This document shows positions 1 through 64,000 of a stretch of 64,000 nucleotides of DNA, piece after piece. Under the pieces are notes generated by a model, which saw only the letters and a list, made by a program, of their open reading frames with translations, did not search any database and was not told the DNA's origin. Numbering within the stretch: position 1 is the stretch's first letter; the number at the start of each line of letters is the position of its first letter. Origin of the DNA: Alphaproteobacteria bacterium (lineage in GTDB: Bacteria > Pseudomonadota > Alphaproteobacteria > UBA828); assembly GCA_965243375.1 (NCBI GenBank), contig CBDEUT010000008.1:787111-851110 (forward strand), in the 5' to 3' direction. The position numbers and the translations under genes are program-made.

Positions 1-87
1 CTTTCCGGTGGCGTGCGGGTGACGGTTGACGGAACGGTGGATGCCCCTGCGCTGGCGCGGGTGCTTGCGGTCGTGGAGCGCCGATGA
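1..87 (+). CDS. tnpA: IS66-family accessory protein TnpA (Orf1), C-terminal end only (gene starts outside the window)
   Basis: Frame 1 is open from position 1 and ends at TGA 85-87 as ...TVDAPALARVLAVVERR*. The stop overlaps the tnpB ATG (ATGA), the usual IS66 orf1/orf2 coupling. The tail resembles the copy-B TnpA C-terminus. Confidence 0.5.
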   Translation, partial: LSGGVRVTVDGTVDAPALARVLAVVERR

Positions 88-431
88 TCCCGGTCCCGGG
101 CAGCGTGCGGGTGTGGTTGGCGACCGGGGTGACGGACATGCGCCGTGGCATGAACACGCTGGCGCTTCAGGTTCAGGAGGGTCTCGGCCGCGATCCCCAC
201 GCGGGGGATCTCTACGTGTTCCGCGGACGCCGCGGCGATCTCGTCAAAATTTTGTGGCATGACGGTCTCGGGTTCTCGCTCTACGCCAAGCGCCTGGAGC
301 GGGGCCGGTTCACTTGGCCGTCGGCATCGGGCGGCGCACTGTCGATCAGCTCGGCGCAGCTCGCCTACCTGCTTGAGGGGATCGAGTGGCGCAACCCGGT
401 TCGCACTTGGCGCCCGTCGCGGGTGGGCTGA
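84..431 (+). CDS. tnpB: IS66-family TnpB (Orf2)
   Basis: 115-aa ORF beginning MIPVPGSVRVWLATGVTDMRRGMNTLAL... It aligns with the second TnpB in the window (4726-5079) and has the size and position expected of IS66 orf2. Confidence 0.9.
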   Translation: MIPVPGSVRVWLATGVTDMRRGMNTLALQVQEGLGRDPHAGDLYVFRGRRGDLVKILWHDGLGFSLYAKRLERGRFTWPSASGGALSISSAQLAYLLEGIEWRNPVRTWRPSRVG

Positions 432-498
432 GGCCGGGCGAATCACCCTGCGCGATTGGCAATTGCCGTGAGGCTGCGAATCTGATTCATTCCCGGCC

Positions 499-2085
499 AT
501 GACGGTCACGGCCCGACGCGACGTTGAAACTCTCGAGGCGGCGCTTGCGGCCTCGGAGGCTCGGGCAACGGCGGCCGAGGAGCAGATCACCTCGCTGAAG
601 CTGATGGTCGAGAAGCTGCGCCGTGCGCTCTACGGGCAGCGCTCGGAGCGCACGGTGCGTCTCCTCAACCAACTGGAGCTTGCGCTCGACGAGCTGACGG
701 CGGACGCGACGGAGGACGATCTCGCGGCCGAGCAAGCCGCGGCCGAGACCACCCAGGTCAAGGGGTTCACGCGCCGCAAGCCGTCGCGCAAGCCCTTCCC
801 CGAGCATCTGCCGCGCGAGCGGGTGGTGGTTCCTGCACCGACATCGTGCGCGTGCTGCGGGTCGGAGCGGCTGTCGAAGATCGGCGAGGACGTGACCGAG
901 ACGCTTGAGGTGATCCCGCGCCGGTGGAAGGTGATCCAGACGATCCGCGAGAAGTTCACCTGCCGCGATTGCGAGAAGGTCTCGCAGCCGCCGGCGCCGT
1001 TCCACGCGGTGCCGCGAGGTTGGGCGGGTCCGAACCTTCTGGCGACGATCGTGTTCGAGAAATATGGCCAGCACCAGCCGTTGAACCGGCAGCGCGAGCG
1101 CTACGCGCGCGAGGGGGTCGACCTGAGCCTGTCGACGCTGGCCGATCAGGTCGGGGCCTGCGCCGTGGCGCTGAAACCGCTGCATGACCTGATCGCCGAT
1201 CACGTGCTTGCGGCCCGGCGCTTGCACGGCGACGACACTCCCGTCCCGGTGCTGGCCAAGGGCAAGACCGTCACCGGGCGGGCTTGGGCCTATGTGCGTG
1301 ACGACAGGCCGTTCGGCGGTCCGGATCCGCCGGCCGTGCTGTTCCGATACTCCCGCGACCGTTCGGGCAATCACCCGGTCGAGCACCTGAAGACCTTTGC
1401 CGGGGTGCTTCAAGCCGATGCCTATGCTGGCTTCAACCGGCTCTATGTGCCGGGCCGCTCGCCGGGAGCCGTGATCGAGGCCCTGTGCTGGGCTCACAGT
1501 CGGAGGAAGTTCTACGAGCTTGCCGATATCGCGGCGAGCAAGAGGCGCGGCGAGCAGGCGCCGCCGATCTCGCCGCTGGCGATGGAGGCGGTGAAGCGGA
1601 CCGACGCGCTGTTCGACATCGAACGCGAGATCAACGGCAAGAGTGCCGATCAGCGCCTTGCCGTGCGCCGGGAGGCGAGCGCGCCGCTCGTCGCCGATCT
1701 CGAGGACTGGATGCGCACGGAGCGTGCCAGGCTGTCGCGCCACGCCTCTGTCGCCAAGGCGATGGATTACATGCTCAGACGCTGGGACGGCTTCACCCGT
1801 TTCCTCGATGACGGCCAGATCTGCCTCACGAACAACGCTGTCGAGAGGGCGCTTCGGGTCATCGCTTTGGGACGAAAATCCTGGCTGTTCTGCGGCTCCG
1901 ATCGCGGCGGAGTGCGGGCGGCGGCGATGTACACCCTCATCGGCACCGCCAAGCTCAACGATGTCGATCCCCAGGCCTGGCTCGCCGATGTTCTCGGACA
2001 GATTGCCGATCTGCCGCAAAGCGACCTGCACCAGCTCCTGCCCTGGAACTGGAAGACAGCCCAGCACCAGGCCCTGGCCGCCTAA
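499..2085 (+). CDS. tnpC: IS66-family transposase TnpC
   Basis: 528 aa with an N-terminal coiled-coil/leucine zipper, CxxC...CxxC zinc-finger pairs (CACCG, CRDC) and a DDE core. It is a paralog of the 2951-4579 ORF. Confidence 0.9.
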   Translation: MTVTARRDVETLEAALAASEARATAAEEQITSLKLMVEKLRRALYGQRSERTVRLLNQLELALDELTADATEDDLAAEQAAAETTQVKGFTRRKPSRKPFPEHLPRERVVVPAPTSCACCGSERLSKIGEDVTETLEVIPRRWKVIQTIREKFTCRDCEKVSQPPAPFHAVPRGWAGPNLLATIVFEKYGQHQPLNRQRERYAREGVDLSLSTLADQVGACAVALKPLHDLIADHVLAARRLHGDDTPVPVLAKGKTVTGRAWAYVRDDRPFGGPDPPAVLFRYSRDRSGNHPVEHLKTFAGVLQADAYAGFNRLYVPGRSPGAVIEALCWAHSRRKFYELADIAASKRRGEQAPPISPLAMEAVKRTDALFDIEREINGKSADQRLAVRREASAPLVADLEDWMRTERARLSRHASVAKAMDYMLRRWDGFTRFLDDGQICLTNNAVERALRVIALGRKSWLFCGSDRGGVRAAAMYTLIGTAKLNDVDPQAWLADVLGQIADLPQSDLHQLLPWNWKTAQHQALAA

Positions 2086-2248
2086 GCCGGACCTCACCAG
2101 AGACACCGTCTTCCCTGCGGCCGAGGCCGCGTCTCTGCGCGGTCCACCGTGAGCGTCACCGTGGGGCTGAGCGTCACTCGCCTGCCCACCTTGGAACTCC
2201 CCGTCACGTTCCGCGATTCACCGTCTGCGGTCCCCGCCGGATGCTTAC

Positions 2249-2440
2249 GAAGAACTCCCCAGGTCCTTGGAAGAAGCGGCAGACGCGCTGGACGGCTCCG
2301 CCTTCCTCCGCTCCTTCTTCGGGGATCGTTTCGTCGACCACTACGTGTTCTCGCGCAGGGTCGAACTGCGAATTTGGAACGAGTGGCTCGCCAGTCGCGT
2401 CACGGACTGGGAAATGCGGCGGTACTTCGAGACCGTCTAG
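2249..2440 (+). pseudogene. C-terminal 63-aa remnant of a glutamine-synthetase-family gene (GlnA/PuuA/GmaS-like), truncated by IS66 copy A
   Basis: Frame translates EELPRSLEEAADALDGSAFLRSFFGDRFVDHYVFSRRVELRIWNEWLASRVTDWEMRRYFETV*. This matches the conserved GS C-terminal helix pattern (FVDHY...EW...VTDWE..RYFE). There is no start codon, and the fragment abuts the IS terminus. Confidence 0.6.
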
Positions 2441-2673
2441 TCGTTCCGACATATCGATCGCGATCGTGCGCGCCGAACAACACTCAAAAGGATGAACGCT
2501 GCTAAGTTGTTGATCTATCGAAACTTAGCGGCGTTATCGGTGATTGCGGGGGCTCGCTACCCCCGAGACCGACATCTGATCGAAGTGGCGGTCTGACCCG
2601 CTGTAACCCTTTGACTGTCCCCAAGGCTTTTGTAGCGACGGCCTGCTGGAACGTACCGATCAGGAGATGGACC

Positions 2674-2926
2674 CTAAGTTGGGCATGGCACGTCCCTATC
2701 CCCTCTTCGGGTAGGTCTCGTTTCCCCAGGTGTGCTGTTCGCGGATGTAGGGCAGCGGGTGCTGCGGGTTGTCGGACTCGAACTCGCGGCCGAGCCGGTG
2801 CCCTTCGAACACCGACAGTTGGATGAACCGCGGCGTGTGGCAATCGCCTACCTGATAGACCGCCTGCACGTCGTTCTCGGACCACTCGTCCTTCCGTGCC
2901 TTGAGCGCTGCAAACAGCTCGCGTCT
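2674..2926 (-). pseudogene. Displaced C-terminal fragment (83 codons) of the flavin oxidoreductase gene interrupted by IS66 copy B
   Basis: Minus-strand frame reads ...RRELFAALKARKDEWSENDVQAVYQVGDCHTPRFIQLSVFEGHRLGREFESDNPQHPLPYIREQHTWGNETYPKRDRDVPCPT*. It is in frame with ORF 5581-7520 once the IS and one copy of the TSD are removed. Confidence 0.7.
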
Positions 2927-2950
2927 CGACTCACGGTAAGCGCCGCGCCG

Positions 2951-4579
2951 TCACCCTTGTTGACGGGTGACGCCCGGGATTGTCGGAGCGAAGTTCCAGG
3001 GCATGAGCTCGTCGATGCGTGACACGGGGTGCATGTCGACGATCCGGCGCAGGGTGTCGGTCAGGTAGACCTGCGGATTGATGCCGTTGAGCTTGCAGGT
3101 GCCGATCAGGCTGGCACACCGCGCCCATGTCCTGGCGCCGTCGTCGCTGCCGGCGAAGAGCGCGTTTTTCTTTGTGAGCTTCACCGGGCGGATGAGGTTC
3201 TCGATGGGGTTGGTGTCCATCTCGATACGCCCGTCATGGAGGAACCGGCACAGGCCGTCCCAGCGCTTGAGGGCATATCGGATGTGCTTGGCGAGTTCGG
3301 ACGCGCTGGACAGACGGTCGAGCTGGGCCTCAAGCCAGGGCCGCATGGCCTCGACGATCGGTGCCGACAACTCCTGCCGCGCCTTCAGCCGAAGCTCCGG
3401 CGGGTGGCCGCGCACCATGGCCTCGATCCGGTACAGCGCCGCGATCCGTTCGAGGATTTCCTCGCACACGGGCGAGGCCGTGCCGCGCTGGAAGTCGACG
3501 AAGCGTCTCCGCCAGTGGACCCAGCAGTAGGCAAGCACCCATGGGCTGACCGTCTGCTTCGGATCGCCGAGCGCGTCGTACACCCTGTAGCCGTCCACGT
3601 GCAGCGGGCCGCCGCCGGTGTAGCCCCGCATCAACTCAAGAGCGACCTTCGCACTTCGATGGCGCGAGTGGTGGAACACCACGATCGGCGGGTCGGCCCC
3701 GCCATAGCCGCGCTGATCGCGGGCGATCGCCCACAGATAGTCGAGGCGCGTCTTGCCGGTCCCCGGCGCCATCACCGGCACCGTGGTCTCGTCCATGAAC
3801 AGACCGTCCGACGCCTTGAGGTGCTCGATCATCCGGTCGATCACCGGGGCCAGCACCTGCATCCCGCGCCCCGCCCAGTTCCCCAGCATGGTGCGGTCGA
3901 GGTCGATCCCCTCGCGACGGTATGCCTCGCTCTGACGGTAGAACGGTTGGTGATCGGCGAACTTGGCGACCAGCGTGTGCGCCACCAGCGCCTCGGTCGG
4001 CAGGCCGCGCGGCACCAGATATTCCGGCGCCGGCGCCTGGGTGCTCTGTTTGCCTTCGCAGGCGCGGCAGATGTATTTCGGCCGGATCGTCACCAGCACC
4101 CTCAACTTCGCCGGCACGACGTCGAGCCGCTCGGTGCGGTCCTCGCCGACCTTCACCATCTCGCCGCAGCCGCAAGGGCACTCCGCGCTCTCCGGCTCGA
4201 TCACCTTCTCGAAGCGTTCGAGGTGCTTGGGCAGATGGCCGAGGTTGCGATTGGTCGGCTGTGGCTTGCGCCGCTGCCTGCCGGTCGCCGCGTCGGCCTT
4301 CTCCTGGGCTTCCGCCAGCATCCCCTCGGCGACCGCGATGTCCTCGAACAGCGGCAGCCGGTCCTGATCGGCATGGCGCTTCTCCGAGCGCGCGCCCCAC
4401 ACGGCATGGTTCAGCGAGGCGATGATCCGCTCCAGGCGTTCGCGCGCCCGCTCGGACACAGCCAGCGCGTCCTCGGCGGCCTTGCGCTCGGCACGCTCCT
4501 TCGCAAGTTGGGCTTCGACGGCCGCCAGACGGCGTTGCAGATCACTCACGGGAACGGCGCTTCCCATGCTGGTTATCAT
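2951..4579 (-). CDS. tnpC: IS66-family transposase TnpC
   Basis: 542 aa with a coiled-coil N-terminus, CPCGCG/CRAC zinc-finger motifs and a DDE domain. Paralog of the 499-2085 ORF. Confidence 0.9.
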   Translation of the reverse strand: MITSMGSAVPVSDLQRRLAAVEAQLAKERAERKAAEDALAVSERARERLERIIASLNHAVWGARSEKRHADQDRLPLFEDIAVAEGMLAEAQEKADAATGRQRRKPQPTNRNLGHLPKHLERFEKVIEPESAECPCGCGEMVKVGEDRTERLDVVPAKLRVLVTIRPKYICRACEGKQSTQAPAPEYLVPRGLPTEALVAHTLVAKFADHQPFYRQSEAYRREGIDLDRTMLGNWAGRGMQVLAPVIDRMIEHLKASDGLFMDETTVPVMAPGTGKTRLDYLWAIARDQRGYGGADPPIVVFHHSRHRSAKVALELMRGYTGGGPLHVDGYRVYDALGDPKQTVSPWVLAYCWVHWRRRFVDFQRGTASPVCEEILERIAALYRIEAMVRGHPPELRLKARQELSAPIVEAMRPWLEAQLDRLSSASELAKHIRYALKRWDGLCRFLHDGRIEMDTNPIENLIRPVKLTKKNALFAGSDDGARTWARCASLIGTCKLNGINPQVYLTDTLRRIVDMHPVSRIDELMPWNFAPTIPGVTRQQG

Positions 4580-4725
4580 GGGATTCCTCTAGCAGAATCA
4601 ATGAGGTAACGCAAGGTGAACATGCTTCCGGCCCCGCCGTAAACGGGGCCGGATAGCTCGTCTTGGCGACACCGGGGAGACGGTGGGATGGACACCGTTC
4701 CCCGGTGAAACGGCAAGCTGCGCGG

Positions 4726-5079
4726 TCAGGCCGCCTGGCGCGGCCGAGGCCGTCGCACGGCCCGGACCGCCTTCCAGTCGAGACCTTCGAACAACGCCGA
4801 GAACTGCGCCGGCGACAGTCCGATCACGCCGTCCGAGGGGCGCGGCCACTGGAAGCCGCCGCCCTCCAGGCGCTTGTAGACCATGACCAGCCCGGTGCGG
4901 TCCCAGACCAGGATCTTCATTCTGTCGCCTCGCTTGGAGCGGAAGGCGAAGACCGCGCCGCTATAGGGGTCGTGACCCAGCACCGTCTGCACCACCGCCG
5001 ACAGCCCGTCATGTCCCTTTCGGAAGTCGACGGGGCGGGTCGCCAGCCAGACCCGGATCTTCTCCCCGGTCAGGATCAT
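4726..5079 (-). CDS. tnpB: IS66-family TnpB (Orf2)
   Basis: 117 aa beginning MILTGEKIRVWLATRPVDFRKGHDGLSAVV... This is the conserved IS66 orf2 family. Its stop overlaps the tnpC region. Confidence 0.9.
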   Translation of the reverse strand: MILTGEKIRVWLATRPVDFRKGHDGLSAVVQTVLGHDPYSGAVFAFRSKRGDRMKILVWDRTGLVMVYKRLEGGGFQWPRPSDGVIGLSPAQFSALFEGLDWKAVRAVRRPRPRQAA

Positions 5080-5501
5080 GGCGCGGCCCGAACGCAGACC
5101 AGGATGCGCGACAGGTGCCCCGCGTCGAAGTCCGGCGGCACCACCACCCGGATGTCGGCGATCTCGATCGCGATACCATCCGCGGGCACCGAGGCCGCGC
5201 CGTTCCGCTCAGCAGCGACCGACACCGTCACCGGGACCAGGCCGAACGGATCGTCGCCCGCGCCGGCGACCGGGCCGAGAAGCCCGTCCCGAGCCATGCG
5301 CCGCCAGCCGCTCAACTGCGTCCGTGAGAGGCCGTGACGCCGGGCAACCCCCGCCACCGTCGCTCCCTCCTCGAACGTCTCCTCCACGATCCGCGCCTTC
5401 ACCGCTTCCGGCCAGACCCGTGCGCCGTGCGCGCTCGTCGCGACCGCGACCGAAGCGTCGGTGGCGTCCTCCGTCACTCGTTCATGCAATGTGTCTGTCA
5501 T
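5076..5501 (-). CDS. tnpA: IS66-family TnpA (Orf1)
   Basis: 141 aa with a helix-turn-helix segment (WPEAVKARIVEE...GATVAGVARRHGLSRTQLSGWRR). It overlaps tnpB by 4 bp (ATGA). Confidence 0.85.
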   Translation of the reverse strand: MTDTLHERVTEDATDASVAVATSAHGARVWPEAVKARIVEETFEEGATVAGVARRHGLSRTQLSGWRRMARDGLLGPVAGAGDDPFGLVPVTVSVAAERNGAASVPADGIAIEIADIRVVVPPDFDAGHLSRILVCVRAAP

Positions 5502-5576
5502 CTGTCACCTCCGTCGTTGACGGGGTCCAGATGACCACGAAAATCTCAGACAACAACGAGGGTGACGGCGCGGCGC

Positions 5577-7520
5577 TTACGACTCACGCGCCGTGCACAA
5601 GATCACGGTATCGCATTCCAGCGTCGTCGTTTCGGTGCCAAGACGCCTCGGCACCTGGCCCGTTCGCGGCGGCAGCTCGATGCGGGGACTGTCGCGGTAG
5701 GCGTAGGCGATCTCGACCTTGATCGTGTTGTTGACGGCAAGGGACTCGATCCAGTGAAGCGGGTAGCACTGGATGTCCTGCTCATGGAGAAGTCGCTGCA
5801 GGTTCGGCCCCTCGAGGGTGTTCTGGCAGAACGGCGCGACCTCGTTGAACTGGGTGACGACGGAGACCTGCTTGCCCCTCTCCGCCATCATTTCCGCCAT
5901 GGCGACGCCGGTGAAGTAGCCGTCACCGTCCAGGATCACCACGCGGTCGCCGATATCCTTGCCGTTCATCACCTGCTCGGGCGTACAGAACTGCGGCGTC
6001 TCGGCATCGGCGCCGTCGATCGGCCCGAAGCTGACGGCATTGAGACCATCGCTGACCCAGCGGGCGCCGACGGCGATCACGACCTTGTCGGCGCCGTAGC
6101 TGAGCACGCTGTCGGCGGTCATGTCGTCCACGCCGGTATGGACCTCGACGGTCTTGAGCTTGTCGAGCTGGGTCTGCCGGTAGCTGACGATGCGGCCCCA
6201 TTCCACGAGGCCCGGGTAGCGCATGACCTGGCGAATGTGCCCGCCGATCTCGTCCTCGCGCTCGCGCAGGTGCACATCGTAGCCGCGCTCGCCGAGCACG
6301 CGCGCGCACTCCATCCCTGCGGGACCCGCCCCCACAACGAGCACCGAACAGGGGTCCGCGGCCTCATCGAACCGCTCGGGATGCCAGCCGCGCCGGTACT
6401 CCTCCATCGCCGTCGCGTTCTGGGTGCAGACGAGCGGCGCCTCCATGTTGAACTGGGAGACGCAGATGTTGCAGCCGATGCACTCCCGGATGTCGTCCGA
6501 CCTGCCCTCCTGGATCTTGCGGGGAAGGAACGGATCGGCGATCGACGGCCGCGCGGCGCCGATCAGGTCCGCCTCGCCCGCTTGGATGATACGCACCATG
6601 TCGTCCGGGCTGGTGACCCGGCCCACGCCGACCACGGGCACGTTCGTCACCTCTTTGACGGCCTTGGTGGCCCAGGTCTGATAGCCGGGCTCGAAGAAGC
6701 GCGAGGGCCCGGCGTCGTTGCCCCACTCCATGAAGTACGAAATCTTGATGTTCCAGAGATCGCACACGCCTTCGCGCGTGATCAACTCCACGAACTTGAG
6801 GCCCTCCTCCAGTTCCAGACCCATCGGGCCCAGCAGATTGTCGATGGCGATACGCGTGCCGACGGCGACACGGTCGCCCACGGCGCGCTTGAGCGCCGCC
6901 ATGGTCTCCACCCAGAAGCGCGCGCGGTTCTCGAACGAGCCGCCCCAGCGGTCGGTGCGCTTGTTGTACATCGGCTGCAGGAACTGGGTCGGCAGCGAGG
7001 AATCCGAGCCGATCACCTCCACGTAGTCGAAGCCTGCGTCCTCGGAACGCTTGGCGGCGTCGACGTACATCTGGATGAGCTCGCGGATGTCGTCCTCGTC
7101 GCACTCGTGGCAGTAGTTCTGATAGGCCGTCTCCGACGGCATCTGGCTCGGGCCGCGCGATATCGCGAGAGTTTCGCGCACCGGTGCGTGCGCGCCGCCG
7201 TACCAGAGCTGAATGCCGGCGAGCGCTCCGTGCCGATGCACGCTCTCAGTCGTGTGCCGCAGATTGATGACGTCGCCTTCGTCCCAGATGCGCACGCTGA
7301 CGTGGGGCGTGTCGTCGGTTTCCGGGCTGATCGCGCAGTACTCCACGCACACGACGCCCCAGCCGCCCTCGGCCTTCATGGCTCGAAAGGCGGCCTGTGC
7401 GCCGGGCCGGTGGGAGCCCGCGCCGTTGCAATGAGGAACCTGGAAGAAGCGATTGGGAGTCTGCTTGGGCCCGATGCGAACGGGCTCGAACAAGACATCG
7501 TACTTCGGATCACCCGCCAT
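5577..7520 (-). pseudogene. NADH:flavin oxidoreductase / N-methylated-amine demethylase family (OYE-like FMN domain plus FAD/NAD(P) domains; DgcA/trimethylamine-dehydrogenase-like), disrupted by IS66 copy B
   Basis: ORF starting MAGDPKYDVLFEPVRIGPKQTPNRFFQVPHCNGAG... has an OYE TIM-barrel N-terminus, a CIGCN...C Fe-S-like segment and GAGPAG nucleotide-binding motifs. The start is the ATG at 7520, preceded by a G-rich RBS. Its stop codon TAA (5577-5579) lies inside the IS inverted repeat, so the native C-terminus is missing. Confidence 0.8.
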
Positions 7521-7697
7521 CGCCTTGCCCCCCATGCATCGCGTGCGTCTTGTTCTATCGAAGCATGACGCAAGGCCAATAGGGATGCAAAATGCCAGTT
7601 GGGAGAGAGCGCCGGCGCAGCCTCGACCATCCGGGATGCTCAAGGTTTGCGTGCGCACGACACTGGCGCGCGGACCCTCTACGAAGGAGCTAGATCG
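7521..7697. promoter_or_regulatory. Divergent intergenic/promoter region between the flavin oxidoreductase and the aminotransferase, with an imperfect inverted repeat CATGCATCG-N18-CGAAGCATG
   Basis: 177-bp AT-richer spacer between divergent starts. Arms CATGCATCG and CGAAGCATG (8/9 complementary) lie about 18 bp apart. Confidence 0.35.
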
Positions 7698-9020
7698 ATG
7701 GCCCGCTCGAACGACGATCTGAGCCAGCGTGACACCGCCGCAATTGCAGGGATCCAGAAGCTCCGCTTCAACCCGCTGGCGGCCCGCGGCGGCAAGGGCT
7801 CCTACCTCACCACCGAGGACGGCCGGCGCATCCTCGATCTTTCGGCGTCCGCGACCGCCGCCAGCCTCGGCTACGCGCATCCGGCGGTGACGGATGCCGT
7901 AACCAGGGCGCTCACCGACATGGCTGGCGCGAGCCTCTTGATGTATCCGAACGAGTCGGCCGCCGCGCTCGCCGAAGGGTTGCTCCAGGTCACGCCGGGC
8001 AGCGGCGAGCGACGCGTCTGGTTCGGCCATTCCGGCTCGGACGCGAACGATGCCGCGGCACGCGTGCTGGAGGCGGCAACCGGCCGCCCCCGCTTCATCT
8101 CGTTTATCGGCTCCTACCATGGCGGCGTTGCGGGCTCGATGGCGATCTCCGGCCACACCGCGATGACCCACACCCTGCCGCGGCCGGGATTGGTGCTGTT
8201 GCCCTATCCCGACCCGTACCGGCCGCGCTTCTCGGCGGAAGACGTGCTCGACATGCTGGACTACCAGTTCGAGACCACGTGTCCACCGGAGCAGGTCGCC
8301 GCCGTCTTCATCGAGCCCGTAATGTCCGACGGAGGGCTGATCGTGCCTCCCGCCGGCTTCCTGAAGGCGCTGGAGGAACGCTGCCGGCAGCACGGCATTC
8401 TCACGGTGCTGGACGAGGTCAAGGTCGGCTGCGGGCGCAGCGGGCTGTTCCACGCCTTCAGCCACGAGGGCCTGACGCCCGATCTAGTGGTGCTGGGCAA
8501 GGGGATCGGAGGCGGGCTGCCGCTCTCCGCCGTGATCGGACCCGCTGAGGTGCTGGACCACCGCCCGGCATTCGCCATTCAGACCACCGGCGGCAATCCG
8601 GTCTGCACCGCCGCCGGCCTTGCCGTGCTGCGCACCATTCTCGACGAGGACCTTCCGGCCCACGCCGCGCGCATGGGCAAACAGCTGGCGGACGGCTTGC
8701 GCGCGCTCGGCGAGAGGCACGCGACGATCGGCGATGTGCGCGGTCGCGGCCTCGCAATCGGCGTCGACCTGGTGCAGGACCGCGAAAACAAGGCACCGGT
8801 CGAGGCCACCACCACCGCCAAGGTGATCCTGCGCGCCTACGAACTCGGCGCGAGCTTCATCTACGTCGGGCTTGCCGCCAACGTGCTGGAAATCACGCCG
8901 CCTCTGAACTTGAGCGACGCAGAATGCGAGGAGGGGCTCGCCATCATCGACCAGGCCCTCACCGATGTCGCCGAAGGCCGCGTCTCCGACGAGGCGGTCC
9001 AGGCCTACATGAATTGGTGA
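7698..9020 (+). CDS. Class III (omega-type) pyridoxal-phosphate aminotransferase
   Basis: Starts MARSNDDLSQRDTAAIAGIQKLRFNPLAARGGKGSYLTTEDGRRILD... Has an SGSDANDAA motif and a DEVKVGCGRSG lysine motif. GAAGGAG RBS 7 nt upstream of the ATG at 7698. Confidence 0.85.
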   Translation: MARSNDDLSQRDTAAIAGIQKLRFNPLAARGGKGSYLTTEDGRRILDLSASATAASLGYAHPAVTDAVTRALTDMAGASLLMYPNESAAALAEGLLQVTPGSGERRVWFGHSGSDANDAAARVLEAATGRPRFISFIGSYHGGVAGSMAISGHTAMTHTLPRPGLVLLPYPDPYRPRFSAEDVLDMLDYQFETTCPPEQVAAVFIEPVMSDGGLIVPPAGFLKALEERCRQHGILTVLDEVKVGCGRSGLFHAFSHEGLTPDLVVLGKGIGGGLPLSAVIGPAEVLDHRPAFAIQTTGGNPVCTAAGLAVLRTILDEDLPAHAARMGKQLADGLRALGERHATIGDVRGRGLAIGVDLVQDRENKAPVEATTTAKVILRAYELGASFIYVGLAANVLEITPPLNLSDAECEEGLAIIDQALTDVAEGRVSDEAVQAYMNW

Positions 9021-9177
9021 GCGGCCTTCGAGCGCGGCGCGGGTCGACGCGACGCAGGCCGTGACATGGGTGAGAAATCCGGGCTAACGTCGGAGCGGAT
9101 GCGTTGAGCATCATTTCCCAAATAAACGAGAGAAATTCGTCAGAGCAACTGACGTGGACAAGAAGGGGAGGACAACG

Positions 9178-10572
9178 ATGTCGAAAACCAACAAGTTTGC
9201 GCTAGGGATCGGCGCCGCTGCGCTGGCCGGCGTCCTGGCCGGGGCACCCCTGGATGCCAACGAGGCGTACGCCTGGTCGTTGGAGGAGGCGGCCAAGCCC
9301 TATGCCGGATCGGAAGTGCGCGGCATTTGCGACGGTTATGCGCCGTGCATGTCCTACGTCGCCCTGACCGACGAGTTCGAGCAGCTCACTGGCATCAAGG
9401 TGAACTTCGAGATCGCCGACCTGGGAGCGATCCAGACCCAGTTTCTGACCGATCAGATAACGGAATCGCAGTACTACGACCTGGTCGAGGTGATTTCGTT
9501 CTCGACCGGCGTGTTTCCCGCCCACGGTTTCGTCTACGACTGGTCGACGTTCACCGACAATGCCGCACTGAAGGACCCGGACGTCAACTTCGCGTCCGAT
9601 CTCGTCCCTGCGCTGTACGAAGTCTCGACTCTTTTCGACGGCAATCTCTATAGCGTGCCGACGAAGTTCGTGCTGGCCTTCATGGTTTATCGGCACGACC
9701 TGGCGACCGACGAGGAAATGGCCAACTTCGAAGCCGCATACGGATACGCCATGCCGCTGCCGCCGACCACCTGGCAGCACTACCACGACCTCGCGGCTTT
9801 CTACACACGTTCGAAGGGCGAGATGCTGGCGGGTGAAGTGCTGGAGAACGACTTCTACGGCACCATCGTGCCGTTCAAGCGCCACATCGCCGTGCTCTAT
9901 GACTACGAGCGCATCCTGATCAACATGGGTGGCCGCTTCACCGACGAGAACGGCAACGTCGCGATCGACGAAGGCGACGCCGCGGTCAAGGCGCTCGAGT
10001 TCATGCTATCGCTCCGGCCTTATTCCGATCCCGGCTACATGGAGGCGACCTGGGATGAAGAATACGCGGGGATGTGCGCCGGTAACTTGTTCCTGATATT
10101 CACCTGGGGCGATACCACGCCCTACCTTGAGATCCCGGCGGACTGCCCCGGTTCGGTCGGAAAGATGACCTACTTCGCGCATCCCGGCATGGGTCTCTCG
10201 ATCGCCGAGGCCAACAACTGGATGATTCCGAAGAGCGCCAAGAATCCCGAGGCCGCGTTCCTCTTCGCCCAGTGGATCAACCGCAAGGACATCCAGGCGC
10301 GGACCATGCCCGCGGGCGGCAACCCGACCCGGAGCGACGTCTACGAGATGCCCGAGTGGAGCGCCCCGGATTGGGTCAACATCCAGCGCGACCAGCTCTA
10401 TCACTCACTCGTGGAGAACGACAAGCTGCTGGCACGGCCGAATCCGCCGACTTGGCTCGCATGGACGGAGATCTTGACGGAAGAGCTCTCCAACGCCGGG
10501 GCCGGAAACCAGGATGCGGCGACCACCGTCGCCAATATCGCGGAGCGGATGCGCGACGTGGCCGAGCAGTAA
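9178..10572 (+). CDS. ABC transporter periplasmic substrate-binding protein (extracellular solute-binding family 1)
   Basis: Starts MSKTNKFALGIGAAALAGVLAGAPLDA (signal peptide). Strong AAGGGGAGG RBS before the ATG at 9178. Size and composition fit the SBP_bac_1 family. Confidence 0.85.
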   Translation: MSKTNKFALGIGAAALAGVLAGAPLDANEAYAWSLEEAAKPYAGSEVRGICDGYAPCMSYVALTDEFEQLTGIKVNFEIADLGAIQTQFLTDQITESQYYDLVEVISFSTGVFPAHGFVYDWSTFTDNAALKDPDVNFASDLVPALYEVSTLFDGNLYSVPTKFVLAFMVYRHDLATDEEMANFEAAYGYAMPLPPTTWQHYHDLAAFYTRSKGEMLAGEVLENDFYGTIVPFKRHIAVLYDYERILINMGGRFTDENGNVAIDEGDAAVKALEFMLSLRPYSDPGYMEATWDEEYAGMCAGNLFLIFTWGDTTPYLEIPADCPGSVGKMTYFAHPGMGLSIAEANNWMIPKSAKNPEAAFLFAQWINRKDIQARTMPAGGNPTRSDVYEMPEWSAPDWVNIQRDQLYHSLVENDKLLARPNPPTWLAWTEILTEELSNAGAGNQDAATTVANIAERMRDVAEQ

Positions 10573-10793
10573 CAGCGCAGGTGTCGCAGCCTGGGGCAGC
10601 CTGCTTCCGGGGCTCCGATCGGGACTTCGGGACCCGAGCCTAGGCTTGCAATGTGGGCGACGTGCCGTCCCCGGTGTTGCGTTCGGCAACGCCGGGGGCG
10701 GCCACGAGATTGCCGCGGCACGGCACAGCGTGACCGTGACCGCGACCGTCACTCTGGGCCTCGTTACTCCCCAATTCCGAGAAGGGCCTTGTC

Positions 10794-12314
10794 ATGGCAG
10801 ACGTTCATTACGATGCGATCATCGTCGGCGCAGGACATAACGGGCTGGTCGCCGCCTTCTACCTCGCGCGCGCCGGGCGGAAGGTGCTGCTCTGCGAGCG
10901 CCGGTCCTTCGTCGGCGGTGCCTGCGCCACCGAAGAGCTGTTCGACGGCTATCGCGTGTCCTCCTGCGCCTACGTGATGTGGAAGCTGGAGCAGAAGGTG
11001 CGCGACGACATGGGGTTGGACAGGCGCGGCCTGACGATGCACCTGATCGACCCGCCGGTGTTCTTCCCCTACGAAGACGGCTCGCACGCGTTCCTGCACT
11101 ACGACCTGGAGCGCACGGTCGCATCGATCGCGCGGCTGAACGGCCGCGATGCCGAGCGCTTCCCGGATTGGGTGGAGCTTTGGACCCGGGCGACGGGGCT
11201 GGTGCAGCCCCACATGCTGACCGATCCGCCGACGCTCTCCGACGTTTGGGAACGCGCCAAGGCCAGCGGCGATGAGGCCGTGCTTGAGCGCTTCCTCACC
11301 AGCTCGCTCGTCGATCTCGCGGCCGACTATTTCGAGGACGAGCGCGTGCGCGCCATGATGCTCTACGTCCAGGATATCGCCGATCCTTACGCGCCGGGCA
11401 GCGCCTGGGCCGAAGTCTTTTTCCAGTTCGGCGCTGCGGGCGGGCACGGCTACTACGTCGTCGAGGGCGGGATGGGCTCGATCACCCGCTACATGGCCGA
11501 GGCGGTGACGGAGCAGGGCGGCGAGATCCGTTGCGACGCCCCGGTCGCGCAGGTGCTGGTGGAGGGCGGCAAGGCCACCGGCGTCCGCCTCGAATCGGGC
11601 GAGGAGATCCGCGCGAACATCGTCGTGTCCAACGCCGATCCCAAGCGCACCTACCGCACGCTCTTCGCGCCCGACGACCTGCCGGGCGATCTCGCCAGGC
11701 GCGTCGAGCGGCTCAAGACCGGGACCGGCTACTTCAAGTTTCACTGCGTGATGGACGACGTGCCGGATGTCTCGGGCTATGTGCCCGGCTATGACGGCCC
11801 GCCGGTCTCCTACATCATGATTGCGCCCAGCCTCGACCACTACGCGCGGGCGGGGGCCGAGATGCGCGCGGGCGAGCCGTGCAGCGAGCCGATCTGCCAC
11901 CTTCAGGTGCCGACGCTCTACGACAACACTCTGACCGACAGGGACGGCCACATCTGCTCGATCTGGGGGCTCTATGCGCCGGCGCACCTGGCGAAAGGAA
12001 CCTGGGAAGAGCGGCGCGAGGAGGTGGGCGAACGCCTGATCGATTACGTGACCCGCTTCGTTCCCAACTTCCGCTCCGCAATCCGCGAATGGATGTTCAT
12101 GAGCCCGTGGGACATCGAGCAGCGCGCCGGTATCACCGACGGTGCGATCCGCCATCTCGACGTGGTGCCGAGCCAGTTCCTGAACGGCCGGCCCAGCTAC
12201 GACACGCCGATCGGAAGCTTCTATCTCTGCGGCGGCGGCACCCACCCGGCCGGCGAGGTCACCGGCGCACCCGGCCACAACGCCGCGCATCACATCTTGC
12301 GGACCAACGCCTGA
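10794..12314 (+). CDS. NAD(P)/FAD-dependent oxidoreductase, phytoene-desaturase (CrtI)-like family
   Basis: MADVHYDAIIVGAGHNGLVAAFYLARAGRKVLLCERRSFVGGACAT... is a dinucleotide-binding GxGxxG fold. 506 aa with the amine-oxidase/CrtI architecture. Confidence 0.8.
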   Translation: MADVHYDAIIVGAGHNGLVAAFYLARAGRKVLLCERRSFVGGACATEELFDGYRVSSCAYVMWKLEQKVRDDMGLDRRGLTMHLIDPPVFFPYEDGSHAFLHYDLERTVASIARLNGRDAERFPDWVELWTRATGLVQPHMLTDPPTLSDVWERAKASGDEAVLERFLTSSLVDLAADYFEDERVRAMMLYVQDIADPYAPGSAWAEVFFQFGAAGGHGYYVVEGGMGSITRYMAEAVTEQGGEIRCDAPVAQVLVEGGKATGVRLESGEEIRANIVVSNADPKRTYRTLFAPDDLPGDLARRVERLKTGTGYFKFHCVMDDVPDVSGYVPGYDGPPVSYIMIAPSLDHYARAGAEMRAGEPCSEPICHLQVPTLYDNTLTDRDGHICSIWGLYAPAHLAKGTWEERREEVGERLIDYVTRFVPNFRSAIREWMFMSPWDIEQRAGITDGAIRHLDVVPSQFLNGRPSYDTPIGSFYLCGGGTHPAGEVTGAPGHNAAHHILRTNA

Positions 12315-12344
12315 GGCTCCTGGACCCGCCCCGAGGCGCTTCGC

Positions 12345-14789
12345 ATGAATGCGCCGTTCCCCGATCAGGCGAGGGTGGTGATCGTCGGCGGCGGGATCGT
12401 CGGTTGCTCGACCGCATACAACCTCGCGATCCGCGGCTGCCGCGACGTCGTCCTGCTGGAGAAGCACAAGCTGACCTCCGGCTCGACGTGGCATGCGGCG
12501 GGCGCGGTCGGCCAGCTGCGCACGAGCGCCAATGTCTCGTGGCTGCTCGGCCGCTCGGTCGAAATCTACAGCCGATTGGAGGAAGAGACGGGCCAGGCCA
12601 CCGGCTGGCACCAGAACGGCTCGCTTCGGCTCGCGACCAACGCCGATCGCCGCGCCGAGTACGAGCGCGCGGTAACCACGGCGCGCTCCTACGGCCTGGA
12701 GATGGAGCTCGTCTCGCCCCGCGAAGCGAAGGAGCTGTTTCCGCTGCTCGACGTGGGCGACCTGGTTTGCGCCGCCTACGTCCCGAGCGACGGGATGGCG
12801 AGCCCTTCGGATGCGGCCATGGCATTGGCGGCGGGCGCAAGGATGAACGGCGTCCGGCTGATCGAGGATACCAGGGTCACCGGATTCGAGACGAACGGGG
12901 GTGCCGCCTGCGGCGTGGTCACCGACAGGGGAACGATCCGCTGCGAGTTCGTGGTCAACTGTGCCGGCATCTGGTCGCGCGAGATCGGGCGGCTCGCCGG
13001 CGTCAACGTGCCCATACAGCCCGCCCACCACCAATACATGGTGACGGAGCGGATCGAGGGCCTGACCCGCGACCACCCGACCGTTCGCGACCCGGACAAG
13101 CTGACCTACTTCCTCGAGATCGGCGGCCTCGCCGTCGGCGGCTACGAGCGCAACCCCAAGCCCTATCGCACGCGGCCGATCCCGGAAGGTCACGAGTTCA
13201 AGCTGATGCCGGAGGACGTGGACCACTTCGAGCAGCTGATGATCCCGGCGATGGAGCGCATCCCGGCGCTGGAGACCGTAGGTGTCAGGCAATGGTTCAA
13301 CGGCATCGAATCATTCACCGAGGATGGCATGTTCATCCTCGGCGAGGCGCCGGAGCTCCGCCGTTTCTTCATCGGCACCGGCTTCAACGCGTTCGGCATC
13401 GCCTCTGCCGGCGGCGCCGGCTACGCGCTGGCGGAGTGGATCCTCGAAGGCCAGCCGCCGGTCGATCTGTGGGCCGCCGACATCAGGCGCTTCGGCGCCT
13501 ACCACGGCTCGGACGATCAGGTGTGCGCGCGCTCGCTGGAGGGTCAGTCTCACCACTTTACGATTCGCTGGCCGCACGAGGAGATGGAGGCGGGCCGCCC
13601 GCTCCGGCTAAGCCCGATCCATCACAAGCTCGCGGCCCGGGGCGCCTGCTTCGGAACCAAGTTCGGCTGGGAGCGCCCCAATTGGTTCGCGCCGCCCGGC
13701 GTCGAGGCGAGGGATCGCGCCTCTTTCGAGCGGGCCAACTGGTTCACGCATGTCGGTGAGGAGCATGCGGCCTGCCGGGAAGCAGCAGCGCTCTTCGACC
13801 AATCCTTCTTCGCGAAGTTCCTCATGGTGGGCCCCGATGCCGAGGCCGTGCTCCAGACCATCTGCGCGGGCGATGTCGGCAAGCCCGTGGGGCGGCTCAC
13901 CTATACGCAGATGCTCAACCCGCGCGGCGGGATCGAGTGCGATCTGACCGTGTCGCGGTTCGGCGACGAGGAGTTCTACATCGTCACCGGCACGGGCTAC
14001 GCGACCCACGACTTCGCCCACATCAGGCGCCACGTCCCGGCGGATGCGCGGGCACAGCTGATCGACGTCACCTCGGCCTACGGCACGCTCAGTCTCATGG
14101 GGCCGGAGGCCCGCACCGTCCTCGCCGCCATCGCCGAGGGCGCGATCGACAACGAGAGCTTCCCCTTCGGCCATTGCCGCGAGATTTTCGTGGCCGGAGC
14201 GCCGGTTCGTGCGCTGCGCGTGACCTTCGTCGGCGAGCTCGGCTGGGAGCTCCACATCCCCTCCGAATACATGTGCACGGTCTACGACGCGCTGTGCGAA
14301 AGCGGCAGCGCGGTGGCTCTCAGGGATGCGGGCTACCGCGCCATCGAATCCCTCCGCCTGGAGAAGGGCTATCGCGTCTGGGCCGCCGACATAGGGTCCG
14401 ACTACACGCCCGACGAGGCCGGGCTGGGCTTCGCCGTATCGCTCGGGAAGGCATCGGATTTCGTGGGGCGGGCGGCGGTCGAGCGGCAGCGCGGGTCACC
14501 GCTCGCCAAGCGGCTGGCGACATTCACTGTCGACGATCCGGACGCAATCCTGCTGGGGCGCGAGACGATCTACCGGAACGGCGAACGTGTCGGGTACCTG
14601 AGCTCGGGCGGCTACGGCTACACGGTGGGAAAGGGCATCGGCCTCGGCTATGTGCGTAACGCGGCGGGCGTCGATGACGACTATCTGCGCTCCGGCCGCT
14701 ACGAGATCGAGGCCCGGATGCGCAGGTTCCCCGCCACCCTTCACATGAGGGCGCTCTACGACCCTGAGAATGCCCGCATCAAGGTCTGA
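12345..14789 (+). CDS. Dimethylglycine/sarcosine dehydrogenase family protein (FAD oxidase domain plus C-terminal GcvT-like folate-binding aminomethyltransferase domain)
   Basis: 814 aa. N-terminus VVIVGGGIVGCSTAYNL...HAAGAVGQLRTS matches the DAO family. The C-terminal half shows GcvT-like motifs. Confidence 0.85.
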   Translation: MNAPFPDQARVVIVGGGIVGCSTAYNLAIRGCRDVVLLEKHKLTSGSTWHAAGAVGQLRTSANVSWLLGRSVEIYSRLEEETGQATGWHQNGSLRLATNADRRAEYERAVTTARSYGLEMELVSPREAKELFPLLDVGDLVCAAYVPSDGMASPSDAAMALAAGARMNGVRLIEDTRVTGFETNGGAACGVVTDRGTIRCEFVVNCAGIWSREIGRLAGVNVPIQPAHHQYMVTERIEGLTRDHPTVRDPDKLTYFLEIGGLAVGGYERNPKPYRTRPIPEGHEFKLMPEDVDHFEQLMIPAMERIPALETVGVRQWFNGIESFTEDGMFILGEAPELRRFFIGTGFNAFGIASAGGAGYALAEWILEGQPPVDLWAADIRRFGAYHGSDDQVCARSLEGQSHHFTIRWPHEEMEAGRPLRLSPIHHKLAARGACFGTKFGWERPNWFAPPGVEARDRASFERANWFTHVGEEHAACREAAALFDQSFFAKFLMVGPDAEAVLQTICAGDVGKPVGRLTYTQMLNPRGGIECDLTVSRFGDEEFYIVTGTGYATHDFAHIRRHVPADARAQLIDVTSAYGTLSLMGPEARTVLAAIAEGAIDNESFPFGHCREIFVAGAPVRALRVTFVGELGWELHIPSEYMCTVYDALCESGSAVALRDAGYRAIESLRLEKGYRVWAADIGSDYTPDEAGLGFAVSLGKASDFVGRAAVERQRGSPLAKRLATFTVDDPDAILLGRETIYRNGERVGYLSSGGYGYTVGKGIGLGYVRNAAGVDDDYLRSGRYEIEARMRRFPATLHMRALYDPENARIKV

Positions 14790-14807
14790 GCCGGCAAGGA
14801 CAGGCGC

Positions 14808-15593
14808 TCAGAAATAGCAAAGCCCGCCGCAGACGTTGATCGACTGGCCTGTCACGTACTTGCCGCGCTCGCTCGCGAGGTAAACCGCCATATCGGCGAT
14901 GGTCTCGGGCGGCAGGATCTCCTTCAGCATGTTGAAGCGCATGCTCTCGTCATAGAACTTGTCGTAGGACTCGCCGGCATCCGCTGCCATGGATTTGTGC
15001 AGGCTCACGGCCATCGGCGTCTCGACCCAGCCGGGACAGATCGCGTTCGACGTAATGCCGTGCTCTCCCAGCTCGGCCGCGATGCAGCGGATGAAACCGA
15101 TCAGCCCGTGCTTCGAGGTGTTGTAGGCGCTCCACTCCGCATCCGCAGTTTTGGCGTTGGTCGAGGCGTTGTAGATGAGCGCGCCGCCGGTGCCCTGCTG
15201 CTTGAGCGTCGGCACCGTGTGCTTGGTGACGAGAAACGGCGCCTTGAGGTTGGTATCGATCACCCAATCCCAGAAGGACTCCTCCATGTCCTCGACCTTG
15301 CCCAGGTCGCAGACGCCGGCGTTGTTGACGACGATGTCGATCCCGCCGAGCCGCTCGATCGCCGCAGCGCACATGGCGGCAATGGCGCCGCTATCGGTCA
15401 GGTCCGCGGCAACGGGGAAGGCCTTGCCCCCTGCCGCCACAATCTCGTCGACGGTGCCGGCGCTCTTCTCAGCCGTTCGTGCGTGGGTTGCGACCGTCGC
15501 ACCTTCTCGCGCCAGGGCGAGGGCGATCGCCTTGCCGATACCGCTCGCTGCGCCGGTGACCAGAGCCCGCTTCCCCGCGAGTTGCCAGTCCAT
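14808..15593 (-). CDS. Short-chain dehydrogenase/reductase (SDR) family oxidoreductase
   Basis: MDWQLAGKRALVTGAASGIGKAIA...NNAG...YNTSKHG motifs. GGAGGA RBS upstream of the ATG at 15593. Confidence 0.85.
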   Translation of the reverse strand: MDWQLAGKRALVTGAASGIGKAIALALAREGATVATHARTAEKSAGTVDEIVAAGGKAFPVAADLTDSGAIAAMCAAAIERLGGIDIVVNNAGVCDLGKVEDMEESFWDWVIDTNLKAPFLVTKHTVPTLKQQGTGGALIYNASTNAKTADAEWSAYNTSKHGLIGFIRCIAAELGEHGITSNAICPGWVETPMAVSLHKSMAADAGESYDKFYDESMRFNMLKEILPPETIADMAVYLASERGKYVTGQSINVCGGLCYF

Positions 15594-15774
15594 GACATCC
15601 TCCGCGTTCGTTGGTCGGTTCCGAAGCCGCACGCCACGGGACCGCGATCCTTGCCGTCGCCGACGATCACTCGACCCATCCTAGCTTCCACGCCGTGGGC
15701 GGACCACGGCGCGGGAGGGTTTGTCGGTACTATGGCGGGATCGCGGCCGTGCCGCGCGAGAAAGGGCCGAGGCT

Positions 15775-18195
15775 ATGCCACAAACTCTCCCGACCCAGGC
15801 GGAGATCGTGATCGTCGGCGGCGGCATCGTCGGGTGCAGCATCGCCTACCACCTGGCCCATATGGGCAAGACCGACGTTCTGGTGCTCGAGAAGTCCGGC
15901 CTCACCCATGGCGCGACCTGGCATGCAGCCGGCGTAATCGGGCAGCTGCGTCCGTCGCGCAACGTGACGCGCATGCTCGGGCACACGGTGGCCCTCTACG
16001 ACAGCCTGGAGGAAGAGACCGGGCAAGCGATCGACTGGAAGCGCGTCGGCAGCCTGCGCATCGCGTCCTCCAGGGACCGGATGCTCGAGTACAAGCGGGC
16101 TGCCACCACGGCCAAGAGCTTTGGGCTCGACATGCATCTTTTGGGGCCGAGCGAGACACAGGAACTCTTCCCCATCATGAGCCTCGATGGCGTCGAGGGG
16201 TCGGCCTACATCCCGTCGGACGGCTACGTCGACCCGGCGAGCGCCACGCAGGCGCTGGCCATCGGCGCGCGCCGACGCGGGGTCAGGATCGTCGAAGGCG
16301 TGAAGGTAACGGGGTTCGGCGTGACCGGCCAGCGGGTGCACGATGTTCGCACCGCCGCGGGTTCCGTGCACGCCGACACCGTGGTCAACGCGGCCGGCAT
16401 GTGGAGCCGCGAACTCGGTCGCATGGTGGGGGTCCGCGTGCCGACGGTCGCGCTGGAGCACCAGTACATCGTCACGGAACCGATCCCCGACTTGCCCCCC
16501 GGCATGCCGACGGTGCGCGACCCCGATCTGCTCAGCTACTGGAAGCCCGACGTGGGCGGCATGGTGGTGGGCGGCTACGAGCCCGATACCGTGCCCTTCG
16601 GCTCAAGCGGTATACCGCCGGGCTTCGCCCAACAGCTACTGCCCGAGAACTTCGACCGCTTCGCGCAGATCGCCGAGCGTGCCGGCAGGCGCACGCCGAT
16701 CATCAACGAAGTCGGCGTGCGTCAGTTGATCAACGGCGCCATCCCTTACTCCGCCGATGGCGAGTTCGTCATGGGCAGGGCGCCGGAGCTCGACAACTAT
16801 TTCGTGGCGAGCGGCTTCCTCTACGGAATCGCGGGCGGGCCCGGCGCGGGCCGCATGATGGCCGAGTGGATCGTCGAGGGCCGGCCGAGCCTCGATCTCT
16901 GGTCGCTCGACATCCGGCGCTTCTCGGCCCACCACCACGCGCGCCACTTCCTGGAGAGCCGCGCGGTCGAGCTCTACGGCAAGCACTACACGATGAAGTG
17001 GCCGATCGAAGAGCCGGAGAGCGCTCGGGGCATCCGCCGCAGCCCGCTCTACTGGATGCTGAAGGAGCGGGGAGCGGTATTCGGCAGCAAGGCCGGCTGG
17101 GAGCGCGCCAATTGGTTCGCGCCAGAGGGAACCACACCACGCGACGAGCCCTCGTTCGGACGCGCGAACTGGTTCGACATTGTCGGCGAGGAGCATCGAG
17201 CGGCACGCGAACGCGTCGCCGTGATCGACCAATCGTCGTTCGCCAAGATGGAAGTCTGGGGCCCGGGTGCGCTGCTTGGCCTGCAGCGGTTGGCGGTCGC
17301 GGACCTGGACCGGCCGGTCGGCCACGCGGTCTACACCCAGCTCTGCAACGAACGCGGCGGGATCGAGGCCGATCTTACGATCAGCCGGATCGCGGAGGAT
17401 TGCTTTTACGTGGTCACCGGCACCGCCTTCGGGCAGCACGATTTCGGCTGGGTCAAGAGCCATCTTCCGGATGACGGCACGGTTGCGTCCATGGATGTGA
17501 CCTCGGCCTACGCGGTGTTGCACGTCTGCGGCCCGCGCTCCCGCGCCCTGCTGCAGCAGATTGCCGACAGCGATCTTTCGCCGGAGGTCTTTCCCTTCTC
17601 GAGGTGCCAGGACATTGTGATCGGGGCGGCGCATGTTCGCGCGATCCGGTTGTCATACTCGGGTGAGCTCGGCTGGGAGCTGCACGTGCCGACGGAATAT
17701 GCGGCCCACGTCTACGAACTGCTACGCGACGCCGGGCGCGAGCACGGGCTTGCCGACATCGGCTACCGCGCGCTCGACACGCTCAGGATGGAGAAGGGCT
17801 ACGTGGCCTGGGCCGCCGATATCTCACCGGACTACTCGCCCCTTCACGCGGGCCTCGGGCGTTTCGTCTCCCGTAGCAAGGGCGATTTCATCGGGCGGGA
17901 GGCGCTGGAGCGCATCGAGGCGGAAGGGCCGGAGGAGACACTCTGCCTCTTCACCCTGGAGCAGCCGGCTGATGTCTTCGGGGGCGAGGCGATCCTGCGC
18001 GACGGCGCTGTCCTCGGCGTGACGTCGAGCGCCAACTTCGGCCACACCGTTGGAAAGCCCATAGCCATGGGCTACGTTCCGAGCGCGGAGGCGCGGCACC
18101 GCGAATACGAGATCGAGGCGTTCTCGCGGCTGGTTCCCGCCGTGCGCCACGATGAGCCGCTCTACGATCCGAAGGGAACGCGTCAGCAGGCCTGA
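15775..18195 (+). CDS. Second dimethylglycine/sarcosine dehydrogenase-family paralog (FAD plus GcvT domains)
   Basis: MPQTLPTQAEIVIVGGGIVGCSIAYHLAHMGKTDVLVLEKSGLTHGATWHAAGV... 806 aa with the same two-domain architecture as 12345-14789. Start chosen at the internal ATG (15775) after an AGGG RBS. Confidence 0.85.
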   Translation: MPQTLPTQAEIVIVGGGIVGCSIAYHLAHMGKTDVLVLEKSGLTHGATWHAAGVIGQLRPSRNVTRMLGHTVALYDSLEEETGQAIDWKRVGSLRIASSRDRMLEYKRAATTAKSFGLDMHLLGPSETQELFPIMSLDGVEGSAYIPSDGYVDPASATQALAIGARRRGVRIVEGVKVTGFGVTGQRVHDVRTAAGSVHADTVVNAAGMWSRELGRMVGVRVPTVALEHQYIVTEPIPDLPPGMPTVRDPDLLSYWKPDVGGMVVGGYEPDTVPFGSSGIPPGFAQQLLPENFDRFAQIAERAGRRTPIINEVGVRQLINGAIPYSADGEFVMGRAPELDNYFVASGFLYGIAGGPGAGRMMAEWIVEGRPSLDLWSLDIRRFSAHHHARHFLESRAVELYGKHYTMKWPIEEPESARGIRRSPLYWMLKERGAVFGSKAGWERANWFAPEGTTPRDEPSFGRANWFDIVGEEHRAARERVAVIDQSSFAKMEVWGPGALLGLQRLAVADLDRPVGHAVYTQLCNERGGIEADLTISRIAEDCFYVVTGTAFGQHDFGWVKSHLPDDGTVASMDVTSAYAVLHVCGPRSRALLQQIADSDLSPEVFPFSRCQDIVIGAAHVRAIRLSYSGELGWELHVPTEYAAHVYELLRDAGREHGLADIGYRALDTLRMEKGYVAWAADISPDYSPLHAGLGRFVSRSKGDFIGREALERIEAEGPEETLCLFTLEQPADVFGGEAILRDGAVLGVTSSANFGHTVGKPIAMGYVPSAEARHREYEIEAFSRLVPAVRHDEPLYDPKGTRQQA

Positions 18196-18216
18196 ACTCT
18201 CTGCAAGAGCAAGAAG

Positions 18217-19167
18217 GTGACCGTGGAAGACCTCGTTCGTGCCAAGGTGGCCGAGGTGCCGGTGTTCGGACCTGAGGCCGAGGTCGGCCAGATCCTCCGA
18301 TTGGCCAGCATGACCAACCAGAGCTTCAAGGTCGCCATCGACGGGCGCGACTATGTGCTGCGGATCGCGGGCCAGGGCACAGAGGAATACATCGATCGCG
18401 AAGCGGACGAGCACGCCGCGCGGGTGACGGCGCAAATCGGCGTCAGCGCGCCGCTCGTCTACTACAGCCGGGAACACGGAATTCAGGTGACGGCGTTCAT
18501 CGAGAACAGCGCGCCGATGAACCCGGAGGTCTTGAGCGATCCGCACGCGCTGAGGCTTGCCGCCGGTGCCTTCCGCAAGCTGCATACCTGCGGGACGCCC
18601 TTTCTCGGACGCTTCAGCAACTTCGAGAAGATGGACGAGTATTTGGACGTCCTGCGCCGACACGACGCCCGCCTGCCGGACGGATACGTCGAAGCCAAGC
18701 GGGACGCCGAGACGGTGCGGCAGGCGCTCGTCGAGGCAAACATCGCGCTCGCGCCCTGTCACAACGACCCCGCGCCGGAGAACCTCGTCTTTACCGGCGA
18801 ACGTGTTTACATCCTCGATTGGGAGTTCTGCGGCAACAACGACCCGATGTGGGATCTCTCGGACCTCTCGGTCGAGGCCGACTTCGACGACCGACAGGAT
18901 GCGATCCTGCTGGAAGCCTATTGCGACGGCCCGCCCTCCAAGGCGATGGAGGCGCGGCTGGTGATCTACAAGGCAATGGCCTTCCTGCTCTGGACGCTGT
19001 GGGGCGTGCTGCAGGAGGTCAACGAGAACCAGGCGCCCGCGTATCATTTCGCGAGCTATTGGGACTACGCGATGGATCGCTTTACGCGCTCCAAAGCGAT
19101 CATGGGCCGGGAAGATTTCGGGGCGCTGCTCGACGCCGTGCGCAGCGGCGACGCGGGTTCCGCATGA
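18217..19167 (+). CDS. Choline/ethanolamine-kinase-like phosphotransferase (APH/ChoK superfamily)
   Basis: Brenner motif HNDPAPENLVF and ChoK-type motif ILDWEFCGNNDPMWDLSDL. GTG start at 18217 after AAGAAGG. The stop overlaps the ATG of the downstream permease (ATGA). Confidence 0.8.
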   Translation: MTVEDLVRAKVAEVPVFGPEAEVGQILRLASMTNQSFKVAIDGRDYVLRIAGQGTEEYIDREADEHAARVTAQIGVSAPLVYYSREHGIQVTAFIENSAPMNPEVLSDPHALRLAAGAFRKLHTCGTPFLGRFSNFEKMDEYLDVLRRHDARLPDGYVEAKRDAETVRQALVEANIALAPCHNDPAPENLVFTGERVYILDWEFCGNNDPMWDLSDLSVEADFDDRQDAILLEAYCDGPPSKAMEARLVIYKAMAFLLWTLWGVLQEVNENQAPAYHFASYWDYAMDRFTRSKAIMGREDFGALLDAVRSGDAGSA

Positions 19168-20093
19168 GCAACGGTGCAGCGAGCGGAGGCGTCCTGGCCG
19201 ATTCCGCGTCGACCAGAGCCTTCCTCTGGGTCTGCATGGGCCCGGTTCTCGTGTTCCTGATTATCGTGGCGATTGCGCCGATGACGCTCGCGATCGTGGA
19301 CAGCTTCCGCGAGCTCTCGCTCACCAGCCTGACCAAGCGGGGCCAGTTCATCGGGCTCGACAACTACCGCGATCTGATCGCCACCGATTCCAAGTTCTAC
19401 GCTGCGATCGCGCACACGGCGATCTTCATGGCCGTCGTCGTGCCGGTGGAGTTCGTGCTCGGCCTGATGATCGCGCTCTGGCTCAACCGCGAGTTTGCCG
19501 GCCGCCGCCTGGTGCTGACGATCATCATGATCCCGACCATGATCGCGCCGGTGGTGGTCGGCATGATCTGGCGTTTCTTCCTGATGCCGAGCTTCGGCGT
19601 GCTCACCGTCTACCTCAACCGGATCGGGCTGTTCGAGCAGACGAGCGTGTTCTCCGGCCCGGTGACCGCGTTCGGCGCCCTGATGATCATCGACATCTGG
19701 GAATGGACCCCCTTCATCATGCTGATCATGCTGGCGGGGCTCTCGGCGGTCCCGAGAGCGCCCATCGAGGCCGCAACCCTCGACGGGGCGTCGCGCTGGC
19801 AGATCCTGCGCCACATCGAGCTCCCCATGCTGGTGCCGCTGATCATCATCGCGCTCATGCTGCGCGCCATCGACGCGAGCAAGATCTTCGACACGATCCA
19901 TGTGCTGACGGGCGGCGGGCCGGGAAACGCCACGGAGGTCATCGCCACCTTCGCCTATCGCACGAACTTCCTGACGTGGAACCTGGGGTACGGTGCGGCG
20001 GTCTGTCTGGTTCTCGCGTTCGCGTCGCTCGTGGTTGCGGCGCTCTTCTACAAGATCGTCAGCGGCAAGGCGCCGACCCAGGAGGCCGCCTAG
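19164..20093 (+). CDS. ABC transporter permease (CUT1/UgpA-MalF type)
   Basis: MSNGAASGG..., multi-TM, with the EAA-type loop TLDGASRWQILRHIELPM. Confidence 0.85.
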   Translation: MSNGAASGGVLADSASTRAFLWVCMGPVLVFLIIVAIAPMTLAIVDSFRELSLTSLTKRGQFIGLDNYRDLIATDSKFYAAIAHTAIFMAVVVPVEFVLGLMIALWLNREFAGRRLVLTIIMIPTMIAPVVVGMIWRFFLMPSFGVLTVYLNRIGLFEQTSVFSGPVTAFGALMIIDIWEWTPFIMLIMLAGLSAVPRAPIEAATLDGASRWQILRHIELPMLVPLIIIALMLRAIDASKIFDTIHVLTGGGPGNATEVIATFAYRTNFLTWNLGYGAAVCLVLAFASLVVAALFYKIVSGKAPTQEAA

Positions 20094-20909
20094 ATGCTGC
20101 GCCGCAACTGGGTCACCTTCCTCATTCCCCTCGTCCTCTTGCTGGGCGTCGCGCTGATTCCCTACATCTGGATTCTGCTCGCGAGCTTCAAAGAGCGAGT
20201 GGACCTGATCACGCGCGATCCGAAGTGGATATTCGAGCCCACGGTCGTGAATTACGTCGAAATCTTCGGAAAGGGGTTCGACGTATTTCTCTTGAACTCG
20301 ATCGTCATCGGGTTTTCGAGCACCGCCCTGACGGTGGTCGTCGGCACCATGGCGGCCTACGGTTTCTCCCGTTTCAAGATACCGGCGGGAAACCACCTCT
20401 TCTTCCTGATCCTGGCGACCCGGCTCGGGCCGCCGGTCGCTTACGCCTTGCCGATGTACCTGGTTTTCGACGCCTTCGGCCTCGTCAACACTCACTTCGC
20501 AGTCATACTCGCTCACGGGACCTTCAACCTCGTCCTCGTTGTCTGGATGATGCGGTCGTTCTTCAACGACGTCCCACGCGAGATCGAGGAGGCCGCTTAC
20601 CTGGACGGCTGCGGGCATTTTCGGGTGTTCTGGCGCTTCGCGATCCCGATGACCTACCCCGGTCTCGTGGCGGTGATGATCTTCGTGCTCATCTTCTCGT
20701 GGAACGAGCTGCTGTTCGCCCTGATCCTTTCGGGCGGTGAGACGCGAACGCTTCCCGTGATGATTCCCTCCCTGGTGCTGCATACGGGAACGCTTTGGGG
20801 CCAGGTCGCCGCAGCCTCGATCGTTCAGAGCATCCCCGTTCTCATCTTCATCTTCTTCATCCAGAAGAAGCTGGTGCAGGGCCTCACCTTCGGCGCGGTC
20901 AAGGGCTGA
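20094..20909 (+). CDS. ABC transporter permease (CUT1/UgpE-MalG type)
   Basis: 271 aa, 6 TM helices, loop EAAYLDGCGHFRVFWRFAIPM. Starts immediately after the upstream permease stop. Confidence 0.85.
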   Translation: MLRRNWVTFLIPLVLLLGVALIPYIWILLASFKERVDLITRDPKWIFEPTVVNYVEIFGKGFDVFLLNSIVIGFSSTALTVVVGTMAAYGFSRFKIPAGNHLFFLILATRLGPPVAYALPMYLVFDAFGLVNTHFAVILAHGTFNLVLVVWMMRSFFNDVPREIEEAAYLDGCGHFRVFWRFAIPMTYPGLVAVMIFVLIFSWNELLFALILSGGETRTLPVMIPSLVLHTGTLWGQVAAASIVQSIPVLIFIFFIQKKLVQGLTFGAVKG

Positions 20910-20932
20910 GCCACGCGGCAGAAAGGAGAGAC

Positions 20933-22015
20933 TCAGGCGCGCAAACGCTCGCCCGTTGCGGTATCGAACGCGAGCACCTTCACTGGATCGGTGACGAGCC
21001 TGATCGCATCGCCATAGCGGACCGCATCGTTGCGGATCGTCTTGGCTGTCAGCGGCGGCCCCTGGGACGAGAGCTCGAGGATCGTCTCGGCGCCGAGATG
21101 TTCCACGGCCTCGACCCGGCAGTCCATCTCCACGCCGTCGCTCGCCGTGCCGAGCGTGAGGAACTCCGGGCGGATCCCGAGCGTGACGGCGCGCGCCTGC
21201 GCCGCAGCATGGGCGGGCGGCAGCCTGAGCGTGAGATCGCCCGCGTGAAAGACCAATGCTCCATCGCTCGGCTCGATCGAGCCCGCGATCAGGTTCATCG
21301 TGGGGCTGCCGATGAAGCCCGCGACAAACTTGTTGTCCGGATTGTCGTAGACGGCGAGCGGCGTGCCGATTTGCTGGATACGCCCTTCGTTCATGACGAC
21401 GATGCGATCCCCCATGGTCATCGCCTCGGTCTGATCGTGGGTGACATAGATCATCGTCGCCGAGAGCCGGTGGTGCAGCTTGATCAGCTCGCCGCGCATC
21501 GCCATGCGCAGCTTGGCGTCGAGATTGGATAGCGGCTCGTCGAACAGGAAGACCGCCGGGTCCCGTACGATGGCCCGCCCCAGCGCGACCCTCTGCTGCT
21601 GCCCGCCCGAGAGCGTCTTGGGCTTGCGCGGAAGCTCCTCGGTGATGCCGAGGATTGTCGCCACGTCCTGAATGCGACGATCGATCTCGTCACGCGGCAC
21701 CTTCTTCAGCTTCAGGGCGAAGCCCATGTTGTCGGCCACCGACATGTGCGGGTAGAGGGCGTAGGACTGGAACACCATCGCGACGTCGCGGTCCTTGGCG
21801 TGAACGCTGGCGACATCGCGGTCGCCGATGAAGATGCTCCCCGAAGTGACCGCCTCCAGTCCCGCGATCATCCGCAGGCATGTCGTCTTGCCCGAGCCCG
21901 AGGGGCCGACCAGGACGACGAACTCGCCGCTTTCGATGTCGAGATCGACGGCATCGACGGCGGCGACGGCGCCGAAGCGCTTGGAGAGGCGCTCGAGCCG
22001 CACAGCCGTCATCAC
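20933..22015 (-). CDS. ABC transporter ATP-binding protein (MalK/UgpC-like, with C-terminal TOBE domain)
   Basis: Walker A GPSGSGKTT, signature LSGGQQQRVA, Walker B LFDEPLSNLD. 360 aa. Confidence 0.9.
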   Translation of the reverse strand: MMTAVRLERLSKRFGAVAAVDAVDLDIESGEFVVLVGPSGSGKTTCLRMIAGLEAVTSGSIFIGDRDVASVHAKDRDVAMVFQSYALYPHMSVADNMGFALKLKKVPRDEIDRRIQDVATILGITEELPRKPKTLSGGQQQRVALGRAIVRDPAVFLFDEPLSNLDAKLRMAMRGELIKLHHRLSATMIYVTHDQTEAMTMGDRIVVMNEGRIQQIGTPLAVYDNPDNKFVAGFIGSPTMNLIAGSIEPSDGALVFHAGDLTLRLPPAHAAAQARAVTLGIRPEFLTLGTASDGVEMDCRVEAVEHLGAETILELSSQGPPLTAKTIRNDAVRYGDAIRLVTDPVKVLAFDTATGERLRA

Positions 22016-22178
22016 AAGGCTCCGAGGTAGATCATCTCGGCGGCCACGAAGAGCGCCACACCCCAGAACCGGACCTCGCCGGGCGTGAGCCAGCGTTTAC
22101 GCGTGTTCCAGATTCCCAGGAGAATCTGAAACGGAGCGCAGACGGCAAAGACGATGATGTGCTCCAGCACGGCAGCGC

Positions 22179-22376
22179 CTACGGGGCGTTCTTGTCCGCT
22201 CGGAGGACGAACAGGAACGGCACGCTCGCGATCAAGGGGAAGGCGAACAGGCCGATCGGCACGACGATGAAGGGCGAGATATCGGCCTCGATCATCGCGC
22301 CGCAGCCAACGACAACCAGAAAAGTATAAAGAACGGCCCAGAGCGAGGCGCGAAGATTGGGGCGATCGAGAGGCAT
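22179..22376 (-). CDS. Hypothetical small membrane protein (65 aa)
   Basis: MPLDRPNLRASLWAVLYTFLVVVGCGAMIEADISPFIVVPIGLFAFPLIASVPFLFV... has two hydrophobic helices. A second hydrophobic reading frame (22016-22180) follows in a different frame. Confidence 0.3.
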   Translation of the reverse strand: MPLDRPNLRASLWAVLYTFLVVVGCGAMIEADISPFIVVPIGLFAFPLIASVPFLFVLRADKNAP

Positions 22377-22630
22377 GGTGCGAGCACCTCGCTCAGTGCG
22401 GCTCGGCTTGCCGGCGGGCGCTTGTTGGGCCGCATCGACCATAGCACCGGGCCTGGGTGCGGTACACCGCCACGGCTGGGGGACAGCACGGAACACCTCG
22501 ACGCGGCACGGCGCGTTGCTACACTGCCCCTCGCCAATCGATCGCCGAAAGGCCTTTCGCCGATGGAGGCCGCGGCGCAGGATCGCGCGCCGGGGAGGCT
22601 CATGGGCAACGGGAGACGGACCCGCGACAC

Positions 22631-22918
22631 ATGACCCAAAAACCCACATCGGATGACGAGGTCTATTCGCTGATCGGCGGCGCGCGCGGCATGGAGGCGC
22701 GCAGCGGCGACGCGATCGAGCGCGCGCGGGCGCTGCCGATCTGGTCCGGCGCGGTCGAACCCGCGCTGCTAAGCGGGGGCTTGAGCAACATCAACCTGAC
22801 GGTGGACGACGCCGGCGAGCGCTACGTGATCCGGGTCGGCGAGGATGAGCCCGTCTTCGGCGTCTTTCGCGACCACGAGCTCCTGGCCTTTCGCGCGGCT
22901 CATGCGGCAGGTGTGTAA
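22631..22918 (+). pseudogene. N-terminal fragment (95 aa) of a second choline-kinase-like phosphotransferase gene, interrupted by the tandem-integrase element
   Basis: MTQKPTSDDEVYSLIGGARG...GGLSNINLTVDDAGERYVIRVGEDEPVFGVFRDHELLAFRAAHAAGV* parallels the N-terminus of the 18217 kinase. It ends at the 12-bp repeat followed at once by TAA. Confidence 0.7.
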
Positions 22919-23301
22919 CCCTTAACGCCCGAAGGGCGTCGAGCAACGCCCCTCCACACGCAAGCGCTTCGGGCCGAGGAAACCATGCGGTTCCCACAGT
23001 TTAGCCCGAGCGGCGCTTGAGCGCCCGGCCTCGCCGCGCATGCGATGAAGACGGTTCCGGACCCGCCGCGCAGCTTACCGGGTCATTATAGGAAGCACGC
23101 CTGGCGGCGCAAGCGCGCTGTTGGCGGTCGTGGTCGACGGGACGGAGGTTGTCCCGGTAGTCAATAGGGGGGACCCGCGCGGCTTCGCGTAGCGCCTCGC
23201 GTTACGCGGAGCGAAGACGCGCGGGGGGTGCCTGTTGACCCACCGGGGCAACCGGGCCGCGTGCTCGTGCCGGCGCCACGACGACACCGGCGGCGATGCC
23301 G

Positions 23302-24477
23302 TCACGGATCGGACGCGCCGGGGGCGAGCGACATCGCCTCGGCGATGATGCTGCCGACATGCTCGGCCGCCGCGACGAGGTGGTCGTCGGCCAGATGCGC
23401 ATAGCCGGCGGTCGTGGACTGGCGGCGATGCCCGAGCAGCTTGCCGACCAGGGGCAGGTTCTCGCCGGACATGACGGCGTGACTCGCTACGGCGTGTCGC
23501 AGATCGTGGAGCCGCGCCCGGCCGATCCCGGCGTCGGCGCAGATCGCGTGCCATCGGACCCGCACCTGGTCCTGCCACCATGCGCTTCGGGCGTGCTCGG
23601 GGAACACGAACGCGTCGGGCCGCCGCTCGCCGGGGAGCGCATCGAGGATCGCGCGCGCGGGCGAACCCAGCGGCACGGTGCGCGGCCCGGCCTTGGCGTC
23701 GTCGAGCTGGATCGTGTCCCGCCCGATGTTGCGCCAGCGCAGTGTCAGCACCTCGCCGCGCCGGCAACCGGTAAGCGCGAGCAGCCGGATCGCGGCGACG
23801 GTCTCGGGCCAGTCGGCGGCGCGCGCGTCGAGCGCACGGCCGAGCCGTTCGAGCTCGCCGGTGTCGAGGAAGCGCGCGACCGGCTTCTTCGGGTTCATCC
23901 TGATCCCGAGACAGGGGTTGGTGCCGGGCGCCCGCCATCCCCACTCCTCGGCCCGGAACATCATCGCGCGCAGGATCTCCAGCGCCCGGTTCGCCGCGCC
24001 GGGCCAGTCGCGGCTCGCGGCGTCGAACCAGGCGGCCACGTCTTCGGGGCCGAGCATGTCGAGCCGCATGGCGCCGAACGCGGGCAGGATGCGCGCCTTG
24101 AGATAGATGTGCACGGTCCGGCGTCCCGACGGCTTCAGGCCGGGGCCGCAACAGCGCAGATACTCGTCGGCGAAGTCCTTCACCGTCGGCGCGGCCCTCG
24201 CCTTGCGGGCCTCCTCGGCGGGATCGTCGCCCGCGCGGATACGCGCCAGCATCTCGCGGGCGCGGCGCCGCGCTTCGGCCAGCGCGATCTCGCCGTGCCG
24301 GGCTAGGCCCAGGCGCCGGGTCCGGCCGTCGATGCGCGCCTGGACGATCCACACCTTGCGCCCGCTCGGATGGATGCGCAGCCCGAAGCCCGGCAGCGCC
24401 CGGTCGAACAGGATGGTCTCCTTCTCGCCGGGCCGGCTGTCGCGGGCGAGCTTCGCGGTCAGGTCAACCGTCGGCAT
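23302..24477 (-). CDS. Tyrosine recombinase / integrase, P4-type with N-terminal DUF4102-like arm-binding domain (int-1)
   Basis: 391 aa. N-terminus MPTVDLTAKLARDSRPGEKETILFDRALPGFGLRIHPSGRKVWIVQ..., catalytic box HDLRHAVASHAVMSG...LLGHRRQSTTAGYAHL (R..H..R..Y). Confidence 0.9.
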   Translation of the reverse strand: MPTVDLTAKLARDSRPGEKETILFDRALPGFGLRIHPSGRKVWIVQARIDGRTRRLGLARHGEIALAEARRRAREMLARIRAGDDPAEEARKARAAPTVKDFADEYLRCCGPGLKPSGRRTVHIYLKARILPAFGAMRLDMLGPEDVAAWFDAASRDWPGAANRALEILRAMMFRAEEWGWRAPGTNPCLGIRMNPKKPVARFLDTGELERLGRALDARAADWPETVAAIRLLALTGCRRGEVLTLRWRNIGRDTIQLDDAKAGPRTVPLGSPARAILDALPGERRPDAFVFPEHARSAWWQDQVRVRWHAICADAGIGRARLHDLRHAVASHAVMSGENLPLVGKLLGHRRQSTTAGYAHLADDHLVAAAEHVGSIIAEAMSLAPGASDP

Positions 24478-25660
24478 GGCCGCCCCCTCCCTCCCGCTCC
24501 CGGCCGCTTCCGGCCAGCGCCGCCTGGATGCGCCCGGAGACGCGCTCGGCGGCCTCCGCGACCGACCGGTCCGACAGGTGGACGTAGCGCTCGGTGGTCT
24601 CGACCAGGGCGTGGCCGAGCAGCTTGGCGATGGTCACCATGTCCACGCCGTTCATGGCGGCGACGGAGGCCCAGCTATGCCGGCAGTCATGCAGGCGCAC
24701 GTCGAACAGCCCGGCCTCGCGGCGGATACGGCCCCACTGCACGTCGATGTTCCGGATCGGCCGGGTCGGCGGGCGGCCCGGAAACAGATACGGGCAGTCC
24801 TCGCCGTAGCGCGGGATCGCATCGATCACCGCGCGCGCGGCTCCCGACAGCCACACCGTGCGCGGCCCCGACTTCGAATCGGGAAGCATGATGCGCTTGT
24901 CCCTGATCCAGTCCCATTCGAGCGCGAGGACCTCGCCGACCCGGCAGCCGGTCAGCAGCAGCAGGCGAATGACGGCGACGACATGCGGGCACCAGAACTC
25001 GTCGCGGGTGAGCACGGCGTTGAGCCGGGCGAACTCCTCGGGCGTGAGATAGCGTTCCTTGGGCGCCATCGGGTAGCGCCGGGTGTTCCGGCAGGGGTTG
25101 GTGTTGTGGAGGCGATAGCCCCACAGTTCGGCCGTCTTCATCATCACCGACAGCACCGGCATCGCCCGGTTGGCGGTGCCGGGCCGGTTGGCCATGGAGG
25201 CGAACCAGTCCTGAACGTGCTCGACCGCGATGGCGTCCACGGTCATGTCCCCGAAGGCGGGCAGGATGACGTCGCGGATGAAGCGCCGGTTGCCCGCCAG
25301 CGTGCTCGGCTTCCAGTGACGCGCGTGACGTTCGATGAACTCCTCGGCGAACTCCGTCATGGGACGGCCGGGATATCGGGGGCCGTCCCCCGTCTCCGGC
25401 GTCTCAACCAAGGTCGTGAGCGCCCGGCGCGCCTGGTTGCGCGCCTCGGGCAGGCTCATCCGGTCGGCAGGTCCGAGGGTGACCGAACGCACCCCGCCGT
25501 CGGGCAGCCGGCGGCGCAGGAAGAAGCGCCGGGCGCCGTTCGGGTAGATGCGCACACCGAGCCCGGAGATCGCGTCGTCCCAGACGGCATACTCCTTCTC
25601 GCGGGGCCGGGCCGCCGCGATGCGACGGGCGAAGGAAGGGCGGGAATCTGGCTTTGCCAT
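24464..25660 (-). CDS. Tyrosine recombinase / integrase, P4-type paralog (int-2); overlaps int-1 by 14 bp
   Basis: 398 aa. MAKPDSRPSFARRIAAARPREKEYAVWDDAISGLGVRIYPNGARRFFL..., catalytic HDCRHSWASVAAMNG...LLGHALVETTERYVHL. Confidence 0.9.
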   Translation of the reverse strand: MAKPDSRPSFARRIAAARPREKEYAVWDDAISGLGVRIYPNGARRFFLRRRLPDGGVRSVTLGPADRMSLPEARNQARRALTTLVETPETGDGPRYPGRPMTEFAEEFIERHARHWKPSTLAGNRRFIRDVILPAFGDMTVDAIAVEHVQDWFASMANRPGTANRAMPVLSVMMKTAELWGYRLHNTNPCRNTRRYPMAPKERYLTPEEFARLNAVLTRDEFWCPHVVAVIRLLLLTGCRVGEVLALEWDWIRDKRIMLPDSKSGPRTVWLSGAARAVIDAIPRYGEDCPYLFPGRPPTRPIRNIDVQWGRIRREAGLFDVRLHDCRHSWASVAAMNGVDMVTIAKLLGHALVETTERYVHLSDRSVAEAAERVSGRIQAALAGSGREREGGGGHADG

Positions 25661-25853
25661 GTGGCGGCTCCTTAGTCAGGGGCCGCGCGGCAGCGGGTCA
25701 ATATAGGAAGCGGCCGCGGCGGCGATTGCACAGGCAAGCCACGGGGCCGGAAGAGACAGGGTGTACCCTAACCCGCTCTAACTACGGAACTTTCTCTCCA
25801 TCCATGCATCGGCGAGACCAGGCAGAAATTGCGCGGTACGGGCGGCAGGTGTG

Positions 25854-26549
25854 GCGCCCGAGGTCGTCTATGGCGAGCCGGGTCTCATGGTGATCCGCTT
25901 CATCGAAGGCCGCTCGCTCCTGCCTGCCGACGTGCGTGAGCCAGCGCGTCTCACCGAGGTGGCCCGTCTCTTTCGCCGGCTTCACGATGAAGCACACAAG
26001 CATCTGGACTCGACGGGCTTCATGTTCTGGCCATTCCAGCATCAGCGTTCGCACATTCGGCTGTTGGAGCAGCGCTCCGATCGGCTTTACGAGCGCTGGC
26101 GCGACATGCTGCCGGGCCTCGCTCTAGCGAACGAGGAGCTGGAGCGCGCGCTCGGCCCGGTCAACGTGGTCCTTGGCCACAACGACCTCAACCCGCAGAA
26201 CATCATGGACGACGGCGAGCGGCTCTGGTTCGTGGATTGGGAATTCGCGGGCTTCGTGGTGGACCTGTTCGATCTCGGCGTGCTGGCCATGAATATCGAA
26301 ATCGGATCCGGCGAGAGCGACGTCTTTCTCGAGAACTACTATGACGAGCCGGTCACCGACGCGCTGCGCTACCGCTTCGCGGCCGCCAAAGTCGCCGCGG
26401 CCCTGCGCGAGACGACCTGGAGTTTCGTCTCCGAGATGATGGACAAGCCCATCGACTTCGATTTCCGCATCTATTCCACCATGAATGCGGACCGCTACGA
26501 GCGCATGTACGCCGAATTCAGCGAGACCTACGGCACGCCGGGGCAGTAG
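25854..26549 (+). pseudogene. C-terminal part (231 aa) of the interrupted choline-kinase-like phosphotransferase
   Basis: APEVVYGEPGLMVIRFIEG... contains HNDLNPQNIM and FVDWEFAGF motifs. The frame is open upstream only back to 25782, with no genuine start. It is contiguous in sense with the 22631-22918 fragment. Confidence 0.7.
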
Positions 26550-26562
26550 TGCGAGGGGAACG

Positions 26563-27450
26563 ATGAGCGAAGAGAGACGACCCGACGAGACCTGCCGCGT
26601 CGCCGTCGATGGCGGTGAGGTGGCGGTCTACAGCTATGGCGCGGGCGAGCGGGTCCTGCTCTGCCTTCACGGCGGCCCTGGGCTTCCTTGCGACTACGTG
26701 CGGGACAGCCATTCGGTCATGGCGGATCACGGCTATCGCGTGGTGGTCTATGACCAGCTCGGTTGCGGCCAGTCCGACAAGCCGGACGACACCTCGCTCT
26801 TCAACGTGCCTCGCTACGTGGAGGAGGTCGAAGCGGTGCGAGCCGCGCTTGGGCTCGGCCGCGTCCACTTGCTCGGACAGTCCTGGGGCACGTGGCTGGG
26901 CACGGAATACTGCCTGAAGTACCAGGGCAACGTCGCATCGTACGTGATCGCGAACGGCTCCGGCAGCGTGCCGCACACCGTATCCGAAATGAAGCGCCTG
27001 CGCGCCGCCCTCGGCGCCGAGACGGTGGCCATGATGCAGCGCCACGAAGCGCAGGGAACGACCGATCACCCCGCCTACGAGGCAGCCGTTACCATTCTCT
27101 ACCGCAGGCATCTCTGCCGGGTCGACGACTGGCCCGCACCGCTGCAGCGCTCGCTCGACGGCATCAACATGGCGGTCTACGGCACGATGTGGGGCCCCAA
27201 CGAGTTCTGCTGCGTCGGCACGCTCAGGGACTGGGATCGCCTTGCGGACATGGCACGTATCACCGTGCCCTGCCTGATCGTGAGCGGCCTCCACGACGAG
27301 CTGACCCCCGAAGGGGCGATGCTCATGCAGGAGGCGCTGCCGAATGCGGAGAGCGTCGTCTTCCCCAACAGCTCGCACACGCCCTTCTTCGAGGAACCGG
27401 ACGCATATATCGCAGCGTTGCGTGACTTCCTGGATCGCCAGGAGGGCTGA
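26563..27450 (+). CDS. Alpha/beta-hydrolase, proline iminopeptidase-like
   Basis: MSEERRPDETCRVAVDGGEVAVYSYGAGERVLLCLHGGPGLPCDY... with nucleophile elbow GQSWG. GAGGGGAA RBS before the ATG at 26563. Confidence 0.8.
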   Translation: MSEERRPDETCRVAVDGGEVAVYSYGAGERVLLCLHGGPGLPCDYVRDSHSVMADHGYRVVVYDQLGCGQSDKPDDTSLFNVPRYVEEVEAVRAALGLGRVHLLGQSWGTWLGTEYCLKYQGNVASYVIANGSGSVPHTVSEMKRLRAALGAETVAMMQRHEAQGTTDHPAYEAAVTILYRRHLCRVDDWPAPLQRSLDGINMAVYGTMWGPNEFCCVGTLRDWDRLADMARITVPCLIVSGLHDELTPEGAMLMQEALPNAESVVFPNSSHTPFFEEPDAYIAALRDFLDRQEG

Positions 27451-27569
27451 ACGACCACGCCGCGACGCCTGAGCGGTCGCGCGCGAGATGGTCGCCAAAT
27501 GGGCAGCAACGTCCCCCGGCGCACCTGAGTCCTGCATACGCCGACGGTGAGGATCGCCTCCGGGACTGT

Positions 27570-28023
27570 CATGCGTCTCGGCGGAGAACCCGGCGACCAT
27601 GTAGGCGATGATGTATTCGTTCAGGCTGAGGACGACGGCGAAGGCGAAGCCCGACACGACGTACGGGCGCACCAGAGGAAAGACCACGGTCAGAAACACG
27701 GTTCGCCGGTTTGCGCCCATGGTCTGCACGGCTTCGATCAACGAGCGGTCGATGCCTTCGAGGCCAAGCGAGATGGTGACTAGCGGCAGCGAGACGGACA
27801 CGGCGAGAAGGCCGGCAAGCACGGCGATGATCGCCGAGTTGGTCAGGGACCCGGCCCGGTCGCTCTTGGTGAAGAGCTCGCCGTACCACCGCCGGGAGAA
27901 TCCCTCCGGCGGAAACATGAGACGCTTCGGCTGGTTGACGGATACCCCGGCAACCACAACGAGGGGCGCGGCCAGAAAAACCAGGACGCCGGCGACGAAT
28001 GCCCTGCCGAGCCAGCCCGTCAT
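27570..28023 (-). pseudogene. Degenerate ABC permease remnant (PotC-like) with an internal deletion and a lost C-terminus
   Basis: N-terminal TM1 plus a GFSRRWYGELF loop and TM2 are followed directly by the EAA loop (IEAVQTMGANRRTVFLTVVFPLVRPY) and one TM. The TM3/TM4 segment is absent. The frame then runs on as antisense of the hydrolase gene without a recognisable permease C-terminus. Confidence 0.45.
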
Positions 28024-28247
28024 GGCTGGCTGCCTTTGCGGTCGCCGCTGACGGCAAGGGCCAGGTCGACCAATGCGAGCGATACGAGAAGGAAGGGTCT
28101 TGCCTAGCTGAGTGCCCTGTGGTGTGTGCTAAAGCTAGGCATGGCAATGAAAAACAAGTACGCGAGGCATTCAGGCATCTCGGAGGCCCGCAGGTCGGCG
28201 AAGTCGAAGTGGGCGGGCGCCAAGAAGCTGCTGGGGCTGCCCCCATT

Positions 28248-28652
28248 TCACTCTCTCTTGCCAAGGAACGCGGCGTCGACATCGACGGCGTAGCCGTTGG
28301 CGAGGGCGTTGGTCTCGTTGGCCATGCCCACCACCGCCATCAGCTCGGCCAGCATGGCGTCGGTCATCCCCTGCCGCCGGGCGCCTGCGGTGTGGGAGCG
28401 GATGCAGTACTCGCAGCCGTTGGTGGCGCTCACCGCGACGTAGATCAGCTCCTTGGTAAGCGGGTCGAGGGCGCCCGGCGCCATCACCTCCTTGATGCTG
28501 TTCCAGGTGCGCGCGAGAGTCGGCGGATCGTTGGCCAGCACCTTCCAGAAGTTGTTGATCCAGTCGGTCTTGCGGGTCTCCATGATGTCGTCGTAGACCG
28601 CGCGGACCTCCGGCGGGGCGTCGTCGTACTCCACCATCGCGACCGTCGCCAT
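28248..28652 (-). CDS. Carboxymuconolactone decarboxylase / AhpD-like family protein
   Basis: MATVAMVEYDDAPPEVRAVYDDIMETRKTDWINNFWKVLA...VSATNGCEYCIRSH (CxxC AhpD motif). Confidence 0.75.
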   Translation of the reverse strand: MATVAMVEYDDAPPEVRAVYDDIMETRKTDWINNFWKVLANDPPTLARTWNSIKEVMAPGALDPLTKELIYVAVSATNGCEYCIRSHTAGARRQGMTDAMLAELMAVVGMANETNALANGYAVDVDAAFLGKRE

Positions 28653-28734
28653 GCTTTCCTCCATGATGTGCGTGCGCCTCCCGCCGGCATAGCCCGAATG
28701 CCGGCGCGCGGCCAGCGTCGCCTGGAGAGGCGGC

Positions 28735-30339
28735 CTAGATTTCTCCCCGGCCCATCAGTCGGGCGATGTGGCCGGCCTGGCGGATGGCGAGGGTGACGAT
28801 GGTTAGCGTGGGGTTGCCCGCGAGCGATGAGGTGAACTGGCTGCCGTCGGAGATGAAGAGGTTGGGAATCTCGTGGCTCCTGCCCCAGCGGTCGACCACG
28901 CCGGCCTCGGGGTCGGCGCTCATCCGGCAGGTGCCGAGATTGTGCGAGACCGGCAGCGGCGGCGAGCAGAAGATGCGGAGCGCGCCGGCCGCCTCCAGCA
29001 GCGCGATCCCGCTGCGGTAGGAATAGCGCTTCATCGCGAGATCGTTGGGGTGATCGTCGAGGTTGAGGCAGGAGACGGGCAGCCCGTACCGGTCTCGCGC
29101 GCTGGGATGCAGCGTCACCCGGTTGGAGGCGAGCGGCATGTCCTCGCCGTTCACGAAGAACCCCGCGACCCGCTCGTAGGCCTCGATCCAGCTCGTGTAG
29201 TCGCGGCCCCAGCGCCCCGGGCTCATGAACGCCGCGAAGAACGGCAGGCCGAGGCCGATGGTGCCCATGTAGAAGCCGCCGGCGAAGCCGCGCGCCGGGT
29301 CGTGCCGCGCCTCGTCGCGGATGAGGCCGGAGACGACGATTCCGCGGTACATGTGCACCGGCTTCGGGAACTCGGCGTACATGTAGGCCGTGACGTGACG
29401 CATGTAGTGCCGGCCGACCGTGCCCGATCCGTTGGCGAGCCCGTCCGGCCAGGCGCTCGACTCGGAGTTGAGCAGCAGCCGCGCGGTTTCGATCGAGTTC
29501 GCCGCGACGCAGACCAGCCGCGCCTTCTGCAGGTGATGGTTGCCAGCCGCATCGGCATAGAGCACCCCGCTGACCCGGCCGCGCTCGTCATGCTCGATGC
29601 GGAGCGCCATCGAGCGCGTGCGAATCTCGCAATGGCCCGTGGCCTCTGCGCGCGGCAGCTCCGAGACGAAGGTGGACCACTTGCCGCCCGAGCGGCAGCC
29701 CTGCATGCAGAAGCCGATCTGATCGCAGGCGTTGCGGCCGTCGCGCGGCACCGCGTTGATCGCCACGTTGTTGGGGCCGTAGTCGCGGTAGCCGACGCGC
29801 TTCGCGCCGAGCGCCATGACCCGATAGTTGTTGGAGCCCCGGTGCTGCGGGATGTTGCCTCGCCCGCTCACGCCCATCTTGCTCTCGGCCTCGCGGCAGA
29901 AGGGCTCCATCTCCTCGTGGTCGACCGGCCAGTCCTCCAGGGCGGCGCCGTCGATCTCGCCGTAGGTCGAGCGCACCTTGAACTCGTAGGGGTCGGGGCG
30001 CGGGCACATCGCCGCCCAGTGGAGCGTGGTGCCGCCCAGCCCCTTGCAGGTCCAGGTCGGCGCCGTCGGGTAGTCGCGGGCGATGGGCGAGGAGCCGGTG
30101 CAGGCGCGCTCGTCCTTCCAGGTGAGGCGGTCGTACATCGTCCACTCGTCGTTGACGAGGTCGCTCATCTTGAAGCGCGGGCCGGCCTCCAGCAGCACAA
30201 CGTCGATCCCCCGCCGGGTTAGCTCGTCGGCCATGGTGCCGCCGCCGGCGCCCGAGCCGATGATGACGACGACGCTGTCGTCGTTCAGGTCGTAGGTGAC
30301 GGCAGGGACGTCCTCGTCATCGAAATAGGGCACTGTCAT
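28735..30339 (-). CDS. GMC-family FAD oxidoreductase (choline/gluconate-dehydrogenase-like flavoprotein subunit)
   Basis: VVVIIGSGAGGGTMADELTRRGIDVVLLEAGPRF is an N-terminal GMC fold. 534 aa. Confidence 0.85.
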   Translation of the reverse strand: MTVPYFDDEDVPAVTYDLNDDSVVVIIGSGAGGGTMADELTRRGIDVVLLEAGPRFKMSDLVNDEWTMYDRLTWKDERACTGSSPIARDYPTAPTWTCKGLGGTTLHWAAMCPRPDPYEFKVRSTYGEIDGAALEDWPVDHEEMEPFCREAESKMGVSGRGNIPQHRGSNNYRVMALGAKRVGYRDYGPNNVAINAVPRDGRNACDQIGFCMQGCRSGGKWSTFVSELPRAEATGHCEIRTRSMALRIEHDERGRVSGVLYADAAGNHHLQKARLVCVAANSIETARLLLNSESSAWPDGLANGSGTVGRHYMRHVTAYMYAEFPKPVHMYRGIVVSGLIRDEARHDPARGFAGGFYMGTIGLGLPFFAAFMSPGRWGRDYTSWIEAYERVAGFFVNGEDMPLASNRVTLHPSARDRYGLPVSCLNLDDHPNDLAMKRYSYRSGIALLEAAGALRIFCSPPLPVSHNLGTCRMSADPEAGVVDRWGRSHEIPNLFISDGSQFTSSLAGNPTLTIVTLAIRQAGHIARLMGRGEI

Positions 30340-30767
30340 CGATCGATCTCCGACTCCTCCTCGCTGATCCAGTCGAGGTCGTCGAAGCCCCGTTCCTTGT
30401 AGCCACCGAGGTGGGACGACGCCCCTTCGTAGCCGAAGCGGGGCCAGAGCGCGCGATTGTCGTAGAGGTGGCGCGCAGTGCCGGCCCGCACGACCTCGAA
30501 GAACTGCGAGCCCTCGATGGCATAGAGCGCCGTCAGCTTCTCCTTCTCCGAGAGGGCGACGAAGGAGCGCCCCATCGCCGCATCCAGCGCCGCCACGCCA
30601 TCCGCCAGCAGCGTGCGCCGGGCCGTTCCCCCCTCCTCCGCAACGATGTCGACGACGCGGCGGTAGGGGGCGTCGTCCAGGAAGTCGTGGGGGTAGAGCG
30701 CGCGCGCCATCGCCGTCAGCGTCGCCTCCGCGTGCGCGTCGAGCGCGCCCTCAGGTGTCGATGCCAT
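30336..30767 (-). CDS. Gluconate 2-dehydrogenase subunit-3-like small subunit (GMC partner)
   Basis: 143 aa. Overlaps the GMC gene by 4 bp and the upstream Fe-S gene by 17 bp. Sequence-family resemblance only. Confidence 0.65.
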   Translation of the reverse strand: MASTPEGALDAHAEATLTAMARALYPHDFLDDAPYRRVVDIVAEEGGTARRTLLADGVAALDAAMGRSFVALSEKEKLTALYAIEGSQFFEVVRAGTARHLYDNRALWPRFGYEGASSHLGGYKERGFDDLDWISEEESEIDR

Positions 30768-32082
30768 AGCTCATCGCCATCAGCTCGATCGGGTGATGGG
30801 CGCGAGTCGGGTGCGCGCGGCCTTCGCCGACCCGCTCCATCCCCTGCACGATGTGCTCGCCGGCCAGCGGACACTCCGAGGCGAGATAGGCACGGCCGCT
30901 CTCGGCCGCCTGCCGGATGACCGGCTCGCCGACCTTCATGCCGGTCTCGAAATTCCGCTTCATCACGCCCCAGGTGCCGCCGTGCCCGGCGCAGCGCTGC
31001 ATCATCAGCACGTTGCTCTGCGGGATCATGCGCAGCATGACCGCAGCCTTCGCGCCGATGTCCTGGGCCCTGGCGTGGCAGGCCTGATGGAGCGCGACAT
31101 CGCCCTTGAGCGGCGCCAGCCCCTCGGCAAGCCCGTCTTCGCGGGCGATGCCCACGACGTACTCCGAGATGTCGCTGGTGTGCTCCGCGAGGCGCGCCAC
31201 CGCCGGATCGTCCGGCAGGTACTGCGGCCACGTCGTCTTCATCATCAGCGCGCACGACGGGATCGGGGCCACCACGTCCCAGCCCCGCTCGATCCAGGAG
31301 CCGAGCGCGGTCGCGACGCGGCGGGCACGCCGGCACACCTCGGCAACGTCGCCGCGCTCCAACTGCGGCATCCCGCAGCATTCGTCGTAGACGATCTGGG
31401 TCTCGACGCCGTTCTTCGCGAGCACGCCCTGGGCGGCGCGGCCGATGCCCGGGTTGTTGTACTCGACGAAGCAGGTCGCATAGATCACGGCCTTGCGGCC
31501 GGCCGCCGGCGCGCTCTCGTTCACCGGCGGCGGGGACGCCCTGGCCCGCCGGCTGAAGCGCCGGGCATGGAGGCGCGGCAGCACCGCGTCTCGGTGAATG
31601 CCGGCGAACGCCTCCATGAGCGACCGGGCGAGCCGGTTGCCCCGGCGCGCCGACCAGTTGGCGAGCGGCGCGAAAGTGCCGAGCCAGCGGCCGTTGCGGT
31701 CGGTCTCGCCCAGCGCGCGCTCCATGGGGCCGACCGCGCCGTCGCGCAGCGCTCGCGCCCGCTGGCGGACCATCAGCGCGGGAAAGTCCACCGCGTGCAC
31801 GTGCGGCGGCGTGTAGGGGCAGACCGGATAGCACATGTCGCAGAGCGTGCAGGCCGCACCCACGCTCTCGAAGCCGGCGCTCTTCACCGCGGCCACGCCG
31901 CCGGCTCCGTCGATCAGGTCGAAGAGCCTCGGGAAGCTCTCACAGAGGTCCTCGCAGCGACGGCAGGTGTGGCACACGCCCGCGACGCGGCACAGCTCGT
32001 CGTCGAGTGCGCCTGCGTCGAGGTACGCGGGCGCCTCCCAGTCGATGGCAGGGCGCGCTTCGGACCCCCCCTGCCCCGCCAT
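30751..32082 (-). CDS. (Fe-S)-binding protein with two 4Fe-4S ferredoxin motifs and CCG domains (GlcF/GlpC/LutA-like)
   Basis: CHTCRRCEDLC and CTLCDMCYPVCPY cluster motifs, then CCG-type boxes (DECCGMP, PSCALMM, QRCAGHGG). Start placed at MAGQGGSEARP (32082) after AAGGGCGG. Confidence 0.75.
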   Translation of the reverse strand: MAGQGGSEARPAIDWEAPAYLDAGALDDELCRVAGVCHTCRRCEDLCESFPRLFDLIDGAGGVAAVKSAGFESVGAACTLCDMCYPVCPYTPPHVHAVDFPALMVRQRARALRDGAVGPMERALGETDRNGRWLGTFAPLANWSARRGNRLARSLMEAFAGIHRDAVLPRLHARRFSRRARASPPPVNESAPAAGRKAVIYATCFVEYNNPGIGRAAQGVLAKNGVETQIVYDECCGMPQLERGDVAEVCRRARRVATALGSWIERGWDVVAPIPSCALMMKTTWPQYLPDDPAVARLAEHTSDISEYVVGIAREDGLAEGLAPLKGDVALHQACHARAQDIGAKAAVMLRMIPQSNVLMMQRCAGHGGTWGVMKRNFETGMKVGEPVIRQAAESGRAYLASECPLAGEHIVQGMERVGEGRAHPTRAHHPIELMAMSYGIDT

Positions 32083-32098
32083 ATCGCGCGCGCCGCCC

Positions 32099-33445
32099 TT
32101 AGCCGAGGACGGCCTTCGTTGAGTCGGCAGTGATTTCCACCATCCGGTCGATGGTCTCGTCGTCGATAATGATCGGCGGCGCGACCATATAGACGTCCGG
32201 CCGGAAGCGGCTGAAGAGCCCGCGCGCCACCGCCTCGGCGTTGATCTTGGCGGCGATGCCGTCGCCAGGATCGAAGTTCTCCTTGGTCGCACGGTCCTTC
32301 ACGTACTCCACGCCGCACATGAGCCCGAGCCCGCGGATGTCGCCGACATTGGGATGGTCGGCAAGGGCGTCCTTGAGCCCGACCAGCAGGCGCTTGCCCT
32401 TCGCCGCGGCCTGGCCGGGGAAATCCTCGCGCTCGACCAGGTCGAGCATCGCGCAGCCGATGGCGCAGCCGGTGGGATGCGCACTGTAGGTGTAGGCGTG
32501 CATCCAGGGCTTGCCGCTCTCGTGCATCGTGTTGGCGATCTCGTCGCTGATCCCGATGCCGCCGAGGGAGAAGTAGCCGGAGGTGATGGCCTTGGCGAAC
32601 TGGATCATGTCGGGCTCGACGCCCCAGTGCTGCAGACCGAACATCTTGCCGGTGCGGCCGAACCCGGTGATGACCTCGTCCGAGACCATCAGCACATCGT
32701 ACTTGGAGCAGATCTCGCGAATGCGCGGGAAGTAGTCGGGCTGGGGCGGAATCACGCCGCCGCCGCCCTGCACGGGCTCGGCGATGAACATCGCCACCGT
32801 CTCCGGCCCTTCCGCGAGAATGGCCTTCTCCAGCTCGTCCGCCGCTGCGATGCCCTGGCTCTCCGCCCCCTCCGGCGCCTCGTAGCGATAGGGGTAGGGG
32901 CTCGGGATATGGGTGAAGCCCGGCATGCGCGGCTCGAACGCCGGCCAGTAGATGCTCATGCCCGTCGCGCACATGGCCGCGAGCGTGACGCCGTGATAAC
33001 CCCAGATGCGCGAGATGACCTTGGTCTTCTCCGGCTGGCCCTTCAGCTTCCAGTAGTAGCGGGCCATCTTGATGTTGCTGTCGGTCGCCTCGCCGCCGCC
33101 CGACGTGAAGAAGAAGTGGTTGATGTTGGGGTAGGTGATGCGGGCGAGCTTCTCGGCAAGCTCGATCGCGCGCGGGTTGGTGCTGCCGGCATACCCCGAC
33201 GCGTACGCCATCTCGGCGAGCTGCTTGCTTCCGGCCTCGATCAGCTCGCGGCAGCCGTTGCCGGCGGTGTTGTTCCAGAGGCCCGAGAGGCCGTCGATAT
33301 AGCGGTCCCCGTTCGCATCGACGAGAAAGGCCCCTTCCCCGCCGACCCAGACCTTGCCGGTGGCGTGGGTGGCACGGCTGTGCAGCGGATGGAGCAGGTG
33401 CGCGTTGTCTCGATCGAGCAGCGCAGCTTCGGCGTCGTTGGACAT
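32099..33445 (-). CDS. Class III aminotransferase (omega-amino acid:pyruvate type)
   Basis: MSNDAEAALLDRDNAHLLHP...FFFTSGGGEATD...DEVITGFGRTGK motifs. GGGAGGAA RBS before the ATG at 33445. Confidence 0.85.
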   Translation of the reverse strand: MSNDAEAALLDRDNAHLLHPLHSRATHATGKVWVGGEGAFLVDANGDRYIDGLSGLWNNTAGNGCRELIEAGSKQLAEMAYASGYAGSTNPRAIELAEKLARITYPNINHFFFTSGGGEATDSNIKMARYYWKLKGQPEKTKVISRIWGYHGVTLAAMCATGMSIYWPAFEPRMPGFTHIPSPYPYRYEAPEGAESQGIAAADELEKAILAEGPETVAMFIAEPVQGGGGVIPPQPDYFPRIREICSKYDVLMVSDEVITGFGRTGKMFGLQHWGVEPDMIQFAKAITSGYFSLGGIGISDEIANTMHESGKPWMHAYTYSAHPTGCAIGCAMLDLVEREDFPGQAAAKGKRLLVGLKDALADHPNVGDIRGLGLMCGVEYVKDRATKENFDPGDGIAAKINAEAVARGLFSRFRPDVYMVAPPIIIDDETIDRMVEITADSTKAVLG

Positions 33446-33668
33446 CTCGGTCGTTCCTCCCTGTAGCGACCGCGCGAATCCCCGCTCGGCCAGTCCTCCG
33501 CCGCCAGTTTGGCCGGCAGGGCGGGTTCGATCAAGTGAGGCGGACCCCGATGCGCAGGAGAGGCTCGCACCGGCGCAAACCGCTTGGCATGGCCTCCCGA
33601 ATAGGCGTAAAGGTGGACGTGGTGAGCGCCGATACGTAGCCCAGCGGGGCCCGCAACACGATTGGCCG

Positions 33669-34115
33669 ATGGACGAGAACGCGCACGACGACACGCTGGA
33701 GCTCTCGCTGGTCAACGACCTGCAGGAGATTGCCGCCGCCGCTGCAAGAATCGACGCCTTCTGCGAACAGCGGGAGATCACGACGCAGATCGCCTATGCG
33801 GTCAATCTCTCGATCGACGAGATCCTGACCAACACCATCAGCTACGGCTACGACGACGACGAGCAGCATCGGATCGGGCTCTCCATGTGCATGGAGGGCG
33901 ATGTCCTCGTCGTCCAAGTCGTGGATGACGGCCGCGCGTTCGACTCCTCGCTGGAGAGGGAGCCGGATACCGACTCGTCTCTGGAAGAGCGCTCTCTCGG
34001 CGGTCTCGGCCTCTTCCTCGTTCAACAGATGATGGACGACGTGACCTACCAGCGCCGCGACGAGCTGAATGTCATCACGCTGAGAAAGAACACGGCCGAG
34101 CAGGCCAAGCAATAA
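33669..34115 (+). CDS. Anti-sigma regulatory factor / serine-protein kinase, RsbW-like (HATPase_c)
   Basis: SIDEILTNTISYG...VVDDGRAFD...GGLGLFLVQQMMDDV are GHKL ATPase motifs. Start at MDENAHDD (33669) is tentative. Confidence 0.6.
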   Translation: MDENAHDDTLELSLVNDLQEIAAAAARIDAFCEQREITTQIAYAVNLSIDEILTNTISYGYDDDEQHRIGLSMCMEGDVLVVQVVDDGRAFDSSLEREPDTDSSLEERSLGGLGLFLVQQMMDDVTYQRRDELNVITLRKNTAEQAKQ

Positions 34116-34301
34116 GCGCAACGATCCGGTCCCGGGGCTCGCGAACGGCGCGCACCCATGTCCAAAAGCTATCGCATTGAACGCGCCGGCATACTACGGT
34201 TCGGGAACGCGGGCACAGGACAAGGCGGCGACAAGGCCGCCGCGCGACTTGCCGGCACGTGCCGCGCGCCTGTTGGCAGATGAACTTCGGCGGAGACGGC
34301 G

Positions 34302-35834
34302 ATGAGCGCTCGGGTATTCGAGGAGGTGGAGCGCGAGCGGATACGGGAGCTTTCCAAGGCCGCGTTCGAGGAGCAGGCGGCGGCCTTGCGGGTCTCCCTG
34401 GTGGAGGCGCAGCGCCATCTCGCTAACGCGGACTTTCCGGTCGTCGTGCTGTTCGCGGGCGTGGACGGTGCGGGCAAGGGGGAGACGGTCAACCTTCTCA
34501 CCGAGTGGCTCGATCCGCGCCGGATCGTCACACATGCCTACGACCGGCTGACGGAGGAGGAAGGCCAGCGGCCCGAGTTCTGGCGCTACTGGCGCGACCT
34601 GCCGGCACGCGGTCGGCTCGGGCTCTTCCTCAGCGCGTGGTATTCCGAGCCCCTGCTGGATCGCGCCTACGGGCGCATCGGGCCGAGCGCCCTCGACCGG
34701 CGGCTCGCGCGCATCGCGGCGTTCGAACGGACGCTCGCGGACGACGGTGTGCTGATCCTCAAGTTCTGGATGCACCTCGACAAGAAGGCGCAGCAGCAGC
34801 GCCTGGAGGCGATGCAGAAGCACCCGCGCGACCACTGGCGGATCTCGCAGTGGGACTGGCGCAACTGGCACCGCTACGAGCACTTCAACGAGGCCGCCGA
34901 GCACATCATCACCCGCACCAGCACCGCCGAGGCGCCGTGGCTCGTGGTGGATGGCCGCCACGCACGGTATCGCTCGCTCCGGGTGCTGGGCATGGTGCAC
35001 CGGGCGCTCGAAGCGCGCCTGGCGGGCCTGCCGCCGCCGGATGCGGGCTTCCGCGCCCGCGCACCGGTCGTGGGCCCGGCGGTGGTCGGTGCGACGGTGC
35101 GGGAGGTCAAACCGCTCGCGACGATCGATCATTCGAACGTCGTGGGCCGCAAGGCCTACGAGAAGTCGATGGCGCGCCTCAGGGCCGATCTCTACTGGCT
35201 CGCCGCACAGAACCTCCTGCACGGCCTCTCGGTCGTGCTCGTGTTCGAGGGCTGGGATGCCGGCGGCAAGGGCGGCGCCATCCGGCGCATGGTCTCGGCG
35301 CTGGACGCCCGCAGCTACCGCGTGCATCAGGTCAGCGCGCCGAGCGACGAGGAGCGCGCCCATCACTACCTCTGGCGCTTCTGGCGCAGGTTGCCCGAGG
35401 CCGGGCAGATCGCCGTGTTCGACCGCAGCTGGTACGGCCGGCTCCTGGTCGAGCGTGTCGAATCCTTCGCGACCGAGGCGGAATGGCGGCGCGCCTACGC
35501 CGAGATTCGCGACTTCGAGGAGCAGATCATCGGCCACGGCACGCTGCTGATGAAGTTCTGGCTCCACATCGACAAGGACGAGCAGGAGCGGCGCTTCCTC
35601 GCGCGCAAGGAGAACCCCTACAAGAGCTGGAAGCTGACAGAGGAGGACTGGCGCAACCGCGCCAAGTGGGAGGCCTACGAGGACGCCGCCAACGACATGA
35701 TCGCCGGCACCAGCACCCGCGAGGCGCCGTGGACTCTTGTCCCCGGCAACAACAAGCGGCACGCCCGCCTCGAAGTCCTGCGAACCCTCTGCGCCGCCCT
35801 GCAATCGCGCCTCAGCGAACGCGCAGCGGAGTAA
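34302..35834 (+). CDS. Two-domain polyphosphate kinase 2 family protein (polyphosphate:AMP phosphotransferase-like)
   Basis: Two PPK2 repeats, each with a Walker-A-like GVDGAGKGE / GWDAGGKGG motif and a lid. 510 aa. Confidence 0.85.
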   Translation: MSARVFEEVERERIRELSKAAFEEQAAALRVSLVEAQRHLANADFPVVVLFAGVDGAGKGETVNLLTEWLDPRRIVTHAYDRLTEEEGQRPEFWRYWRDLPARGRLGLFLSAWYSEPLLDRAYGRIGPSALDRRLARIAAFERTLADDGVLILKFWMHLDKKAQQQRLEAMQKHPRDHWRISQWDWRNWHRYEHFNEAAEHIITRTSTAEAPWLVVDGRHARYRSLRVLGMVHRALEARLAGLPPPDAGFRARAPVVGPAVVGATVREVKPLATIDHSNVVGRKAYEKSMARLRADLYWLAAQNLLHGLSVVLVFEGWDAGGKGGAIRRMVSALDARSYRVHQVSAPSDEERAHHYLWRFWRRLPEAGQIAVFDRSWYGRLLVERVESFATEAEWRRAYAEIRDFEEQIIGHGTLLMKFWLHIDKDEQERRFLARKENPYKSWKLTEEDWRNRAKWEAYEDAANDMIAGTSTREAPWTLVPGNNKRHARLEVLRTLCAALQSRLSERAAE

Positions 35835-35886
35835 GGCGGCGGGAGGGCGTCTCCCGCCTTCAACGAGTCAGAACGCGCGGCAGCAC

Positions 35887-36446
35887 CTATTCCTGAGACG
35901 CCCGCAACTCATCCACGCCGACCAACTCCCGAAGAGTGATCGGGTTTGCCGGCGCCAGTGCACGCCGGAAGTGCCGAAGCTCCAATGCGGCACTGAAAGC
36001 CGCCATCACCTCATCCTGCGCGACCGGCAATGCCTCGCCCAGCCGTTCCACGCACCAGCGCTCCACGTCGGACCAGCGCCACAGTCGATAGCGACCGCGC
36101 GGGTCGGTGACCGGTTGCGGAAATCCGCCGGGGCCGCGGGCACCGCTCACCAGCAATCGAACACTCTCTCGAGTGCGGCTGAGGCGGGCGGCGATATCCG
36201 CCAGCGATGCGAGGCCGGCGTCGGCAATGCGCACGACCTCGACCCCCTCCAGCTTTTCCAGGTCGTCCACCGCCGAAAGGATGGCCCGGTCGAGAGTCCC
36301 GGCCTCACGATCGAAATCCACGAACTGGATTGCATCGCTTCGTCCGATCGCCGCATCGTCGCACCCGGCCTCGAACAGCGCGTCGATGCACGACTCGTCC
36401 TGAAGGTCGGGCCCCTCGACGATCAAGGTGAAGTGATACGTAGGCA
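35887..36446 (-). CDS. HTH DNA-binding protein, possible HicB-like antitoxin
   Basis: MPTYHFTLIVEGPD... N-terminal domain plus HTH LASLADIAARLSRTRESVRLLVSG. GAGGTGG RBS. Lies directly downstream of a HicA-like ORF. Confidence 0.45.
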
Positions 36447-36457
36447 TTTCAGCCACC

Positions 36458-36700
36458 TCACGTTCGCTGAGCCCAAGAGTGCGGGCAACGGGCGACGAAA
36501 CGTCGCACCTGCTTGGCATGGTTGCCGGCGTTGCGGGGGGTGGACCAGATCGAAATTTGGCAACCGTAAGGACCATCCACGCCGCATCTCATCACACCCC
36601 AGCGATGCCCCGATTGCGTCGGCGTCACGGTCCAACCGCCACGTTCGGCATCGCGTATCGCACCCTCCACCTCCTTCTTCGGATGCCTGGCCCGAGGCAT
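36458..36700 (-). CDS. Possible HicA-like small toxin (YcfA fold)
   Basis: MPRARHPKKEVEGAIRDAERGGWTVTPTQSGHRWGVMR... resembles the HicA consensus (..GW..vR..GSHr.f). About 80 aa, immediately upstream of the HTH gene. Confidence 0.4.
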   Translation of the reverse strand: MPRARHPKKEVEGAIRDAERGGWTVTPTQSGHRWGVMRCGVDGPYGCQISIWSTPRNAGNHAKQVRRFVARCPHSWAQRT

Positions 36701-36896
36701 GTTGACACGATACAACAACCGCAGCGGGAGCGTCCACCGCCGCAGTCGGAAGTGATCTCCACTCCAACCTTGACCGCGACGCTTCGATCGGACGAACTGC
36801 GGCCGGCGGCTTGCTCGACGCGGCGAACTGCCTGTTGAGACAGCCTTATGCGGAACCTGCGGAGACAGCCACGCAAGATATGACTACAGGAACAGG

Positions 36897-38402
36897 ATGA
36901 CCGAGGCGATGTCGACGGACGTCGTGGTCGTGGGCGGCGGCAACGCCGCGCTTGCGGCAGCGCTCGCAGCGGCGGAGGCCGGTGCCAGCGTGCGCCTGCT
37001 GGAGGCCGCGCCGGAAGAGGAGCGCGGCGGCAACAGCACCTATACCGCAGGCGCCATGCGGACGGTCTTCGACGGTCCCGATTCGCTCCGCGCGCTGATG
37101 CCCGACCTCTCCGAGCGCGAGCTGGCGGAGACCGATTTCGGCGCCTACGCCGAGGCCGACTACTACGACGACATGGCGCGGCTCACCCAGTACCGCGCCG
37201 ACCCCGACCTCGTGGAGCAGCTCGTCACCCGCAGCCACGCCACGCTCGTCTGGATGCGCGAGAAGGGTGTGCGCTTTCAGCCGAGCTACGGCCGCCAGGC
37301 ATTCAAGCGGGACGACGGCCGCTTCCGCTTCTGGGGCGGGCTCGCGGTCGAGGTCTGGGGCGGCGGGCCGGGCCTTGTCGCGGCTCTCTATGAGGCCGCA
37401 GCGAAGGCGGGCATCACCGTCCACTACCAGGCCCCGGCGCTTTCCCTGCTCGCGGACGACGGCGGCGTGCACGGTGTGATCGCACGCGTCGGCGGGCGCA
37501 CGACAGACGTCTATTCGCGGGCCGTGGTGCTCGCCTGCGGCGGCTTCGAGGCCAATGCCGCCTGGCGCGCGCGCTATCTCGGGCCCGGCTGGGACCTCGC
37601 CAAAGTGCGCGGGACCCGCTTCAACCAGGGCGACGGCATTCGCATGGCGCTCGACGCCGGCGCCATGGCGGCCGGCAACTGGTCGGGCTGCCACGCGGTC
37701 GCCTGGGACCGCAACGCGCCCGAGTACGGCGACCTCACGGTAGGCGACGGCTTACAGAAACACAGCTACCCGTTCTCCATCGTCGTCAACGCGGCGGGCG
37801 AACGGTTCGTGGACGAGGGCGCGGATTTTCGGAACTACACCTACGCCGCCTATGGCCGCCGGGTGCTGGAGCAGCCGGGCCAGGTGGCGTGGCAGGTGTT
37901 CGACGCGCAGGTGACCCACCTGCTGCGCGACGAGTACCGCATCCGCCAGGTCACCAAGGCGAAGGCCGACACGCTGGAGGCGCTTGCGGCGCGCATGGAG
38001 GGCATCGACGGCCCGCGTTTCCTCGCGACCGTGCGGGCGTACAACGACGCCGTGATGACCGGAGTCCCCTTCGACCCGACCGTGAAGGACGGCCGCGGCA
38101 CCCGTGGCATCGCGCCGCCCAAGTCCAACTGGGCCCACCGGATCGAGACCCCGCCCTTCGAGGCCTACGCCGTCACCTGCGGCATCACCTTCACCTTCGG
38201 CGGGCTCGCCATCGACCCCGGCGCCCGGGTGCAGGCGGTCTCCGGCGCGCCGATCCCCGGCCTCTTCGCGGCAGGCGAGCTGGTCGGCGGGCTCTTCTAC
38301 GGCAACTATCCGGGCGGCACGGGGCTGGTCTCGGGCGCGGTCTTCGGCCGCCTCGCCGGCGACGGCGCCGCCCAATTCGCGAAGGAAGGCCGCAAACGGT
38401 GA
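36897..38402 (+). CDS. tcuA: FAD-dependent tricarballylate dehydrogenase-like flavoprotein (TcuA / fumarate-reductase flavoprotein family)
   Basis: VVVVGGGNAALAAALAAAEAGASVRLLEA... 501 aa with the succinate-DH/FRD flavoprotein architecture. Confidence 0.75.
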   Translation: MTEAMSTDVVVVGGGNAALAAALAAAEAGASVRLLEAAPEEERGGNSTYTAGAMRTVFDGPDSLRALMPDLSERELAETDFGAYAEADYYDDMARLTQYRADPDLVEQLVTRSHATLVWMREKGVRFQPSYGRQAFKRDDGRFRFWGGLAVEVWGGGPGLVAALYEAAAKAGITVHYQAPALSLLADDGGVHGVIARVGGRTTDVYSRAVVLACGGFEANAAWRARYLGPGWDLAKVRGTRFNQGDGIRMALDAGAMAAGNWSGCHAVAWDRNAPEYGDLTVGDGLQKHSYPFSIVVNAAGERFVDEGADFRNYTYAAYGRRVLEQPGQVAWQVFDAQVTHLLRDEYRIRQVTKAKADTLEALAARMEGIDGPRFLATVRAYNDAVMTGVPFDPTVKDGRGTRGIAPPKSNWAHRIETPPFEAYAVTCGITFTFGGLAIDPGARVQAVSGAPIPGLFAAGELVGGLFYGNYPGGTGLVSGAVFGRLAGDGAAQFAKEGRKR

Positions 38403-39310
38403 GCGGCATCCGCGTCGGCTTCATCGGCACGGGCGTCATGGGCGAGCCCATGTGCCGCAACCTCGTACGCAAGCACGACGGGCCGGTCGCCGCCTACGAC
38501 CTCGACCCGGTGCCACTGAAGCGCCTCGCCGCCGATGGAGCGGAAATCGCGCCCTCCATCGCGGCACTCGCCGCGGCCGCCGACCTGATCTTCCTGTCGC
38601 TCCCCTCGGGCCGCGAGGTGCGACAGGTCTGCCTCGGCGACGGCGGCCTGATCGAGCACCTCGGCGCCGGGCGCACCGTGGTCGACACAAGCACCGCGCC
38701 GCCCGCGCTCGCCCGCGAGCTCGAAGGCACCTTCGCCGTGCGCGGCATCGCCTTCGCCGATGCCCCGATTGCGCGCACGCGCCAGGCCGCCGTCGACGGC
38801 ACGCTCAGCATCATGGTGGGCGGCGATGCGGCGCTGGTGGAGCGCCTGCGCCCGCTCCTCGCCCACATCGCCCAGGATGTGACCCACTGCGGCCCGGTCG
38901 GCAGCGGGCAGGCGGTCAAGATCCTGAACAACATGATCCTCTTCCAGAACGTCCGGGCGCTGGCGGAAGGCCTCGCGATCGCACGCCGCCAGGGGATCGA
39001 GCCTCGGACGTTCCTGGAGGCGGTGAGCCGCAGCTCGGGCGACAGCTTCGCGCTGCGCAATCACGGCATGAAGGCGATGCTGCCGGAGCGCTACCCCGAA
39101 GGCGCATTCTCCGTCACCTACGCACTGAAAGATCTCGACTACGCGCTTGAACTCGCGGCGGAAACTGGCGTCGATGCCGAGGGTGCCGCGCTGGTCGAAG
39201 CGCTGTTCAACGAAGCCATCGAGCGCGGCCTCGGCGCGCGTTACCATCCCGTCATCGCGACCCTGATCGACCGCACGCGCCCGACCCAGCCGGAGGAAGA
39301 AACGCCATGA
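38399..39310 (+). CDS. NAD(P)-binding 3-hydroxyisobutyrate/2-hydroxy-3-oxopropionate reductase family oxidoreductase
   Basis: GTG start overlapping the tcuA stop. VGFIGTGVMGEPMCRNL Rossmann motif and a GSGQAVKILNNM catalytic region. Confidence 0.85.
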   Translation: MSGIRVGFIGTGVMGEPMCRNLVRKHDGPVAAYDLDPVPLKRLAADGAEIAPSIAALAAAADLIFLSLPSGREVRQVCLGDGGLIEHLGAGRTVVDTSTAPPALARELEGTFAVRGIAFADAPIARTRQAAVDGTLSIMVGGDAALVERLRPLLAHIAQDVTHCGPVGSGQAVKILNNMILFQNVRALAEGLAIARRQGIEPRTFLEAVSRSSGDSFALRNHGMKAMLPERYPEGAFSVTYALKDLDYALELAAETGVDAEGAALVEALFNEAIERGLGARYHPVIATLIDRTRPTQPEEETP

Positions 39311-39963
39311 CCCAGGTTCCCGACACGCTTCTCGCGCAGGTCCGTGCCGAGCTTTCCACCGCGCAATTGGGCGACGTGCTGGACACTCTCGGCCGCCGCC
39401 ATCAGTTCCTGCCGCCCGAAATCTGCTCGACCATGCCCGGCACCACGCTGGTCGGCCGGGCGATGCCGCTGCTGGAGATCGCGGCGACGCCGGACGATCA
39501 CAGCTTCGGCCTGATGTTCGAGGCCCTCGATTCCCTCGGGAAGGACGAGGTCTATGTCGCCGCCGCCGGCGCGCCGCCCTTCGCGCTCTGGGGCGAGCTG
39601 ATGACCACGCGCGCGCTGGCGCAGGGCGCAGCGGGCGCCGTGCTCGACGGTTACATGCGGGATACGCGGGAGATCCGTGCCATGACGCTGCCGGTCTTCG
39701 CGCGCGGCTCCTACGCGCAGGACCAGCGCGGCCGGGGCCGGGTGGTCGCCTATCGGGAGCCTGTTCGCATCGCCGAAGTCGCCGTCCGGCCCGGCGACCT
39801 GATCGTGGGCGACGACGACGGCGTGCTCGTGGTCCCGAGCGACTTCGCGGCGGAATGCGTGGAGAAAGCGCTGGAGAAGCGACGCATCGAAAACGTCATC
39901 GCCCAGGAGATCGAGTCCGGCCTGTCGACCACCGAGGCCTGGGAGAAATACGGCGTCATGTAG
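39307..39963 (+). CDS. RraA-family protein (RraA / 4-hydroxy-4-methyl-2-oxoglutarate aldolase-like)
   Basis: 218 aa ...GELMTTRALAQGAAGAVLDGYMRDTREI... fits the RraA/MenG fold family. Overlaps the upstream stop (ATGA). Confidence 0.75.
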   Translation: MTQVPDTLLAQVRAELSTAQLGDVLDTLGRRHQFLPPEICSTMPGTTLVGRAMPLLEIAATPDDHSFGLMFEALDSLGKDEVYVAAAGAPPFALWGELMTTRALAQGAAGAVLDGYMRDTREIRAMTLPVFARGSYAQDQRGRGRVVAYREPVRIAEVAVRPGDLIVGDDDGVLVVPSDFAAECVEKALEKRRIENVIAQEIESGLSTTEAWEKYGVM

Positions 39964-40083
39964 GGCCAAGCGTGCGTCCGTCATTGACGGGTGCGCGACA
40001 GGCCGCGACCGCGGCCCGCCGCGAATGCGGCGCCGTCGCGGAGGCGCCGGCCGTAGGCCGGCCGCCGTGAGCGATAACACTCT

Positions 40084-41121
40084 CTAACGGAACAGCGTTT
40101 CGAACTCGGTCGCCGCCGTATCCCAGCTTCGGCTCCGGCTGCTTCGAAGGGCGATCTTGCTCGTGGCCTGGAAGGCGTCGTCATCCTTCAACATGGCCAG
40201 AGCGTTCTCGACGAAAGCATCGTCGTCAGAAGCGAGAAAGCCCGATTGACGATCGGTGAATCGCTCCTTCACGGAACCGATCGGCCTGGCCACCGCCGGC
40301 AGGCCCACGGCCTGCGATTCGGCCAGCGTCGAGCAATACATCTCGCGTTCGGAGCCGGGATAGAGATGCACCCGCGCCCTGGCGTAGGCCTTCGCCATGT
40401 CCCGGTCGCCGCCGGGCGCCATGATCGTCACCCCGTGGTCGGCCCCTGCCTTTGCCTTCTCGAAAATTGGCTGGAGATCCTCGGCGAGCGTGTCGCCGGC
40501 AGTCTCGGCGCGCTTGAAGCCAGCCGAATAGACCTGTAGCTGGGCGTTCGGCGCCTGCGGGCGAATCCGCTCGACCCACAATTCGAGCAGCCAATCCAGA
40601 TCGTGCTTGGGGTGGGTCGTGACCACTGCAGTCGGCGGGTCGTCGGGAGACATCTCCTCGTTGTTGCGGTATTCCTCGCGCACGCCCGGCGCGATGGAGC
40701 GGTAGTAGACCAGGTCCTCGCCCTGGCTCCGATAGGCTTCGGAATGGGTATTGCCCAGGAACACAAGCTTGGCGTCGGTGCGTTTCAGCACTTCGTTGAC
40801 CTGCGGCCGGTGGAGATAGTCCGGCGGCCCGGCGACCCAGAGGATGCGCGCCTTGACCGCCCGCGTGAACTCGAGCAGCGCCGGCTTGCGGAACGCGATC
40901 AGCACCTCGGTGATCGGCGGCCTGCGGCCATCCCAGTGGATCCAGCTGACGTTCTCGAAACTCATGCTGTTCGGGCTGCGGTTGACGGCACGCACCACGT
41001 GGCCCTGGCGCGCGAGCGCCGCCGGCAGGCTGGCGAACGCCTTCTCGGCGCCTCCAATCGGTTGATATGCCGGGGTCATCCCGTTGAATGGGATGGAGTC
41101 GTCGACCAGGGTGACAAGCAT
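40084..41121 (-). CDS. Glycosyltransferase family 4 (GT-B, group 1)
   Basis: MLVTLVDDSIPFNGMTPAYQPIGGAEKAFASLPAALARQGHVV is a GT4 N-terminus, and the C-terminus has an E-x7-E-like region. Confidence 0.75.
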   Translation of the reverse strand: MLVTLVDDSIPFNGMTPAYQPIGGAEKAFASLPAALARQGHVVRAVNRSPNSMSFENVSWIHWDGRRPPITEVLIAFRKPALLEFTRAVKARILWVAGPPDYLHRPQVNEVLKRTDAKLVFLGNTHSEAYRSQGEDLVYYRSIAPGVREEYRNNEEMSPDDPPTAVVTTHPKHDLDWLLELWVERIRPQAPNAQLQVYSAGFKRAETAGDTLAEDLQPIFEKAKAGADHGVTIMAPGGDRDMAKAYARARVHLYPGSEREMYCSTLAESQAVGLPAVARPIGSVKERFTDRQSGFLASDDDAFVENALAMLKDDDAFQATSKIALRSSRSRSWDTAATEFETLFR

Positions 41122-41221
41122 GCGTCGGCTTATAGCGGTGCCCGCATGGCTTGCCAAGCAAGGGCGCTACAGTCGGGCCGAACGGGAAGAACGAGAGGCG
41201 GATCGCAGCAATGAGGGCACG

Positions 41222-42568
41222 ATGACAAGGAGCCGGAAGAGCAGAGAGTCCACGCCTGTGTTGCCGGATTGCCCGAGTGCGGCGGAGATCGCAGCCAGCG
41301 TCCGCACCGGGCGCGAGAGCGCGGCGGAGGCCTGTGACGCGGCTCTGGGCCGCATTGCCGAGACGGAGGCAGTGGTTCAGGCGTGGCACTATCTCGACGC
41401 CGCCGAGGCTGCGGCAAGGGCACAGGCGATCGACGATGCCGGCCCGCGCGGCGCGTTCGCCGGCGTCCCGGTCGCCATCAAGGACATCATCGATACGGCT
41501 GATCAGCCGACCGGGAACGGAACCCCGCTTGACGAAGGACGCAGGCCAGGCGTGGACGCCACGGTCGTGCGCCGCCTGCGCGCGGCAGGCGCGCTGATCC
41601 TCGGCAAGACCGTAACCACCGAGCTTGCCTGCGGCGCCGCCAACGCCACCCGCAACCCGCACGCGCTCTCGCGAACGCCGGGCGGCTCGTCCTCGGGCTC
41701 GGCGGCCACCGTGGCGGCCGGCGGCGTGCCGCTCGCCCTCGGCACCCAGACTGCGGGCTCCGTCGTACGACCCGCCGCTTTCTGCGGCGTCTGGGGCATG
41801 AAGCCGAGCTTCGGCACGATCCCCCGCACCGGGGTTACGCGGCTGTCGCGCACGCTCGACCACGTCGGCGTGCTCGCAGGCTCGGCGCAGGACGTGGCGC
41901 TCGGCATCGACACGATCTCCGGCGACGACGGGCAGGATCAGGCGAGCGCCGGGCGGGCGCCGACCCGCCTCGCTGCCGCCCTCACGCTCCCGCTCGGCCA
42001 GCCTCGTCTCGCCTTCATCAGGGAGCCGGCCTGGGAGGAAGTCGAACCGGACGCCAAGGCGGCGCTCGAGGCCGCAGCGGATGCCTGCGGCGCGGCGCCG
42101 CTCACCTTGCGCTCTCCCTTCGACCAGGCGGGGGCGGTGCATATCGGCATCATGCGCCGCGAGGTCGCCCACGCGCTCGCGCCCTGGTGCGAGCGCGGCG
42201 CGGCGGACCTTTCCCCAACCATACGCAAGCACATCGAAGGTGGCCGGGAGATCGACGCCGACGGCTACCTCGACCTGCTCGACGCGGCGGACGCGATGCG
42301 GCGCGCGTTCGAGCACGCGATGCGGCCCTACGATGCGGCGCTGACCCCGGCCGCGCCGGGAGCCGCGCCCGGGGGACTGGCCTTCACCGGAAGCCGGCAA
42401 CAGACCATGCTCTGGACCATGCTCGGCGTACCGGCAATCAACGTTCCCGTCCTTGCGGTCGATGGCCTGCCGCTCGGCCTTCAGGTCGTCGGGCGCTACG
42501 GCGCCGATGCGACGACGCTGCGGGCTGCGGCCTGGTGCAGCACCCGCTTGCAGGAAGCGGGCGGGTAG
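41222..42568 (+). CDS. Amidase-signature family amidase
   Basis: GGSSSGSAATVAAG signature and a KDIID catalytic lysine region. GAGGG RBS before the ATG at 41222. Confidence 0.85.
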   Translation: MTRSRKSRESTPVLPDCPSAAEIAASVRTGRESAAEACDAALGRIAETEAVVQAWHYLDAAEAAARAQAIDDAGPRGAFAGVPVAIKDIIDTADQPTGNGTPLDEGRRPGVDATVVRRLRAAGALILGKTVTTELACGAANATRNPHALSRTPGGSSSGSAATVAAGGVPLALGTQTAGSVVRPAAFCGVWGMKPSFGTIPRTGVTRLSRTLDHVGVLAGSAQDVALGIDTISGDDGQDQASAGRAPTRLAAALTLPLGQPRLAFIREPAWEEVEPDAKAALEAAADACGAAPLTLRSPFDQAGAVHIGIMRREVAHALAPWCERGAADLSPTIRKHIEGGREIDADGYLDLLDAADAMRRAFEHAMRPYDAALTPAAPGAAPGGLAFTGSRQQTMLWTMLGVPAINVPVLAVDGLPLGLQVVGRYGADATTLRAAAWCSTRLQEAGG

Positions 42569-42607
42569 GCGCACCATTGGGCGCGCCATAGCGCCGGGAC
42601 GCAGAAT

Positions 42608-43723
42608 ATGACGCGATTTCACTTCGCCCACGCCGGCGGCTCCAGCGGCGAAGCCGCTATCGAGTCCTGCATCGAGCGGCTCGGCCCCTCGCTGCCGCAG
42701 CAGGGTCTCGGCATGCTCTACGTGACCGATGCGATCGGCGATCACCTGCCGGCCGCGCTGGAGAGGCTCAAGCGCGCGACCGGCATCGACGAGTGGATCG
42801 GCTCGGTCGGCATCGGCATCTGCGCCACCGGGCGCGAGTACTTCGACGAGCCCGCCGCCGCGGTCATGGTCGCCGACCTCGACCCGGCGAGCTACAGGGT
42901 CTTCGAGACCGTCCGCGACGACCTCGGCGAGTTCAGCCGCTCGAACGGCGCCTGGATCGCCCGCGCTCCGGCGCGCTTCGGCATCGTGCACGCCGACCCG
43001 CGAAACCAGCGCACGGGCGACATCATCGCCGACCTCGCCGAGGAGCTCGACGGCTTTCTGGTGGGCGGCCTCTCGTCCTCGCGCGCGGTGCCCGCGCAGA
43101 TCGCGGGCGGCGTCACCGAGGGCGGGGTCTCCGGCGTTCTGCTGTCGGAGACCGTCGCCGTCGCCACCGCGCTCAGCCAGAGCTGCATGCCCATCGGCCC
43201 GAGCCACGAGATTACCGACTGCCGCGCCAACATCCTGATCGAGCTCGACGGTCGGCCGGCGCTGGAGGTCTTCAAGGAGGAGATCGGAGAGGAGCTCGCG
43301 AGCGACCTGCGCCGGGTCGGCGGCCTCATGTTCGCGGCCCTTCCCGTCTCGGGCAGCGACACGGGCGACTACCTGGTGCGCAACATCGTGGGCTTCGACG
43401 TCGACCGCGGCCTTATCGGTATCGGCGAGCTGGTGGAGCGCGGCACCCAGTTGCAGTTCTGCCGCCGCGATGCGGCCGCCGCCGAGCACGACCTCGGCCG
43501 CATGGTAGCCTCGGTGAAGCGCCGGGCCGGCGCCGAGCCGCGCGGCGCCCTCTACTTCACCTGCCTCGCCCGCGGCCCCAACATGTTCGGCGAAGCTTCC
43601 GAGGAGCTCAGGCTGATCGAACGCACCCTCGGCGACGTGCCACTCGTTGGCTTCTTCTGCAACGGCGAGATTTCGCACAACCGGCTCTACGGCTACACCG
43701 GCGTCCTCACCCTCTTCCCGTAA
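42608..43723 (+). CDS. FIST-domain sensory protein
   Basis: 371 aa. The N- and C-terminal halves resemble FIST N/C domains. No output domain. Confidence 0.7.
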   Translation: MTRFHFAHAGGSSGEAAIESCIERLGPSLPQQGLGMLYVTDAIGDHLPAALERLKRATGIDEWIGSVGIGICATGREYFDEPAAAVMVADLDPASYRVFETVRDDLGEFSRSNGAWIARAPARFGIVHADPRNQRTGDIIADLAEELDGFLVGGLSSSRAVPAQIAGGVTEGGVSGVLLSETVAVATALSQSCMPIGPSHEITDCRANILIELDGRPALEVFKEEIGEELASDLRRVGGLMFAALPVSGSDTGDYLVRNIVGFDVDRGLIGIGELVERGTQLQFCRRDAAAAEHDLGRMVASVKRRAGAEPRGALYFTCLARGPNMFGEASEELRLIERTLGDVPLVGFFCNGEISHNRLYGYTGVLTLFP

Positions 43724-44752
43724 TCAGGCCGCCGCGCGGCGCAGGTAATCCTCCGCAAGGGTGCACGCGAGCTCGGCCACTTCCGGCGCGAGGGCCTGCG
43801 CGCTTGCGGTTTCCGAGCGCGTATGGACCCAGCCCAGGTAGCTGAAGGCGCGCACGAGCTCGAAGAGCGGCATGTGCGCGAGCTCTTCGTCCGGCAGGTC
43901 GCGCGCGCTGCGGTAGCCTTCGACGACGCCGGCGCGGATCGCCTCGGCAACGTCGCTGCCGAGGTAGATCGTCCAGACCGTCGCCAGGTCGAAGAGGTGC
44001 CAGCCGAAGCCGCAGTCGTCGAAATCGAGGGGGATCACCCGCTCGCCGTCGAGCAGCATGTTGTCGAGGTTGAAATCGGCGTGAATCAGGCCGTAGCGCC
44101 GGTGCGAGCGGCCGTATGCCGTGAGCGCCTCGTCCGCGCTGGCGCGGGCACGCTCGATCAGCCGGCGCTCCTCGGCGCCCAGCGCTGCGGCTTCCCAGAA
44201 CCGGCCCCAGAGAGGGTCCGGGCCGACCAGCCCCTCGCGGTCCCAGGCATGGCGGGTGAAGCCGGCGGGAAGGGCCCACGATTCGGTCTGGTTGTGAAGA
44301 CGGGCGCAAAGCCGGCCGACCTCGACGAAGACCGCGTGCACGTTCGTGACCGCCGGGTTCAGGCCCTCCTCCAGGGTGCCGATGGGGATGCCCGGCATCC
44401 AGGTCAGCATGTCCACCTGTCGCGGTTCGGGCACGCCCGAGCCCTGCACCGTCTCGAACCGCTCGCCGCTGGCGCTCGGGATCACCGCCGCCACGTCGAT
44501 GCCTTCGGCGTGCAGCGCCTCCATCCAGGCAAGCTCCGAGCGAAGCCCCGCGTCGCTGTGGTAGCCGTGGCGGTGAATGCGGAGCACCGCGTCGCGCCCG
44601 TCCGTTGCGACCACGCGGAAGACCGCGTTCTCCCGATACTTGACGATCTCGGGCTTGCATCCCTCCACGCCCCAGCGCAGCAGCGCCTCCAGTGCGAGCG
44701 CGCGCAGTCGCTCGGCCCGCTCGTCGAGCGGCAGACGATAGAAATCGGTCAT
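43724..44752 (-). CDS. Phosphotransferase, APH/homoserine-kinase-type-II/hydroxylysine-kinase-like
   Basis: LIHADFNLDNMLL (Brenner motif) and PLDFDDCGFGW (DFG-like). 342 aa. Confidence 0.8.
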   Translation of the reverse strand: MTDFYRLPLDERAERLRALALEALLRWGVEGCKPEIVKYRENAVFRVVATDGRDAVLRIHRHGYHSDAGLRSELAWMEALHAEGIDVAAVIPSASGERFETVQGSGVPEPRQVDMLTWMPGIPIGTLEEGLNPAVTNVHAVFVEVGRLCARLHNQTESWALPAGFTRHAWDREGLVGPDPLWGRFWEAAALGAEERRLIERARASADEALTAYGRSHRRYGLIHADFNLDNMLLDGERVIPLDFDDCGFGWHLFDLATVWTIYLGSDVAEAIRAGVVEGYRSARDLPDEELAHMPLFELVRAFSYLGWVHTRSETASAQALAPEVAELACTLAEDYLRRAAA

Positions 44753-44762
44753 GAGTGCGCTG

Positions 44763-46019
44763 TCACGCGAGCGAAGCGAGGGTTTCGTCGAGGGCTGCGA
44801 GAAGCTGATCCGCGTCCGCTGCGGAGAACGGCATGGGCGGGCGAATCTTGAGCACGTGATCGTGCCGGCCGGTGCGGCTGATCAGCACACCCCGCTCGCG
44901 CATCCCGTTCACGGCAGCCTTGGTCAGCTCCGGCGCCGGCGTTTCGCGATCTCCGTCGGCGAAGAACGGAACGCCCATGAAGAAACCCCGACCGCGCGGT
45001 GCGCCGATCATGGCGTGCTTGTTGCCGAGGGCGAGCAGCCCCTCCTGCAGATGCGCGCCGACCCTACGAGCATTCTCCATCAGGCCTTCCTGCTCGATCA
45101 CCTCCAGCACCGCATGGCCCACCGCGCAGGACACCGGATTGCCGCCGAAGGTGTTGAAATACATCGCCTTGTCCGCGAAGTCGTCGATCAGGTCCGGCCT
45201 GGCGACCACGGCGGCCAGCGGATGACCGTTGCCGAGCGGCTTGCCCAGGGTCACGAGGTCCGGCACGGCGTCGTAGAGCTGATGCCCCCACATCCCGGCG
45301 CCCGTGCGTCCGAGCCCCGGTTGCACCTCGTCCGCGATGTAGAGCCCGCCGGCTTCGCGGGTGAGCGCGACGGCCTGCTCGACGTAGCCCTCGGGCACCG
45401 CCGGCATGCCTTCGGTCGCGAAGATCGTGTCGAAGAAGATCGCGGCGGGCTTCATGCCGGCCTCGGCCATCGAGGCGATGGCGGCCTCCACTTCGGCCGC
45501 CGCCTCGGCCGGGTCGTCGTCGGCCTCGGGCACCCTGATCGTGCGCACCCTGGGGTCGATCCCCTCGGGCATCGCGAACGCGGTGCAGAGCCCGGCGACC
45601 ACGGCCGAGTTCCCGTGGTAGCAGAAGTCGGTGACGATCACGCCTTCGTTGCCCGTGCAGGCGCGCGCCATCCTCAGCGCAAGCTCGCTCGCCTCGGTGC
45701 CCGAGCACACCAGCGAGACGCGGGAGAGCTCGTCCGCGAAGGTGGCCGTCAGGGCCTCGCCGTAGTCGAGGATGCGCTCGTCCAGATAGCGGGTGGAGAG
45801 ATTGAGCCGGCCGGCCTGGTCCGCCAGCGCCTCCACCACGTGCGGGTGGCAGTGGCCGACGTGGGGCACGTTGTTGTAGGCGTCGAGGTAGACCCGCCCG
45901 TCGCTGTCCCAGACCCGGACCCCCTCCCCCTTCACCAGGTGCAGCGGGCGGTCGTAGAAGAGCGGCGCACCGGCACCCAACAGCCGATGCCGGCGTTCGA
46001 GCAGCGTATCGTCGGACAT
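44763..46019 (-). CDS. Class III aminotransferase-fold PLP enzyme, candidate phospho-lyase partner of the adjacent kinase
   Basis: HVGHCHPHVVEA, SGTEASELA and DEVQPGLGRTGAG motifs. 11 bp from the upstream kinase stop. Confidence 0.8.
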   Translation of the reverse strand: MSDDTLLERRHRLLGAGAPLFYDRPLHLVKGEGVRVWDSDGRVYLDAYNNVPHVGHCHPHVVEALADQAGRLNLSTRYLDERILDYGEALTATFADELSRVSLVCSGTEASELALRMARACTGNEGVIVTDFCYHGNSAVVAGLCTAFAMPEGIDPRVRTIRVPEADDDPAEAAAEVEAAIASMAEAGMKPAAIFFDTIFATEGMPAVPEGYVEQAVALTREAGGLYIADEVQPGLGRTGAGMWGHQLYDAVPDLVTLGKPLGNGHPLAAVVARPDLIDDFADKAMYFNTFGGNPVSCAVGHAVLEVIEQEGLMENARRVGAHLQEGLLALGNKHAMIGAPRGRGFFMGVPFFADGDRETPAPELTKAAVNGMRERGVLISRTGRHDHVLKIRPPMPFSAADADQLLAALDETLASLA

Positions 46020-46117
46020 TGTCGGGATCCTCGCGTGACGGCCGGAGGGGCGGCAGCCGCTGTTCGATGGGACGGTTCGCCTTTACCCGCGGGCACGGGC
46101 CGGGCTAGAGACATGCC

Positions 46118-46885
46118 ATGAGCATTACGGTCACGGCGCGCGGCGTGGTCAAGGCGTTCGACGGCAAGCCGGTGCTGCGCGGGGTCGATCTCGACGTGCC
46201 CGAGGGGCGCTCGACCGTCCTGGTCGGCCCTTCGTCGAGCGGCAAGTCGGTGCTGCTGAAGTGCCTGCTCGGGCTGATGCCGATGGATGGCGGCTCCGTC
46301 CGCTACGGCGACACCGATCTTGCGTCTCTCGACAAGAGTGAGCTGGAGCGCCTGATGCGCGACGTGGGCGTGCTGTTTCAGCAGAACGCGCTCTTCGACA
46401 GCCTCACCGTGTGGGAGAACGTGGCCTTCACCCTGATTCACGGCCAGGGCATGGCGCGGCGGGCCGCAAGGCAACGGGCGCTGGAGACCATCGCATCGGT
46501 GGGCCTCAAGCCCGAGGTCGCCGATCTTTCGCCGGCCGAACTTTCCGGCGGCATGCAGAAGCGCGTCGCGCTGGGCCGCGCCATCGCCGCCGAGCCCCGG
46601 TTCCTGGTGCTCGACGATCCGACCGCCGGGCTCGACCCGATCCTGACCGGCACGATCGTCTCGCTGATTCGGGGCGCCATCCTGCGAAGCGGAGCGACCG
46701 CGCTCACGGTCACGAGCGGCATGAGCGTGGCACGGGAGAACTTCGACCGGCTCGCCATGCTGCATGAGGGGGCGATCATGTGGCAGGGCGCGGCCGACGA
46801 GATCGGCGAGAGCGGCAGCGCCCACCTGGATCAACTGATCAACCAGCGCGCCGAAGGCCCGATCCAGATGCGCATCACCGCCTGA
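46118..46885 (+). CDS. ABC transporter ATP-binding protein (MlaF/Ttg2A-like)
   Basis: GPSSSGKS Walker A, LSGGMQKRVALGRAI signature, LVLDDPTAGLD Walker B. No adjacent permease. Confidence 0.8.
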   Translation: MSITVTARGVVKAFDGKPVLRGVDLDVPEGRSTVLVGPSSSGKSVLLKCLLGLMPMDGGSVRYGDTDLASLDKSELERLMRDVGVLFQQNALFDSLTVWENVAFTLIHGQGMARRAARQRALETIASVGLKPEVADLSPAELSGGMQKRVALGRAIAAEPRFLVLDDPTAGLDPILTGTIVSLIRGAILRSGATALTVTSGMSVARENFDRLAMLHEGAIMWQGAADEIGESGSAHLDQLINQRAEGPIQMRITA

Positions 46886-46930
46886 GCGCGCGCCGCCCGC
46901 AGCCAAGCGGCCGGCGAGGAGCCCGCGAAG

Positions 46931-48339
<1,409 letters not shown>

Positions 48340-48478
48340 TCGAATCCTCCCTCGAATTCTTAGCCCCCAATGTGGCGATTAACTGGCGCAGGTCCAGCCC
48401 CAATGAGCCCTCGTTCGTGCATAGGAACAATATCGTCGACGAGGCCGTGCTAGGCTCTGGGCAACAGGAGGGCAGGCC

Positions 48479-49411
48479 GTGGCGAAGACGATCTATTTCA
48501 GCCATCCCGTTTGCGCGGACCACGACCCCGGCGCGCAGCACCCGGAATCGGGCGCGCGGCTTGGGGCGATCGAGGAGGCGCTTAGCGCCGACACGTTCGC
48601 GACGCTCGATCGCCGCCAGGCACCGGTGGGCGAGCCCGAGATCCTCGCCTGGGCGCACGACGAGAAGCTGGTGGACGCCATTCTCGCCAACGTGCCCGAT
48701 GAGGGGCGCGTCGCCATCGACGCCGACACGGTGCTGTCGCCCGCCTCGGGCGAGGCCGCGCGCCGCGCGGCAGGCGCGGTCGCGGCTGCGGTGGACGCGG
48801 TGTTCGCCGGCGAGGCGGACAACGCCTTCTGCGCGGTGCGCCCGCCGGGCCACCATGCCGAGCCGCGCCGGCCGATGGGGTTCTGCCTCTTCAACAACGT
48901 CGTGATCGGCGCCGAGCGGGCACGGCGCGCCCACGGCTGCACGCGCATCGCCGTGGTCGACTTCGACGTCCACCACGGCAACGGCACGCAGGCGGCGTTC
49001 GAGCAGGACGGCGACCTCTTCTTCGGCTCCACCCATCAGTGGCCGCTCTATCCGGGCACGGGTGCCGCGAGCGAGACCGGCGTTGGCAACATCGTCAACG
49101 CGCCGCTCAGCCCGGGCACCGGTTCGGCCGGCTTCCGCGACGCGATGGAGAGCAAGATGCTGCCCGCGCTCCGCGCCCACCGGCCCGAGCTGATCCTGAT
49201 CTCCGCCGGCTTCGATGCGCACCGCGATGATCCGCTGGCGAACCTGGAGCTGGTCGAGGACGACTACCGCTGGATCACCACGGAGCTGACCCGGCTCGCG
49301 GGCGAGGTGTGCGACGGGCGCGTGGTCTCGACCCTCGAAGGCGGCTACGACCTGCGCGCCCTCGGCGCCAGCGCCGCCGCCCACGTCGAGACGCTGATGG
49401 CGGCGGATTAA
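48479..49411 (+). CDS. Histone deacetylase-family protein (acetoin utilization AcuC / acetylpolyamine amidohydrolase-like)
   Basis: DFDVHHGNGTQ and GGYDL motifs. 310 aa. Confidence 0.85.
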   Translation: MAKTIYFSHPVCADHDPGAQHPESGARLGAIEEALSADTFATLDRRQAPVGEPEILAWAHDEKLVDAILANVPDEGRVAIDADTVLSPASGEAARRAAGAVAAAVDAVFAGEADNAFCAVRPPGHHAEPRRPMGFCLFNNVVIGAERARRAHGCTRIAVVDFDVHHGNGTQAAFEQDGDLFFGSTHQWPLYPGTGAASETGVGNIVNAPLSPGTGSAGFRDAMESKMLPALRAHRPELILISAGFDAHRDDPLANLELVEDDYRWITTELTRLAGEVCDGRVVSTLEGGYDLRALGASAAAHVETLMAAD

Positions 49412-49707
49412 CCCGCAGCGTCCTCCTCGGGCGTGAGGGTCTTGAGCGCGAGCGCGTGCACGTCGGTGCGCAACTCGTCTTCGAGCACACTGTAGACCAG
49501 GCGCTGACGCGCGATTCGGGAGAGACCGGCGAAGCGCTCGGAGGCGATCTCGACGATGAAGTGGCTCTCGCCCTCGGGCCGCGCGCCGACATGACCCGCG
49601 TGACGCGCGGAATCGTCCACGATGTCGAGGCGGCTCGGCGCAAGCGCCTCGCTCAGCTTCTGGCGGATCGCGGCCTGAACACGGCCGCCTGTGCTCTCAG
49701 TCTCCAT
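49408..49707 (-). CDS. bolA: BolA-family regulator
   Basis: 99 aa. ...SRLDIVDDSARHAGH...HFIVEIASERFAGLSRIARQRLVYSVL matches the BolA motif. Confidence 0.8.
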   Translation of the reverse strand: METESTGGRVQAAIRQKLSEALAPSRLDIVDDSARHAGHVGARPEGESHFIVEIASERFAGLSRIARQRLVYSVLEDELRTDVHALALKTLTPEEDAAG

Positions 49708-49746
49708 GTCTCAGCCCAACCCGAACCGGCCACTCCTTACATCGTC

Positions 49747-49769
49747 ATGCGCGGACTTGATCCGCGCAT
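49747..49769. repeat. Perfect hairpin ATGCGCGGA-CTTGA-TCCGCGCAT (9-bp stem)
   Basis: Read directly. Shares its loop and stem-proximal GGA/TCC with the hairpin at 49823-49843. Confidence 0.6.
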
Positions 49770-49822
49770 CCATCCGGCCGACCTCCCGCCGAGGTTGAGC
49801 GGCTGCGTGGATGGCCGGGACA

Positions 49823-49843
49823 CCCCCGGACTTGATCCGGGGG
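49823..49843. repeat. Perfect hairpin CCCCCGGA-CTTGA-TCCGGGGG (8-bp stem), same CTTGA loop
   Basis: Read directly. Lies between the tmoD stop (49902) and the bolA start (49707). Confidence 0.6.
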
Positions 49844-49901
49844 CCGGCCATGACGAGGCAGGGGCGGCGTACAAGACAGTGCGAATTTTTGTGGGACGCC
49901 A

Positions 49902-50225
49902 CTACAGCCGCTTCTCGAAGTAGAAGCGCATGGTGTCGTCGGTGGTCTCGATCCGGCCCGAGAACGAGCTGAGATTGACCTCTAGCTCGGCGATCTTGAA
50001 CGGCCGGCCGAGCACTCGCGCCACGGTCCCGGCCCGCACCACGCACTCGCCCTCGGTCTCCACCCTGACGTAGGCGACACGGTCCTCGACCCTGAACTCC
50101 TTGCCCGGGTTGTCTTCCTGCAAGGCCTCGACCACGGCGTCGGCGACCTCGCCCGCGCGCAGCACAGGGCCTACCGCGTTCCTGCGGGCTACCTCGTCAC
50201 CGCTCATCGCCGTCTCCTCCGCCAC
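49902..50225 (-). CDS. tmoD: Soluble diiron monooxygenase effector/coupling protein (TmoD/MmoB/DmpM family)
   Basis: 107 aa. Position and size fit the operon. The family match rests on size and context plus a weak motif. Confidence 0.65.
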   Translation of the reverse strand: MAEETAMSGDEVARRNAVGPVLRAGEVADAVVEALQEDNPGKEFRVEDRVAYVRVETEGECVVRAGTVARVLGRPFKIAELEVNLSSFSGRIETTDDTMRFYFEKRL

Positions 50226-50234
50226 GCCGCGCCG

Positions 50235-50570
50235 TCAGGGCTTGGCATGCTTGGGCTCGATGCCCTCGACGTCTACCAGCACGTCCTCGCCCTCGATCTT
50301 GACCGGGTACTGGGCGATCTCGGCATGGCCGGGGTTCACCCCCTTGCCGGCGACGATGTCGAACTCCCAGAGGTGCATCATGCAGGTCAGCACCCGGCCG
50401 TCGAGGTCGCCGTCCACCAGATCGACCTCCTGATGCGGGCATTGCGCCTGGACCGCGTGAATGCCCTCGCCTTCGACATGGACCAGCAGCACCTCGGTAC
50501 CGTCCACGTCGAAGGTCTCCATGTCGCCTTCCCAGATATCGTCCAGCGTGCAGGCTTTCTTGAACGCCAT
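50235..50570 (-). CDS. tmoC: Rieske [2Fe-2S] ferredoxin component of a multicomponent monooxygenase (TmoC-like)
   Basis: CPHQ...17 aa...CMMH is a Rieske CxH...CxxH motif. 111 aa. Confidence 0.8.
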   Translation of the reverse strand: MAFKKACTLDDIWEGDMETFDVDGTEVLLVHVEGEGIHAVQAQCPHQEVDLVDGDLDGRVLTCMMHLWEFDIVAGKGVNPGHAEIAQYPVKIEGEDVLVDVEGIEPKHAKP

Positions 50571-50602
50571 ACGTCGGTCACTCCATCCCCGGTGCGCGCG
50601 GG

Positions 50603-50875
50603 CTAACGGGGCTCTTCGAAGTAGATGTCGATGCAGTCGTAGAAGCGGATGCCCGCCTTCTCGACCGTGAGATCGCGCGGCCAGGGCGGCGCGGAGTCGT
50701 CCTGGGTGGTGGGCCGCACGCGGAGGGTCAAGCCGGGCTTGTCGGCAACGTGGAGCCCGATCGAGTGGAAGGCGCAGGTCGCCGCCACCTCGTCCATGGT
50801 CTGGCCCGGCTCGATTTCCACCGTCTTGATGTGCGCATCCTGCTGGAAGCGCGAGAGAATGGGGAACGCGCTCAT
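50603..50875 (-). CDS. tmoB: Monooxygenase hydroxylase gamma subunit (TmoB-like, about 90 aa)
   Basis: Small acidic ORF between the alpha subunit and the ferredoxin, as in tmoABCDEF operons. Confidence 0.6.
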   Translation of the reverse strand: MSAFPILSRFQQDAHIKTVEIEPGQTMDEVAATCAFHSIGLHVADKPGLTLRVRPTTQDDSAPPWPRDLTVEKAGIRFYDCIDIYFEEPR

Positions 50876-50908
50876 GCCGCCCTCAACAACGCGATGAGTG
50901 CCGCTTGG

Positions 50909-52399
50909 CTATTCCGCCGCCTGGGCGCGAAAGCCCTCGACCCAGCCGTAATCGTCGCCGTCGCGGCCGCCCTCGCTGATCACGCCGATGCCCATGTAGG
51001 TGAGCACGTTCTCCAGCGTCGGCGGGTCGATCTCTCCCGAATACATGCGGTCCACGATGGTCTCGTGGTCCTTGTAGCGCTCCGGGTCGGTATCGAAGAT
51101 CCAGCGGCACACCTCGGTGCAGAAGTTGTAGCGCCGCTCGCCGTACTCGCGCTGGTAGGCGCGCGCACCCCACTCCGGGCCCGGCCGGTGCGAGATCGGA
51201 ATCTGGCACATGTTGCAGATGATCGGGATGCACTGGGGGTGCGTCTTCTCCTCGTGCCCTTGCAGCAGGTTGTTGGTGATGACGTCCCAATAGCTGCCGT
51301 AGCTCTCGTTCCAGCCGGGGTATTTCTCCTCCAGCCACGCGCGTTCCTCGGGCCCCACCGCACCCGGCGGGTTCCACCAGACCGTCGGCCGCCACGACCA
51401 GATTCCGCCCTGCTGGCAGTGATGGTGGTTATCGATATCGAGCAGAAAGATGTCCCAATACCACGGCCGTTCCAGGCCGAGGTCCTGCACCTGCCGCTCC
51501 CACTGGTTGATCACCCACTCGTGCATGAACTCCTTGAAGGACATGTGCCGCTGCTCCAGCGGGATGTAGTAGTCCATCGGGATGCCGACGGTGATCGAGA
51601 AGAGCCGCCAGACGCGCCAGAGCGCGATGTCCATCGCCTGCTGCGCTTCCTCCTTGCGGCCGTTGCGGATCATGATCTCGATAGTGGGCGTGCCGAGCTG
51701 GGCGTGACGGGCCTCGTCCGACTGGATGCTGGTGATCAGGTTGGCGAAGGTGTGGTCGCCCATGTTGGCGGCGTCGGTGGAGAGGCCGATCATCTGCAGG
51801 TTGGTGAGCGCGGTCTCGAAGGCGAAGGAGACCATCACCGAGGACGTGATCGCGTCCCGCGTCATCATGATGTCGTCCATGGCGTGACGCCCGCCGAGCA
51901 CCGCCCAGTTCTTGGAATGCTGCGCCTGGTGGGCCCAGTCGTACTGGCGGTCCAGGTGCACCAGCTCGTGCGGGAAGAAGAGCTGGAGCTGGGTGTGCCG
52001 CAGCTCGTCGAGCATGCCGTAGACCGACATGTTGCGCATCGCCGGAGACGGGCCGAAGCGCGACATCCGCGCCTGGAACTGGCAGGCCTGATACTCGGTG
52101 AGCGCCACGGCGCCGTAGTGCAGCTTGAGCACGCTGGCCCAGCCCTCGTCGGCCTGGTCGTAGAACTTGGACCGCGCCAGTGCCGCCTTCACCGAGTAGG
52201 CGGCGGAATCCTTCTCGCGCTGGATGTTCACGTACTCGCGGTAGGAGACCTTGTAGGGCTCGTCGAAGGTCTCCCACTCCTCGGTGGGAATGCCGTAGGG
52301 ATCGCCCATCTCGGGCGGAAACAGCTCCTCCTGCGCGACGTAGGAGGGCGTCCAGTTGGTATCCCGCGCGATATCGTACCACTCGGAGCGTTCGAGCAT
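50909..52399 (-). CDS. tmoA: Soluble diiron monooxygenase hydroxylase alpha subunit (group-2, toluene/alkene monooxygenase TmoA-like)
   Basis: 496 aa. Diiron ligand helices MLDELRHTQLQ (E..H) and QSDEARHAQLG (E..H). The N-terminus WYDIARDTNWTPSYV and the WNPP region are colinear with T4MO TmoA. GGGAGG RBS. Confidence 0.9.
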   Translation of the reverse strand: MLERSEWYDIARDTNWTPSYVAQEELFPPEMGDPYGIPTEEWETFDEPYKVSYREYVNIQREKDSAAYSVKAALARSKFYDQADEGWASVLKLHYGAVALTEYQACQFQARMSRFGPSPAMRNMSVYGMLDELRHTQLQLFFPHELVHLDRQYDWAHQAQHSKNWAVLGGRHAMDDIMMTRDAITSSVMVSFAFETALTNLQMIGLSTDAANMGDHTFANLITSIQSDEARHAQLGTPTIEIMIRNGRKEEAQQAMDIALWRVWRLFSITVGIPMDYYIPLEQRHMSFKEFMHEWVINQWERQVQDLGLERPWYWDIFLLDIDNHHHCQQGGIWSWRPTVWWNPPGAVGPEERAWLEEKYPGWNESYGSYWDVITNNLLQGHEEKTHPQCIPIICNMCQIPISHRPGPEWGARAYQREYGERRYNFCTEVCRWIFDTDPERYKDHETIVDRMYSGEIDPPTLENVLTYMGIGVISEGGRDGDDYGWVEGFRAQAAE

Positions 52400-52478
52400 C
52401 GCCGGCCTCCCGCACGCTGACATTTCCGGGGCGCCGCGGCCTTGCGCCGCAGCCGCAGCAACGCCCGCCATTGTCATG

Positions 52479-53402
52479 TCATCGCGGGGCGGACGCAAGC
52501 AGGGACCCCGAGCGCCAAGGCGCAAGCGCCTCAAGAGCCCGATCCGGATAGTCCGACACGATCCCATCGACGCCGAGCCGGGCGAGCGCCTCCATGTCGG
52601 GCACCTCGTTCACCGTCCAGACGATGACCTTGAGGCCGAGCGTCCGGGCTTTGGCGAGCGCGGCTGCCGTCAGGTCGGCATGGAAGGGCAACCAGACCGG
52701 CGCCCCGAACCGATGGACCAGCCGCGGCACCGAGCCGCCTTCCGCGTCGAGACTCAGGCCCGCCATCCAGGGCGAGGGCTCGGCCCGGCCGCGCAGCACG
52801 GTGTCGCGCCAGCCTCGTTCGGAGGTCAGGCAGGCGATTGAGATGTCCGGCGCAAGCGTGCGCAACGCCCGAAGCACGCGCCAGTCGAAGGACTGGACGG
52901 TCGCCCGGCAGACCGTCCCCTCCGCCCGCAGCACCTCTGCCACCGCCCGCGCGAGCGCCTCCGGTCCCGCCGATTCGTGCGGCTCCAGCGGCGACGACTT
53001 GATCTCGACATTGAAGCGGACCGCGCCGGCTGCCGGCCGCCGCCCCAGCGCCAGGACGTCCGCCAGAGTGGGGATTCGCGCGCCGTCGCGCGGCTCCTGG
53101 TGCGGGAACCGCAGGGCTGTCCGGCTGCCCGGCCAGGCTCTGCCGACATCGAGGCCGGACAGTTCCGCCACGTCCAGGTCCTTGAGCAACGGCCCCGGTC
53201 GTTCCAGCCACGCCCCGCCGGCGTCGCGCGTATGGTCCGGGTTGAGCGCCGTGTCGTGATAGACGACGGGAACGCCGTCCCGGGTCATGCAGACGTCGAA
53301 CTCCAGCGCATCGACGCCGAGAGCGATGGCGCGCTCGAACCCGGGTAGCGTGTTCTCCGGCAGCAATCCGCGCGCGCCGCGATGGCCGTGTATCTCCAAC
53401 AT
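52479..53402 (-). CDS. Glycerophosphodiester phosphodiesterase family protein
   Basis: MLEIHGHRGARGLLPENTLPGFERAIALGVDALEFDV matches the GDPD HR(G) and E-D motifs. Confidence 0.8.
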   Translation of the reverse strand: MLEIHGHRGARGLLPENTLPGFERAIALGVDALEFDVCMTRDGVPVVYHDTALNPDHTRDAGGAWLERPGPLLKDLDVAELSGLDVGRAWPGSRTALRFPHQEPRDGARIPTLADVLALGRRPAAGAVRFNVEIKSSPLEPHESAGPEALARAVAEVLRAEGTVCRATVQSFDWRVLRALRTLAPDISIACLTSERGWRDTVLRGRAEPSPWMAGLSLDAEGGSVPRLVHRFGAPVWLPFHADLTAAALAKARTLGLKVIVWTVNEVPDMEALARLGVDGIVSDYPDRALEALAPWRSGSLLASAPR

Positions 53403-53492
53403 CCGCGCGGCATCATAGCGGAACGGCGCGGGCGCCGAGGCCACACCCGCCACGGCCAGGGACGCGCCTCAGGATCTCTTGTCCGGGATGAA

Positions 53493-53646
53493 CTGGGATT
53501 AAGTGGGATTCACCGGAATAGGTGGGATTCACCGGGATAGGTGGGATTCGCCGGGACAGGTGGGATTCGACGGGACAGGTGGGATTCGACGGGACAGGTG
53601 GGATTCGACGGGATTAAGTGGGATAAGTGGGATTCTGTGGGACGAG
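53493..53646. repeat. Direct tandem array of a 19-bp unit (consensus GGTGGGATTCGACGGGACA), about 7 copies, degenerating at both ends
   Basis: Units at 53502, 53521, 53540, 53559, 53578 and 53597, plus truncated units to 53646. The period of 19 is not a multiple of 3. No spacers are present. Confidence 0.85.
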
Positions 53647-53800
53647 CAGCGGCCGACGCAAGACGCGGCCACTCGACCGGGAAGCCGCCTCTTAGCAGCT
53701 GTCATGCGCTGTCCACCCTCGTTCCGCATGGCGCGATGATGGCGCGAGCCACGCGCCCCGTGCACCGCACCATGATCCGGGGCGTCGGGACAAATGCGGA

Positions 53801-54499
53801 CTACTCGGAGGAACGAAGGGCGCCGAACACCCCGGTAAGGCCATCGCGGGCGAAGGTGCCGGCGGCGCCTTCATGGTTCGTGCCGTAGAAGCATCCATCG
53901 ATGCCCGCGGTTCCGCTCCCGAACCCGCCATTGTCCAGGGCGAGACCGTCCCAGGACATGTCGACCCGGTCGTTGCCGAAGTTCGTGAAGTCGACATCGA
54001 CCGTTACGGCTGCGAAATCGACCTCCAACCGCGCGTCGCCCTCGACTGGCGCATGGGTCGTGACGGACGTTCCCTCGGAGTTCACAACGTCCTCAGTCTC
54101 GTAGGCGTGGACATCGCCGATCCAGATAGCGCTCACGTTGACTGGCGAGGATCCCGACCGCGTACCGTCCACCGTCGCGGTGACGGTCCCGTCGGTCTCG
54201 CTCGTCAGGTGCGCCCAGAAAATCGTGTCGCCTGCGGGAGGACATCCAATGGCCGTACACGTGACATAGTCGGCTCTGAGGACTCCTCCCCATGCCCCCC
54301 ACCGAAAAAACTCGGCGGTCAAGGCAACTCCACCGCCATTGATCGGGACAACTCGAAATTCGCCCGTGGTGCTCAGCGTGGTTTCACTGACTGGCTGAAC
54401 CGGCTCCGTGGTCATCGTACCTTCGACGCCACTGCTGCCCCCGCCGCCGCATCCAGCGACCAGCAACAGCGTGCACCCGAGAACTGCTATACGTCTCAT
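53801..54499 (-). CDS. Surface lipoprotein with TbpB/HpuA-like C-terminal beta-barrel (Lipoprotein_5-type)
   Basis: Lipobox LLLVAGC after a signal peptide. C-terminal ...GCFYGTNHEGAAGTFARDGLTGVFGA is the characteristic closing strand motif. Confidence 0.65.
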   Translation of the reverse strand: MRRIAVLGCTLLLVAGCGGGGSSGVEGTMTTEPVQPVSETTLSTTGEFRVVPINGGGVALTAEFFRWGAWGGVLRADYVTCTAIGCPPAGDTIFWAHLTSETDGTVTATVDGTRSGSSPVNVSAIWIGDVHAYETEDVVNSEGTSVTTHAPVEGDARLEVDFAAVTVDVDFTNFGNDRVDMSWDGLALDNGGFGSGTAGIDGCFYGTNHEGAAGTFARDGLTGVFGALRSSE

Positions 54500-54517
54500 T
54501 TCCCGCCTCCAGCGCCC

Positions 54518-55498
54518 CTAGCCCAACAGATCGAGGCACGCATCCACGATGTGCTGGGCGCTCATGCCGTAGCGGGCACGGATGCGGTCGGTGGGGCCGA
54601 CGACGGCGAACTCGTCCGGCATGCCGACCAGGCGCATGGGCGTCGGCCGCTTGACCGCCAGCAGCTCCGCCACCGCGCCGCCGAGCCCGCCGGTCAGATG
54701 ATGCTCCTCGGCGGTGACGATACCGCGCGTCTCCTCGGCGGCAGCGAGGATCGCGTCCTCGTCCAGCGGCTTGATCGTGGACATGTTGAGGACGCGCGCG
54801 CTGACTCCCTGCTCGGCAAGCTCCTTCGCCGCGTCCACCGCCGGCGCAACCAGAGCTCCGCAGGCGATCACGGCGACGTCCGAGCCCTCGGCAAGGCACG
54901 CGGCCCGGCCCAGGCCGAACGGTGCATCGACCGGCGTCACCGGGGGCTCCGGCACGCGCCCGCCGAGCCGAATGTAGGCGGGGCCGTCGATCTCGTCCGT
55001 CGCCAGCGTCGCGTGCCACGCCTCGTGGGCGTCCGCCGGCACCACGACCGTCATGTTGGGCAGGCTCCGCATCAGCGCCAGGTCCTCCAGCGCATGATGG
55101 GTGCCGCCCGAGACGCCGAGGGAGATCCCGCTTGCCGCCGCCCCGATCACCACGCGCTGATTGGCATAGGCGACCTCGTTGCGGATCTGCTCCATGGAGC
55201 GCGCGGTGATGAAGGGCGCATAGCCGCAGACGAAGGGGCGCAGCCCAGAGGTGGCAAGCCCGGCGCCAACCCCCATGGCATTCTGCTCGGCGATGCCGAC
55301 GTCGATGACACGGTCCGGCGCATGCTCGACGAGGCCCCGGAGCCCGATCAGGTCGAGGGTATCTGCCGAGACCGCCACCACCCGCTCGTCGCGCCGGCCG
55401 AGCTCGGTCACCGCAAGCCCGAAGGCCAATCGCGATTGATTGGCCACCGCCTTGACCCAGGCGGGCTCGGCCCCGTTGCCCTGCTGCGCTGCGCTCAT
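54518..55498 (-). CDS. Transketolase family protein, C-terminal (pyrimidine-binding/TKC) subunit
   Basis: 326 aa. AEQNAMGVGAGLA and TGGLGGAVAE-like motifs. Overlaps the upstream subunit by 4 bp. Confidence 0.85.
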   Translation of the reverse strand: MSAAQQGNGAEPAWVKAVANQSRLAFGLAVTELGRRDERVVAVSADTLDLIGLRGLVEHAPDRVIDVGIAEQNAMGVGAGLATSGLRPFVCGYAPFITARSMEQIRNEVAYANQRVVIGAAASGISLGVSGGTHHALEDLALMRSLPNMTVVVPADAHEAWHATLATDEIDGPAYIRLGGRVPEPPVTPVDAPFGLGRAACLAEGSDVAVIACGALVAPAVDAAKELAEQGVSARVLNMSTIKPLDEDAILAAAEETRGIVTAEEHHLTGGLGGAVAELLAVKRPTPMRLVGMPDEFAVVGPTDRIRARYGMSAQHIVDACLDLLG

Positions 55499-56325
55499 GC
55501 GGGCTCTCCCAACTCGGCCATGGCCTTCTCGTACACCTCGTCGCTGACGGCGTTGTTGTGCCAGAGGTAGGTATCCTCGGCGAAGCTCGCACCCTTGCCC
55601 TTCACCGTATGCGCGATGAGCAGCGAGGGCGTGTCGGGCGCGGCTGGCAGCGCGTCCAGGGCATCAACGATCTCCGCCATGTCGTGCCCGTCGCACTCGC
55701 GCACGGACCAGCCGAAGGTCCGCCACTTGTCGGCGAGCGGCTCCAGCCCCAGCATCTCGTGGACGTGGCCGCTCTGCTGCACCTTGTTGTAGTCGAGGAT
55801 GGCGGTGAGCCGGAGCGGCGCGAGGTGGGCTGCGGCCATCGCCGCCTCCCAGTTGGAGCCTTCTTGCAGCTCGCCGTCGCCCAGCATCACCACGGTGCGC
55901 CAGTCCCTGCCCTGCACCTTGGACCCGAGCGCCATGCCGAGCCCGACGGAGAGGCCGTGGCCGAGTGCGCCGGTGCACATCTCGATGCCGGGGACCTTGA
56001 TGTCGGGATGCATGCCGAACAGCGATTCGAAGCCGTAGAAGGTGTCGATGAAGCCGTCGTCCACGAAACCGGCCTGGGCCAGCACCGCGCCGAGCGCCGT
56101 GTTGGCGTGCCCCTTGGAGAGCACGAAGCGGTCGCGCTCGGGCCAGTCGGGCTCCTCGGGCCGCAGCCTGAGGTGGTGGAAGTAGAGCGCCGCCAGCAGG
56201 TCGGCCGCAGAGAGCGAGCCCCCCATGTGGCCGGAGCCCGCCGCTCGCAGCGCCCGCCACGTGTTGCGCCGGATCTGCAGCGCCTGCTCGCGCAACCCGC
56301 GCAGCAGCGCCTCCCTGTTGCTCAC
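55495..56325 (-). CDS. Transketolase N-terminal (thiamine-diphosphate-binding) subunit
   Basis: SGHMGGSLSAADLL and GDGELQEGSNWEA (ThDP motif). GTG start at 56325 after a GAGGGAGG RBS. Confidence 0.85.
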   Translation of the reverse strand: MSNREALLRGLREQALQIRRNTWRALRAAGSGHMGGSLSAADLLAALYFHHLRLRPEEPDWPERDRFVLSKGHANTALGAVLAQAGFVDDGFIDTFYGFESLFGMHPDIKVPGIEMCTGALGHGLSVGLGMALGSKVQGRDWRTVVMLGDGELQEGSNWEAAMAAAHLAPLRLTAILDYNKVQQSGHVHEMLGLEPLADKWRTFGWSVRECDGHDMAEIVDALDALPAAPDTPSLLIAHTVKGKGASFAEDTYLWHNNAVSDEVYEKAMAELGEPA

Positions 56326-56520
56326 CGTCCCGGCCTCCCTCTGGGTCCCCACGCAGTGCAACACGGCCCGCCCACTCCTGGGCGAGCAGTCACGCCCTCT
56401 CTTTACCATGGCGGCTGAGGCCGACCACCACCCGGCTCGACTCGAGGGAGCTTGGCGATCTGGAAAATCCCGTATTCGACTCGGCCGAGCCGCCGGATTG
56501 TCCGAATGGACGTGGCCACC

Positions 56521-57165
56521 TCAGGGCTCAGGCCGGATGAAGCGAAACCCTTCCCGCAATCCGGCGATGTCAATTCTTCCCCAGCACCGGGCGGTCAAGT
56601 GCGCGCCCCTCGGTGGGAATGCCCCGTGAATCACCTTGATGCCCCTGGTCTCAAGGAATTCGGCCACCGGCACGAAGTCGCGGTCGGACGAGACCAGAAC
56701 TGCGACGTCGTAGTTGTCGACCCAGGCGAGGCTGATCATGTCTGTTGCCATGCGGACATCGACGCCTTTCTCCTCGGTCCCGCGCATGTCGGCACCGCAA
56801 GCAGGGCATTCACCCACTGCCGTATGGCAGGTAGGGCACGCGGGCGGCGAACGCTTCCTCTGACGCGGAACGATCGACACGCTCACGCCGGGAAACGTGT
56901 CCACCACTCTCGTCGCCCATCGGTGAAGTCTTCGGTCCGCTTCACTCGCCGGGTCGTATGAACCGTAGAAATTCAGTCCCTGATACTCGCCAGCGGCGGC
57001 TGCATCGACCACCGCAACAGCAGCGCGGGAAAGCACCGGTCCAAGACGAGACCAGTCCGTGCGGAAAGCCTCGTCCGTATCCCGCATGGAGAGAGTGAAG
57101 TTCCAGAAATCAACGAACACCCTCACGCGATGGCGCGGTCCCGGAGCTGGCTCGTCATCGGGCAT
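56521..57165 (-). CDS. NYN/LabA-like domain protein with inserted Cys4 zinc ribbon
   Basis: VFVDFWNF NYN start. CPTCHTAVGECPACG zinc ribbon. VLVSSDRDF. Confidence 0.7.
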   Translation of the reverse strand: MPDDEPAPGPRHRVRVFVDFWNFTLSMRDTDEAFRTDWSRLGPVLSRAAVAVVDAAAAGEYQGLNFYGSYDPASEADRRLHRWATRVVDTFPGVSVSIVPRQRKRSPPACPTCHTAVGECPACGADMRGTEEKGVDVRMATDMISLAWVDNYDVAVLVSSDRDFVPVAEFLETRGIKVIHGAFPPRGAHLTARCWGRIDIAGLREGFRFIRPEP

Positions 57166-57423
57166 TCTGGAACCCGCAAAGTACAGGGACGCGCAAGGCG
57201 TCCCTGGGGTGGTGATAATCGGATTCCGTGTCTCCCTGTCTGGGCGGCAATCCGATGGGTTGTGTTGGTGCAGAATTTATGCCCGCAGAATAGGGTTTGC
57301 AACCTGGTTTGTGAGCCGGCAAATCAGGGCTTGTCACACCCATTCGAGCCGACGGCGCAGCGCAGCCCGGCTCCGCTGGCCCTCCAGTTCCGCTTGCAAC
57401 GAATTGTCCTTAGGCTTGGCGCC

Positions 57424-57822
57424 ATGAGCGAGCGCAACTCACACGCGCCGAGCGCGGCTGACATCGAGCTGATCGCGGATCACGAATACCGCCGCATCCC
57501 CGCGTTCATGCGCGACAAGGTCGACCCGGTGATGATCCGGGTCGTGGACTTTCCCAGCGACGAGGTGCAGGAGGAGATGGAGCTGGAGAGCCCCTACGAG
57601 CTGCTCGGCCTCTACCAGGGCGTCTCCCTCGACCAGAGCGGGGTCCACGACATCCGCGAGGATGTCGACCTGATCTTCCTCTACCGCCGGCCGCTGCTCG
57701 ACTACTGGGTCGAGACCGGCAACAGCCTGGAGGACGTGGTCCGCCACGTGCTGATCCACGAGATCGGCCACCATTTCGGCCTCTCGGACGATGACATGGA
57801 ACGGATCGAGGAAGCCGGATGA
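57424..57822 (+). CDS. Small putative zinc metallopeptidase (HExxH)
   Basis: 132 aa with LIHEIGHHFGLSDDDME. Confidence 0.65.
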   Translation: MSERNSHAPSAADIELIADHEYRRIPAFMRDKVDPVMIRVVDFPSDEVQEEMELESPYELLGLYQGVSLDQSGVHDIREDVDLIFLYRRPLLDYWVETGNSLEDVVRHVLIHEIGHHFGLSDDDMERIEEAG

Positions 57823-57840
57823 GACGGGGTGCGCCGGTGG

Positions 57841-58392
57841 CTACTCTTCTGCATCCATCAGCGGATAGCTCGCCTCTATCTCGTAGTGCGCGCTGCCTGC
57901 GCCGAGGTGGCTGGAGAAAAGCTCGAACGAGCGCACCGCGAATGGCCCGCTGCTGAACGGCCCGTGGTAGGAAACGAACTCCTGAAGCCGGTGTGCAGGC
58001 ACCCGCGACGCGAAGCGCGCGAGGGTCACGTGCGGCGCATAGTTGCGGCCGTCGGGCTCGAACCCGAGGTCGGTGATGGCGGCCTCGGTGCGCTCCCGCA
58101 GGCGCATGAGCGCGGGGTTCGGCGCGACTCCGGCCCACAGGATTCGCGCCTTCCCGCGCGGCGGAAAGTGGCCGACGCCTTCCAGCGTGAGCGAGAACGC
58201 CTCCGCCTCGATGTCTGCGAGCGCGTCCACGATCTCGGCGAAGGCAGCGCCGTCGACCTCGCCGATGAAGCGGAGCGTGAGGTGCATCTGCTCCGCGCTC
58301 TGCCAGCGCGCGCCGGGCAGGCCGCCCCCCAGCATCTCGAGCCGGCAGCGCAGGTCCTCCGGAAGCGAAAGCGCGACGAAGAGCCGGGTCAT
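57841..58392 (-). CDS. thpR: RNA 2',3'-cyclic phosphodiesterase (ThpR/LigT, 2H family)
   Basis: Two H-x-T-x motifs: HLTLRF and HVTLAR. 183 aa. Confidence 0.8.
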   Translation of the reverse strand: MTRLFVALSLPEDLRCRLEMLGGGLPGARWQSAEQMHLTLRFIGEVDGAAFAEIVDALADIEAEAFSLTLEGVGHFPPRGKARILWAGVAPNPALMRLRERTEAAITDLGFEPDGRNYAPHVTLARFASRVPAHRLQEFVSYHGPFSSGPFAVRSFELFSSHLGAGSAHYEIEASYPLMDAEE

Positions 58393-58416
58393 CGGGCAGT
58401 CCCCCTCCCCTACCCT

Positions 58417-59073
58417 TCAGCCGCCCTTGTGCCCGGCGATGACGGCCACCACATGCGGCATAATGCGGCGGACGATCTCGGCCACGCCGTCTGCGTTGGG
58501 ATGAATGCCGTCCGACTGGTTGAGATGGGGCTCCATGGCCACCCCCTCGAGGAAGAAGGGATAGAACGCGACCCCATGCTCGGCGGCGAGACGCTCATAG
58601 ACCGCACGAAACGCGGCTTCATAGTCGGGGCCGAAGTTGGCCGGCGCCCGCATGCCGGCGAGCAGCACCGTCGATCCGGAGCTGCGGGTTTGCGCAAGGA
58701 TCGCGTCGAGATTGGCCTCCATCCGGTCGGTCGGCAGGCCGCGCAGGCCGTCGTTGGCGCCGAGCTCGACGATCACGACCTCGGGCTCGTCGGCGAGCAC
58801 CCAGTCGAGCCGCGCCAGCCCGCCGGCGCTGGTATCGCCGGAGACCCCGGCGTCGACCACTTGCCAGGCGTGGCCCCCGGCCCTGAGCGCGGCTTCAAGA
58901 CGCGCCGGGAAGGCGTCCTCTTTCGGCAGCCCGAAGCCTGCGGTCAGGCTGTCGCCGAGCACGGCGATTCGGGGCTCCCCGGCGGCGGACGTCGGGCCGA
59001 GAAGCAGGAGCCACGCGCACAAGGCGGCTCCGATCCACGCTACAACGCGGCCGGGGGAGCGGCGGGATGACAT
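58417..59073 (-). CDS. SGNH/GDSL arylesterase (TesA-like), secreted
   Basis: Signal peptide, then GDSLTAG block I, a GANDG block and a DGIHPN block V. Confidence 0.8.
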   Translation of the reverse strand: MSSRRSPGRVVAWIGAALCAWLLLLGPTSAAGEPRIAVLGDSLTAGFGLPKEDAFPARLEAALRAGGHAWQVVDAGVSGDTSAGGLARLDWVLADEPEVVIVELGANDGLRGLPTDRMEANLDAILAQTRSSGSTVLLAGMRAPANFGPDYEAAFRAVYERLAAEHGVAFYPFFLEGVAMEPHLNQSDGIHPNADGVAEIVRRIMPHVVAVIAGHKGG

Positions 59074-59755
59074 GAGCGATCAGTCGGTGGTGCTGGATGA
59101 CGTGCACCTCACCCTGACCAGCAAGGCCGGCCCCGTCAACATCCTGCGGGGCGTGTCGCTCACCGCCGAACGGGGCCAGAGCATCGCCGTGCTCGGGCCG
59201 TCGGGCGCCGGCAAGTCGACCCTGCTCGCGATCATAGCGGGCCTGGAGCGGGCGGACCGGGGCCGCGTCGTCGTGAGCGGCACCGAGATCGGCGGCCTGG
59301 GCGAGAGCGATCTCGCCGCCTTCAGGCGCAGCGCCGTCGGCATCGTGTTCCAGGCCTTCCACCTGATCCCGACCATGACGGCACTGGAGAACGTCGCGCT
59401 CCCCCTGGAGCTCGGCACCCACGGCGATCCCTTCGGCGCAGCAAAGGAGGCGCTGGAGAGCGTCGGCCTCGGCGAGCGCGTGCAGCACTACCCGAGCCAA
59501 CTCTCCGGCGGCGAGCAGCAGCGGGTGGCGCTCGCCCGGGCCTTCGTGCCGCAGCCCGACGTGCTGCTCGCCGACGAGCCCACCGGCAACCTCGACGGCG
59601 AGACCGGGGACGCGGTGATGGGCGAGCTCTTCCGCATGCGCGCTGTAGGGGGCTCGACGCTGATCCTGGTCACCCACGATCATACGCTCGCCGGGCAGTG
59701 CGACCGCATGGTGCACATCGCCGACGGGCGGATCGTGGCGCCCGCCGAGGCCTGA
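59072..59755 (+). CDS. ABC transporter ATP-binding protein (YbbA/LolD-like), divergent from the tesA-like gene
   Basis: GPSGAGKST, LSGGEQQRVALARA and LLADEPTGNLD. Confidence 0.85.
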   Translation: MSDQSVVLDDVHLTLTSKAGPVNILRGVSLTAERGQSIAVLGPSGAGKSTLLAIIAGLERADRGRVVVSGTEIGGLGESDLAAFRRSAVGIVFQAFHLIPTMTALENVALPLELGTHGDPFGAAKEALESVGLGERVQHYPSQLSGGEQQRVALARAFVPQPDVLLADEPTGNLDGETGDAVMGELFRMRAVGGSTLILVTHDHTLAGQCDRMVHIADGRIVAPAEA

Positions 59756-59761
59756 TCCCCG

Positions 59762-62284
59762 ATGGCGTTGCCTCGTCAGGCGCCGGCCTCGTGGCGCATC
59801 GCCCGGCGCGAGCTTCGCGGCGGCGTGCGCGGCTTTCGCGTCTTCCTCGCCTGCCTGATTCTGGGCGTCGGCATCACCGCCGCCGTCGGCTCGCTCAGCG
59901 AGGCGCTCAAGACCGGTCTCGCCCGAGACGCCCGCATGATCCTCGGCGGCGACATCGAGCTGATGCAGTTCTCCCAGCCCCTCGCGGGCGAGGAGATGGC
60001 CTGGCTCGAGGCGAACACCGCCGCGCTCTCGCATGTCGTCACCATGCGCAGCATGGCCCGCGACGAGGACGGCGCGCACCGCTCGCTGGTCGAGCTCAAG
60101 GCGGTGGACGGCGCCTATCCGCTGGTCGACCGCGCGCGTCTGGAGGACGGCACGGCGCTCGCGGACGCGCTCGCCAGCGGCGGCGCCGCGGTCGAGAAGG
60201 GATTGCTCGACCGCCTCGGCATCGGCATCGGCGACAGGGTCCGGATCGGCGCGGCACTCCTGACCGTGCGCGGCGTGCTCGTTCGCGAACCCGACCGGAT
60301 CACCGGCGGCATCGCGCTCGGCCCCCGCCTGATGTTGGATCATGCGTCGCTGCAGGAGACGCAACTGGTGCAGCCGGGTACCCTGGTGCGGCACCGCTAC
60401 CGCGCGCTCGTGCCCGAGGGCACGGACATCCCCGGCTGGGTGGCGGGCCTTGAGACGGCGTTTCCCGCTGCCGTCTGGCGGCTGCGCGACACCCGCGACG
60501 CCAACCCGTCGCTCCGGCGCCAACTGGACCGGGTCGGGCTGTTCCTCACGCTCGCGGGCCTCGCCGCCCTGCTGGTGGGCGGCATCGGCGTCGCCAGCGC
60601 CGTCTCGAGCCACCTGCACGGCAAGCTGCACACCATCGCGGCGCTCAAGTGCGTCGGCGCCACGCAAGCCACCGTGCAGCGCGCCTTCCTGCTGCAGCTT
60701 GGCGTGCTCGGGCTCGGGGCCATCGCGGTGGGGCTGATCCTCGGCGCTGCGGCGCCGCCCGTCCTCTCCGCCCTCTTCGGCGACACGCTGCCGATACCGC
60801 TGGCGGGTGTCATCCACGGATGGCCGCTCGCCCTCGCCGCGGCCTACGGCGCGCTCACCATGCTCGCCTTCTCGCTCTGGCCGCTCGGACGCGCCGCCCG
60901 GACCCGGCCCGGTGTGCTCTTTCGCGGCGCCGCCGCGCCGGCCTCGGGCTGGCCGCCTCCCGCCGCGATCGCGGGCACGGCGCTGGCCGCGCTGGCGCTT
61001 GCCGGCATCGCCGTCGGCACCGCGCCACGCATGAGCATAGCGCTGGGCTTCGTGCTGGGCGCGCCGGTGGCGCTTGCGATCTTCCGAGCCGCTGCGGCCC
61101 TGGTGGTCGTCCTGGCGCGGCGCACGCGCCCCCGGCGCCTCCCTGCGCTCAGGCTCGGCTTCGCCAATCTGGCGCGGCCGGGGGCGCCCACGGTGCCCGT
61201 CGCGATGTCCTTGGGCACGGGCCTTGCGGTCCTGGTCTCGATTGCGCTGGTCGAGGGCAATCTCGGCGCGATGATCAGCGAGCAGCGCAACGACGAGCGG
61301 CCGGCGTTCTTCTTCCTCGACATCCAGAAGCAGCAGATCGCGCCGTTCGAGCGGCTGATCGAACAGACTGCGGGCGTCGAAGGCCTCCGCCGGGTGCCGA
61401 TGCTGCGCGGCCGAGTCGTCCGCATCGACGGCGTCCCGGTGCGCGACGCCAAGGTCGCGCCGGGCTCGGAATGGGTGGTGCAGAGCGATATCGGCCTCAG
61501 CTACGCCGCGGAGGCGCCGCCCAATGCGGAGATCGTCGCGGGCGAATGGTGGCCCGCCGACTACGACGGCCCGCCGCTGGTCTCGCTTGCGGAGGAGGAG
61601 GCGCTCGATTTCGGGCTGGACATCGGGGACACCTTCTCGGTCAACGTGCTCGGGCGCGACTTCACGGCCGAGGTTGCGAGCCTGCGCCGGGTGGACTGGA
61701 CGGCCTTCGATATCAACTTCGTCGTGATATTCTCGCCCGGAGTCCTGGAGGGAGCGCCGCAGACGCAGCTCGCCACCGCGCACGCGACACCGGAGGCGGA
61801 ACCCGTGCTCGAGCGCGCGGTGACGGAGCGCTTCGCCAACATCACGGCGATCCCCATACGCGCGATCATCGAGGCCTTGGACGAGCTCATGGGACGCATC
61901 GGCGCGGCGATCCAGGCGGTGGCCGGACTGACGGTGGCCGCGGGCCTGCTGGTGCTGGCAGGCGCGACCGCCGCGGGCCACGAGCGGCGCGTCCACGATG
62001 CCGTGGTCTTCAAGGTGCTGGGTGCGAGGCGCGGCGACCTGCTGCGCGCCTTCCTCGCCGAGCACATCCTGCTCGGCTGCGCCATCGCCGGGCTTGCCAT
62101 CGGCATCGGCACGCTCGCCGCCTGGGCCTTCGTAACGCAAGTGCTCGACCTGCAATGGCGCTTCCTGCCCGAGTATGTGGCCGTCACCGCCGCAGCCTGT
62201 ATAACCATGACGCTCGTTCTCGGATTCGCGAGCACATGGCGCGCGCTCGGCCGCAAGGCCGCGCCCCTCCTGCGAGTGGAATAG
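59762..62284 (+). CDS. FtsX-family ABC permease (YbbP-like, two FtsX domains)
   Basis: 840 aa. Multiple TM clusters and the conserved FtsX C-terminal four-helix blocks. Confidence 0.85.
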   Translation: MALPRQAPASWRIARRELRGGVRGFRVFLACLILGVGITAAVGSLSEALKTGLARDARMILGGDIELMQFSQPLAGEEMAWLEANTAALSHVVTMRSMARDEDGAHRSLVELKAVDGAYPLVDRARLEDGTALADALASGGAAVEKGLLDRLGIGIGDRVRIGAALLTVRGVLVREPDRITGGIALGPRLMLDHASLQETQLVQPGTLVRHRYRALVPEGTDIPGWVAGLETAFPAAVWRLRDTRDANPSLRRQLDRVGLFLTLAGLAALLVGGIGVASAVSSHLHGKLHTIAALKCVGATQATVQRAFLLQLGVLGLGAIAVGLILGAAAPPVLSALFGDTLPIPLAGVIHGWPLALAAAYGALTMLAFSLWPLGRAARTRPGVLFRGAAAPASGWPPPAAIAGTALAALALAGIAVGTAPRMSIALGFVLGAPVALAIFRAAAALVVVLARRTRPRRLPALRLGFANLARPGAPTVPVAMSLGTGLAVLVSIALVEGNLGAMISEQRNDERPAFFFLDIQKQQIAPFERLIEQTAGVEGLRRVPMLRGRVVRIDGVPVRDAKVAPGSEWVVQSDIGLSYAAEAPPNAEIVAGEWWPADYDGPPLVSLAEEEALDFGLDIGDTFSVNVLGRDFTAEVASLRRVDWTAFDINFVVIFSPGVLEGAPQTQLATAHATPEAEPVLERAVTERFANITAIPIRAIIEALDELMGRIGAAIQAVAGLTVAAGLLVLAGATAAGHERRVHDAVVFKVLGARRGDLLRAFLAEHILLGCAIAGLAIGIGTLAAWAFVTQVLDLQWRFLPEYVAVTAAACITMTLVLGFASTWRALGRKAAPLLRVE

Positions 62285-63049
62285 ATGCACGGCCACGGAG
62301 CCCCCTCGCCGCCGAGGCTCAGGGTGTATGAAACGGTGGGTGAGGCCTTCCGACTCACCTTCCGCAATTTCCGCACCATGCTCGGGCTGGCGCTGGCGCC
62401 CATGGTGCTGGCGGTGCTGCTGCCGGCGGTGATGCGGCTCGACCTCGAGAGCATGGCCTCCGAAGAGCTGCTGGTCATCCACGCGCTCGCCCGGCTCTTC
62501 CTGCTCTCGGTGTTCGCGGTCGCCTGGCACCGCTACCTGCTGCTGGGGACGCGCGACACGGCCGTGCCGATCCAGTTCTGGCCGAGCATGCGGGACGTCA
62601 GGTATTTCGGCCGGCTCGTTCTCTTCCTGCTGCCGCAGGAGATCATCCTGGTTGCGATGCAGGCACAGGACCTGCTGCTGGTCCTGGTGCTGCTGCTGAT
62701 CACTCTCTTCGTCGCAGCACCCTTTGCGCTGGCCTTCCCGGCGACGGCGGTCGACAGCTACCAGGGTCTCCTTGCCTCCCGGCGCTTGCTGCGCGGCGCC
62801 ACGCTTCAGCTCGTGGGCGCGATCCTGCTCTCCTTCGTGGCGATTACGGTGCTCCTGTTCCTGCTCGGCGGCGTGCTGGGATCGTTGATCCTCGCCACGT
62901 TCGGCCCCGGCGCCATGGTGTCGTTCTTCAACGCTTTGACCTTCCTCACCGTCAGCATCCCGGTGGCGGTGGTCTCGGTCGCCTACCGCAAGCTGAGCGC
63001 CCAGGGACCCTCGCTCGGGACTCCGGCGGGCCCTCCGCCCGCGACCTGA
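62285..63049 (+). CDS. Hypothetical polytopic membrane protein
   Basis: 254 aa with about 6 hydrophobic helices. Starts directly after the ybbP-like stop. Confidence 0.5.
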   Translation: MHGHGAPSPPRLRVYETVGEAFRLTFRNFRTMLGLALAPMVLAVLLPAVMRLDLESMASEELLVIHALARLFLLSVFAVAWHRYLLLGTRDTAVPIQFWPSMRDVRYFGRLVLFLLPQEIILVAMQAQDLLLVLVLLLITLFVAAPFALAFPATAVDSYQGLLASRRLLRGATLQLVGAILLSFVAITVLLFLLGGVLGSLILATFGPGAMVSFFNALTFLTVSIPVAVVSVAYRKLSAQGPSLGTPAGPPPAT

Positions 63050-63169
63050 CATGCCGCTTGCAGGGCCGTTGCTGGAGAAATCGTAATTCGCCCAGGCGTT
63101 GAAAGTGGGCCGCAGGCTTCCTAATATAGACTACGAATCCGACAGTTTGCCGCACTAGAGGACGCTTCG

Positions 63170-63886
63170 ATGGCACTCGGGACGCAAGGCCGGCCGTTCG
63201 TCGGCACGACTCTGACTCAGGAACAGGTCGACCAGGGTCTCCGGAGCTACATGCTCCGGGTCTACAACTACATGGCCTCGGGCCTGGCTCTCACGGGCAT
63301 CACGGCCTACGTGATCGCCAATACCGGGCTCTTCAACGTGCTCTACGGCTCGGGCCTGGGCTTCGTGGTGATGTTGGCCCCGCTCGGCATCGTGTTCTTC
63401 CTGGGGATCAAGATCCAGAACATGAAGCACACCACGGCGCAGTGGTTGTTCTGGGCCTTCTCGATCCTGATGGGGGCCTCGCTCTCCTACATCTTCATGG
63501 CCTACACGGCGACCAGCATCGTCCGGGTGTTCTTCATCACCATGGGCATGTTCGGCGCGATGAGCCTTTACGGCTACACCACCAAGCGCTCTCTGGTCTC
63601 CTGGGGCTCGTTCCTGTTCATGGGCCTGATCGGCGTCATCATCGCGATGGTGGTGAACATCTTCCTGCAGTCGGGGTTGCTTCACTTCCTGATCTCGGTG
63701 ATCGGCGTGCTGGTGTTCCTCGGGCTCACTGCCTACGACACCCAGCGGATCAAGGACGTCTATCGCGAGACCGACGGCCAGGCGGTCATGGTGAAGAAGT
63801 CGGTGATGGGCGCGCTCTCGCTCTACCTCAACTTCATCAACATCTTCATCCTGCTGCTGCATCTCTTTGGCGCCGCACGCGAATAG
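63170..63886 (+). CDS. BAX inhibitor-1/YccA family membrane protein
   Basis: 238 aa, 7 TM helices, conserved N-terminal YMLRVYNYM. Family-typical. Confidence 0.85.
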   Translation: MALGTQGRPFVGTTLTQEQVDQGLRSYMLRVYNYMASGLALTGITAYVIANTGLFNVLYGSGLGFVVMLAPLGIVFFLGIKIQNMKHTTAQWLFWAFSILMGASLSYIFMAYTATSIVRVFFITMGMFGAMSLYGYTTKRSLVSWGSFLFMGLIGVIIAMVVNIFLQSGLLHFLISVIGVLVFLGLTAYDTQRIKDVYRETDGQAVMVKKSVMGALSLYLNFINIFILLLHLFGAARE

Positions 63887-64000
63887 CGGCGCGGCCGGAT
63901 AGGGACGGAGGGCACCGGGCCGCCAACGCCCGGTGCCCTTTTCGTTGAACGATGCTCGCGGCGTTCCAGCGCTCACTCACCTACTATCCCGACCGGACCC

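Follow-up and report, generated by a model that had tools for sequence, protein, structure and literature searches.

Mobile elements of prokaryotes driven by tyrosine recombinases fell into five recognised groups in a 2023 survey (PMC10214605). The known systems nearest to the locus described here are RIT, Tn554, SE/GInt and the ICEPmu1-type integrase pairs. RIT elements consist of three tandem 'simple'-type tyrosine recombinases (RitA, RitB and RitC) that have no arm-binding domains (PMC8138268), and they end in terminal inverted repeats (PMC10214605, Table 1). Tn554, whose hosts are Firmicutes, needs a third protein, TnpC, besides TnpA and TnpB, which belong to a different subgroup, and it leaves a 6-bp footprint and not a conserved direct repeat (PMC10214605, PMC3414803). 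The SE and GInt elements need four core genes (IntA, Tfp, IntB and Srap, or GinA-D), carry imperfect terminal inverted repeats, leave 6-bp footprints, and are hosted mainly by Gammaproteobacteria (SE) or by Gamma- and Betaproteobacteria (GInt) (PMC10214605; bioRxiv 10.1101/2022.09.22.508988). ICEPmu1 is an integrating element served by an integrase pair, with direct repeats of 11-13 bp on either side (PMC6861422). We found no published description of the small two-integrase element type met here, in keeping with the proposal of a sequence-only reading of this DNA that such an element may be undescribed. Two candidate matches were rejected: the tmexCD-toprJ int1-int2(-hp1-hp2) module in umuC belongs to the four-gene SE family, and the BIM ('bipartite module') elements combine one recombinase with a non-recombinase protein.

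The window analysed here is a stretch of 64,000 nt from an Alphaproteobacteria bacterium (UBA828; assembly GCA_965243375.1, contig CBDEUT010000008.1, positions 787,111-851,110, forward strand). We observed that a choline-kinase-like gene is interrupted by a 2,938-bp insert (window positions 22916-25853). The N-terminal fragment (choline/ethanolamine-kinase-like; 22631-22915, plus strand) has 95 codons and is followed by an in-element TAA at 22916-22918, while the C-terminal fragment (25854-26549, plus strand; 231 codons) gives Choline_kinase and APH domain matches. The joined fragments make a 326-aa protein, with full-length homologues (P0001 and P0002) at 96% and 92% identity and 100% coverage. 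The DNA of both homologues is colinear over the junction and holds a single copy of the 12-mer that flanks the insert (one mismatch in each), and these empty-site contigs have the same neighbours as the window, namely an upstream ABC ATPase gene and a downstream alpha/beta hydrolase gene. The full-length homologues and the colinear empty sites exclude an origin of the two fragments from unrelated genes, and bear out the earlier view of a kinase gene split by a mobile insert. The kinase gene is inactivated by the insertion. The element has a G+C content of 70-74% and its flanks one of 60-67%. The insertion point lies in the interior of the kinase ORF and not at a tRNA or tmRNA 3' end; the window contains neither type of gene and gave no Rfam match.

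The two genes of the insert, both on the minus strand, encode tyrosine integrases, and an ORF check of the 2,938 bp revealed no further credible ORF. The upstream gene, intA (24464-25660), encodes 398 aa with R240, K263, H324-x-x-R327, H350 and Y359, and the downstream gene, intB (23302-24477), encodes 391 aa with R239, K262, H324-x-x-R327, H350 and Y359. Their reading frames overlap by 14 nt (24464-24477). Arm-DNA-bind_3, Phage_int_SAM_3 and Phage_integrase were all matched by both proteins, which are 39% identical to each other. The overlap and the description of two intact, paralogous P4-like integrases, both taken from the sequence-only reading, were thus confirmed, and neither protein is degenerate. 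The catalytic R-K-HxxR-H-Y set is retained in 41-42 of 42 IntA sequences and in 38-40 of 42 IntB sequences. The dN/dS values (0.11-0.40 for IntA, 0.20-0.34 for IntB) show that both genes are under purifying selection. With the XerC/XerD models the two proteins scored 46-54 bits, the model cut-offs being about 330 bits. No Xis-like ORF was seen in the element.

When we examined the junctions, the 12-mer GCGGCAGGTGTG was found to be exact at both ends, as had been reported. At the tail-side junction (attR-like; 22904-22915) the plus-strand reading is GCGGCAGGTGTG, which becomes CACACCTGCCGC in the integrase orientation, and the copy at the head-side junction (attL-like; 25842-25853) is again exactly GCGGCAGGTGTG. 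Elsewhere in the window, the sole match at up to one mismatch is at 31960. The same core CACACCTGCCGC bounds copies of the element that are 92-100% identical and have different flanks (L003, L004, L089, L091 and L093). Since independent copies elsewhere share this repeat without change, the repeat is an att core specified by the element and not a random target duplication, and the notion of a duplicated arbitrary target was dropped. The window copy is 100% identical to L091 over 2,951 bp; because 100% identical copies occupy another site, the move into the kinase gene was recent. Where the window element occurs elsewhere, its neighbour is a tail-like end belonging to a related element. The kinase sequence is a look-alike used incidentally, as a secondary site and not a preferred ORF target, contrary to the earlier suggestion that the element targets ORFs.

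We further located the cores of related elements using a model of the tail, exact k-mer searches for long flanking repeats being mostly unsuccessful. The subfamily cores agree at both ends (CACACCCCACGC, CACACCCGACGC and CACACCGGACGC), and three loci have core mismatches between the ends, as expected if attB and attP differ. Among the relatives, no consistent ORF or conserved target gene was found beyond the 3' core. The core-flanking sequences showed no obvious inverted pair of binding sites, and neither an excised circle nor an attP junction was recovered for the exact window element.

About 40 related IntA-IntB pairs, at 65-73% identity, were found in metagenome-assembled genomes of at least five phyla. 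They share a common layout: core, 180-bp head, IntA, IntB, 0 to ~6 kb of cargo, conserved tail, core. The order and the overlap of the two genes are kept in the ~40 loci, except that one subgroup has a gap of ~50-100 nt between the integrase genes instead of an overlap; the order is also kept in distant pairs (39-43% identity) from Aurantiacibacter and Shewanella plasmids. Where relatives carry cargo (1 to ~6 kb), it sits between IntB and the tail, and it includes restriction-modification and toxin-antitoxin systems, ankyrin-repeat proteins and lipoproteins. The window copy is a cargo-free minimal member of this mobile family; the lack of cargo remarked on earlier holds for this copy but does not define the family. 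The elements are often tandem (L005 is a tandem array), and in many relatives a tail-core-head junction lies directly upstream of intA, which we read as probable tandem accretion; as the integrases of the upstream partner usually lay beyond the 5-10 kb fetched, some of these loci may be built differently. Several element copies are contigs of ~3 kb. The JGI metagenomes scanned held no exact match to the 5' end of the element, and the IMG/VR viral contigs scanned held no IntA match.

The conserved tail (P arm; 22916-23118, minus strand; nhmmer match 23038-22904, alignment A1) holds an invariant GCTCAAGCGCCGCTCGGGCTAA box. The conserved head (P' arm plus intA leader; 25661-25841, minus strand) includes GCTTCCTATATTGACCC (~25695-25713), which lies ~50 nt before the ATG of intA. 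The motif GCTTCCTATA(T/A)TGACCCG is present on both sides (~25695-25713 and ~23079-23097), as the sequence-only reading had it. The motif coincides with the -10 box in promoter-like sites that are conserved, and may therefore have a role other than that of the arm-type binding site first proposed for it. The tail site, TTGCGC (23107-23112), 16 nt and TATAAT (23085-23090), points toward the core. When the window copy was scanned for consensus promoters and terminators, nothing was returned, the tail -35 box agreeing at only 3/6 positions; relatives do score. As a structured RNA the tail is fold-compatible, with 91.5% of cells paired, but no measure rose above the shuffled controls (RNAalifold covariation term -0.97; folding z-scores -1.6 and -0.7), and no covariation signal supporting a conserved RNA structure was seen in it.

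Compared with the P4/SXT-type islands and IMEs, the integrases have the same architecture (Arm-DNA-bind_3, SAM-like and catalytic domains). As in the P4/SXT-type islands, long attP arms flank a short core that is a direct repeat at both ends, and tandem accretion occurs at the regenerated site. However, those islands have one integrase, as a rule accompanied by a separate Xis or AlpA, whereas this element has two integrases and no Xis; it inserts outside tRNA and tmRNA genes, it can be as small as 2.9 kb and free of cargo, and there are several copies per genome. Like RIT, it is small, usually cargo-free, widespread and multi-copy, and made up solely of overlapping tyrosine recombinase genes, and for both the mobility is deduced from genome comparison. 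Unlike RIT, it has two arm-domain integrases (here and in the ~40 relatives), a direct 12-bp core and no terminal inverted repeats, no inverted pair joining its two ends, and the earlier separation from RIT holds.

With Tn554 it shares two tyrosine recombinases (both of which are required in Tn554) and site-specific insertion that can fall inside a gene, but it has no third gene, and the same 12-bp repeat is found at both ends and in independent copies. SE/GInt resemble it in having a multi-recombinase module at one end of a small island, several copies per genome and sequence-specific insertion within protein-coding genes; the present element differs in having only two genes, both catalytically complete, with no catalytically dead Tfp/GinC and no Srap/GinD. 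XerC/XerD and the putative XerCD-like pair of ICEPmu1/ICEMh1 are likewise two paralogous tyrosine recombinases supposed to act on one asymmetric core. In contrast to these, IntA and IntB have arm-binding domains and fall far below the Xer model cut-offs, and ICEPmu1, which is large and conjugative, has its insertion site in tRNA-Leu.

In our judgement it is probable that 22916-25853 is an integrated small site-specific element whose sole genes form an operon of the paralogous arm-domain integrases intA and intB. Stacking of integrative elements does occur in this family, and the integrase pair could reflect the chance nesting or abutment of two separate elements, or the 12-bp repeat could have arisen as a transposase-type target duplication or by accident. 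We consider this scarcely credible: the overlapping pair is kept as a unit in the ~40 loci, each pair has a single head and a single tail, the flanking repeat is identical in independent insertions, which is unexpected for a target duplication, and a transposase gene and terminal inverted repeats are both absent. A transposase-type insertion sequence is excluded by the same two absences and by the constancy of the flanking repeat between copies. It is also very unlikely that the window copy is a dead, immobile deletion remnant of an ordinary cargo-bearing island. The cargo between IntB and tail in the relatives means that a deletion could yield the cargo-free form, but this form occurs in at least four distinct junction contexts at 92-100% identity, with both genes intact and identical cores, and the perfect match to L091 also speaks against it.

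We infer that IntA and IntB would act together as a XerC/XerD-like heteromer on an asymmetric core, each also reading arm sites. Such a heteromeric recombinase is plausible, and what bears on it is the obligate pairing, the intact catalytic residues of both proteins and the asymmetry of the core. A rather unlikely alternative is that one protein is the integrase and its paralogue serves directionality or excision control in place of Xis, a second att specificity, or regulation, with no heteromer formed. FimB and FimE are paralogous tandem recombinases that act separately, the missing Xis-like ORF means that a directionality function must lie elsewhere, and the gene gap in one subgroup of relatives would also fit this alternative. 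Against it, both proteins have the full catalytic set and the arm-binding domain family-wide, their dN/dS values are similar, the gene order is fixed even at ~40% identity, and there is only one pair of cores per element.

We propose that the element would form a circle with an attP ordered tail, 12-bp core CACACCTGCCGC, head, and that the circle would insert by recombination of its core with a matching chromosomal sequence. Insertion would leave one core at each end, as attL (host, core, head) and attR (tail, core, host). The chromosomal target here would be a chance look-alike in the kinase ORF, formed by the 12-mer and CCGCGC five bases further on. The promoter-like sites of the tail and the head may control integrase expression, and the tail site may read over the junction in a circular or tandem form. 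Every insertion would make two perfect cores, which could attract further elements and build up arrays.

A conserved two-integrase module that functions without cargo, as a unit of 2.9 kb, would extend the list of recognised groups by one, and the unit would rank among the smallest autonomous site-specific elements. It offers a compact system in which to ask whether arm-binding integrases can act as heteromers, and the family is one possible route by which defence and eukaryote-like genes could pass between distant phyla in one habitat. For annotation, paired 'site-specific integrase' genes in a metagenome-assembled genome can be a gene- and assembly-breaking repeat. We put forward only tentatively, with confidence well short of even, the joint reading in which all these properties hold at once, that is, an obligate heteromeric, arm-assisted IntA-IntB recombinase that defines an element group with self-mobile cassettes, cross-phylum movement, arrays and tail coupling. 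If it were true, these elements would form a sixth group among the prokaryotic transposable elements driven by tyrosine recombinases, next to ICE/IME, SE, GInt, RIT and Tn554. They would be self-mobile 'gene cassettes' of 3-9 kb bearing defence and host-interaction genes (restriction-modification, toxin-antitoxin, ankyrin-repeat proteins and surface lipoproteins), crossing bacterial phyla in apparent sponge and coral microbiomes and piling into arrays at their own regenerated cores. The conserved tail promoter or small transcript would tie integrase expression to the circular or junction state.

Two smaller features were also observed in the non-coding DNA on the tail side. The terminal hairpin ACGCCC-GAA-GGGCGT, seen earlier at the left junction, is present in the tail at 22925-22939, one base away from the position first given (22926-22940). 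An imperfect 29-nt inverted repeat (23160-23239) lies just 3' of the IntB stop, and could serve either to terminate the operon or to bind a protein.

We observed that the 12-mer GCGGCAGGTGTG occurs exactly at both ends of the insert (22904-22915 and 25842-25853), as the sequence-only reading had stated. Splicing 22631-22915 to 25854-26549 restored a 326-aa kinase that had full-length homologues of the same length (96% and 92% identity), and the fragment downstream of the insert matched the Choline_kinase and APH domains. The DNA of these homologues (L001 and L002) provided the uninterrupted site: each had a single 12-mer with one mismatch, the same ABC ATPase and alpha/beta hydrolase neighbours as the window, and colinearity with it across the junction. 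This speaks against two fragments that were never contiguous. Since the rejoined kinase is full-length and both empty sites are colinear, the insert is a precise 2,938-bp insertion in a formerly intact kinase gene. Its G+C content is 70-74%, as against 60-67% in the flanks. About 3.5 kb upstream on the syntenic contig L002 lies another choline-kinase-like gene (584-1534), adjoining a sarcosine/dimethylglycine oxidase-type gene and ABC permeases; as this gene exists, loss of the interrupted kinase may be buffered by a paralogue like it.

Copies close to the window element were found in other contigs, namely L091 and L093 (100.0% and 99.97% identity across 2,951 bp that take in both cores), L003 (98.6%), L004 (98.3%) and L089 (92.5%). 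In all of them the similarity ended on both sides at CACACCTGCCGC (as read in integrase orientation), with flanks unlike the kinase flanks of the window copy. The window element is thus recently mobile, and the 12-mer is its attachment (att) core. The "12-bp core duplication" proposed earlier is therefore a real repeat, but not a target duplication. A transposase-type duplication would vary between copies, whereas this repeat is constant in copies elsewhere, which indicates that it is left by recombination of the element core with a matching target core. The kinase site and the element head (the conserved stretch between core and intA) also share CCGCGC, five bases past the 12-mer, which suggests that the recognition sequence would exceed 12 bp. 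Another core copy with one mismatch, ACGGCAGGTGTG, lies at 31960-31971 in the window and is either a candidate secondary site or a chance match. L003 and L004, about 98-99% identical to the window copy, come from bins of different classes (Rhodospirillales and Gammaproteobacteria), reflecting either a very recent transfer or a mis-binned repeat.

The element encodes two integrases on the minus strand, IntA (24464-25660, 398 aa) and IntB (23302-24477, 391 aa), whose ORFs overlap by 14 nt. Both matched Arm-DNA-bind_3, Phage_int_SAM_3 and Phage_integrase, and they were 39% identical over about 370 aligned residues, which bears out the description of two paralogues with arm-binding N-termini. Neither looks degenerate, and the catalytic residues are retained across the family: Arg, Lys, His-x-x-Arg, His and Tyr were present in 41-42 of the 42 IntA and 38-40 of the 42 IntB sequences, those lacking the full set being truncated. 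The dN/dS values against four relatives were 0.11-0.40 for IntA and 0.20-0.34 for IntB. Both integrases look functional and co-inherited from these comparisons. Overlapping pairs, IntA-like then IntB-like and annotated only as generic integrases, were also seen on a plasmid of the cultured Aurantiacibacter atlanticus (L082 4103-6405; first gene nearest IntA, second nearest IntB, about 42% identity) and on the Shewanella oneidensis MR-1 megaplasmid (L083 3950-6447). The same order in such distant pairs shows that the duplication is old and the gene order fixed. Downstream of the Aurantiacibacter pair lies a RelE/ParE toxin-antitoxin pair. We found no Xis-like ORF, Rfam match or terminal inverted repeat in the window element, and no tRNA in a scan of the window.

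With each species represented by a single genome, the scan yielded 79 loci. In about 40 of these, an IntA homologue (65-73% identity) was followed directly by an IntB homologue (64-74%), mostly with the same overlap as in the window and in a subgroup with a 50-100-nt gap. Among the hosts whose long contigs have intact pairs are Alphaproteobacteria, Gammaproteobacteria, Thermodesulfobacteriota, Binatia and Acidobacteria; degenerate ones were seen in Nitrospirales, Spirochaetia and others, and several genomes have two or three copies. Record names suggest a sponge or coral metagenome origin for many. The family layout was derived by aligning the upstream regions and by profiling the conserved block downstream: core CACACC-NN-(A/C)CGC, head (about 180 bp), intA, intB, cargo (0 to about 6 kb), tail (about 200 bp) and core. 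The two cores of an element match, and the central positions vary by subfamily (CCA, CGA or GGA, and TGC in the window group). Three loci have one to three mismatches between their own cores, distributed as expected if the chromosomal site (attB) differs from that of the element (attP).

Among the cargo genes, which lie after IntB and ahead of the tail, are those for TbpB-like lipoproteins, an ankyrin-repeat protein, a Dcm methylase with a restriction enzyme and Vsr, a type IIG restriction-modification enzyme, HigB/HigA toxin-antitoxin pairs, an outer-membrane beta-barrel protein and an ion channel. The absence of cargo noted earlier thus holds for the window copy, where the tail begins about 180 nt past intB, but not for the family. 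Since near-identical cargo-free copies sit at other sites, this minimal form is mobile in its own right. Three copies from one metagenome-assembled genome (L010, L012, L022) are 96-100% identical through more than 5 kb on the upstream side of intA and diverge inside and past intB; simple independent insertions do not explain this pattern.

The window element is the minimal form in a widespread and apparently undescribed family whose members integrate by means of two integrases. A literature search found no description of this type, and paired arm-domain integrases are absent from a broad tyrosine recombinase classification. BIM elements differ in having one recombinase and an unrelated protein, RIT elements combine three simple recombinases with inverted ends, Tn554 requires TnpC and leaves 6-bp footprints, and SE and GInt elements require four genes. 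The tmexCD-toprJ "int1-int2" unit inserting in umuC was considered as the same kind, and is an SE element. ICEPmu1/ICEMh1 possess a putative XerCD-like pair, but are large conjugative elements in tRNA-Leu; IntA and IntB fell far under the XerC and XerD model cut-offs. In its chemistry and overall logic the element follows known site-specific integrative elements. Insertion took place at a core common to element and target, and head and tail arms flank the core. A circular form would carry attP as tail-core-head, and we infer that IntA and IntB jointly catalyse recombination between this attP and a core-like site. As with XerC/XerD at dif, each protein would probably recognise one side of the asymmetric core, together with arm sites.

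The motif GCTTCCTATA(A/T)TGACC has one copy about 50 nt ahead of intA and a second, about 192 nt short of the element's 3' end, whose position was conserved in 16 of 16 elements examined. An arm-type motif in both arms had been proposed; the motif is on both sides, but the tail copy coincides with the -10 box of a promoter-like site directed at the core (TTGATC-17-TATAGT or TTGACT-16-TATAGT; for example L034 10623-10651 and L024 9545-9572). The window site (23078-23112, minus strand, about 192 nt before the 3' core) reads TTGCGC-16-TATAAT, below the scan threshold. The tail ends in a GC hairpin and a T-rich run, scoring as a terminator in L024 (9718-9733), and invariant blocks lie between. Hence a transcript of about 165 nt could arise from the tail. 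A hand-drawn six-helix structure was 91.5% paired in 28 sequences, with no covariation beyond shuffled controls. Alternatively, the promoter could drive transcription over the junction into intA in a circular or tandem state, and the shared motif may equally be a putative protein-binding site. In L092 (8516-12938), a copy with 100% identity to the window element has its tail broken at element coordinates ~3005-3009 by a 4.4-kb insertion with a 5-bp duplication, coding for an rve-type transposase, AAA_22 and AAA_25 ATPases and an HTH protein.

The suggestion that the element targets an ORF was not upheld. No conserved gene lay past the 3' cores of the relatives compared, and in most relatives, as well as in 3 of 4 other contexts of the window's own subfamily, the 5' core, which adjoins the head, abuts tail-like sequence of another element. 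The element targets a DNA motif rather than ORFs. No tail of this kind adjoins the kinase insertion, which looks like integration at a secondary site. The abutting tails and a head-to-tail tandem of two elements (L005 1-8279) fit accretion, in which each insertion would create two perfect cores, and these would be the preferred targets of later elements. The tail-like sequences fall into several classes unlike the family's own tail (class 2 in L009, L010, L013, L017, L023, L034, L042 and L043; class 3 in L016, L035, L036, L045, L048 and L057). As these varied tails share a TCAAnCGCCGC box, terminal hairpin and core, several element families may use one attachment site. Integrase pairs of about 40-46% identity directly adjoin the IntA-IntB element, in either orientation, in L014, L016, L035, L045, L047 and L051. 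In two phyla (L084 7930-9727 and L085 6888-9810), the island upstream of the element ends in the same genes, a YAcAr-domain protein and a 270-aa ORF on the opposite strand, with SSB and DUF4326 besides in L085; what usually lies upstream may thus be a conserved element of larger size.

Follow-up and report, generated by a model that had tools for sequence, protein, structure and literature searches.

A conserved tmoABCD gene set and orphan beta-subunit genes suggest a split soluble diiron monooxygenase in Alphaproteobacteria

Four adjacent genes, tmoABCD, in a 64-kb stretch of alphaproteobacterial DNA (the window, i.e., the whole stretch analyzed here) probably make up the larger part of a functional group-1 (toluene/alkene-type) soluble diiron monooxygenase (SDIMO) encoded by a split operon. 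All four are intact, conserved and under purifying selection, and comparisons with the genomes of relatives indicate that a functional enzyme is encoded at two or more loci. On this reading of the sequences, the split SDIMO would be an organizational variant within a known enzyme family.

Results

The four tmo genes lie on the minus strand. The alpha-subunit gene (50,909–52,399) encodes a TmoA/TouA-like protein (496 aa; Pfam Phenol_Hydrox, 2.1e-71) that carries a YHS domain at its C terminus (Pfam YHS), and it is followed by genes for the gamma subunit TmoB (50,603–50,875; 90 aa; Pfam TmoB, 6.3e-18), the Rieske [2Fe-2S] ferredoxin TmoC (50,235–50,570; 111 aa; Pfam Rieske, 2.3e-17) and the effector or coupling protein TmoD of the MmoB/DmpM family (49,902–50,225; 107 aa; Pfam MmoB_DmpM, 9.5e-31). 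Open reading frames and Pfam matches agree with the gene order alpha, gamma, Rieske, effector, equivalent to tmoABCD, that an earlier note on this DNA had proposed. The alpha subunit matches TouA of ToMO and TmoA of T4MO end to end (E about 1e-200), and in the alignment to TouA (1t0q) it keeps all six diiron ligands (E..EXXH..E..EXXH) as well as the active-site threonine conserved in TouA and TmoA. The TmoC translation shows a CPH...CMMH motif of the CXH...CXXH type. No frameshift, stop or excess of amino-acid changes was found in any of the window's four tmo genes. In canonical TMO operons, the beta subunit, an alpha paralogue of about 330 aa without the ligands, is encoded 3' of the effector, and the TmoF-type reductase is a plant-type 2Fe-2S plus FNR-like NADH:ferredoxin oxidoreductase. 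Of the features that define a group-1 SDIMO of the TMO type, the window contains the Phenol_Hydrox alpha subunit, TmoB right after alpha, the Rieske ferredoxin and the MmoB/DmpM effector; it lacks the beta gene after the effector and the TmoF reductase gene at the operon end.

About 15 species-level relatives (L003–L016 and L034; L numbers denote the homologous loci compared) share the tmoABCD-bolA arrangement at the same syntenic position, with nucleotide synteny of 80–93% across more than 20 kb, and the alpha subunits of L003 and L034 are 99% identical to that of the window. Relative to these loci, dN/dS amounts to 0.02–0.10 for alpha (14 relatives, dS 0.18–0.31), 0.07–0.19 for TmoB, 0.05–0.18 for TmoC and 0.10–0.23 for TmoD, with the ratios of the four genes computed at dS of 0.2–0.5. 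These values are equal to or below those of most flanking housekeeping genes. The earlier note regarded an SDIMO as uncommon in this GC-rich alphaproteobacterial context, a view at odds with homologue searches that returned hundreds of alphaproteobacterial sequences.

Beta and reductase genes are missing beside tmoD, as the earlier note observed, and their absence extends over the entire window. A tblastn search of the 64 kb with two beta queries from relatives at 81–82% matched only the alpha paralogue (E > 0.6), and an HMM for beta, constructed from about 50 loci, gave no match in the 64-kb window. Likewise, tblastn and HMM searches of the 64-kb window in six frames gave no match for a TmoF-type reductase. 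Among sister operons, a tmoF gene occurs 3' of beta only in L024, L028 and L042–L046 and 5' of alpha in L041; tblastn and HMM searches found no TmoF gene in the others. Judged from these operons, the missing reductase is a trait common to most of them and not a local truncation, contrary to what had been suggested.

The spacer between tmoD and bolA (49,708–49,901), which comparison with relatives shows to hold a small palindromic (MITE-like) repeat, had been described as about 190 bp that replace the beta and reductase genes. Its length (194 bp) and the position of bolA next to it agree with that description, but the replacement does not: the spacer measures 177–194 bp in the window and eight relatives, which have palindromes in common (GTCATGGCCGG...CCGGCCATCC / GGATGC.CGGA.CAAGTCCG.GCATGAC), 271 bp with a repeat of another kind in L006 and L011, and just 20–41 bp in L003, L008, L009 and L016. 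As the earlier note had it, the gap is free of beta, with no similarity to beta within the 194 bp by tblastn or HMM. A beta remnant is ruled out here; the spacer is a repeat insertion that is missing from some relatives. The bolA gene itself (49,408–49,707, minus strand; Pfam BolA, 2.1e-29) is a conserved downstream neighbor outside the enzyme and follows tmoD in every bolA-context relative with a locus reaching that far. On the other side, upstream of alpha, the window contains a GDPD gene (52,479–53,453, minus strand), a neighbor that varies across relatives and is without functional linkage.

A promoter-like sequence, CTTGCG-N18-GACAAT, is located about 70 nt upstream of the alpha start codon (52,470–52,499, minus strand). 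The pattern CTTGC-N19-GANAAT, defined post hoc from the very sequences that were later scored, has one match in the 64 kb, that upstream of alpha; each locus of L003–L020 and L034 has it a single time ahead of alpha, and L070, L071, L073 and L074 have it a single time ahead of a stand-alone (orphan) beta gene, with just two more matches elsewhere across all fetched loci. The conserved orphan-beta module starts exactly at CTTGCG-N18-GACAAT. Beyond the two hexamers, the regions upstream of alpha and orphan beta have nothing in common, and a promoter duplication between them was rejected for this lack of homology. The motif at both genes may be no more than a strong promoter of a generic kind.

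Intact orphan beta genes were found in several relatives. On one complete 4.15-Mb chromosome (L016/L070), which belongs to the most divergent bolA-context member and is the sole case with tmoABCD and orphan beta on one molecule, 33 kb separate tmoABCD from the beta gene downstream of it. On the contig of L071, which matches the window at about 90% identity, beta follows a CMD-family gene and SBP; the same beta lineage recurs in L073 and L074, whose left flanks differ, and a more distant orphan beta is found in L072, where the surroundings are different again. The orphan betas of L070, L071 and L073 are 80–83% identical to the adjacent betas of L017, L018 and L020 and nested in their clade, whereas betas linked to alpha paralogues are 63–70% identical and not close to the orphan betas in the phylogeny. 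With dN/dS of 0.16–0.30, compared with 0.13–0.23 in adjacent betas, the orphan genes are under purifying selection. Phylogeny places them in the cognate tmoE lineage. Supply of the missing components in trans, one of the options that had been raised for the window, is thereby supported for beta, though only through the selected cognate orphan genes of relatives (L070–L074); no beta was found for the window genome itself. Orphan betas are usually followed by thiolase, enoyl-CoA hydratase (ECH) and acyl-CoA dehydrogenase (ACAD) genes. These genes are absent 3' of the adjacent betas in L017–L020, which speaks against the module having simply been severed along with beta.

Synteny between the window and these relatives stops at the stop codon, about 28,263, of a CMD-family gene (28,248–28,664, minus strand). 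L071 is 90% identical in nucleotide sequence to window positions 35,881–28,264 and L070 is 86% identical to 33,546–28,255, and both diverge beyond. Past the CMD gene, the next genes in L070 and L071 are SBP, orphan beta, thiolase, ECH and ACAD; those of L071 have no match anywhere in the window. Here the window carries two tandem tyrosine-recombinase (phage integrase) genes (23,302–25,660, minus strand; Pfam Phage_integrase and Arm-DNA-bind_3 on both), flanked by a truncated choline-kinase ORF (25,851–26,549) and also by an abhydrolase gene, and an ORF without Pfam matches, the translation of which was read as a permease fragment (27,569–28,282). Neither a tRNA nor clear att-like direct repeats were found near the integrases. 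With integrases and fragments occupying the site of the L070/L071 module, it is possible that the module was lost rather than moved.

Discussion

Under the split-operon explanation, the cognate beta gene (tmoE) would have moved out in the ancestor of an alphaproteobacterial clade, probably sponge-associated, and tmoABCD would have remained as a unit, with its own promoter, next to bolA. In relatives, tmoE persists on its own, preceded by a promoter-like element that takes the same form. Two loci would then supply the subunits of the (alpha-beta-gamma)2 hydroxylase, and an unlinked reductase would pass electrons to the Rieske ferredoxin, as presumably occurs in most sister operons. We infer that the window genome, too, carries an orphan beta outside the window and that the tmoABCD and orphan-beta loci are co-expressed.

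Several alternatives were weighed against the split operon. The earlier note had offered that tmoABCD is the decaying remnant of a truncated operon, and the lack of both a beta and a reductase gene adjoining tmoD would fit such decay. Because the arrangement is kept in about 15 species and dN/dS lies between 0.02 and 0.23, this option is rejected as extremely improbable; the strong purifying selection on alpha, the intact diiron ligands and the conserved promoter-like motif all argue against it. A different scenario, in which the window genome recently lost its beta module via an integrase-associated rearrangement and its tmoABCD, still intact yet newly useless, will decay, is unlikely. It draws on synteny with L070 and L071 that ends exactly where the SBP-beta-thiolase-ECH-ACAD block begins, on the two integrases and truncated genes that occupy this site and on the absence of beta within 64 kb. 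However, the left flank of the module varies (L070/L071, L073, L074, L072), meaning that the module sits at different places within the clade and that absence of beta at one site says little, and the window tmo genes are free of frameshifts and stops, with an alpha nearly identical to those of L003 and L034.

It is also conceivable, albeit quite unlikely, that the enzyme is complete in a non-canonical way, with alpha and gamma either borrowing the beta of a paralogous monooxygenase cluster or doing without one. Such clusters do exist among the relatives: L016 has a divergent alpha2-gamma2-beta2 cluster beside tmoABCD (in the scan for second loci in the same MAGs, its alpha2 paralogue carries none of the six search peptides), and the L010 MAG also holds alpha2-gamma2-effector2-beta2 (L036/L067), although the binning of L036 is uncertain, given that an identical-cluster beta is found in a 'Bryobacterales' bin. 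Furthermore, a single beta gene accompanies two alpha-gamma pairs in L030 and L032, L022 is independently without beta, and L037 consists of alpha and gamma only. Yet the clade has kept a beta of the cognate lineage as an orphan gene under selection, which speaks for its still being required, and the window shows no beta of any kind. In addition, the solved relatives matched in the PDB are all toluene monooxygenase hydroxylases, and these are (alpha-beta-gamma)2 complexes. That the window genome, and perhaps the clade, has no cognate beta and that its alpha-gamma is active without beta or with a borrowed one appears very unlikely. If true, this would amount to a minimal or 'mix-and-match' SDIMO, in which several alpha-gamma pairs share one beta and one ferredoxin/effector set; hints of this come from the gene arrangements of L016, L030/L032 and L022/L037.

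The split operon favored here can be compared with known systems. TMO operons have the gene order alpha, gamma, Rieske ferredoxin, effector (reviewed in PMC11825192). The window shares the order of the first four genes and the same four Pfam families with tmoABCDEF of Pseudomonas mendocina KR1 and touABCDEF of P. stutzeri OX1. It differs from them in having no beta after the effector and no linked TmoF, in the location of beta, which in its relatives forms a transcription unit of its own at a distance of tens of kb, and in its neighbors, which are housekeeping genes and not aromatic catabolic genes. Marine alphaproteobacterial TMO-like operons (L001, L002, L023, L026 and L035, from MarineAlpha10 and Rhodospirillaceae MAGs), with alpha subunits 80–82% identical, have the order alpha-gamma-Rieske-effector as in the window and likewise lack a reductase. 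Unlike the window, they continue after the effector with beta, a PRISE-type epimerase/reductase and a 2OG-Fe(II) oxygenase and have Abhydrolase_11 upstream. The closest relatives with an adjacent beta are L017–L021, in which alpha is 86–92% identical to that of the window and the betas come closest to the orphan betas in the phylogeny; L017–L020 also share the window's promoter-like motif upstream of alpha. In contrast to the window, L017–L021 have a contiguous tmoABCDE in another genomic context, without a bolA, HDAC or DegP flank.

Scattered component genes are familiar from the Rieske dioxygenases of sphingomonads, where components are encoded at separate loci and are common to several enzymes. 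These systems are multi-locus like the proposed split SDIMO but belong to a different enzyme family. In the papers covered by our literature search, we found no SDIMO described as having a split hydroxylase, with the alpha gene at one locus and the beta gene at another, and nothing specific on SDIMOs of sponge symbionts.

Surveys and annotation pipelines count "complete tmoABCDEF operons" (e.g., PMC13603553). Such counting would score an abundant, probably sponge-associated marine lineage as incomplete or non-functional. The lineage would offer a natural test case for the assembly of an (alpha-beta-gamma)2 hydroxylase from separately transcribed genes, and also for the extent to which beta, ferredoxin and effector are shared among paralogous hydroxylases. 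Finally, the module of beta, thiolase, hydratase and dehydrogenase genes may hint at the physiological substrate of this uncharacterized TMO branch.

A conserved tmoABCD cluster lacking beta and reductase genes

Open reading frame listing and Pfam scans agree on the minus-strand alpha, gamma, Rieske and effector genes called in the earlier note. The alpha gene (50909–52399, 496 aa; Phenol_Hydrox, 2.1e-71, with a C-terminal YHS domain) is followed by those for the TmoB-type gamma subunit (50603–50875), the Rieske ferredoxin (50235–50570, with a visible CPH...CMMH motif) and the MmoB/DmpM effector (49902–50225); bolA (49408–49707, minus) comes after a 194-bp spacer (49708–49901). ToMO TouA and T4MO TmoA both align with alpha over its full length (E ~1e-200), and the alignment retains all six diiron ligands as well as the conserved active-site threonine. 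The enzyme family is already well known. Alpha, gamma, ferredoxin and effector genes come in the order of group-1 'TMO' soluble diiron monooxygenases, in whose canonical operon beta and reductase genes follow (PMC11825192); both are missing from this cluster. Their reported absence extends to the whole window, since tblastn of the 64 kb with betas from relatives at 81–82% identity returned the alpha paralogue alone (E > 0.6) and HMMs from ~50 related loci matched neither beta nor TmoF.

The gap before bolA had been read as taking the place of beta, which the relatives do not bear out. The spacer measures 177–194 bp in the window and in eight relatives; in these it holds paired palindromes of the kind seen in small repeat elements. 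It is only 20–41 bp long in the four relatives (L003, L008, L009, L016) that lack the element; it is a repeat insertion, and we rejected its derivation from a beta remnant. The window copy (49708–49901) comprises two hairpin-forming units with CGGATCAAGTCCG in each. A different, G/C-rich repeat of 271 bp occupies the same spot in L006 and L011.

Absence of the reductase had likewise suggested local truncation. However, the only loci in which beta is followed by a TmoF-type gene are L024, L028 and L042–L046, the last group being canonical gammaproteobacterial loci; in L041 such a gene lies upstream of alpha. The remaining sister operons have none, so lack of a linked reductase characterises the lineage and does not reflect local truncation. 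TmoF is reportedly dispensable for in vivo T4MO activity.

Scanning one genome per species yielded 64 loci. L003–L016 and L034 share the layout alpha-gamma-Rieske-effector-bolA-HDAC-DegP, and HMMs found no beta in their 10-kb flanks (L007 ends within tmoD). Synteny of these bolA-context loci with the window extends over at least 20 kb at 80–93% nucleotide identity, which marks the arrangement as vertically inherited in a genus-level clade. The organisms are uncultured Alphaproteobacteria/Rhodospirillales MAGs, and record names (RHO3 and ROBB21, for example) suggest that several originate from sponge metagenome studies. In pairwise comparisons of the window with 14 of these relatives (dS 0.2–0.5), dN/dS was 0.02–0.10 for alpha, 0.05–0.18 for the Rieske protein, 0.07–0.19 for TmoB and 0.10–0.23 for TmoD, against 0.05–0.41 for flanking genes, and alpha had the lowest value of the neighbourhood in most comparisons. 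The earlier option that tmoABCD is a decaying remnant conflicts with both the retained layout and the low dN/dS of all four genes, and we regard it as effectively excluded.

Orphan beta genes in related genomes

In sister loci L017–L021 (alpha 86–92% identical), beta lies immediately 3' of the effector gene. A protein-collection search with a beta query retrieved betas on the L016 chromosome, among them the orphan P0181, which starts at 1,664,577 of 4.15 Mb, 33 kb downstream of tmoD. Its context (locus L070) reads aminotransferase, CCG protein, unknown, GMC oxidoreductase, CMD, SBP (minus), beta, thiolase, enoyl-CoA hydratase (ECH) and acyl-CoA dehydrogenase (ACAD), and its stretch from aminotransferase to CMD shows synteny with window 33546–28255. 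Contig L071 (473 kb) shares this context and matches window 35881–28264 at 90% identity. The beta-thiolase-ECH-ACAD module recurs in L073 adjoining an integrase and a relaxase; beta follows RecN-LigA-LplA-SMR in L074/L075, and in L072 it stands alone, with an FMN dehydrogenase on one side and an ABC transporter on the other.

In the beta tree, the L070, L071 and L073 orphans nest inside the adjacent-beta clade of L017–L021 (80–83% identity) and are distant from betas linked to alpha paralogues (63–70%), a placement that identifies them as the cognate tmoE lineage. All orphan betas encode an intact 330-aa protein; their dN/dS is 0.16–0.30, versus 0.13–0.23 for adjacent betas.

Homology among L070, L071, L073 and L074 starts exactly at CTTGCG-N18-GACAAT, which precedes the beta start codon by ~88 bp. 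The pattern CTTGC-N19-GANAAT, defined after these sequences were inspected, has a single match in the window, upstream of alpha at 52470–52499, against an expectation of 0.06. Each of the L003–L020 and L034 loci likewise has one copy upstream of alpha, and one copy precedes the orphan beta; only two further matches turned up among 73 loci. Alpha and orphan-beta upstream regions share no sequence beyond the two hexamers. The shared motif would fit co-regulation without proving it.

A proposed split operon and its alternatives

The proposed mechanism is that tmoABCD would be transcribed from its own promoter, beta supplied from a second locus, the (alpha-beta-gamma)2 hydroxylase assembled in trans and the Rieske ferredoxin fed by an unlinked reductase. 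For the window genome we consider this whole somewhat probable, and for the clade more so; the analysis establishes gene content, conservation, selection, motif sharing and, in relatives, the existence and ancestry of orphan betas, and from these the presence of beta in the window genome, co-expression, assembly and substrate are inferred. The earlier proposal of beta in trans is supported through orphan cognate betas in relatives; none lies within the 64-kb window. Synteny with L070 and L071 stops at the CMD stop codon (~28263), and SBP, beta, thiolase, ECH and ACAD of the relatives have no match in the window. The module's place (22000–28263) is taken by a rearranged island with tandem tyrosine integrases (23302–24477 and 24464–25660, spanning 23302–25660), a truncated choline kinase (25851–26549), an abhydrolase and an apparently internally deleted, truncated ABC-permease fragment (~27570–28020; read from translation, no Pfam hit); no tRNA or att-like repeats were found nearby.

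Integrases and truncated genes at this site would fit recent loss of beta in the window strain; however, relatives differ in what borders the module on its left, so the module has no set position and may lie elsewhere in the genome or be lost. We hold recent loss to be unlikely, and give still less weight to an alpha/gamma pair working with a paralogous beta, or with none. A stable split of the hydroxylase genes throughout a clade, in which beta is an orphan with its own promoter, appears to be undescribed; the literature searched held nothing on such an arrangement.

Neighbouring and related clusters

Just upstream of the alpha promoter lies a GDPD gene (52479–53453, minus) that is polymorphic for presence or absence (present in the window, L003, L004, L005, L008 and L034; absent from L006 and L009–L015), so a functional tie to the monooxygenase is unlikely. 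Window 12315–19167 resembles a neighbourhood for catabolism of osmolytes or one-carbon compounds, with no relation to the monooxygenase; it holds a fusion dehydrogenase (DAO + GCV_T; 15721–18195) of the dimethylglycine/sarcosine dehydrogenase type, an apparent paralogue upstream (12315–14789; a 98-nt stretch is 70% identical) and a choline/ethanolamine kinase-like gene (18217–19167).

Adjoining tmoABCD, L016 carries a divergently transcribed second hydroxylase set (6885–9931, minus) of alpha2 (69% identity), gamma2 and beta2 (344 aa); its lack of an own ferredoxin or effector suggests that TmoC and TmoD serve both hydroxylases. Tandem alpha-gamma-alpha2-gamma2-Rieske-effector-beta operons in L030 (5265–10602) and L032 (550–5884) combine two alpha/gamma pairs with a single beta. 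One MAG, CBDCGS01, holds three clusters: L022 (10001–13533), an independent beta-less arrangement with an epimerase gene directly after the effector; L037 (10001–11775), an alpha-gamma pair alone, then unrelated genes (nitrilase, amidohydrolase); and L047, with beta. The alpha2-gamma2-effector2-beta2 cluster L036/L067 (MAG of L010; compare L039 and P0261) also occurs on short contigs binned as 'Bryobacterales' in the same sponge metagenome series, and its host is therefore uncertain.

Operon architecture is plastic in this lineage: in L019 (11800–14500), tmoB and the Rieske gene are separated by an insertion encoding a periplasmic binding protein and a SnoaL-like protein, and L033 has a gap of comparable size. 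Alpha variants P0009, P0016 and P0030, 95–96% identical to the window alpha over just 48–81% of its length, may be recombinant, frameshifted or chimeric assemblies. Five proteins of relatives (P0014, P0020, P0022, P0025, P0074; 58–67% identity) are natural alpha-gamma fusions of ~600 aa, with Phenol_Hydrox, YHS and TmoB in one chain.
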